Part shown: piece by piece, positions 1 through 32,000 of the stretch
How the letters are laid out: each line of letters opens with the position of its first letter
Numbering within the stretch: the stretch's first letter is position 1
Assembly (NCBI GenBank): GCA_041657425.1
Contig: JBBABY010000002.1
Coordinates: 30,001-62,000, forward strand
DNA from: an archaeon
GTDB lineage: Archaea; Iainarchaeota; Iainarchaeia; Iainarchaeales; CSSED10-239
Reading direction: 5' to 3'
DNA length: 32,000 bases
The notes under the pieces: model-generated
The model's input: only the letters and a program-made list of their open reading frames with translations
Databases searched by the model: none
What the model was told of the DNA's origin: nothing
Position numbers and translations under genes: made by a program

Positions 1-269
1 ATGTTCTTTTGTTTAAGAATAGTTAATTCATCCATTAATGTAAACATATCTAGAACAGTATCATTACCAATAACACAAATCTTGTCTTTGTGAAGTATTC
101 CTCCAGGTATCAAATGAAATACATATTTTTCATTATTAACATAAATAGTGTGACCTGCATTTGCCCCACCGTGATGTTTTAAAACAACATCTGAATTTTC
201 AGTTAAATAATCTATTATCTTTCCCTTTCCTTCATCTCCCCATTGTGAGCCAAAAACAAAATTCATCAT
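1..269 (-). CDS. purA: Adenylosuccinate synthetase, N-terminal part (gene runs off the left window edge)
   Basis: Reverse translation from the ATG at 269-267 gives [44 protein letters not shown]... This contains the PurA motifs QWGDEGKGK and GGxNAGHT. A GGAGG element (complement of 277-281) lies 7 nt upstream. It is absent from the ORF track because the window edge truncates it. Confidence 0.85.
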
Positions 270-300
270 AATTATTCCTCCATTATATTTAATATTTAAT

Positions 301-870
301 TTACTTTTTATTTGTATCTTTTGACTTAATTAAGTATTTTTTAAATTTCAATACTGCTTTCTTTCTCATACTTATTTTATTTTTTTCAATAGCACCCATT
401 TCTGCAAAAGTTTTATTATATCCTTTTGGTACAAATATATTATCCCACGAAAACCCAGTTTTTCCTCTAGGAGATACAATTTTACCAAATATTGTTCCTG
501 TAAAACAATGAATATTTTCTCCATCATAATATCCAATTACCGTTATTGCTTGAGCATTATAATTACCTTTATTTTTTAAAAGAGAATATATCTTTTTTGA
601 TCCATTTCTTAAATAAAACCATTTAGTCAATGCTCCTGGAAAACCATTTAAATAACTAAAATGTAATCCTGTATCTTCTACAAAAATATTTTTCTTCTTT
701 GTTTTCTTTATTGCGTATTTTACTTTTGCGATTATTACGTCTTTTGAATTAATTGCCTGAATTTCGGGCAAATCTAAATTAATTTTAGAAACTTTATATT
801 CTGAATCAGACAATAAAGCACGTATTTCTTGTAATTTGTTTTCGCTACCAGTAATAAAATATAATTTCAT
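301..870 (-). CDS. Non-canonical purine NTP pyrophosphatase (HAM1/RdgB/ITPase family)
   Basis: 189-aa ORF with the N-terminal motif ITGSxxKxxE and the central motif [22 protein letters not shown], both typical of HAM1/RdgB. AAGGAG lies upstream of the ATG. It sits directly upstream of purA on the same strand. Confidence 0.85.
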
Positions 871-891
871 GTTAATTTCTCCTTTTCTTGT

Positions 892-996
892 TTAAATCAT
901 ATAATAATCTAAAAGATAAATTAATATCGCGAATATTAAATATGCAAATATTAATATAATTATTATCTTTTTTAAATCTGTATATTCAGAATCCAT
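892..996 (-). CDS. Small hydrophobic peptide, 34 aa (MDSEYTDLKKIIIILIFAYLIFAILIYLLDYYMI)
   Basis: Hand-translated and too short for the ORF track. It has one predicted TM helix. GGAGAG lies 5 nt upstream of the ATG. It sits just upstream of the HAM1 gene on the same strand. Confidence 0.3.
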   Translation of the reverse strand: MDSEYTDLKKIIIILIFAYLIFAILIYLLDYYMI

Positions 997-1011
997 ATAT
1001 CTCTCCAAATT

Positions 1012-1089
1012 TCAGATTAATCTCAAAATAATATATAATATTAAAAGTATTAATATTATAATTCCAAATTCTAAATTATCGAAGGTCAT
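1012..1089 (-). CDS. Small hydrophobic peptide, 25 aa (MTFDNLEFGIIILILLILYIILRLI)
   Basis: Hand-translated, with one TM-like segment. GAAGGAGAG lies upstream of the ATG. Its stop is followed within about 15 nt by the start of the next small ORF. Confidence 0.3.
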   Translation of the reverse strand: MTFDNLEFGIIILILLILYIILRLI

Positions 1090-1229
1090 ACTTTTACTCT
1101 CCTTCATATATTAATATAATTCTTTAAATAGATATAACTTTTGTGAGATAATCATACCAAATGCTAATAAAAATGAGTATTTATTAGAAAAAGATATATT
1201 ATTATATTATTTGGTTTAAATAATTAATT

Positions 1230-2204
1230 ATGTCACCGCTACTTAATTTGGACAAATTAGATAAAAACATTATAACTGAATTAAATAAAAACCCTAGAGC
1301 TAATTATTCAGAAATTGCAAAAAAAGTAAAATCTTCAAAAGAAGTAGTTAATTACAGAATAAAAAATTTAGAATCTCTAGGGATAATTAAAGAATATGTA
1401 ACCATTTTTGGATTTGGATATCAGGCACATAAAACCTATTTAAGATTTCAAAAAATAAACTCAAAAGAAGAAGAAAAACTTATTAATTTTCTTCTTGAAT
1501 TAAAAAATATAAATTGGATAACCACTTGTTCAGGAAATTGGGATTTAGCATTTTCTATTATGGCCAAAAATGCATTCGAATTAGATAAAACATTAAGAGA
1601 GATATTTACTGAATTTCCAAATGTAATACAAGATTATAAGCTATCAACAAGTCTTGGTTCTATTCCCTTTGGATACACTAATTTAACTGAATCAATTAAT
1701 GAAAATGCAATAAAAGTTAGATATGATGAATCCAATTATTTAGATTTTGATAATAAAGATAAAGAAATTGCGAAATTACTTCATAAAAATGCAAGAATTA
1801 AGATTACAGAAATATCTAAAATTACAAAAATTCCTGGAGATACAATAAATTATAGAATTAAAAAAATGGAAAAAAATAAAATAATTAAAAGATATCGTTT
1901 AATTATTGATTATACAATCTTAGGATATAATAGATTTGAAATTCTTATAAGATGTACAAATTTAACAAATAAAGTTATTGAAAAATTTGAAGAATATGCT
2001 AAACAAAAGCGAGAAATTGAATATATTTCTAAATATGTTGGAACCTGGGATCTAGAACTAACTGTTAATTTGAAAAGCAATTTAGAATTAAGAAATTTTA
2101 TAATAGACTTAAAGAAAAACTTTCCTGAAAATATTAATAATTTAGAAATAATTACTTTATATGAAACCAAAAATTACACTTACACCCCTTCTGAATTACT
2201 TTAA
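1230..2204 (+). CDS. Tandem-duplicated Lrp/AsnC-family transcriptional regulator (two HTH plus effector-domain modules in one chain)
   Basis: 324-aa ORF. Two internally similar N-terminal HTH_AsnC-like segments are present: LDKLDKNIITELNKNPRANYSEIAKKVKSSKEVVNYRIKNLESLGIIKEY and LDFDNKDKEIAKLLHKNARIKITEISKITKIPGDTINYRIKKMEKNKIIKRY. Each is followed by about 80-100 aa of the size expected for a RAM/AsnC_trans_reg domain. Confidence 0.75.
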   Translation: MSPLLNLDKLDKNIITELNKNPRANYSEIAKKVKSSKEVVNYRIKNLESLGIIKEYVTIFGFGYQAHKTYLRFQKINSKEEEKLINFLLELKNINWITTCSGNWDLAFSIMAKNAFELDKTLREIFTEFPNVIQDYKLSTSLGSIPFGYTNLTESINENAIKVRYDESNYLDFDNKDKEIAKLLHKNARIKITEISKITKIPGDTINYRIKKMEKNKIIKRYRLIIDYTILGYNRFEILIRCTNLTNKVIEKFEEYAKQKREIEYISKYVGTWDLELTVNLKSNLELRNFIIDLKKNFPENINNLEIITLYETKNYTYTPSELL

Positions 2205-2243
2205 ATATATTAAAATAGATTACTATCTATAATTATATATTAC

Positions 2244-4178
2244 ATGAACAAATTTAAGCTTGTAGCTCCTTTTTCTCCAGATGGGGATCAACCTAATGCA
2301 ATTAAGCAGCTATCAGCAGGGTTGGCTAAGAGAGGAAAGAAGATCCAGACTCTTCTTGGGGTTACTGGTTCTGGGAAAAGCTTTACAATCGCAAATGTCA
2401 TTGCTGGCTACAATAAGCCAACTCTTGTCTTAGCTCACAACAAAACACTTGCAGCTCAACTATACAATGAACTAAAGGATTTCTTTCCTGAAAACAAAGT
2501 AGAGTATTTTGTTTCTTATTATGATTATTATCAACCAGAGAGTTACATCCCACAGAAAGATCTTTACATTGAAAAGAACACAAAGATTAATGAAAAGATT
2601 GAACAGATGAGACTCTCAGCTACAACTTCTCTTGTTTCAAGAAACGATGTTATTGTTGTTGCTTCTGTTTCTTGTATCTATGGTCTTGGTAATCCTAAGA
2701 CATTCAGAGAAAAAGGGTTTACAATTACAAAAGGACAAAAAGTTAAAAGAACAGAACTATTAAGAGAATTGATTGATATTCAGTTTGAAAGAAACGATAT
2801 GGAATTAATGCCTGGAAGATTTAGAGTAAAAGGAGATGTTGTTGATATTGCTCCAGGTTACACAACTAATATTATTAGAATAGAGTTATTTGGAGAAACA
2901 ATTGATAGAATAACTGAAATTGATAAAATCACAAACGTAAAATTAAGTGAGTTTGATAAATTCTTTGTTTATCCTGCTAAACAGTTTGTTGTTGATAAAT
3001 CATCTCTTGATCCTGCAATTGCATCAATTCGCGAAGAACTAGAAAGTAGACTTCTTGATTTAGAACCGCTTGAAGCACATCGTCTAAGACAAAGAACAAT
3101 GTATGACTTAGAGATGATTAAAGAAACAGGATATTGTAATGGAATTGAAAACTATTCAAGACATTTTGATGGGAGAAAAAAAGGAGAGAGACCTTTCTGT
3201 CTTCTTGATTATTTCCCTGATGATTTCCTTTTAGTTATTGATGAAAGCCATCAATCAATTCCACAAGTACATGGAATGTATGCGGGAGATTATTCAAGAA
3301 AAAAAACATTAATTGATTATGGTTTTAGACTTCCTTCTGCTTTTGATAATCGTCCATTGAAGTTTAATGAGTTTGAAAAATTTATGGATACTGTGATTTT
3401 TGTTTCTGCAACTCCTTCTATTTATGAAACTAATCTTTCTTCTCAAGTAATTGAACAGATTATTAGACCAACAGGTTTAGTTGATCCACCTGTATTTATC
3501 AAACCTTCAAAGACACAGATTGAAGATCTTGCATTTAACATTAGAAAAACAATTGCAAAAGGAAATAGAGCTTTAGTTACTGCTCTAACAAAGAAACTTG
3601 CTGAAGAATTAGCGGAGTATCTGTCAAGCCAAGGAATTAAAACAAGATATCTTCATTCTGAAATTAATACTCTTGAAAGAACTGAAATTATTAGAGAGCT
3701 TCGTTTAGGAAAGTTTGATTGTTTAGTAGGTATTAATCTCTTGCGTGAAGGAATTGATATCCCAGAAGTAAGTTTTATTGGAATACTTGATGCTGATAAA
3801 GAGGGATTTTTAAGAGATCAAAGAAGTCTTATCCAGATTATTGGAAGAGCTGCAAGAAATTCTGAATCTTATGTTCATCTTTATGCAGATAAGATGACTG
3901 ATTCAATTACTGGGGCAATTAGAGAAACAGAAAGAAGAAGAAAGATCCAGATGGAGTATAATATGCAATATGATATTACTCCAATGACAATCATTAAACC
4001 AATAAGAGAAAAAGAAATTGAGGAAATCACAGATATCATGCACATCCCTAAGCCAGAGATACCAAACCTAATTATTGAACTAGAAATGCAAATGAAGGTT
4101 GCTTCAGATGAACTTGACTTTGAAACTGCAATTAGAATCAGAAATAAAATAAACGAACTTAAGAAAAGAGTAGAATAA
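2244..4178 (+). CDS. uvrB: Excinuclease ABC subunit B
   Basis: 644-aa ORF with Walker A GVTGSGKS, DESH in VIDESHQS, helicase motifs (FVSATP, GRAARN) and a C-terminal UVR motif (ELDFETAIRIRNKINELKK). The N-terminus FKLVAPFSPDGDQPNAI is typical of UvrB. Confidence 0.95.
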   Translation: MNKFKLVAPFSPDGDQPNAIKQLSAGLAKRGKKIQTLLGVTGSGKSFTIANVIAGYNKPTLVLAHNKTLAAQLYNELKDFFPENKVEYFVSYYDYYQPESYIPQKDLYIEKNTKINEKIEQMRLSATTSLVSRNDVIVVASVSCIYGLGNPKTFREKGFTITKGQKVKRTELLRELIDIQFERNDMELMPGRFRVKGDVVDIAPGYTTNIIRIELFGETIDRITEIDKITNVKLSEFDKFFVYPAKQFVVDKSSLDPAIASIREELESRLLDLEPLEAHRLRQRTMYDLEMIKETGYCNGIENYSRHFDGRKKGERPFCLLDYFPDDFLLVIDESHQSIPQVHGMYAGDYSRKKTLIDYGFRLPSAFDNRPLKFNEFEKFMDTVIFVSATPSIYETNLSSQVIEQIIRPTGLVDPPVFIKPSKTQIEDLAFNIRKTIAKGNRALVTALTKKLAEELAEYLSSQGIKTRYLHSEINTLERTEIIRELRLGKFDCLVGINLLREGIDIPEVSFIGILDADKEGFLRDQRSLIQIIGRAARNSESYVHLYADKMTDSITGAIRETERRRKIQMEYNMQYDITPMTIIKPIREKEIEEITDIMHIPKPEIPNLIIELEMQMKVASDELDFETAIRIRNKINELKKRVE

Positions 4179-4197
4179 ATTTTAGTTTGTTTTTGTA

Positions 4198-5025
4198 TTA
4201 AGCTTTCACAGAGCTTGTACTTAGTAATTTCATGGGATTGTATTCTCTACTTTCTAATTTCTCCATTTCTGTATATTTTTGTTCTATTTCTCTTATATAT
4301 TCATTAATTAATTCTTTTCTATCAAATTTCTTTGGAAGATATCTTAGTTGCTGAATAACGTAATATTTCCCATCTCTTTTATTCTTTCTTATAGATACTA
4401 AAACTACTGGGATTTTCTTATTTATCCCATCTTGTGCTTTACTTGCCATCTGAAGTATACTAGAATGCCCTAATTCAAATTGATCAGGAATTTTAGTACT
4501 AATTGCAAGATCAGAATGCCCTGCTGGAAAAGAACCAACAATTCTATTTCCTTCTAAAAGCTTAGTTCCTTTAGCTAATAACTGCTTTATACTTGCTATT
4601 GTAACGTGCTGTTTATCTATAGGAATAGTTTCTAATTTTAAAAATAATTTTCTTACAAATGGGATTTGCTGAAAATAATATTTTTTTGTAGATGTAGAGT
4701 TTGGAAAATATGCAGCAGATATCCAATGAACATAATTTTTAGAAAAAGACTGAATTATTGCAGGTTCAATTGTAAGATGATGTGTGCCAAGAACAATAAT
4801 TGGTCCTTTTCCACCTAACTCAGATAATAAATTTCTTCCCACTATTTTTACTTTTCTTTTATATTTAAATTCACATAATTTAATATAAATATTTCTAATT
4901 TTTGCACCTTTCTTAAAACTCTCAGAATCTACAATTTCATTTGGTTTTTCTATAATTACTTCAGGCAACTCCTTTTCTAATTTTTCTTTATAGATTGGTT
5001 TTTTAAAAATAATTCTTGTAGCCAT
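4198..5025 (-). CDS. Putative acyltransferase of the PlsC/LPLAT-like family
   Basis: 275-aa ORF. The motif pattern resembles glycerolipid acyltransferase blocks: GTHHLTIEP (block I HxxxxD/E-like), FPAGHSD (block III FPEGT-like) and IPVVLVSI (block IV-like). Its ATG lies 10 nt after the stop of the upstream CYTH ORF. Confidence 0.45.
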   Translation of the reverse strand: MATRIIFKKPIYKEKLEKELPEVIIEKPNEIVDSESFKKGAKIRNIYIKLCEFKYKRKVKIVGRNLLSELGGKGPIIVLGTHHLTIEPAIIQSFSKNYVHWISAAYFPNSTSTKKYYFQQIPFVRKLFLKLETIPIDKQHVTIASIKQLLAKGTKLLEGNRIVGSFPAGHSDLAISTKIPDQFELGHSSILQMASKAQDGINKKIPVVLVSIRKNKRDGKYYVIQQLRYLPKKFDRKELINEYIREIEQKYTEMEKLESREYNPMKLLSTSSVKA

Positions 5026-5035
5026 TATTTCGTCC

Positions 5036-5578
5036 TTAATTTTTTAATTGATAATACTCAAGTAATTGCTTTGTTCCCCAAGGTTTTGCTTTGGTCTTTG
5101 AGATGTCCAACAATTGGAGTGTTTTTTCAATCTGCTTATTGTCTTTTGCTTCTATCTCAAAGTAGGTTGGAATCTTGAAAGGTTTACTTACTGTGTCTAT
5201 GTCAAAGGTAATGTCTTTTAGTGTATAACTAGTTCTTGTCTTTTCTATTCTGTGATATCTTTTTAGACCAAGAGCAGAAAATAATTCTTGAATGTCTTTA
5301 AAATTAGAAGATACTTGAAATTCTATTTCTTTACAGTTCTTTACATTATGTTTTATTTCTTTAAATGCTTTAAAGGTAATGTAGATGTCCTTTCCTAACT
5401 GTCTTATTCTTATGCTTGATTTTTTTTTCTTTAATTCTTGGTTATCGTAATTCTCTTGAATAATCTTTTTTGTAAATTGTTTCTTTGCTCCAAGTTTAAG
5501 GAGTTTCTTTTCTAGTTTTTTCTTATTTATCTCTAGAACTTTAACTTCAATTTCAGAATTATTTTGATTCGTGCTTAT
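5036..5578 (-). CDS. CYTH-domain protein (triphosphate tunnel metalloenzyme / CyaB-like), start codon unresolved
   Basis: Hand-translated reverse-strand frame, open from 5587 down to the TAA at 5038-5036. Sequence: ..NNSEIEVKVLEINKKKLEKKLLKLGAKKQF..SSIRIRQLG..KEIEFQV..KTRTSYTLKDITFDIDTV..PTYFEIEAKD.. This gives the CYTH signature series EIExK, RxR, ExE, KxR, DxD, EIE. The whole frame has no ATG, GTG or TTG, which explains its absence from the ORF track. The listed start is an ATA codon and is a placeholder. Confidence 0.6.
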   Translation of the reverse strand: MSTNQNNSEIEVKVLEINKKKLEKKLLKLGAKKQFTKKIIQENYDNQELKKKKSSIRIRQLGKDIYITFKAFKEIKHNVKNCKEIEFQVSSNFKDIQELFSALGLKRYHRIEKTRTSYTLKDITFDIDTVSKPFKIPTYFEIEAKDNKQIEKTLQLLDISKTKAKPWGTKQLLEYYQLKN

Positions 5579-6071
5579 CTTTTTCTTCTACTTTCTTTTC
5601 ATGTTTCTCTTCTATTTTCTTCTCATGCTTTTCTTCTGGCCTTTTCTTTATTTTCATTGTCTCTATAAACTTAATCTTTCTATTTATTTCTTTTAAGTTT
5701 TCACTTAACTTGCTATTTACGTGTTTATCTACTGCTTTATCAAATTTGTCCATTCTTTTAAAGAAATAATTCTCTGCAATTATACCAACACAGAATAAGA
5801 ATGTACCAACTCCAATTAAAGCAAACAAAGAAGCTACAATTTTACCAAGTTCTGTTTTTGGAACAACATCTCCATAACCAATTGTTGTTAAAGTAATAGT
5901 TGTAAAATAGAAAGCATCAACATAACTCCAATGTTCTAGTCTTCTAAAAATAAAAATTCCTATAAAAATAATTGCAACTGCAAAAAAGATTGCAAATAAT
6001 ACTTTTCGTTTATAACTCTTCTCTTGATTATCTAGACTTTCTATGTTTGTGTGGTTTTCTTTGTCAGTCAT
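5559..6071 (-). CDS. Two-TM potassium channel (KcsA/Ion_trans_2-type pore) with charged repetitive tail
   Basis: 170-aa ORF with the selectivity filter TLTTIGYGDV between two hydrophobic helices. The C-terminal tail EEKHEKKIEEKHEKKVEEKDKHESK is low complexity. Its start overlaps the dhs stop in an ATGA at 6071-6068. Confidence 0.8.
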   Translation of the reverse strand: MTDKENHTNIESLDNQEKSYKRKVLFAIFFAVAIIFIGIFIFRRLEHWSYVDAFYFTTITLTTIGYGDVVPKTELGKIVASLFALIGVGTFLFCVGIIAENYFFKRMDKFDKAVDKHVNSKLSENLKEINRKIKFIETMKIKKRPEEKHEKKIEEKHEKKVEEKDKHESK

Positions 6072-7006
6072 TTAAGTATCCCTTCTTTGGTTAAATCTTC
6101 TAATGCTTTAATCATTGCAAGTGGGAATGTTATTGTAACATCTCCAACAACAGTTACGGCATCTGCTTCATCTTTTATCTTTCCCCAGGATTTTGCTTCA
6201 TCTGTTGTTGCTCCTGAAAGACTTCCTGATCTTGATGATGCTGTTGTCATGTAAAGAGCATAGTCTGCTCCTCCATTTATTAATGTTGTTAGGATGACAT
6301 GGTGCTTTGCTACTCCCCCACCTAAAGCTATGATTCCTTTCTTCTCGTCATGTGTTGTTGAAAAGATTATTTGTTTAAAATCAGAAATAATATCGATCAT
6401 GAAATCCTTATGGTCTTGTTGGAACAAATATAAATGGAAACCAAAAGAACCATCTGTGATTGCAGGGCAGAAGACTGAAACATCATTCTTTGCTGCTTGA
6501 TAAAGAAATGAGTTTTCATCATTTAGTTTTAAACCAATCTCTCTAAGTAACTCGCAAGTTGCCCAAACTTTCTTTTTCTTGTAAAGATCAAGAAGATAAC
6601 CTTGCATACTGCTTTCAAATCTTGCATATGATTCATTTGTAATTAAAATGTTACCTACTCTATTCTCTCCTTTCTCATAAAGTTCTTGATCATTTGCTCC
6701 AAAGGAAGAAACAATAAATTTCTCACCAGTTGCTTTCATAATATCTTCTTCAACTGCACCAACAGTTGTACAGATTACATTAGCCATCTTAAGTTTAATT
6801 ACTTGTGCGAAGAAACCGCGAAGGCCTGAAGTAACCATATTAGACGTAAATGAAAGGTAGACCTTTGCTCCTTCTTTCTTCATCTTCTTGATTAGTTCAG
6901 AAGCTCTTGAAAGTTCAGCAGATTGAAACCCAATACTGTCGTATTGACTAACAAGATCAGTAACAGTCATTCCTTTTGTCCATAATAAGTCTTTAGTATA
7001 TTTCAT
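6068..7006 (-). CDS. dys: Deoxyhypusine synthase
   Basis: 312-aa ORF of archaeal DHS size. Characteristic segments are SFTSNMVTSGLRG, CPAITDGSFG, GGGVAKHH and a C-terminal catalytic-Lys region TDEAKSWGKI. Confidence 0.9.
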   Translation of the reverse strand: MKYTKDLLWTKGMTVTDLVSQYDSIGFQSAELSRASELIKKMKKEGAKVYLSFTSNMVTSGLRGFFAQVIKLKMANVICTTVGAVEEDIMKATGEKFIVSSFGANDQELYEKGENRVGNILITNESYARFESSMQGYLLDLYKKKKVWATCELLREIGLKLNDENSFLYQAAKNDVSVFCPAITDGSFGFHLYLFQQDHKDFMIDIISDFKQIIFSTTHDEKKGIIALGGGVAKHHVILTTLINGGADYALYMTTASSRSGSLSGATTDEAKSWGKIKDEADAVTVVGDVTITFPLAMIKALEDLTKEGILK

Positions 7007-7045
7007 AATTATTCACTTTCTTTTCTATAATATATTTAAGGCAAA

Positions 7046-7060
7046 GAAATAAATATAAAT
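7046..7060 (-). promoter_or_regulatory. Putative TATA/BRE-type promoter element upstream of dhs (ATTTATATTTATTTC on the minus strand)
   Basis: This 15-mer is identical to 8026-8040 and lies 40-54 nt upstream of the dhs ATG. It contains a TTTATAT archaeal TATA-like core. Confidence 0.3.
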
Positions 7061-7072
7061 GGGGTGGGACAA

Positions 7073-7972
7073 TTAGAAAGAACTAACAAGAATAATCCCC
7101 ACAATCAAAATGATTATTGCGATTGCTTTCTTGATAAATCTGCTTCTGCTTAAATCTTCTTGAAGTATTACGGGATGAGTCTTACTTAGAATGATTGCAA
7201 GTATAAACACCAGAAAAGGATATACTGCAGTTATTGCTATTACTAAAGCAATATTTTTTCCTGATGCAAAAGCATAAAAAAGAAGTAAATATGCTGTAAT
7301 GTATAAAACATTAGAAATCAACTGCAAGTAGATCGTTTTAGTTCCAAACTGTTTAAATGTTTTCTTAAATTCAGAAAAATATATTAATGCAAATACTAAC
7401 ATTCCAATAGCATAGCCAAGTCTAAAATAACTATAAACAACTAACGAATCATTAAATTGCTTCATACAAATACCCATTAAAAAATAAGCAAAAGAAAAGA
7501 CAATTGCAGAAAGAATAACAACCTCTACCCCTTTTGAAAGCCTCAGTTTCTTAAAGTCTTTTATTAAAAATATAAATATTGAGACTACAATCAATACAAT
7601 TCCAATAATGTTAAAAGCATTTAATTTATCTCCTGTTCCAATTACTAGATTTAATATTACTAAAAAAATAATATAGATATAGACAACAGCACTAACAACT
7701 GACACTTCTTCCATCTTAAATGACTTATAGAATAAAAAACACCCATAAGCAAAAATTAACCCTGCAAGCATCGCTAAACCGATAGTAACTAAAGGAATTG
7801 CAGAGGTGCTGCCTTTCAGTAGGTAGATAACTACAAACACTAAAAAATTACAAAGCGCAACAACTAGAAACATTGCCTTGTAATCAGTCATATACTTGTT
7901 GATGGTAAGATAATCAAAATGAACCGCTATTGCTTCAATTAAAGCAGTAAGAAAAGCAAGCAATATCCACAT
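7073..7972 (-). CDS. DMT-superfamily (EamA-like) membrane transporter
   Basis: 299-aa ORF. It is almost entirely hydrophobic, with about 10 predicted TM segments in two similar halves, as in EamA/DMT permeases. No catalytic motifs were seen. Confidence 0.55.
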   Translation of the reverse strand: MWILLAFLTALIEAIAVHFDYLTINKYMTDYKAMFLVVALCNFLVFVVIYLLKGSTSAIPLVTIGLAMLAGLIFAYGCFLFYKSFKMEEVSVVSAVVYIYIIFLVILNLVIGTGDKLNAFNIIGIVLIVVSIFIFLIKDFKKLRLSKGVEVVILSAIVFSFAYFLMGICMKQFNDSLVVYSYFRLGYAIGMLVFALIYFSEFKKTFKQFGTKTIYLQLISNVLYITAYLLLFYAFASGKNIALVIAITAVYPFLVFILAIILSKTHPVILQEDLSRSRFIKKAIAIIILIVGIILVSSF

Positions 7973-8025
7973 GATAATTTTCTCTTGTATGGTAGTTAAT
8001 GTATTAAAAGATAAATATAAGAGCG

Positions 8026-8040
8026 GAAATAAATATAAAT
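8026..8040 (-). promoter_or_regulatory. Putative TATA/BRE-type promoter element upstream of the DMT transporter gene (same 15-mer as 7046-7060)
   Basis: Exact copy of GAAATAAATATAAAT (plus-strand reading), 54-68 nt upstream of the transporter ATG at 7972. It lies in the divergent intergenic region shared with the ORF at 8073. Confidence 0.3.
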
Positions 8041-8072
8041 AGAAAACATTTAATTAAAACTCTTTTGTTTCT

Positions 8073-8279
8073 ATGTTATTTATGATTACAAATACAACAT
8101 TATTATGGCTTATCCCATTAATGATATGGGAAATGGTATGGAAAGGTATTGCTTTATGGAAAGCAGGAAGAAATAATCAACTTACTTGGTTTGTGTTCTT
8201 ACTTATATTAAACACAGCAGGAATTCTACCAATAATCTATATCTATTTCATAAAACCAGAAACAAAAAAGAAGAAATAA
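8073..8279 (+). CDS. Small two-TM membrane protein, DUF5652-like
   Basis: 68-aa ORF. The WEMVWKGIALWKAGRNNQLTWFVFLLILNTAGILPIIYI pattern matches my recollection of the DUF5652 family, which is common in small-genome lineages. Confidence 0.5.
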   Translation: MLFMITNTTLLWLIPLMIWEMVWKGIALWKAGRNNQLTWFVFLLILNTAGILPIIYIYFIKPETKKKK

Positions 8280-8352
8280 GTTTTTTTCTTTCTTTTTATT
8301 TTTTATTTGTGCACACTAATTATTAATTAAAATTAGAAATAATCTAAATTAT

Positions 8353-8493
8353 TTATTGTGGTGTTGACATTTGTGAATTTTTGTAATCTTTAAGACATTT
8401 TATACTACAAAACCATTTATCTTTATACGATAACCCAGAAGCTATTATCTTCTGCTTACATTGTTCACATTCTATTTTTACATCTGCTGGCAT
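8353..8493 (-). CDS. Small zinc-ribbon / TRASH-like protein, 46 aa (MPADVKIECEQCKQKIIASGLSYKDKWFCSIKCLKDYKNSQMSTPQ)
   Basis: Hand-translated and below the ORF-track size cutoff. It has a CxxC ... FCSxxC cysteine pattern. Confidence 0.35.
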   Translation of the reverse strand: MPADVKIECEQCKQKIIASGLSYKDKWFCSIKCLKDYKNSQMSTPQ

Positions 8494-8552
8494 AACCTAC
8501 CACCTCTATCTATAGGTATTATATTAAAGATTGAGCTTTTAAATCCATTTGT

Positions 8553-9005
8553 TTAATCTATTGTAGAAGTAGATTTCAAGTCTTTATAATATTTTTCTGA
8601 AAGATATACTTTTCCCTTTAATAATCTGTCAAGATATACTTTTTCGGGCTTTAGCCCATCTCTTGTTTTTACTGCAAAATACACTTCACAAAGTATTTCT
8701 TTATCTAATGCATTTACAATTAATTGTTTTCTTACATAATGCTCTGGAACACATTCATATTTATCTAATTTACTTATTGCAATAGAATCTATTTCAAAAA
8801 TTATTCCTTCAACTACAGAATTTTCTTTTGGTTCTATATTTGCATAACCCTTCTTTGGGTTTTCAATATTTCTTGGAGTTTTATTAAATCTAAGTTCATA
8901 ACCTAATAGCTTCCCACAAGAAAAAAATTTATAATTAGCGATCCCAATTCTTTCATCCATTTGTCTTTCAGACATATTTGAACCATAAGCAAAATAGTAG
9001 ACCAT
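8553..9005 (-). CDS. Gamma-glutamylcyclotransferase-like (GGCT/AIG2 fold) protein
   Basis: 150-aa ORF beginning MVYYFAYGSNMSERQM, the YxxYGSNM/L N-terminal signature of GGCT. A central EGIIFEI segment is consistent with the catalytic Glu region. Confidence 0.75.
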   Translation of the reverse strand: MVYYFAYGSNMSERQMDERIGIANYKFFSCGKLLGYELRFNKTPRNIENPKKGYANIEPKENSVVEGIIFEIDSIAISKLDKYECVPEHYVRKQLIVNALDKEILCEVYFAVKTRDGLKPEKVYLDRLLKGKVYLSEKYYKDLKSTSTID

Positions 9006-9061
9006 AAATAAATTAGAGACGACACTTATAAAAAGAATTTCTGGGATAATTAGATTAAGAA

Positions 9062-9592
9062 TTAATAAATTTTAAATTCAATTTGATTTAAGTTTTTTCC
9101 CGTAATTATACATTGAGATATCTTTTCTCCAGATTCGTATTTAAGATTTAATTTAACAGAAACTATCATATATCCAGAAAATGGATTAAATATATTACCA
9201 TCTACAGAATTTAATTCCAATATAGAATCTGGAAAAAATATTTTATCTGAGTCCTTAGAATAATTATAATCAAAATAAATCTTTTGTAATGAAACACATA
9301 ATGATTTAGTCATTACTTCTTTTACTTTCCCCGAAAATGTATCAATACTATCATAAAAATTATCCATAAAATATTTTTCATCATTAGATAGTTCTATATT
9401 AAACTCTAGATTTGATGTTTTTAATAACTCATTATTAATAACTCTTAAAGAAGTATTACTACTAACTTTATATTCTCTAGTTTTGTCCGTTGAATTTGAT
9501 GTTACTCTATTTATTGAATTAATAACTATAATCAATAAAATAATTATTACTAAAACAATAATTATCCAATGCCATCTTTTTAATTTTAACAT
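9062..9592 (-). CDS. Hypothetical N-terminally membrane-anchored protein
   Basis: 176-aa ORF with the N-terminal hydrophobic anchor WHWIIIVLVIIILLIIVI. The remainder is Asn/Ser/Lys-rich with no recognisable motif. Confidence 0.5.
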   Translation of the reverse strand: MLKLKRWHWIIIVLVIIILLIIVINSINRVTSNSTDKTREYKVSSNTSLRVINNELLKTSNLEFNIELSNDEKYFMDNFYDSIDTFSGKVKEVMTKSLCVSLQKIYFDYNYSKDSDKIFFPDSILELNSVDGNIFNPFSGYMIVSVKLNLKYESGEKISQCIITGKNLNQIEFKIY

Positions 9593-9664
9593 ATCAAAAT
9601 AATATAATAAAACATTTTTTATATCTATTTACCATAGAAACCAAGAAAAAATTTAAATGAACTA

Positions 9665-9703
9665 ATAGAAAAAAGAAAAAAGAAAAAACCAAATGGTTTT
9701 TTC
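9665..9703 (-). terminator. Hairpin plus T-tract terminator downstream of ftsZ
   Basis: On the minus strand this reads GAAAAAACCATTTGGTTTTTTC, a near-perfect inverted repeat. It is followed by TTTTTTCTTTTTTC and lies about 30 nt after the ftsZ stop. Confidence 0.45.
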
Positions 9704-9732
9704 CTGTTTTGAGATGTATGTGTATGTTACAC

Positions 9733-10833
9733 TTATAACATATCTATACCGAAATCATCGTTATATCTTCCGGATCCTCTACCTGAGTTGCTTACTGGTT
9801 GGTTTCCGCCTGTAAACTTCTTACTTCCTTTTATGAAAGGTGACTTAACTCCTGTAAAGATAGCGATTACTTCTAATTTGTTCTCGAATGTTGGATCGAT
9901 TCTTGCACCCCAAATAACTTGAGCGTTAGGATCAATTTGTTCTGTTAACATTTCACCAACAGCGTTTGCTTCACCTAATGTTAATTCAGTTCCACCTGTA
10001 ATGTGTATTAAACATCCTGTAGCACCTGTAATATCAACATCTAATAAAGCGTTCTTTAAAGTGTCTTCAACTACTTCATCAACTTTATTTACTGATTGTG
10101 ATTCTCCAACAGCAATAACTGATAATCCTTTACCACCCATAACTGTTCTAATATCTGCGTAATCTAAGTTAATTAATGAAGGTTGTGTGATTGTTTCTGT
10201 AATTCCTCTTACTGCTCTTGCGATTACTTCATCAGCAACCTTGAAAGCGTCTTGTACTGGTAAGTTAGGAACTAATTCAACTAATCTGTTGTTATCGATT
10301 ACAACAACTGTATCACATATATCTTTTAAGATGTCTATTCCTTCTTCAGCTTTCTTCATTCTTGCTCTTTCTAAAGCAAAAGGGTATGTAACAATTGCAA
10401 CTACGATTGCACCTTGTTGTTTAGCTATTTGAGCAACTACTGGAGCAGCTCCTGTACCTGTTCCTCCACCCATTCCAGCTGTAATGAATAAAAGATCAAC
10501 ACCATCTAATATTTCTTCTAATGCAGCCTTGGATACTTCAGCAGCCTTTGCACCAACTTCTGGATATGCACCTGCACCAAGTCCGTTTGTAACTGACTTT
10601 CCGATTAATAACTTAGTAATATCATCTGATATAATTCCTAAGTGAGCTCTATCTGTGTTTACAGCAATTAATTCTGCACCTGCAACTCCCATTGCTGAGA
10701 TTCTGTTTACAGAGTTATTTCCTGCTCCACCAACACCTATTACCATAATCTTTGGTGCTGCGAATTCGCCGTCTTTTGCGTATTCAGCATTATTGCTTTT
10801 TGCGCTAACAGCATTGTTTATTAATGACTTCAT
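9733..10833 (-). CDS. ftsZ: Cell division GTPase FtsZ
   Basis: Tubulin signature [19 protein letters not shown], and a C-terminal conserved peptide DDFGIDML. I place the start at the internal Met (MKSLINN...) because GAGGTG lies about 9 nt upstream of it. The 14-codon extension in the ORF track has no such support. Confidence 0.95.
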
Positions 10834-11044
10834 GTTTTTTTTACACCTCATTTTTTCTTTTTTCCACATTATCAAGATTTCTCAATAGAAACCCCACAAA
10901 GAATAAAAAGGAGCCTTTAATACGCTTCTTTTGCTTTATTCTTGGAAAAATACATTCTAATTATATCTATATGAACCAAAAGGTTTTTAAATACTTCTGT
11001 TTTCAAGAAAAAAATCACTATAAAAGTAGAAATGGACACCTAAA

Positions 11045-11300
11045 GTTCGAAAAACAGTCCAACACTTTGCTTAACTTCATAAGATCTCGGATCCGCAACC
11101 CAAAAAGCAATGGGTGTCTAGAATACTGCTGTTTCCTTCCGGACCTCACAGGATTAGCTAGATCATCCACTCTCCTTGGACGAATCGTCGGCAACCTTAC
11201 AAAGGACAAAATATTGCTTATTTCCCTCACTCTAGGCAAAACCCCAGCATATGCGGATTTCTGGTTACAAGAGACCGCAAGCCCCCCAGTCTGTCCAATA
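11045..11300 (-). ncRNA. ffs: Signal recognition particle RNA (archaeal 7S-type), ends approximate
   Basis: A relatively GC-rich island in AT-rich DNA. The minus strand contains GGUCCGGAAGGAAACAGC (complement of 11128-11145), the helix-8 motif with a GGAA tetraloop, closed by UCUAG/CUAGA. A GACG-AUU-CGUC hairpin lies upstream (helix 6-like) and UGUAAC sits near the 5' end (Alu-domain-like). The 5' GGACAG can pair with the 3' CUGUUU, which is followed by a U-run. Confidence 0.8.
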
Positions 11301-11319
11301 TATTTAGGCAGGAAACTGT

Positions 11320-11327
11320 TTATATAG
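11320..11327 (-). promoter_or_regulatory. Putative TATA box for the SRP RNA gene
   Basis: The minus strand reads CTATATAA, centred about 27 nt upstream of the proposed SRP RNA 5' end (about 11296). Confidence 0.35.
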
Positions 11328-11625
11328 CTATTCTTTTGACCAAAAAATTCTAGTTCCCTAACAAAAACAAACCCATTTATAAATAAAAACCTTGTTTCTC
11401 AAATAATGTTATAAATGCTTTAACTTTAATTTAAAGTGTTACTTTTGCTTTAATTTTCTGTAGTTTTACAATGGCATCTCAAAAAAACACAAAGATCTGG
11501 CAAATCCCCAAAAGAACAGAATAGTAAAGCTTTAAAAGACCATGCTTATCTTATATATATAGTATGTATAAAGATATTAAAACTGTTCTTCATACATAAA
11601 ATAAATTTTTCGGAGGAAAAAAAAC

Positions 11626-11832
11626 ATGAGTGACGACTATAGAGGTCCAAGAGGAAATGATAGAAACGGTGGAGGTTCAAGAGGAAACTTCTCAAGAAAC
11701 ACAGGACCTAGAGAAATGCATAAAGCAACTTGTTCAAAGTGCGGTAAAGAATGTGAAGTTCCATTCAAACCTATGGAAGGCAAGCCAGTTTATTGTAGAG
11801 ATTGTTATATGAGTATGAAGAACGAACAGTAA
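11626..11832 (+). CDS. CxxC-x17-CxxC domain protein with Arg/Gly-rich N-terminus
   Basis: 68-aa ORF. CSKC-(17 residues)-CRDC has exactly the CxxC-x17-CxxC spacing, with the typical EVPFKP...KPVYCRDC context. GGAGG lies 10 nt upstream of the ATG. Confidence 0.7.
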   Translation: MSDDYRGPRGNDRNGGGSRGNFSRNTGPREMHKATCSKCGKECEVPFKPMEGKPVYCRDCYMSMKNEQ

Positions 11833-11859
11833 AGCATATTATAAATATAATAACCATTG

Positions 11860-11891
11860 ATAATTGATTTTTATAATCAATTATTTTTTTT
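11860..11891 (+). terminator. Perfect 10-bp hairpin plus T7 terminator
   Basis: ATAATTGATT (11860-11869), loop TTTAT, AATCAATTAT (11875-11884), then TTTTTTT. It lies about 30 nt after the stop of the 11626 ORF. Confidence 0.55.
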
Positions 11892-12061
11892 AATTTCTTT
11901 TTCTTAATTTTTAAATTACAAGCTTTGCTATCAGACTAAATTCTTGTTTATTTATATTTATTTCTATTTTATATATAATATAAGACCTTATACCTAAATC
12001 TAACTATGTGGTAATAGGAGAGTTTTTAGATGTTTGATAAAACACGGAGGAGAAACAAAGT

Positions 12062-13981
12062 ATGAAAGTAAATGTAAAGTTTCCTGATGGAAATATAAAA
12101 GAAGTTGAATCAGGAAAAAAAGCAAAAGATGTAATCCTTGAACATATTGGCGAAGGATTATTAAGAATAGCAATTGCTGTAAAAATTAACGGACAATTAA
12201 AAGATTTAGAAACTCCTATTACCACTGATACTGACTTTTTAGTTATAACTTACAAAGACCTAGATGGTAAACACATCTTCTGGCATAGTTCTTCACACAT
12301 AATGGCTCTAGCTATCAAAAGATTATTTCCAAATGTGAAGTTTGCAATTGGTCCATCAATTGAAGAAGGATTCTATTATGATGTAGATATCAATAGAGCA
12401 TTCACTGACGAAGAACTCATTAAGATTGAAGAAGAAGTAAATAAAATAATTAAAGAAGACTTAAAGTTTGAAAGACATGAAGTAAATTTCAGTAAAGCTT
12501 TAGAATTATTTAAAGACGAACCATATAAACTAGAAATGATAAATGAACTTAAAGAAAAAGGAGAATCTTTATCATATTACCAACTAGGAGACTTCATTGA
12601 TCTCTGTAGAGGACCACACATTCCTTCTTCAGGAAAGATCAAAGCATTTAAGGTATTAAAAGCAGCAGGAGCCTACTGGAGAGGAGATGCAAAGAACAAA
12701 CAACTTCAAAGAATCTATGGAGTGTCTTATAATTCTTCAACAGAACTTAAAGAATACTTAACAAGAATTGAAGAAGCAGCTAAAAGAGATCATAGAAAGA
12801 TTGGAAGAGAATTAGATCTTTACAGTTTCCAAGAAGAAGCACCAGGTATGCCTTTCTTTCATTCTAAAGGAACAATTATTTGGAATAAACTTGTAGAGTT
12901 CTTAACTGAAAAACTATATGAAAGAAACTATGAGATTAATAAAACTCCAATGATTCTAAACAAATCATTATGGTTACAATCAGGACATTGGGATCACTAT
13001 AAAGACAATATGTATTTTACAAAGATTGATGACGCAGACTATGCAGTTAAACCAATGAACTGTCCAGGAAATCTTTTAATCTATAAAGCACATCAATACT
13101 CTTATAGAGACTTACCTATCAGAGCAGGAGAATTTGGATTAGTTCATAGACATGAACTTTCTGGTGCTCTTTCAGGAATGTTTAGAGTTAGATGCTTTAC
13201 TCAAGATGATGCTCATGTATTTTGTACAAGAGATCAAATGAAAGACGAATTAACAGACTTAATTAATTTCATTGATGAAGTTTACAAAACTTTTGGTTTT
13301 TCCTATCACATGGAACTATCAACTAAACCAGAAGGAGCAATGGGAGATCCTAAGGATTGGGATTTAGCAGAAAGCACATTAAAAGCAGTACTTGATGAAA
13401 CAAGTAAAGAGTATAAACTTAATCCAGGAGACGGAGCTTTCTATGGGCCTAAGATTGACTTCCATTTGAAAGACGCAATTGGAAGAGATTGGCAATGTGG
13501 AACAATACAACTTGATTTCCAAATGCCTGAAAAGTTTAATTTAACTTACGAAGGTCCAAACAATGAAAAGATGAGACCAGTAATGCTTCACCGTGCAATC
13601 TACGGAAGTGTTGAAAGGTTCCTTGGAATCCTTGTTGAAAACTTTGAAGGAAAGTTTCCATTGTGGCTCTCTCCTGTCCAAGTAATTGTGCTTCCAATCG
13701 CTGACAGACATAATGACTATGCTTATGCAATTGCTGATGTCTTAAAAGAAGAAGGACTAAGAACAACAGTTGATGATGCTGCACTAACAATGAACAAAAA
13801 GATAAGAAATGCTGAACTTTCAAAGATCAACTACATCCTTGTTGTTGGAGACGCAGAAGAACAAAACCAAACAATCAATGTTAGAACAAGAGACAATGAA
13901 ATCCTTGGAGAAAGCAAGGTTTCAGAATTCATCAAGGCATTGAAGGAAGAAATCATTGAGAAAAGAATTACAAGGAAGTAA
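12062..13981 (+). CDS. thrS: Threonyl-tRNA synthetase (TGS plus bacterial/eukaryal-type N2 editing domain plus class II core plus anticodon-binding domain)
   Basis: 639-aa ORF with the editing-site motifs HSSSHIMALAIKRLFP and DLCRGPH. Class II motifs are present (FRVRCFTQDDAH, HRAIYGSVERF). GGAGG lies 11 nt upstream. Confidence 0.95.
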   Translation: MKVNVKFPDGNIKEVESGKKAKDVILEHIGEGLLRIAIAVKINGQLKDLETPITTDTDFLVITYKDLDGKHIFWHSSSHIMALAIKRLFPNVKFAIGPSIEEGFYYDVDINRAFTDEELIKIEEEVNKIIKEDLKFERHEVNFSKALELFKDEPYKLEMINELKEKGESLSYYQLGDFIDLCRGPHIPSSGKIKAFKVLKAAGAYWRGDAKNKQLQRIYGVSYNSSTELKEYLTRIEEAAKRDHRKIGRELDLYSFQEEAPGMPFFHSKGTIIWNKLVEFLTEKLYERNYEINKTPMILNKSLWLQSGHWDHYKDNMYFTKIDDADYAVKPMNCPGNLLIYKAHQYSYRDLPIRAGEFGLVHRHELSGALSGMFRVRCFTQDDAHVFCTRDQMKDELTDLINFIDEVYKTFGFSYHMELSTKPEGAMGDPKDWDLAESTLKAVLDETSKEYKLNPGDGAFYGPKIDFHLKDAIGRDWQCGTIQLDFQMPEKFNLTYEGPNNEKMRPVMLHRAIYGSVERFLGILVENFEGKFPLWLSPVQVIVLPIADRHNDYAYAIADVLKEEGLRTTVDDAALTMNKKIRNAELSKINYILVVGDAEEQNQTINVRTRDNEILGESKVSEFIKALKEEIIEKRITRK

Positions 13982-13987
13982 AAAACT

Positions 13988-14518
13988 ATGAAATATCAAT
14001 GGACTGAACTTGATTCAAATCTTGCAATTTTAGAAGACTGGAATATTCAAAAAGTTGGAAATATTATATTTGTAGTTTCTAAATCTCCTCCTCCATATGA
14101 TGAAGCATATGTATTATATCACAAAAAAAATAATAAAACCTTTCTATTAGTAAGTGATTTAAAGTTAAATAGCTTTACTCATATTGAACTATTCAACACT
14201 CTTTTAAAAATTGCAAAAATACCAAAAGACACCAAATTTATAGATTGTATTTCTGGATTAGTATTCCTAAAAAAAACCAGAAGTAATAAATGGTATAAAA
14301 CAGTTCCTGCGGGGCCAGAAACATTTGTATTTAATAATTTAAGATCTTCAGATCCAGAATTTAAAAATATAGAACTCATCGAGAAATTACTACAAAAAGG
14401 CACCAAATTTGGTAGCGATTTTAAAATACCAAAACTAACACCAAAAAGAACAGACGAACCAAAGATTAAATTACCACAAAAGGTAAAACCAAAAATACCA
14501 ATAAGAAGATTAAAATAA
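13988..14518 (+). CDS. Hypothetical protein, paralog A of a tandem pair, Lys/Pro-rich C-terminal tail
   Basis: 176-aa ORF starting 6 nt after the thrS stop. It shares IPKDTKFIDCISGLVF..WYKTVPAGPE and the tail PKIKLPQKVKPKIPIRRLK with the next ORF. No family was recognised. Confidence 0.6.
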   Translation: MKYQWTELDSNLAILEDWNIQKVGNIIFVVSKSPPPYDEAYVLYHKKNNKTFLLVSDLKLNSFTHIELFNTLLKIAKIPKDTKFIDCISGLVFLKKTRSNKWYKTVPAGPETFVFNNLRSSDPEFKNIELIEKLLQKGTKFGSDFKIPKLTPKRTDEPKIKLPQKVKPKIPIRRLK

Positions 14519-14527
14519 AGAAAAAAC

Positions 14528-15130
14528 ATGAAATACTACCAACATGTAATTGATCCAGCAAATGCAAATATGAATCATTGGCAATTACATAAATCCAATG
14601 GATTTACATTCATATTGCCAAAAGCAGATCACAATTTTGATCGCAATTATTCAATATTATTTCAGGAACATAAAAAAGAGAACATAGTTATCATCTCTCC
14701 AAGCCCAATGGCTCAACATGGACAACAATTAAATGTTTTATTTAAGTATCTTAAATTACCAAAAGAAACAAAACATTTAGATTGCTTACTAGGAACTCAT
14801 TTTGCAAGACACGAGAATCTGTCTTGGGGAAGAACTGTAGCTCCTAATCCTGAAAATATATTATATGATATTTCTAATAAAAATTTAATTGTGAATCCAA
14901 AAGAATTAACCCCAAAAGAATTATTACTTACAACATATATTGAAAAAACATTTTCAAATTATCTTAAATATGCAAAGAAAATTTACGATATATTTGAGAA
15001 AACAGATAGATTAATTAAATTTGATATTAAAGAGATCATACCAAAGCCAATTTTAAAAAAAGAAGCAAAACCAAAAATTAAATCGCCACAAAGAGTAAAA
15101 TTAAAACTACCAATTAGAAAATTAAAATAG
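14528..15130 (+). CDS. Hypothetical protein, paralog B of a tandem pair, Lys/Pro-rich C-terminal tail
   Basis: 200-aa ORF starting 9 nt after paralog A. It has the matching segments LPKETKHLDCLLGTHF..WGRTVAPNPE and the tail PKIKSPQRVKLKLPIRKLK. Confidence 0.6.
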   Translation: MKYYQHVIDPANANMNHWQLHKSNGFTFILPKADHNFDRNYSILFQEHKKENIVIISPSPMAQHGQQLNVLFKYLKLPKETKHLDCLLGTHFARHENLSWGRTVAPNPENILYDISNKNLIVNPKELTPKELLLTTYIEKTFSNYLKYAKKIYDIFEKTDRLIKFDIKEIIPKPILKKEAKPKIKSPQRVKLKLPIRKLK

Positions 15131-15139
15131 GACTAAATT

Positions 15140-15550
15140 ATGAAAATATTTATTATAGCAAGCAAACACAATTATCATAGAATTGAAGAAATAAAGATAG
15201 AGCTTGAAAAGAAAGGACATATAATTACTTTACCTAATAGTTTCGATGATCCTTTTATAGAAGAAAGATTTAAACTAGAAAGTTTTGAAAAACATCAGAA
15301 ATTCAAAGCAGAAATGTTTCTGTTGCAAAGAAAAAAAGTTGCAGAGAATGATGCAGTATTAGTAATTAACTTTGAAAAACGTGGAATTCCTAATTACTTA
15401 GGAGGAGCAACATTCTTAGAAATGTATGAAGCATTTCTGCAAGAGAAGAAAATCTTCATGTACAATCCAATACCAGACGGGATATTAAAAGATGAAATTG
15501 AAGGATTTAATCCTATAATAATTAATGGAAATCTAGAATTAATTAAGTAA
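15140..15550 (+). CDS. Nucleoside 2-deoxyribosyltransferase-like protein
   Basis: 136-aa ORF with a flavodoxin-like pattern: MKIFIIAS at the N-terminus, then NDAVLVIN...GGATFLEMYEAFLQEKKIFMY. This resembles the sGTxxExGxAxxxgKP segment of the Nuc_deoxyrib_tr-like families. Confidence 0.45.
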   Translation: MKIFIIASKHNYHRIEEIKIELEKKGHIITLPNSFDDPFIEERFKLESFEKHQKFKAEMFLLQRKKVAENDAVLVINFEKRGIPNYLGGATFLEMYEAFLQEKKIFMYNPIPDGILKDEIEGFNPIIINGNLELIK

Positions 15551-15568
15551 ATTTTAAATGGCGATAAG

Positions 15569-17743
15569 TTGAAGAAAAATAAAAACACTGGCTTAATCTA
15601 TGTAATAGCAATCTTACTTTTGATTGCAATCGTTTCTATATTTTTTGTAAATCAAAGTATAGGAAATGCAACAAAAGCAATTGATTCTAAAGCTGCTATT
15701 GAAACAATGGCACCAATTACAGAATATCAATCCCAAAACCTAAAAGAAATAACAGAATTTAATATTCCAACTAAAGAACAACTAGACACTACTTTCATTT
15801 CACAAACATTTAAAGAAAATACTGAAATTAACTTAAAATTAGATAAACCAATAAATGCACTTTCAGTAACTGGTAATGCAACTTTGCTATCAGAAGCTGG
15901 GCTTTTAAGAATTATACTTGTAGATTCAGAAAAGCATGAATATTTAGTTTATGAAACAAGTAGTCTATTAACAGAAAACAGTAAAGACACAAAGTTTGAA
16001 AACATTTGTGAAGAAACTTGTGTTCTTGATAAACCAATAACTGCAGTCTCAATGAAAATACAAGTAGAAGATGCAGTATTAGATATCTTTTCAATAAACA
16101 CACTTCCTGAAGATAAATTATTTACTGAAATTAAAGATATTAAAAGTTATAAACAACAAACTTTAGAAGCACAAAGCAAAGCAAAAATAGAAAAATACAA
16201 TTCTGCTCAAAAGAGTTGGACAGCAGGAGAAACATCTGTTTCTAATCTTTCATATGAAGAACAGAAAAGATTATTTACAAAAGAAGATGGAACAATACCA
16301 GAATATCTTCCAAACCTTCAAGGATTTTTATATTACAAAGGCGGGATATTCACTTTAAAAGAAAGCACAAATACAAATAATTCAAGAAACAATAATACTA
16401 ATACTACAATACAACCACCAATAACTCCCCCAGAAGCAGAACCAAATTATATACTTCCAGACTCTTGGGATTGGAGAAATGTACATGGAGAAAACTGGAA
16501 TACTTCTATTAAAAATCAAGGCCCATTCGGCACTTGCCAAAATTTTGCAACAATTGCATCTTTAGAAGCAGTTATAAACTTGTATTATAATAAACATCAA
16601 AATTCAGATTTATCTGAAAGAATATCACTATGTAATTATGAATTATACAATGGTGCGGATTTTAATATAACAACTAATCCTTGTTATGGTCTACAGTCAC
16701 CAAGTTGGTTTGGTTGTATAAATAAATTTTATGGAATAACTGACGAATTGTGCTCACCATATAGTTTTGAAGATATGGAGTGTACATATTGTAATGATCA
16801 TTCAAATAGAACCTGGAAAGTTTCAGATTTTTTTGGGCTTTATCCACAAGATTATATTCACACAGCAGTTTGGGATGAAGAAACACAGACAATAGTTACA
16901 AATGGACCATTAATAGATAGGTTTAAAGAAAAATTAATTAGCATAGATTTACTGAAAACAAATTTAATTAAATTTGGGCCACTTTCCACTATTTATACCC
17001 CTATGGATCACGGAATGTCGCTTGTGGGATATATTAATAATAATTGGGATATAAATGTTGTGAATAGTTGTGATATCAATTCTCTTTGCTATAATGCGCA
17101 ATGTATATCTGAATCGTGTAATAATTTTGATGAACAAATTACTAATTCATATAATGGTTATCCATTTACCTATGAGCAACAGTTTTGGAAATCCGGAACA
17201 TTTAATTATAGATGTGAAAATAATCCAGAAGATAATAATAATTTAATGTGGGACGGGGCATATAACCTCCAAGATTGTGAAAACAGCCAAATATCTATAA
17301 ATGGGCAATGTCTTAATGTTTCTACAGACACCATCGAATTTTTAACTTGTAACAGATTAACTAATGAGATATTAAAATACAAGTTAAATCATGAGGGGGT
17401 TATTTGGATATTTAAAAATAGTTGGGGCGAAAATTTTGGAGAAAATGGATATGTAAAAATTTATGATAATAATATAACTCATTTTTTAGCAGGAATTTAT
17501 AAAACCCCAATAACGCCACCAACAAATCAATCGTATTGGCCAGCTGGCTTTAATAACACTATAAATTGTGAAGATAAAGATGGAGATAATTATTGTAACT
17601 GGGGAATATCTGAAGAAAAACCAAGTACTTGCCCTTCTTTCTGCAAAGCAGAGAAAGATTGTGATGATTCTAATCCTGACCTTTTAGGGTTTAAATCTAA
17701 AACAAATTTAAATTGTAAATATAAGTATGAAATTGAAAGATAA
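15569..17743 (+). CDS. Membrane-anchored or secreted papain-like (C1 family) cysteine peptidase with Cys-rich insertion and C-terminal Cys/Asp-rich module
   Basis: 724-aa ORF with a TTG start and the N-terminal anchor GLIYVIAILLLIAIVSIFFV. Papain signatures are WDWR..IKNQGPFGTCQNFA (Cys323, codon 16535-16537), MDHGMSLVGY (His481, codon 17009-17011) and FKNSWGENFGENGYVKI (Asn617, codon 17417-17419). Confidence 0.8.
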   Translation: MKKNKNTGLIYVIAILLLIAIVSIFFVNQSIGNATKAIDSKAAIETMAPITEYQSQNLKEITEFNIPTKEQLDTTFISQTFKENTEINLKLDKPINALSVTGNATLLSEAGLLRIILVDSEKHEYLVYETSSLLTENSKDTKFENICEETCVLDKPITAVSMKIQVEDAVLDIFSINTLPEDKLFTEIKDIKSYKQQTLEAQSKAKIEKYNSAQKSWTAGETSVSNLSYEEQKRLFTKEDGTIPEYLPNLQGFLYYKGGIFTLKESTNTNNSRNNNTNTTIQPPITPPEAEPNYILPDSWDWRNVHGENWNTSIKNQGPFGTCQNFATIASLEAVINLYYNKHQNSDLSERISLCNYELYNGADFNITTNPCYGLQSPSWFGCINKFYGITDELCSPYSFEDMECTYCNDHSNRTWKVSDFFGLYPQDYIHTAVWDEETQTIVTNGPLIDRFKEKLISIDLLKTNLIKFGPLSTIYTPMDHGMSLVGYINNNWDINVVNSCDINSLCYNAQCISESCNNFDEQITNSYNGYPFTYEQQFWKSGTFNYRCENNPEDNNNLMWDGAYNLQDCENSQISINGQCLNVSTDTIEFLTCNRLTNEILKYKLNHEGVIWIFKNSWGENFGENGYVKIYDNNITHFLAGIYKTPITPPTNQSYWPAGFNNTINCEDKDGDNYCNWGISEEKPSTCPSFCKAEKDCDDSNPDLLGFKSKTNLNCKYKYEIER

Positions 17744-17769
17744 ATAGAATTTAAAAGGAGAAAATAAAT

Positions 17770-19044
17770 ATGGAAAAATATACAGCAAGAGGTTATGTCT
17801 CAGAGATAAGAAATTTTGGAAACTTAATGTTCTTTATCTTAAGGGATCAATTCAAAAGAGAACAGGTTACTTTCTTTAAGAAGGATAATCCTGAAATGTT
17901 TAATATAGCTAAGGACTTAACTAAAGAATCTGTTATTGTTGTTACTGGAGAGAAGAAGATTTCAGAACAAGCAATGAATGGCTATGAAGTAATTCCTGAA
18001 ACTCTTGAAATTATTTCCATTTCTGATGCTCCTGTTCCTCTTAACATTTCTGGAAAAATAGAGAGTACTTTTGATGCAAGAATCAATTATAGATATGTTG
18101 ATTTAAGAATTCCAGAAAACCTTGCAATCTTTAAAGTTAGATCTAAGATTGTTAGAGCAGTTACTGATTTCTTTGACAATCAAGGATTTGTTAATATCAA
18201 TACTCCAAAAATGGTAAGTAATGGAGTAGAGAGCGGTTCAGAGTTATTTGAAATAAAATACTTTGATAGACCAGCTTATCTTTCCCAGTCACCTCAAGTC
18301 TATAAGCAAATGATGATTGCTGCAGGTTTTAATAAAGTTTATGAGATTGGTGAAGTGTTTAGAGCAGAGAAGAGTCACACAACTAGACACTTAACTGAAT
18401 TTACTGGTATTGATATGGAAATGGGTTACATTAAAGACCAAGAAGAAGTTATGGCAACTTTAGAAAATATGTTAAAGTATGTTTTAACTGAAATTAAAAA
18501 TAATTGTAAAGAAGAACTTGAAATATTAAAAGTTGAAATCAAAATCCCAGACAAGATTCCAAGAATCACAATGAAAGAAGCAAAGATTATGTTAAAAGCA
18601 AAAGGAAAAACATTCCCACTTGAAGAAGACCTTGACTCTGAAGGAGAAAAGATGTTTGGAGATTTAGTTATGGAAAAATACGGAAGTGAATTTGTTTTCT
18701 TAACTGAGTTCCCTTTCGCTAAAAGACCTTTCTATCATATGTGTAAGGATGAAAAAGAAGATGGAATAAAAGTAACTAAAAGTTTTGATCTTATTTGGAA
18801 AGGTTGTGAAATATCAACAGGTGCTCAAAGAGAACATAGAACTGTTATCTTAAAGCAACAAATAACTGAAAAAGGACTTTCCCTTGAAGACATGGATTAT
18901 TATGTTAAGATGCTAAGCTATGGTGTTCCAAGCCATGGTGGAGCAGGACTTGGTCTTGACAGAATCACTCAATTAATGTTAAATCTTGCAAACGTCAAAG
19001 AAGCAGTACTTCTTCCAAGAGATCCTGAAAGATTAACTCCATAA
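17770..19044 (+). CDS. aspS: Aspartyl-tRNA synthetase, archaeal/eukaryal type
   Basis: 424-aa ORF with an N-terminal OB fold. Class II motifs are FRAEKSHTTRHLTEFTGIDMEM and GGAGLGLDR. AAGGAG lies upstream of the ATG. The size is typical of archaeal AspRS. Confidence 0.95.
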   Translation: MEKYTARGYVSEIRNFGNLMFFILRDQFKREQVTFFKKDNPEMFNIAKDLTKESVIVVTGEKKISEQAMNGYEVIPETLEIISISDAPVPLNISGKIESTFDARINYRYVDLRIPENLAIFKVRSKIVRAVTDFFDNQGFVNINTPKMVSNGVESGSELFEIKYFDRPAYLSQSPQVYKQMMIAAGFNKVYEIGEVFRAEKSHTTRHLTEFTGIDMEMGYIKDQEEVMATLENMLKYVLTEIKNNCKEELEILKVEIKIPDKIPRITMKEAKIMLKAKGKTFPLEEDLDSEGEKMFGDLVMEKYGSEFVFLTEFPFAKRPFYHMCKDEKEDGIKVTKSFDLIWKGCEISTGAQREHRTVILKQQITEKGLSLEDMDYYVKMLSYGVPSHGGAGLGLDRITQLMLNLANVKEAVLLPRDPERLTP

Positions 19045-19058
19045 AAAGGAGATTTTTT

Positions 19059-19131
19059 GGTCCCGTAGTCTAGCGGTTATGACGTTACCTTCACATGGTA
19101 GAGATCCCCGGTCCGAACCCGGGCAGGACCA
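19059..19131 (+). tRNA. tRNA-Val (anticodon CAC), no encoded CCA
   Basis: Hand-folded 73-nt cloverleaf. Acceptor GGTCCCG/CAGGACC has one C-A mismatch at 6:67. The anticodon stem is TTACC/GGTAG with loop TTCACAT. The T-arm is CCCGG-TCCGAAC-CCGGG and the discriminator is A. A T-rich tract follows. It lies 14 nt after aspS. Confidence 0.8.
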
Positions 19132-19140
19132 TCTTTTATT

Positions 19141-19716
19141 TTATCTAACTTCTATCTGTTCTAATTCATCTATATAAAACTCAGGAAGATAACAATCTCT
19201 AGAACCTTTTACAAGCGTTTGTTTATAACTATTTCCTGGTTTATCGTTAATTGCTAAATTGTTTACTTGGATATATATCTCTGCAGAAACTTTTTTCCCA
19301 CTTGGTAAAAAAACATCAATCCATTCTCTGTTGTAACTATTTAGATTTCTATCTCTGTCTTCTCTATATCCTTCAACAATATCAAGTTTTGCTATCTCTT
19401 CATCACTTAAAAGATAAAGACAACCATAAACGTCGTGCCCTGTTGTTGGAATCACACTACCAACCTCTCTTGGAAATATCAATCTATAGTCTTCTAGTTT
19501 TGCATAAGTTACTGGAACAATAGAATTATTATCAATCCTTTGTCTTAAAAGATTAATATCCATATTACTTCCATAACCAAAATAATAAGTTTTGTTAATA
19601 TCTTGTATTGCTTCTTTTACTATTACTTGCTTATCTCTAGTGTAATCTGCAAGAACTAGAAAGATGGTTCCTAAAAGTAACCCAATACAAAACAATATTA
19701 TTAATTTCTTAAACAT
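19141..19716 (-). CDS. Membrane-anchored gamma-glutamylcyclotransferase-like protein
   Basis: 191-aa ORF with the N-terminal TM helix LIILFCIGLLLGTIFLVLA. This is followed by YYFGYGSNMDINLLRQR (GGCT signature) and VEGY, as in the AIG2/GGCT fold. Confidence 0.7.
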   Translation of the reverse strand: MFKKLIILFCIGLLLGTIFLVLADYTRDKQVIVKEAIQDINKTYYFGYGSNMDINLLRQRIDNNSIVPVTYAKLEDYRLIFPREVGSVIPTTGHDVYGCLYLLSDEEIAKLDIVEGYREDRDRNLNSYNREWIDVFLPSGKKVSAEIYIQVNNLAINDKPGNSYKQTLVKGSRDCYLPEFYIDELEQIEVR

Positions 19717-19768
19717 ACTAAAAATAGTAAATAAAATGATTTATAAATTCTTGTCTTTTATATTAATT

Positions 19769-20452
19769 ATGAACTCTATTCAAAACATGTACAATATACT
19801 ACTTGAAAGCTATGGTAAGCAAGGTTGGTGGCCATTAACTAGCATTACTGAAAACAAAGGTTATCATCCAGGGAGATATTACTTACCAAGAACTCATGGA
19901 GAAATCTTTGAAGTGTATATTGGGGCAATATTAACTCAAGCAACAAATTGGAAGACTGTTGAGAAAGCAATCAAAAATCTTAAAGAACTTGATGCGTTGT
20001 CTCCAGAGAAATTAATAATTACAGACAGAACTTCTGTTATTGATGCAATCAAATCAACTGGTTACTATAATCAAAAATATAAAAGACTACTTGCAATCTC
20101 TGAATACTATTTAAAACTAGGAGAACGAAAACCAACAAGACATGAACTTCTTGGTATTGATGGGATTGGAAAAGAAACTGCAGACAGTATTCTTCTTTAT
20201 GCTTACAGAGACCCAGTATTTGTTGTTGATGCTTACACCATTAGAATACTTGAAAATCACAAATTGATTAAAAAGAAAGAAAAATATGAAAGTGTTCAGA
20301 AATTATTCTCAGATAGCATTCCAAGAGACTTTAAAGTATATCAAGAATTTCATGCACTCTTAGTAGAGCACGCAAAAAGATATTATATAAAAACTACACC
20401 AAAAGAGAAAAAGAAAAAAATAATATTTGATCCATTATTAATGGAAATTTAA
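19769..20452 (+). CDS. Endonuclease III-like HhH-GPD superfamily protein (no Fe-S cysteine cluster seen)
   Basis: The helix-hairpin-helix motif LLGIDGIGKETADSILLYAY is followed by VFVVDAYTIRIL. The N-terminus MNSIQNMYNILLESYGKQGWWP is typical of this family. I prefer the ATG at 19769 (alternative 19736) because the ORF-track start at 19664 overlaps the divergent gene. Confidence 0.7.
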   Translation: MNSIQNMYNILLESYGKQGWWPLTSITENKGYHPGRYYLPRTHGEIFEVYIGAILTQATNWKTVEKAIKNLKELDALSPEKLIITDRTSVIDAIKSTGYYNQKYKRLLAISEYYLKLGERKPTRHELLGIDGIGKETADSILLYAYRDPVFVVDAYTIRILENHKLIKKKEKYESVQKLFSDSIPRDFKVYQEFHALLVEHAKRYYIKTTPKEKKKKIIFDPLLMEI

Positions 20453-20453
20453 T

Positions 20454-23400
20454 TTATTTTGGTAATTTCCCACCATGTGCATTAGATAATGTTGAGATTA
20501 ATGAAGATTGCTCTTTTGTTTTCAATCCATAATAATACATATAATATTCTTTCTTAAATGCAAAATAGTTAGCTAATTTTAAAGTAATTGTTTTGATTGT
20601 GCCTATACCGCCATCTAATTCTGAAGAATATAGTTTAATTCCCGAATACATTACTAGCGTTCCAGTATATTTATATTTATAAATTACTGCAAAATTAAAA
20701 TTAATTGAATCAGAATGATCGTATACGTTTTTATGACTACCCCAGAATGGTTCTCTTATTCTCCCAGCAATATAATTCTCTTGAGAATTATCTATTAATC
20801 TTCTCCCGATATATCTTTTTAATCCCGCAGAAAAAACAACAGACGCATATTTACTTTGATTTGTCCAAACTAAATCTAATAACGCAATAATTTCTTTTCT
20901 ACTATCAATAGTTTTAAGATTTCCTGTAAGTTTTGTAACATCCCCAATTTTAGAATCTTTCTCAATTATAGAACTTAAATCTGCATCTCTAAAATCATTA
21001 ACCATTTCATCAAATGTATATTTATTTGCTTCATATTGTTTCCATGGTGCTTTCTCAATTTGCGCAATTCCATATGCGGGTTTCCCTATAAGAGCATTAC
21101 CATATTGTGATTGAGAACCAGTTATATTAGTAGAAGTCCCACTTTCTTGAGCAATACTTCCCCAAAATTGTGCAGTTTCTTCTAAACTATAATTAAATGC
21201 TTTTGTAACTCTAAAAACAATATAATTAAATTCACTAGATTGCGGTTTTACTACGTGTGCTTCATATTCTACATCTAATGCACTTTTTAAGAAACACGGA
21301 AATTTTGGATCAATTATATTACATTTATATGCATAATTTAAACTAACAGAAGTATTGTCATTTAACATTCTAAAATTTGAAATTAAATTATTTATATAAT
21401 TATCAACATCAGTCATGGTCTTTTTAGGAATTGATGATTTTATTATTGGTTTTCTTGCAGCCACAAGTGAATATTCAATATCATCAGTAATTAATGATTC
21501 TTCAATTTCTAAAAGTTTTCCTAAACCGCTGCTCTTATTAGAAATATAAACATAAGTTCCATTTGGAACAGAATTAAATAATGTAATCACATCATTATTT
21601 AACATTCTTATACAACCCAGAGATTTCTGTTGGCCCATAAATTTTTCATAATTTGTTCCATGTATATATATGCCTCTATAAACAGTATTTCTATTTCCAA
21701 TTTCACAACCAACTCCGATATTGCCTTTCTCTAGACCATCAAGAAAAAGTTTTCTAGTAACTACTTTTGCAACTCCTGAATTAAGTGTTGCAAATACTGG
21801 CTTCCCATTTTCTGTTTCACAACCGTTTTGTCCTATTATTTGTAATTTCTCACAATCTTTTCCTTGTTTTGCAATAATTTTAAATAATCCAATTGGCGTC
21901 TTTGAACTATCATTTTCACAACCAAATCCATTAACTCCTGTAGAAATTAGATGCTGTCCAATAATTTGTATTTTGCCTTGTGTTTTCTTTACTAAAAATA
22001 ATCGTTTATATTTCGCTAAGATTATTATCATCGCTTTATTATTGTCAAGAATTATTTGATTATCATATTCTATTGAATTTTCATTTGCATAATTTTTCTT
22101 ATAATAAATATCAAACTGCTTAGCAAGTATTTCATTATAAGTACTCTCTAAATCTTTATACATTTGTTTATCAATTGCGGTTTTTTGTGCACTTATACTT
22201 GCAAATTGGGTATTAAATGAATCAAAAGTATAACTTGGCAATTCTTCTACAGATTCCATTTCAAACTTACCAAGACTTATTCCTTCTTCTTTTGCTTTAT
22301 TTTTTATTTGCGCATACAAATCTTTAGAGATCATAATTTCTCTAATCTCACCATCTTCATACAATCCATAATCATTTCTTCCTCTTGCTACTGTTTTTAA
22401 GAACGCATCTAATTTTTCTATTTTAAATCTAGTACCCCAAGAATGCGCTATATAATGTGCATTACCAATCTTGCCTAAGTAAATAACAACATGACTATAC
22501 TTTTTATCAACATAGCTAGTATTTAGATGTTTAATACCCAAAATTGCACCAGGAATTAAATAATTCCAATTTTCTTCTAATAATCCCTTATCACTACTCC
22601 ATAAACTAATATTATTTTTTTGAACAGAAAGATTCCAGGCATTTGCAGAATCAAAATTATATCCAAATTGAAATATTGCAAAATTTCGGACAAATGCTGA
22701 ACAAAAATTAACTTTAGGATTTAACCAAAAATCTTTTGTTACAATTGTTGGAGTTTGAGACACACAACTTAATTTAAATGTAGGTTTAAACAAATTTTTA
22801 TTGTCTATTGTTTTAACGACATTACAAATATTATAATTATCAAATTCAAAATATTTATTAAATTCAGGAACAGATTTATTTAATTTAGAATATACTAAAT
22901 AATTATTTTTTAATGTTTCCAATTTTTTATCTATAATAACATTATTTAAATATATTTGCGCAGATTCTTGAGCAACCGCGTTATTCTGATTCTCATTTGG
23001 CACAATATAAATTGCAAATTGTGTTGTTGGTTGAACGGATGTGTTTGAAAATACAGTTTCTTGAAATAATTTATTTTGAGTTGTTACTTGCATTTGATTA
23101 ATTGGAGAATCTGCATATATTTGATTTTTATTTCCCTCTATAAATGAATCTATATTATTCCAAACTAGAAATTCATCATCTTTAAACACAAAACATTTAT
23201 TGCCTAAGCTAATATCTGCAATAATAGAAGAAATATTTTGTTTTTGATTATCTGTTCCATTTATCTTGTAAATATATTCTGTTTCATTTTTGTCAAAGTC
23301 CACATCGACCCAATTAAATAATAACGGAGAATTTGATTTCAATAATATTGGAGCCATTTTCAAATTTGGTTTGGAATACGGATAAATAATTGTCGTTTGT

Positions 23401-26297
23401 TGCTTACCGCCAATCCCACCATTTAATTGTTCTTGTTCTTGAGAAATTAAAGTTTTAGTATAATTATTATAATGCCCATCTTGCACAACAGACACATTTA
23501 AAGTATTCAGATAATCTTCTGTTATAACTAACGGATATTTATTCGATGTTTCTACACCTTTTGAATTAATATTAAGAATATAACCATCTTGTATATCAGA
23601 ATAATCCTCTATCTTCTCTGTAATTTCTATTCCAGATTTAACAGAATTACTTTTAGAAATAAATAATTCATTATTATAGTTATAACTTACTGGATTAATT
23701 GTTTCTTTGAATAAATTATTATATGCAAAATAACTATTATTAGAATAATAATCTATACTTCCAAGAAATAAAGAATCAGTAATTTCTTCAATACTATAAT
23801 TTGCGTCTTTTTTATCTGCATCTGCTATTTCTAATCTTATAACATATGTCTTAGGATCAAAGATTTGAATCACAGAATTATAATTATCTAAATTAAGAGT
23901 CCAATTATTGGATAAAAAAGGAGTATATTTATTTGTAAGAATATTATTTGTTTCTGCATCTAAAGCTCCGAAAGGTTTAAAATTGTAAATATAATAATCT
24001 AATCCTTCTGCATAGAAAATATTTGTAAAACCAGAAATTACTTGTGATTGATTGTAAAGATATCTTAATTGAGAGTCTTTTTGATTATTTGCATCTGAAA
24101 AATATGCCAATTGGTTTTGTTGATTATTTAGATAACTTTCAATTGTAAATTGATAATGAGTGTGATAATCTGTAGATTTATAATATTCGTTTGGTAAATA
24201 AACTACAGAAAAATATTTATCAAAATCTTTATCTGTAACTTTAGGTTGCCAATTGTAAAGATCAACAACAGTTAATTTCGTTAAAGGTTCAGGAAGAGCC
24301 AGAAGTATTTCTTTTGTTTGGGCAAGAGAGTCATCAATTGTAGTATTTGTTATTTTATTTGCTTGAGAATTGATATCAAAATCTAAACTTGTAAATGTTC
24401 TAGCAATCAATTTATTTTTCCCTAACCTTAACTTAATTCCTCCAAGTTCTGTAAATTCTCTAGATTTTATATAATCTAATTTCTTTGAACTTGCGATTCT
24501 AAACTGATCTTGATCTATATAATATTCTCCATAATCAAATATCCCAGAATAAATCTTACTTTCATCCCATTCAAAGAACAATCTATTCATTCCAAATGTT
24601 TCTAGTGCTTTATTAGTAAATCCTCCAATAGATTTGCCATCAGGAACTAAACACACATTTGATTTATCCATTATATATTCAACAATTAGTTTTTTCTTTT
24701 CTTCGAAAATAGATTTGCCACAATTTGAAAATCCATTTTCATTAATTCCATAATCTTTTATATCACAAGAAGGGCAATAGAATTCAATTATATTTCTATT
24801 TGTTTGAAAAATATTATATTTTACAAACTGTTCATTTGTTAATTGTAAAATATTGGAACTATATACTCCCGTAACTATAAAATTAGAATCAACTTCAATT
24901 ATTTGCAAAGAAAAATTAGCCACATTTGCTTTTAATTCTAAATTTAATTTATCTCCTTGTTTTGAAATAGAATTTCTATCAATCTTAATATATTGAGTAA
25001 GATTTTCTTTTGTAACTGTTATCTTAGAACTACTTTTTACAAAACTAGTCATTACTGGAATGGTTTTAGATTGAGGCGCATCAATTGCAACATATATTTC
25101 TTTTGTTGTAGTAGATGGGTACAGCCCAATACTTAAAATCTTGTCTTTTGTAACATTTAAATCAGTTATAACAAAAGTTCTTAACATATTGTAAGAGTAT
25201 GGTTTAAAGATTTGTGTTTCTTCTTTTCTAGTATAATTAATATCTAATAATTTATAACTTATTAGTTTATTTGTATCAAAAGTTTTATTACTTCCAATAT
25301 CTGAATCAAAACTAGAATTAATTAAAATATTTTCAAAATTGGAATTTGTATTTTCTTCAAGTTCTATTGAAGGAATTATTTCAATAGTAACTAAAGAATT
25401 ATCTAATTCTCCTTCATTTCCTGTTATCCCCTCAGGCACTAGTACATTTGGCTCTTCTATTGTTTCCGTAGATTGTTCTGTATTAAAAGTTACATTTATA
25501 TTAAACTTAGAAGATTCTATATTTTCTAAATTAAACATATTTTCTTCAGAAACAAATCTATTTCCAAAAATATCTCCCGCATATTTGGTGTTTTTTTGAA
25601 TTGCCTTTTTATCAACTGTTGAAGATATATCTTCTCTTGAAAATATATTTTTTCCAATATCATACCTTGCAATATAAACATTAATCTGAGTGGTATCTTT
25701 TGTAATCTCATTTTTCGCTATAACCCCTTTAGCAATTGCAGACTCTAATTGTTTTAAATTAAAGTATTTCTCCTCAACTCCCGAATCTTGTATCCCAATA
25801 TAATTTTCTTTAACGCCAGTATTTGAAATATAAGATTTTAAGAGTAAACTCCCACTTTGATTCTTTTCTAGATCTATATTTTTTATTTTAAATAAAGTTA
25901 TATTATCTTTTATTCTACTATCTATATTTTCTAATAATTGAAAATTACTTTCTTTATAATCATACATCATCTTAGACATTTCATAATCGCTCATTTTTGT
26001 AGCTAGCGATTCATTTGTTTTATCAAAATAAACAATTGCAATAACAATGTCTGTTTCTTTTAGATCATTTGTTTTATCTATGTAATCTATTTCTATTGTT
26101 TTTTTAATTGTTTTTTCATCAAACTCATCTGTACTTTCAGTTATTTCTCCAAACACTCGACCAATTTGTATTCCATTTTCTACAACTTTAGAATCAGAAA
26201 CTAAAGAAAATGAAGAATTATATATATTTAAGGTGTTTGCATAAATTGGAGTAATTAAAAGTATTAAAATCAAGAAAAATAATATTTGTTTTCGCAT
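20454..26297 (-). CDS. Giant secreted protein (1947 aa): unknown Asn-rich N-terminal about 1180 aa, then NlpC/P60-like, YkuD L,D-transpeptidase-like and SLT lytic-transglycosylase-like domains
   Basis: Uninterrupted 5.8-kb ORF with the signal-like N-terminus MRKQILFFLILILLITPIYA. Motifs are NFCSAFV...YSHVVIYLG..AHYIAHSWG (NlpC/P60-like), KTPIGLFKI...IYIHGTN..KSLGCIRM (YkuD) and SIAQESGTS...YGIAQIEK (SLT). Its stop is 1 nt from the stop of the convergent EndoIII-like gene. Confidence 0.9.
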   Translation of the reverse strand: MRKQILFFLILILLITPIYANTLNIYNSSFSLVSDSKVVENGIQIGRVFGEITESTDEFDEKTIKKTIEIDYIDKTNDLKETDIVIAIVYFDKTNESLATKMSDYEMSKMMYDYKESNFQLLENIDSRIKDNITLFKIKNIDLEKNQSGSLLLKSYISNTGVKENYIGIQDSGVEEKYFNLKQLESAIAKGVIAKNEITKDTTQINVYIARYDIGKNIFSREDISSTVDKKAIQKNTKYAGDIFGNRFVSEENMFNLENIESSKFNINVTFNTEQSTETIEEPNVLVPEGITGNEGELDNSLVTIEIIPSIELEENTNSNFENILINSSFDSDIGSNKTFDTNKLISYKLLDINYTRKEETQIFKPYSYNMLRTFVITDLNVTKDKILSIGLYPSTTTKEIYVAIDAPQSKTIPVMTSFVKSSSKITVTKENLTQYIKIDRNSISKQGDKLNLELKANVANFSLQIIEVDSNFIVTGVYSSNILQLTNEQFVKYNIFQTNRNIIEFYCPSCDIKDYGINENGFSNCGKSIFEEKKKLIVEYIMDKSNVCLVPDGKSIGGFTNKALETFGMNRLFFEWDESKIYSGIFDYGEYYIDQDQFRIASSKKLDYIKSREFTELGGIKLRLGKNKLIARTFTSLDFDINSQANKITNTTIDDSLAQTKEILLALPEPLTKLTVVDLYNWQPKVTDKDFDKYFSVVYLPNEYYKSTDYHTHYQFTIESYLNNQQNQLAYFSDANNQKDSQLRYLYNQSQVISGFTNIFYAEGLDYYIYNFKPFGALDAETNNILTNKYTPFLSNNWTLNLDNYNSVIQIFDPKTYVIRLEIADADKKDANYSIEEITDSLFLGSIDYYSNNSYFAYNNLFKETINPVSYNYNNELFISKSNSVKSGIEITEKIEDYSDIQDGYILNINSKGVETSNKYPLVITEDYLNTLNVSVVQDGHYNNYTKTLISQEQEQLNGGIGGKQQTTIIYPYSKPNLKMAPILLKSNSPLLFNWVDVDFDKNETEYIYKINGTDNQKQNISSIIADISLGNKCFVFKDDEFLVWNNIDSFIEGNKNQIYADSPINQMQVTTQNKLFQETVFSNTSVQPTTQFAIYIVPNENQNNAVAQESAQIYLNNVIIDKKLETLKNNYLVYSKLNKSVPEFNKYFEFDNYNICNVVKTIDNKNLFKPTFKLSCVSQTPTIVTKDFWLNPKVNFCSAFVRNFAIFQFGYNFDSANAWNLSVQKNNISLWSSDKGLLEENWNYLIPGAILGIKHLNTSYVDKKYSHVVIYLGKIGNAHYIAHSWGTRFKIEKLDAFLKTVARGRNDYGLYEDGEIREIMISKDLYAQIKNKAKEEGISLGKFEMESVEELPSYTFDSFNTQFASISAQKTAIDKQMYKDLESTYNEILAKQFDIYYKKNYANENSIEYDNQIILDNNKAMIIILAKYKRLFLVKKTQGKIQIIGQHLISTGVNGFGCENDSSKTPIGLFKIIAKQGKDCEKLQIIGQNGCETENGKPVFATLNSGVAKVVTRKLFLDGLEKGNIGVGCEIGNRNTVYRGIYIHGTNYEKFMGQQKSLGCIRMLNNDVITLFNSVPNGTYVYISNKSSGLGKLLEIEESLITDDIEYSLVAARKPIIKSSIPKKTMTDVDNYINNLISNFRMLNDNTSVSLNYAYKCNIIDPKFPCFLKSALDVEYEAHVVKPQSSEFNYIVFRVTKAFNYSLEETAQFWGSIAQESGTSTNITGSQSQYGNALIGKPAYGIAQIEKAPWKQYEANKYTFDEMVNDFRDADLSSIIEKDSKIGDVTKLTGNLKTIDSRKEIIALLDLVWTNQSKYASVVFSAGLKRYIGRRLIDNSQENYIAGRIREPFWGSHKNVYDHSDSINFNFAVIYKYKYTGTLVMYSGIKLYSSELDGGIGTIKTITLKLANYFAFKKEYYMYYYGLKTKEQSSLISTLSNAHGGKLPK

Positions 26298-26390
26298 TAA
26301 TCATCACTTATTTTTAGTTAATATATATTATATAGTATATAAGGTTATTTAAATATATTTTAGTCTAGTTTCTCCTTTGTTGCAGTATTA

Positions 26391-26415
26391 TTCGCTTAGT
26401 TTCGCTTAGTTTCAC
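26391..26415. repeat. Tandem direct repeat TTCGCTTAGT x2 plus partial third copy (TTCAC) in a divergent intergenic region
   Basis: Read directly: 26391-26400 and 26401-26410 are identical 10-mers, followed by TTCAC. The overlapping short palindrome TTAGT-TTC-ACTAA spans 26406-26418. Confidence 0.6.
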
Positions 26416-26515
26416 TAAAGGTACTTAAATAACAAAAATCAAGTGTTTGTATAGAGAGGTTTAATTAACCTATTCCCCAAAAAGAAAAGAAAACTAAAAA
26501 GAAGATGAAATAAAA

Positions 26516-26635
26516 ATGAAAAGATTACAATGCCCAATGAGAAAAGTAAGAATGTATTCTTTAGCCATTTTTATCTACCTTACTTTAGTATTTACTTTTC
26601 TAATAACAATATTAAGATTAAGAATAAGATATTAA
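26516..26635 (+). CDS. Small TM peptide, 39 aa (MKRLQCPMRKVRMYSLAIFIYLTLVFTFLITILRLRIRY)
   Basis: Hand-translated, with a basic N-terminus and one TM helix. Its stop is immediately followed by GGAGG (26636-26640), the SD of the next gene at 26649. Confidence 0.25.
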   Translation: MKRLQCPMRKVRMYSLAIFIYLTLVFTFLITILRLRIRY

Positions 26636-26648
26636 GGAGGAAATTAAT

Positions 26649-27674
26649 ATGACAACAATAAACAAAATCATGACCTTATTTGTTTTAGCAATACTTGCTT
26701 TAGCAATAACTCCAAGGTTATTTGCGAATGAACTTAACGCAACTAGTTTTCAAACTAACAATACAAATATAAGTTCACAAAATTCAAACTCAAAAAATTA
26801 CAACTATACAATGTATAAGATAGAAATACCTTGTGCAATTGATAGAAGTAAAATTATATTGCCTGTAAAAACAGACGGGGATATTTCAAATGACACAACT
26901 TACAAAGTAATGTGTAACTCAAGCGCTTATTTCAATCAAGAAACAGGGATATATCATTTAAAAAAAAATGAAGGATATTATGTAAACGTAATATTAACTA
27001 ATGATTCTTTAAATAAAACTGATATTTCAGAAATTTCTGCAGTTACATTAAATATATATCCAGAAAATGCAAAAACTGCGTGTTTTACAAAAACAATGAA
27101 TGTCGATCCAAACAATAAGATTAAATTTGCTACAAAATTTAGTTATGTACATGAAAACGATTCAGAAACATTTGGATTAGAAAATATGACTGGTTTAATT
27201 GAATCTTGTGGATTAAATACAAAATTAATCTTTCAACCAACAATTACACAAAATAACGGAAATGATCTTATAATTCAAAATACAGGAGATATTCAACGTG
27301 TAATCATTGATTCAGACAATTCAAACATTATTGCAGAAAATGCAAGAAACAAAGAAATAATCTCTAATGAATTGAGTACAAAGCCAAAGGAACAGTTAAC
27401 TACTGCTTCAAAAGCAAATAAAGAAAGAGCATCAACTATTTTCATTTCTAAAGAAAATGTTACTCAAAAAGTAATTGATATTTCTCAAATATTAGAAGTG
27501 AATAAAATTGCTTCAAATAAGGTTGTTGGAGATATTACTTTAGAAACAGATTCTGATGTTCCAACATACGTCTTTGAAGTTAGAGAAAGAAGAAAATTAT
27601 TTGGATTTATTCCTTTCGGTAAAGAAAAGATAATCGAAAAGAGAATATCTGCAATCAAAGAGATAAAGGAATAG
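26649..27674 (+). CDS. Secreted Asn/Thr-rich protein of unknown function (weak PepSY-like C-terminus)
   Basis: 341-aa ORF with the signal peptide IMTLFVLAILALAITPRLFA and a strong GGAGG SD. The C-terminal VPTYVFEVRERRKLFGFIPFGKEK weakly resembles PepSY-type YxVxV...GxxxxIPV segments. Confidence 0.6.
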   Translation: MTTINKIMTLFVLAILALAITPRLFANELNATSFQTNNTNISSQNSNSKNYNYTMYKIEIPCAIDRSKIILPVKTDGDISNDTTYKVMCNSSAYFNQETGIYHLKKNEGYYVNVILTNDSLNKTDISEISAVTLNIYPENAKTACFTKTMNVDPNNKIKFATKFSYVHENDSETFGLENMTGLIESCGLNTKLIFQPTITQNNGNDLIIQNTGDIQRVIIDSDNSNIIAENARNKEIISNELSTKPKEQLTTASKANKERASTIFISKENVTQKVIDISQILEVNKIASNKVVGDITLETDSDVPTYVFEVRERRKLFGFIPFGKEKIIEKRISAIKEIKE

Positions 27675-27748
27675 TTTTTCCTTTTCTTTTCTTTTTTTAT
27701 TTAAAACAATTATATTAAAAACATTAACTACTTTAATCTTGAGTATAT

Positions 27749-28648
27749 ATGTTTAAAAAAAGACTTACAATAATTGTTTTGTTACTAATATTACTGATTA
27801 ATTATAATTATGCTTATTCTATAATTCAACAAGACACTACAATTGAAAACGATAGTTTTGATATCTATAAATTTACTGATCACTTAGCTATTTCAGACAT
27901 AAACTCAGAAACAAAAGAATTAGTGTTTAATATTCCGCCAGTTTATGACTTAATGGTTAAAATAAATGGAATCAAACACACAAATATTTCATACACAACA
28001 GACACACTTACAATTAATATATCCAATCTTTCTATTTCGAATAAATCACTAAATCTAGATTTGATATATCTTACTGATTACTATACAAGTAAACAAGAAG
28101 GAATTTGGCAATTATCTTATATCTCTAGATATGCAAATAAACTAGGTAATATTGAAATAACATTGCCACGAAATAGTAAACTAAATAACACTTCTGAAAA
28201 CCCAATTGCTATAGAAACAATAAACGATTCTTTAATTCTTAAATTTTCTAACCTCAATAGCATTACTATTGATTATATTAATACTCCAACTAAAACCAAT
28301 AATTATTCTTTTACCCTTATTACTAGTATTATTATTCTTGTTATTGGAACAATTACGTTTATCATCTTTAAACAAAAGAACAAAAAAGAAAAAACAATTG
28401 TTCAAAATAAAAGCACTAATGAAAATCTTCTTTTAGGATTAAATGAAAATGAACAAAAGATTATGAAAATAGTTATTGCTGAAGAAGGACAAACACAGAA
28501 AAGTATTTCTGGAAAACTCTTACTTCCAAAAGGCACAATCTCAAGAAATATTCAAAAACTAATTGATAAAGGGTATCTTGAAATTAAGAAATACGGAATA
28601 AGTAATAAAATCTTCCTTGGAGAAGTATTCAGGAAGAATCCTAAGTAA
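27749..28648 (+). CDS. Membrane-tethered winged-HTH transcriptional regulator (COG2512-like: extracytoplasmic domain - TM - cytoplasmic wHTH)
   Basis: 299-aa ORF. It has an N-terminal signal or anchor, an Asn-rich region of about 165 aa, the TM helix FTLITSIIILVIGTITFIIF, and then LNENEQKIMKIVIAEEGQTQKSISGKLLLPKGTISRNIQKLIDKGYLEIKK, typical of MarR/ArsR-like wHTH. Confidence 0.7.
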   Translation: MFKKRLTIIVLLLILLINYNYAYSIIQQDTTIENDSFDIYKFTDHLAISDINSETKELVFNIPPVYDLMVKINGIKHTNISYTTDTLTINISNLSISNKSLNLDLIYLTDYYTSKQEGIWQLSYISRYANKLGNIEITLPRNSKLNNTSENPIAIETINDSLILKFSNLNSITIDYINTPTKTNNYSFTLITSIIILVIGTITFIIFKQKNKKEKTIVQNKSTNENLLLGLNENEQKIMKIVIAEEGQTQKSISGKLLLPKGTISRNIQKLIDKGYLEIKKYGISNKIFLGEVFRKNPK

Positions 28649-28696
28649 AAGAAAGTATATTTAATATCTTGTTTCTATTATCTATTGGTGATGTTT

Positions 28697-29170
28697 ATGA
28701 ATAAAATAATTATTGGAATTATTATGGCAATAGTTGTAGTGTCTGGAATTGTTGTAGGCTTTTTCTTAGCAAACAATCAAACAGACAACGCACAAATAGC
28801 AAATCCTGCTTCAGTTAATTGTGAAAGATTAGGGGGAACATTAACTATTGTAACTCAAGAAGACGGTAGTCAAATAGGAATGTGTACTGCTTTAAATGGA
28901 TCACAATGTGAAGAATGGGCGTTAATGAGAGGAGATTGTACATTAAGACTAGATACAATACCTCAAGGAAACCTAAGTACTTGTACAATAGATGCAGACT
29001 GTATTCCTTTACCTTCAGAATGCCACGCAAAAACGTGTATTAATAAAATATATGAAAAACAATTTGTAAAACCAGAAGTATGTACCCTGATGTTTGATAC
29101 AACTGCTGCTTACAATCCTGCGGATTGTGAATGTGTTACTAATACTTGTGTTAATAAGAATATTAACTAA
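28697..29170 (+). CDS. DUF333 (putative hemolysin-type) domain protein with additional Cys-rich C-terminal domain, N-terminal TM anchor
   Basis: ANPASVNCERLGGTLTIVTQEDGSQIGMCTALNGSQCEEWALMRGDC matches the DUF333 pattern (NPAsvyC...GG...G.C.fpdGs.CeEWaf.RGeC). The C-terminal half has 8 further Cys. The start is set at ATG 28697, with GGTGA 5 nt upstream. The ORF-track start at 28685 is a TTG. Confidence 0.65.
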   Translation: MNKIIIGIIMAIVVVSGIVVGFFLANNQTDNAQIANPASVNCERLGGTLTIVTQEDGSQIGMCTALNGSQCEEWALMRGDCTLRLDTIPQGNLSTCTIDADCIPLPSECHAKTCINKIYEKQFVKPEVCTLMFDTTAAYNPADCECVTNTCVNKNIN

Positions 29171-29368
29171 TTCTTTTATTTTTTACGATTATTTCGCACA
29201 AACAACAAAGAGTATCACAAATTGATTATTTAAAACAAACTTTAGTTTTATAAAAAAGTAAAAAACACAACTAATATTAAACAATTAGAAATAGTTACAT
29301 TCAGAATATACAGTCTCTGATTAAGGCAGTGTTTAAATTGTGGCAGACTAAAATAAAAAACTAGCAAG

Positions 29369-30349
29369 TTATTTTTGAATCGTATAATTATTCAATAAAT
29401 ATGCTATATCTGAAACTTCTTTTTTAAATAAACAATCTTGGTGATTATTAATTTCACAATTTAAATTTTCTAAATTTAATATCTTTATTGGTAATTCTTC
29501 ATTATAGAAAATTTTGGATTTTTCTATTATAATTCCAATTATTCTACTATCTGTAATCGCTATATTTTTAGAATTAAGTTTGAATTTCAAAAATATCTCT
29601 ATAATTTCTTTTGCTACTTCTATTTTTTTAAATTCAGTATTCCCTTTTTTATTTAAATCTACATCATCAGTATTTACATTTATTAAAAAAATACCTTTAT
29701 TACATACGACAACAAAATCTATTTTTAAAGATTTCAATTTCAATTTTTTTATTTGTGAGATTTTCTTATCATTGATTGTCACTCCACAAAGAACTATAAC
29801 CTCTGAATTAAATTTTGATAATTCATCTAATGTCTCTATTTCCATTTTCGCTTTTTTATATAATATATCAGATTTAAGTTCTTCTAATATTTTAATCTTA
29901 TTTAAAAGTGTTTTTTGTCTATTAATAAAAATAATCTCTGGGTTTTTTTTAAAATCAAATAATTCCTTTTCAGTATTTTCTATTATTGCATTAATTTTTT
30001 TAAATTTATTCGGCCACAAATATTGTTCTAAATACCACTTTTTAAAAAAACCAATAAATTGTAAAAATTTATTTTTTTGTTCTTTTATCTGTTCTAAATC
30101 TAAGTCTTTGCTTTTATTTAGATTATCAAATTCTTCATGTAATTTATTTATTTTTTCTTGAAGACGTTCTAATTCATAAGATTTATTTTCAATAAATTGG
30201 TTTTTTTCTAGAGTTATATCGTTAATAAACTCTAAATACATCTTGTCTATTTGATTAACAACACAATTATTTGTTTGTAGTGTTATAAAATCTGGAGATT
30301 TATGTAACAAATCTATATCCGATCTAGAAAAACCATATATTATCGTCAT
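29369..30349 (-). CDS. Hypothetical coiled-coil protein with NERD-like (nuclease-related) C-terminal region
   Basis: 326-aa ORF, very AT-rich. The central part is a Lys/Glu/Asn coiled-coil-like region. The C-terminal AKMEIETLDELSKF...VIVLCGV...KIDFVVVCNKGIFLINVN resembles the NERD pattern (GxxGExxV..L..., then IDhlvi...gifviEvK), but the acidic/Lys core is imperfect. Confidence 0.4.
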   Translation of the reverse strand: MTIIYGFSRSDIDLLHKSPDFITLQTNNCVVNQIDKMYLEFINDITLEKNQFIENKSYELERLQEKINKLHEEFDNLNKSKDLDLEQIKEQKNKFLQFIGFFKKWYLEQYLWPNKFKKINAIIENTEKELFDFKKNPEIIFINRQKTLLNKIKILEELKSDILYKKAKMEIETLDELSKFNSEVIVLCGVTINDKKISQIKKLKLKSLKIDFVVVCNKGIFLINVNTDDVDLNKKGNTEFKKIEVAKEIIEIFLKFKLNSKNIAITDSRIIGIIIEKSKIFYNEELPIKILNLENLNCEINNHQDCLFKKEVSDIAYLLNNYTIQK

Positions 30350-30489
30350 AAATACATAGATAACAGATACATTTAAAATCCATTATATTTTTAAAAAATG
30401 AACTAAATCGTTTAATGATTTAATATTCGTCAGGAATCTTTATCAATACACAAGTGCACAGTATTGCGCATGAAGTCTTTATTAATTAA

Positions 30490-30714
30490 CTTGGAATTCA
30501 TTCCGCGCAGAGATTATTACTCAACACAGAACTGTTTGTTGTTGCAATTGGCGGACTTTAAAAGTTTATCTGGAATGCTCTAAAATGGATGTTTGCTTTT
30601 GATAAAGTACTTATTGGAATAATCTTAATTGGATTAATTGGTTTAATAATGGAAGAACTAGTCTTTAGAAAAATAGAAAATTCAGTTCATAAAAAATGGG
30701 GAACTGAAAACTAA
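30490..30714 (+). pseudogene. Relic of a NitT/TauT-type ABC transporter permease (C-terminal about 70 codons, in-frame TAA)
   Basis: Hand translation gives LGIHSAQRLLLNTELFVVAIGGL*KFIWNALKWMFAFDKVLIGIILIGLIGLIMEELVFRKIENSVHKKWGTEN. This parallels permease C-termini (..AAELi.A.sGLGylIw.A......d.v.agm..IgliGl..d.l...le). A TAA at 30559-30561 interrupts the conserved GLGxxIW region. There is no upstream continuation and another stop lies at 30487-30489. Confidence 0.45.
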
Positions 30715-30716
30715 CT

Positions 30717-31004
30717 TTATTTTTTTACAATTATTTTATTATATAATATTATTAATTGTATTAATATCAATATTCCAAAAACAATCCAAAAAATAGTATT
30801 AATTAAACTAACATTACTACATCTTTCTGTTGCATTAATTATTGGAAGAGTACAGTTTTTTATCTCTTGTACAAAAGAAATATAGGTTTCTCCTAAAAAT
30901 CCAAAATCAACTCTACTGATTTTTACATATCTTAATGCAAAAAGTAAAGCTGCAACAAAAAGCAACTTAAAATCCCATAAATTTAATTCTTTTGTTTTAT
31001 TCAT
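30717..31004 (-). CDS. Small membrane protein (2 TM), unknown function
   Basis: 95-aa ORF with AAGGAG upstream of the ATG and two hydrophobic helices flanking a Cys-containing loop. Confidence 0.45.
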   Translation of the reverse strand: MNKTKELNLWDFKLLFVAALLFALRYVKISRVDFGFLGETYISFVQEIKNCTLPIINATERCSNVSLINTIFWIVFGILILIQLIILYNKIIVKK

Positions 31005-31026
31005 ATTTTTTTCTCCTTTTAAATTA

Positions 31027-31314
31027 TTACATCACTCCAAAGAATTTCAGAACTAAAATCACTCCAAGTCCTGCTAAACCAAAGATTGCACATACAATTA
31101 ATGTTATTACAATTGGTAATTTTATTCCTATTAATAAACATATACCAACACCAATAACTCCAACAATACTATTTATTAGAAATTGCCCAAAATTTGCAAT
31201 AATTATAATTGCTATAATTATTAAAATAATACCTACAATCAAACTTATTGGATTATGTACTAAATTAACAACTGATCCAGAAACTTCTTTTGCTATTATA
31301 TTTGCATCTACCAT
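31027..31314 (-). CDS. BofA-like small integral membrane protein
   Basis: 95-aa ORF with AAGGAG upstream. FLINSIVGVIGVGICLLIGIKLPIVITLIVCAIFGLAGLGVILVLKFFG resembles the pro-sigmaK processing inhibitor BofA family pattern. Confidence 0.45.
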   Translation of the reverse strand: MVDANIIAKEVSGSVVNLVHNPISLIVGIILIIIAIIIIANFGQFLINSIVGVIGVGICLLIGIKLPIVITLIVCAIFGLAGLGVILVLKFFGVM

Positions 31315-31336
31315 GTTTTTCTCCTTTTTAAGTTCT

Positions 31337-31756
31337 TTACCTTACAACAATTGTTCCATTCATATTTGAATGCATTGTACAATGGTATGCAAATTTTCCT
31401 GAAGAAGTGAATGTATAACTTTTACTATTTCCTAAAGTTATTTCTCCAGAATCAAAACCACCATTATCAAATGTTACTGTATGTGATACATTATCCATAT
31501 TTTTCCAAACAACTGTTGTTCCTGCATAAACTGTTATTGCTTGAGGTTTAAATGCAAGATTTGAAATTTGGATATTTACACTTCCTTGAGATTGAGAAGG
31601 AGTATTTGTTGTTTGTTTTAAATTATTCTCCGAATCATTAGTGGTTGTAGTAGTTGTAGTTGTTGTAGATTGGTTAAAATTTATTTTCTTTCTAAAAAAT
31701 AACAATACAATCATTATTCCAATTATTAAAAGAATTATCCAAATACTATTTATCAT
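31337..31756 (-). CDS. Membrane-anchored type-1 copper (cupredoxin, amicyanin/plastocyanin-like) protein
   Basis: 139-aa ORF with an N-terminal TM anchor and a Thr9 linker. A cupredoxin domain follows, with VVWKNMDNVSHTVTF (His ligand) and YHCTMHSNMNG. That gives C-x2-H-x2-M ligand spacing, as in amicyanin. Confidence 0.8.
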   Translation of the reverse strand: MINSIWIILLIIGIMIVLLFFRKKINFNQSTTTTTTTTTNDSENNLKQTTNTPSQSQGSVNIQISNLAFKPQAITVYAGTTVVWKNMDNVSHTVTFDNGGFDSGEITLGNSKSYTFTSSGKFAYHCTMHSNMNGTIVVR

Positions 31757-31866
31757 AACATTACCTTTTCTTCAGTTATTACATAATTATATACATAATA
31801 TAGTAACTAGGTGTGTATAAAGGGCAACAACAGATAACTATTGAAAGTTACTATAAACAAATAGAA

Positions 31867-31948
31867 TGCAGAAGGCAGGATTCGAACCTGCGAAGCACTA
31901 AGCACCAGATCTTGAGTCTGGCCCCTTTGACCGCTCGGGTACTCCTGC
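31867..31948 (-). tRNA. tRNA-Leu (anticodon CAA), long variable arm, no encoded CCA
   Basis: Hand-folded on the minus strand. The acceptor is GCAGGAG/CTTCTGC with one G-U pair. The anticodon stem is CCAGA/TCTGG with loop CTCAAGA. The variable region is 13 nt. The canonical T-arm is GCAGG-TTCGAAT-CCTGC and the discriminator is A. Confidence 0.85.
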
Positions 31949-32000
31949 TTTATAATATACTTAAATTAAAAACAATTTATAAACATTCATTTTTATATAA

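Follow-up and report, generated by a model that had tools for sequence, protein, structure and literature searches.

A gene in the 32,000-nucleotide stretch of archaeal DNA analysed here (the window) encodes a 1947-residue protein with wall-cutting domains in its C-terminal tail, among which a YkuD domain is firmly identified and two others are probable. The reading that we favour, with somewhat better than even confidence, is that of an exported protein that unites several murein hydrolases and is directed against the walls of bacteria, where it could serve attachment, cytoplasmic access, killing or nutrient release. The gene and the segments discussed below are the following.

20454..26297, minus strand: whole gene, 1947 aa plus stop, one uninterrupted ORF
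26232..26297, minus strand: signal-peptide-like N-terminal segment, aa 1-22 (MRKQILFFLILILLITPIYANT), from the Kyte-Doolittle profile
24438..25310, minus strand: module "M", aa 330-620, traced with jackhmmer within the collected set
22320..22781, minus strand: putative NlpC/P60-like papain-fold cysteine peptidase domain, aa 1173-1326, from profile-profile comparison
21543..22007, minus strand: YkuD (L,D-transpeptidase-fold) catalytic domain, aa 1431-1585, Pfam PF03734
20457..21302, minus strand: lysozyme-like domain (putative muramidase/lytic transglycosylase), aa 1666-1947, of a rare archaeal family

A previous reading of these letters without database searches (the sequence-only reading) had described the ORF and the motifs of its last third; the single unbroken frame was re-derived exactly as described, and the motifs (8/8) and codons (5/5) that it had quoted were all found at the residues and coordinates assigned to them. 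An identical protein is deposited at NCBI (MFA5745458.1 / MFA7709111.1, "MAG: L,D-transpeptidase [archaeon]") and was also found in JGI and ENA assemblies, while relatives of the query are very few. A 112-aa ORF on the plus strand (21721..22059) was taken as spurious because it lies antisense inside a gene that is conserved over its whole length.

The genomic setting is archaeal and conserved, as illustrated by three features of the window.

11029..11301, minus strand: archaeal SRP RNA (Rfam RF01857, 124.7 bits vs a gathering score of 96.5)
26649..27674, plus strand: 341-aa protein with a signal-peptide-like N-terminus, divergently transcribed, a conserved neighbour without a Pfam family
27749..28648, plus strand: 299-aa protein, hydrophobic at the N-terminus and in internal segments, with a winged helix (TrmB/MarR-like) at the C-terminus, a conserved neighbour

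The archaeal neighbours that had been proposed were all borne out, namely the SRP RNA, an archaeal deoxyhypusine synthase on the same contig and an archaeal-type AspRS, whose nearest named relatives belong to Diapherotrites, Woesearchaeota and Aenigmarchaeota. The NCBI and GTDB records are labelled archaeon, and the host is an archaeon, most likely of DPANN-like character, which would be expected to lack a cell wall of the bacterial type. Were the contig bacterial or chimeric there would be no archaeal paradox to account for, and the bacterial-type nature of the recognisable domains of the giant gene, together with that of the UvrB encoded on the contig, might point in that direction. This explanation is nevertheless rejected as extremely improbable: the SRP RNA and the deoxyhypusine synthase are co-located with the gene, the same protein, flanked by the same genes, is present on a 142-kb contig and again, independently, on a contig in ENA, a further archaeal MAG shows the same synteny with an archaeal-type AspRS that is 87% identical, all of the GTDB loci of the family (6/6) are in archaeal MAGs, and the GC content is even across the giant gene and its flanks. 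The contig is accordingly read as archaeal and not chimeric. Synteny is maintained in three other genomes. Orthologues at loci L003 and L016/L017 show the same gene order and L014 keeps the two upstream neighbours. In L003 the 341-aa neighbour likewise adjoins the giant gene (45% identity), and in L014 and L016 its position is taken by an unannotated gene of the same size; it is a possible partner of the giant protein. The 299-aa neighbour holds its position in L002, L014 and L016. At the orthologous locus the giant gene is 50% identical compared to 66-87% for its neighbours, meaning that it evolves faster, as interaction proteins typically do.

The protein appears to be exported, judging from its signal-peptide-like N-terminus: residues 1-22 are the sole Kyte-Doolittle window above 1.6 in the 1947-aa protein, and a similar hydrophobic N-terminus is present in most relatives that start with Met and are apparently full-length. 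In Pfam and NCBIfam searches with the entire protein and with four segments excised from it, YkuD alone was recovered, and a single-sequence search of aa 1150-1947 against the PDB gave YkuD entries only. The N-terminal ~1150 residues were without a recognisable family, and the wall-binding domains LysM, SH3b, PG_binding and SPOR were not found by Pfam in the whole protein or the excised segments. Within this region, module "M" had no Pfam match; the part common to distant relatives covers approximately aa 345-515, ending in FYCPSC, and was detected with jackhmmer in the collected set in the relatives P0009 and P0002 as well as in 9 shorter relatives, where it is located directly upstream of the lysozyme-like domain.

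The presence of a YkuD domain, as had been suggested, was confirmed by a PF03734 match of 47.4 bits, above the gathering score of 23.4 (E 3.8e-12, profile positions 11-146 of 146). In the alignment to B. subtilis YkuD structures His1546 (codon 21660-21662) falls on His123 and Cys1562 (codon 21612-21614) on Cys139, in agreement with the 16-residue His-Cys spacing noted before. The catalytic motif HG(T/S)...(S/T)xGC(I/V)R is present as YIHGTN...KSLGCIRM and is conserved in P0002, P0008, P0009 and L003. Among the NCBIfam models the L,D-carboxypeptidase ElsL matched best (E 2.2e-23), and the domain shares with B. subtilis YkuD and A. baumannii ElsL the active site HG(T/S)...GCIR(M/L) with its 16-residue His-Cys spacing. 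The ElsL model is matched nearly full-length, but at 82.8 bits vs a cut-off of 270, so that the archaeal protein is not an ElsL orthologue. ElsL is cytoplasmic and B. subtilis YkuD has a LysM domain, and neither context applies to the archaeal protein.

The protein had also been credited with the capacity to re-crosslink stem peptides. This is judged unlikely because the YkuD-fold enzyme is apparently secreted and placed among lytic domains; by analogy with ElsL, the closest model, and with the T6SS toxin Tae5/Tlde1, a YkuD-fold antibacterial L,D-carboxypeptidase (bioRxiv 10.1101/2020.02.18.954545), the domain is more plausibly an L,D-carboxypeptidase or endopeptidase than a cross-link builder. 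Tae5/Tlde1 resembles the archaeal case in that a YkuD-related His/Cys domain is used offensively on the murein of another cell; it differs in that its members are small proteobacterial DUF2778 proteins, delivered by the T6SS and accompanied by an immunity protein (bioRxiv 10.1101/2020.02.18.954545), whereas the archaeal domain belongs to classical PF03734 and forms part of a giant secreted protein.

The NlpC/P60 assignment stood in part. Pfam NLPC_P60 (PF00877) did not match the whole protein or aa 1150-1366, and among individual family members 2/12 were matched at E ~0.009. A profile of 12 family sequences (A4), aligned with hhalign to a canonical NlpC/P60 set composed of E. coli MepS, P0014 and P0025, gave 93.1% (E 3e-7, 86 columns), compared to 0-0.3% in controls with unrelated families and reversed sequences. 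Searched against the PDB, the NlpC-like profile had zero matches when built from 7 sequences and, from 12 sequences, reached MepS only at E 0.25-0.41. The proposed triad, Cys1199 (22701-22703), His1269 (22491-22493) and His1285 (22443-22445), aligns to the MepS Cys/His/His triad. Based on these alignments, an NlpC/P60-like Cys-His-His domain is probably present, at the profile-profile level. It shares with E. coli MepS (Spr)/PF00877 the Cys-His-His order and the context CS(A/G)FV..., ...SHV.IY.G..., ...I.H., and differs from it in lying below Pfam detection, in a 70-residue Cys-His spacer with a family-specific A-W motif and in the replacement of the nucleophile in some relatives. In the A4 family alignment His1269 is invariant and the Cys is found in 11/12 sequences; the Cys is changed to Ser in P0002 and in a tandem paralogue of P0002, and P0005 carries Gln at the position of His1269. 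Because of these Cys to Ser and His to Gln changes, the domain is not always canonically catalytic. Stand-alone homologues of 140-200 aa keep the Cys and both His.

The last domain had been described as an SLT lytic transglycosylase, and here the motifs held while the family name did not. The putative catalytic Glu1718 (codon 21144-21146) is followed by Ser1719 and by G1743-x-x-Q1746, and in a 24-sequence alignment, whose members are 21-63% identical to the query, the Glu-Ser pair (E79-S80, equivalent to Glu1718-Ser1719), G104 and Q107 are invariant and align to the ES and GLMQ of Slt70. SLT as a family assignment was not supported, failing in Pfam and in the fold search. Pfam SLT (PF01464) did not match the whole protein or the excised segments, and across the 24 individual members there were weak matches to Lys (4, best E 2.5e-4), Phage_lysozyme2 (4) and SLT (2, E 0.017 or weaker), which we take to be families of one Pfam clan. 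The family comprises 28 members among 1.84 billion representative proteins, nearly all apparently full-length ones having signal-peptide-like N-termini, and all genome loci found for it belong to archaeal MAGs. In two relatives the domain is fused to a Pfam-significant NlpC/P60 domain (P0014, E 5e-18; P0025, E 2e-7) and in others to the NlpC-like domain.

Profile searches gave weak signals of a relationship between this family and lysozymes. Against the PDB the C-terminal profile gave ~250 sequences at E<10, of which the best 60 were all C-type lysozymes (E 0.007-0.13), and in three of these alignments the ES lay on the lysozyme ES pair (HEWL Glu35-Ser36) and GIAQI on the lysozyme GIxQIN strand. 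With hhalign the family scored 55% against lysozyme C and 21.6% (E 1e-3, 44 columns) against E. coli Slt70, MltC, MltD and EmtA, compared to 11% for the known-homologous pair SLT and lysozyme C and 0.1% for reversed sequences; the sequence link to lysozymes is confined to the motif region of ~44 columns. In the AlphaFold model (pLDDT 83.3, pTM 0.85) the Glu is predicted to close a helix on its C-terminal side, ahead of a beta-hairpin with G..Q, an arrangement that we take to be the lysozyme/SLT topology. Foldseek searches with this confident model gave nothing significant in the PDB (best E 0.71, TM 0.17) or in BFVD (best E 0.45, "putative endolysin", TM 0.31-0.39), where endolysin and tail-lysozyme entries appeared only among the non-significant matches, and PHROGs searches on the 24 domains returned unannotated families only, at E >0.002. 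The domain has in common with C-type lysozymes (GH22), SLT (GH23) and phage tail lysozyme PF18013 a helix-end Glu-Ser and, ~17-25 residues on, a G-(I/L)-x-Q-I beta-hairpin; it differs from all of them in its ~280 aa with extra helices and no significant Foldseek match, from HEWL in an Ala at the position of Asp52, and from SLT in that a clear AYNxG-type third motif is not seen.

Given these results, it could be argued that the YkuD domain is the sole real enzyme, the NlpC-like and C-terminal domains being degenerate or unrelated binding modules of what would chiefly be a structural protein or an adhesin on the cell surface. The failure of Pfam to recover NLPC_P60 or SLT, the Cys to Ser and His to Gln replacements in some relatives and a C-terminal model lacking a significant structural neighbour agree with this possibility, but it is made improbable by the maintenance of the NlpC-like triad and the G-I-A-Q-I motif in the query and in the orthologues P0008, P0009 and L003, by the invariance of Glu-Ser and G..Q across a family diverged to 21% identity and by the hhalign result of 93% with clean controls.

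In the mechanism that we propose for the murein hydrolase, the giant protein would be Sec-exported from a small-genome DPANN-like archaeon, the N-terminal ~1150 residues would probably form a stalk or target-binding part, and the C-terminal 780 residues would carry three consecutive enzyme modules, each with bacterial peptidoglycan as its target. The NlpC/P60-like peptidase (Cys1199/His1269/His1285) would cut stem peptides, the YkuD-fold enzyme (His1546/Cys1562) would most likely hydrolyse the mDAP-D-Ala L,D bond or 3-3 cross-links, and the divergent lysozyme-like domain would cleave glycan strands with Glu1718 as single acid catalyst. Jointly they might perforate the wall of an adjacent bacterium locally, or dissolve it, which could serve for attachment, access to the cytoplasm, killing or release of nutrients.

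The same biochemistry might instead serve scavenging: the enzyme would break down loose peptidoglycan debris or muropeptides of dead bacteria, supply an auxotrophic archaeon with the amino sugars and amino acids released, and be no device for attachment, penetration or killing. In line with such a role, the best curated match of the YkuD domain is the cell-wall-recycling ElsL, Pfam did not recognise a wall-binding or adhesin domain, a GGACT/AIG2-like gamma-glutamyl-processing enzyme is encoded at a constant distance of two genes in the orthologous loci L002, L003 and L016/L017, and other secreted hydrolases, e.g., a C1 peptidase, are encoded nearby. We regard it as unlikely, if somewhat less so than a protein with YkuD as its only enzyme, considering that a 1150-residue N-terminal extension on a giant single polypeptide is unusual for a simple nutritional exo-enzyme, that the gene evolves faster than its neighbours, as interaction proteins do, and that host or prey contact is the reading given to related large DPANN proteins in the published passages drawn upon here (PMC8204110, PMC9723730).

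Alternatively, the target could be an archaeal envelope, either a wall polymer of the archaeon itself or the pseudomurein of a methanogen that acts as host. Cultivated DPANN are described as episymbionts of other archaea (PMC8204110), and the evidence at hand covers 32 kb of the genome, leaving room for an own murein or murein-like envelope. Against this, a pseudomurein endoisopeptidase-type family was not matched by Pfam. The bond attacked by YkuD-fold enzymes is an L,D peptide bond, and the peptides of pseudomurein are built from L-amino acids alone; its glycan contains beta-1,3-linked talosaminuronic acid and is not cut by lysozyme-type enzymes. Furthermore, archaeal peptidoglycan hydrolases were almost absent from pseudomurein producers in a recent survey (PMC12352652). 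An archaeal target is thus very doubtful.

The interpretation that had been proposed, of a protein acting on another organism's wall because archaea build no murein, was supported in part, namely in the archaeal host, the genuine YkuD domain and the secreted appearance of the protein; the idea itself was already published (PMC8204110, PMC9723730, PMC12352652). In the excerpts of two of these studies used here, Pacearchaeota and Woesearchaeota were described as having large extracellular proteins with a murein transglycosylase domain, for which binding or degradation of bacterial walls was proposed (PMC8204110, PMC9723730). As described there, these proteins (fam00969, PMC8204110; GH23, Vigneron et al., 2022, PMC9723730) are, like the present one, giant (up to ~3000 aa), encoded by small-genome DPANN and predicted to be extracellular, and have a domain cleaving glycan strands and a proposed role in episymbiosis or predation. 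Compared by description, the 1947-aa protein resembles those of fam00969 in exceeding 1000 aa and having a signal-peptide-like N-terminus and a small-genome DPANN-like host. It differs in that the earlier proteins, in those excerpts, were known by standard SLT/GH23 annotation, whereas its glycosidase-like domain escapes Pfam SLT and the fold search; it also possesses YkuD and NlpC/P60-like domains, which the same excerpts do not mention (PMC8204110, PMC9723730).

Modular archaeal peptidoglycan hydrolases, for two of which, from halophiles, killing of a bacterium was demonstrated (Strock et al., 2025, PMC12352652), are likewise archaeal proteins with frequent signal peptides and bacterial-type catalytic families, prominent in Nanoarchaeota. 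That survey required a known catalytic and a known wall-binding domain (PMC12352652), and the present protein was probably not counted in it because it has three catalytic-type domains and no recognised binding domain. The arrangement also recalls phage endolysins and tail lysins, in which several bond-specific murein hydrolase domains reside on one polypeptide that acts from outside the target. Multi-catalytic examples combine, e.g., CHAP with amidase or lysozyme with M23 in 250-900 aa and have known binding domains. Unlike these, the archaeal gene is chromosomal and in conserved housekeeping synteny, and its YkuD domain alone has a phage match: when 50,697 phage genomes were searched by tblastn with aa 1150-1947, the match, to an Acinetobacter jumbo phage, was limited to the YkuD part, and a phage origin of the NlpC-like and C-terminal domains is unsupported, the search having returned no match for them.

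The sequence-only reading had presented the three-domain fusion as uncharacterised. The combination alone appears to be undescribed, the general idea of archaeal wall enzymes directed against bacteria being already in the literature, and the gain is for this reason incremental and not conceptual. A bolder and still tentative proposal, which we hold to be somewhat less probable than not, is that the last 280 residues represent a new glycan-cleaving family, so far from archaeal MAGs, sharing with lysozymes only the Glu-Ser/G-x-x-Q core and having a predicted fold without a solved counterpart, and that in one small clade this family is combined with NlpC/P60-like and YkuD-fold domains into a three-activity tool for breaching bacterial murein, which would be the first archaeal anti-bacterial use of the L,D-transpeptidase fold.

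Should all three domains prove to act on murein, the protein would be a clonable candidate for the physical engagement of wall-less DPANN archaea with bacteria, a question so far based on SLT/GH23 annotation alone, and such enzymes could be of interest for antibacterial work. The archaeal anti-murein repertoire would gain two new bond specificities, a stem-peptide endopeptidase and an L,D-carboxypeptidase/endopeptidase, as well as an extra glycosidase family that standard annotation misses, in which case surveys based on Pfam would undercount such weapons in archaea.

The giant gene is a single uninterrupted ORF in the window encoding 1947 aa, and all eight peptide motifs and five codons reported by the sequence-only reading, which proposed a fusion of three murein-acting domains, lie exactly where it placed them:

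20454..26297, minus strand: giant gene, 1947 aa
22701-22703, minus strand: codon of Cys1199
22491-22493, minus strand: codon of His1269
21660-21662, minus strand: codon of His1546
21612-21614, minus strand: codon of Cys1562
21144-21146, minus strand: codon of Glu1718

A 112-aa ORF on the opposite strand within the gene (21721..22059) was taken as spurious. The sole strongly hydrophobic stretch of the protein is aa 1-27 (MRKQILFFLILILLITPIYANT...), which looks like a Sec signal peptide, and a hydrophobic, signal-peptide-like N-terminus is found in almost all apparently full-length members of the family.

The proposed three-domain composition was partly confirmed, and the YkuD domain is its firm element. 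Pfam PF03734 matches aa 1431-1585 with 47.4 bits (E 3.8e-12; cut-off 23.4 bits), and in a search against solved structures the segment YIHGTNYEKFMGQQKSLGCIRM was aligned with Bacillus subtilis YkuD, His1546 falling on His123 and Cys1562 on Cys139, an alignment in which the earlier argument from His-Cys spacing also holds. Judged from these matches, the domain is real and its predicted active site is bona fide. The top curated NCBIfam model is ElsL, a cell-wall-recycling L,D-carboxypeptidase, matched over near full length (E 2.2e-23) although far under the family cut-off. Among phages, the C-terminal third of the protein matches only a YkuD ORF from an Acinetobacter jumbo phage.

The NlpC/P60 assignment stood only at the level of profile-profile comparison, whereas Pfam recovered no NLPC_P60 match on the query, an outcome that the sequence-only reading had itself counted against its proposal. 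An alignment of 12 NlpC-like domain sequences from relatives was built, including the orthologues P0008, P0009 and P0002, the distant relatives P0024, P0026 and P0028, and five stand-alone proteins of 140-200 aa found with the family profile (P0036-P0039 and P0041). All its sequences share His1269 and the residues W, G, Y, Y and G, and 11 of the 12 have the Cys. Compared by hhalign with a canonical NlpC/P60 set (Escherichia coli MepS, NC_000913, plus the P0014 and P0025 domains that are significant in Pfam), it gave a probability of 93.1% (E 3e-7, 86 columns), against 0.0-0.3% for controls (SLT and lysozyme alignments and a reversed NlpC alignment). NFCSAFVRNF was placed on IDCSGFVQRTF, YSHVVIYLG on RHVGIYIG and YIAHS on FVHAS, so that the MepS triad is matched by Cys1199, His1269 and His1285. 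The nucleophile Cys is replaced by Ser in P0002 and its tandem paralogue, and the His1269 position is Gln in P0005. By profile-profile comparison the evidence for a putative NlpC/P60-like domain is good.

The C-terminal domain had been read as an SLT lytic transglycosylase, an assignment of which the catalytic signature stood and the family did not, Pfam giving no SLT match on the query. Only 28 relatives were found when 1.84 billion representative proteins were searched exhaustively with a profile, and a scan of GTDB species genomes found six loci, all in archaeal MAGs, one of them labelled Candidatus Iainarchaeum. Nine columns are invariant in an alignment of 24 family sequences (21-63% identity to the query), among them E79-S80 (Glu1718-Ser1719) and G104 and Q107 of the AYGIAQI motif. 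The family profile matched about 250 PDB sequences at E<10, of which the best 60 listed are all C-type lysozymes (E 0.007-0.13); in the three alignments shown, the ES pair falls on the lysozyme ES pair (Glu35-Ser36 in HEWL numbering) and GIAQIN..W on GIxQIN..W. Single members gave weak Pfam matches to Lys (four, best E 2.5e-4), Phage_lysozyme2 (four) and SLT (two), families of one Pfam clan. In hhalign comparisons the family scored 55% with lysozyme C (E 1.2e-4) and 22% with four E. coli family-1 lytic transglycosylases (E 1e-3); in the same set-up the known homologues SLT and lysozyme C scored 11% against each other, and unrelated or reversed controls 0.1%. These sequence links to known families appear weak but consistent. 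The position of HEWL Asp52 is Ala in the query, as in SLTs, which would favour a single-carboxylate mechanism.

AlphaFold, supplied with the 24-sequence alignment, gave a confident model of this domain (pLDDT 83.3, pTM 0.85) in which a helix ends at Glu-Ser and G..Q lies in a short beta-hairpin, the arrangement of lysozymes and SLTs. Foldseek with this model found nothing significant in the PDB (top match E 0.71, TM 0.17) or in BFVD (top match a putative endolysin, E 0.45, TM 0.31-0.39), and tail-lysozyme, GH19 and LT_GEWL entries of BFVD occurred only among the non-significant matches; the structural comparison does not confirm the lysozyme/SLT link. Taken together, the family is rare, carries a catalytic signature of lysozyme type and is not demonstrably SLT; the data are suggestive, and lysozyme-like is probably its better name.

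The architecture of the relatives bears on function as well. A lysozyme-like domain and a peptidase module occur together in ten proteins of the collected set; in two of these the peptidase is a canonical, Pfam-significant NlpC/P60 domain (P0014, E 5e-18; P0025, E 2e-7), and the others carry the NlpC-like domain, with a partial match only in P0005, P0006 and P0010. This recurrent pairing independently supports a function directed at murein. The YkuD domain occurs only within a small clade that comprises the query, P0008, P0009, the orthologue at locus L003, and P0002 together with its tandem paralogue. In P0002 a true stop follows YkuD, and the lysozyme-like domain is missing. The query and nine shorter members share an N-terminal module (query aa ~345-515) that ends in FYCPSC; in the shorter members it directly precedes the lysozyme-like domain. 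In the query clade, an insertion of about 1100 residues that contains the NlpC-like and YkuD domains appears to have separated the two. In the window the whole module spans 24438-25310 on the minus strand (aa 330-620). The gene is tandemly duplicated in one related genome (L014, also L015), where P0002 (1315 aa, 2232-6179) is followed about 530 bp further on by a 1544-aa paralogue (6712-10179). A second giant gene of 1152 aa with a faint NLPC_P60 match (L001, 7777-11235) adjoins the distant relative P0005, which suggests clusters of such giant proteins in some archaeal MAGs.

The archaeal identity of the contig, put forward in the sequence-only reading, was borne out. Besides deoxyhypusine synthase, FtsZ, ThrRS and AspRS, the contig carries an SRP RNA gene:

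11029-11301, minus strand: archaeal SRP RNA, 124.7 bits

The AspRS has its closest named relatives in MAGs of "archaeon", Candidatus Diapherotrites (57%), Woesearchaeota (54%) and Aenigmarchaeota. GC content is 23-34% over the whole window, with no break at the giant gene. The identical protein is deposited at NCBI (MFA5745458.1 / MFA7709111.1, "MAG: L,D-transpeptidase [archaeon]"), JGI and ENA, on contigs of up to 142 kb; the same neighbours flank it on an independent 10.7-kb ENA contig. The orthologue in the archaeal MAG L003 (50% identity over aa 281-1940) stands in a row that runs secreted 341-aa protein, giant gene, HhH-GPD glycosylase, GGACT-like protein, AspRS, with neighbours 45-87% identical. 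At L016/L017 (P0009) the giant gene keeps around it the wHTH protein, HhH-GPD, GGACT and an unannotated upstream gene matching the 341-aa one in size, and L014 keeps the two upstream genes. Markers, even GC, independent assemblies and conserved gene order thus exclude a chimeric or bacterial contig for practical purposes.

Several neighbours deserve mention. Upstream of the giant gene, on the opposite strand beyond a 351-bp intergenic region, lie two genes. The product of the first (26649-27674, plus) is 341 aa long, has an N-terminus resembling a signal peptide and matches no Pfam family; that of the second (27749-28648, plus) is 299 aa long and has hydrophobic segments and, at its C-terminus, a TrmB/MarR-like winged helix. 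Both genes have same-placed counterparts in L014 and L016, the first also in L003, and their candidate roles are those of a partner and a membrane-bound regulator. A small exported protein (28685-29170, plus) lies at the far end of the conserved block; a DUF333 annotation comes from the corresponding positions in L002 and L016, and the L016 counterpart (584-958) also has Kazal-type protease-inhibitor domains. A GGACT/AIG2-like gamma-glutamyl cyclotransferase-type gene (19141-19716, minus), two genes from the giant gene, is kept in L002, L003 and L016/L017; a link to gamma-D-glutamyl wall-peptide processing is pure speculation. A 724-aa papain-family (Peptidase_C1) protein with a hydrophobic N-terminal segment (15569-17743, plus) is probably a further hydrolase that is exported; in L003 the ORF in the equivalent position has no similarity to it. 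A complete bacterial-type UvrB (UvrB_inter, UvrB and UVR domains) is encoded at 2244-4178 (plus). A tRNA-Leu (31867-31948) was found by both ARAGORN and Rfam, and a tRNA-Val(CAC) (19058-19133, plus) was called by ARAGORN and is absent from the Rfam list at the gathering threshold. A 167-aa ORF (10824-11327, plus) overlaps the SRP RNA gene and is almost certainly no gene.

Altogether, the giant protein would be exported, held or targeted by its 1150-residue N-terminal part, and directed at a bacterial wall, where the NlpC/P60-like module would cut stem peptides, the YkuD-fold module would trim or cleave L,D bonds and the lysozyme-like module would cut glycan strands. Re-crosslinking by the YkuD domain, as originally proposed, seems unlikely, because ElsL, the closest of the curated models, is an L,D-carboxypeptidase, the YkuD-fold T6SS toxin Tae5/Tlde1 kills by L,D-carboxypeptidase activity, and a lytic module lies on either side of the domain. 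As the target, bacterial murein is preferred to pseudomurein, since YkuD chemistry requires a D-centre, pseudomurein peptides are not known to have one, and lysozyme-type enzymes are not known to cut beta-1,3 talosaminuronic linkages. Such action on bacterial murein could serve for attachment or penetration, for killing, or for scavenging wall debris.

The sequence-only interpretation is partly supported overall; its central idea, an archaeal protein acting on another organism's wall, was already in print. Bacterial-wall binding or degradation was proposed for large murein-transglycosylase proteins of Pacearchaeota and Woesearchaeota by Castelle et al. (PMC8204110), who credit Rinke 2013 and Castelle 2015 with earlier sightings; large GH23 proteins with a proposed role in predation were described in Woesearchaeota (Vigneron et al., 2022; PMC9723730); and modular peptidoglycan hydrolases were found in ~5% of archaeal genomes, notably Nanoarchaeota, two of them being shown to kill a bacterium (Strock et al., 2025; PMC12352652). 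Neither these papers nor full-text literature searches turned up the Pfam-invisible lysozyme-like family, an archaeal protein of this kind with a YkuD-fold domain, or the three-domain fusion, of which the earlier reading knew no characterised case. That the protein combines three murein-breaching activities and includes a glycosidase family or fold that is new and confined to DPANN archaea is a tentative reading, somewhat doubtful at present. The giant protein is a good experimental candidate rather than a conceptual surprise, and it hints that domain-based surveys overlook archaeal anti-murein enzymes.
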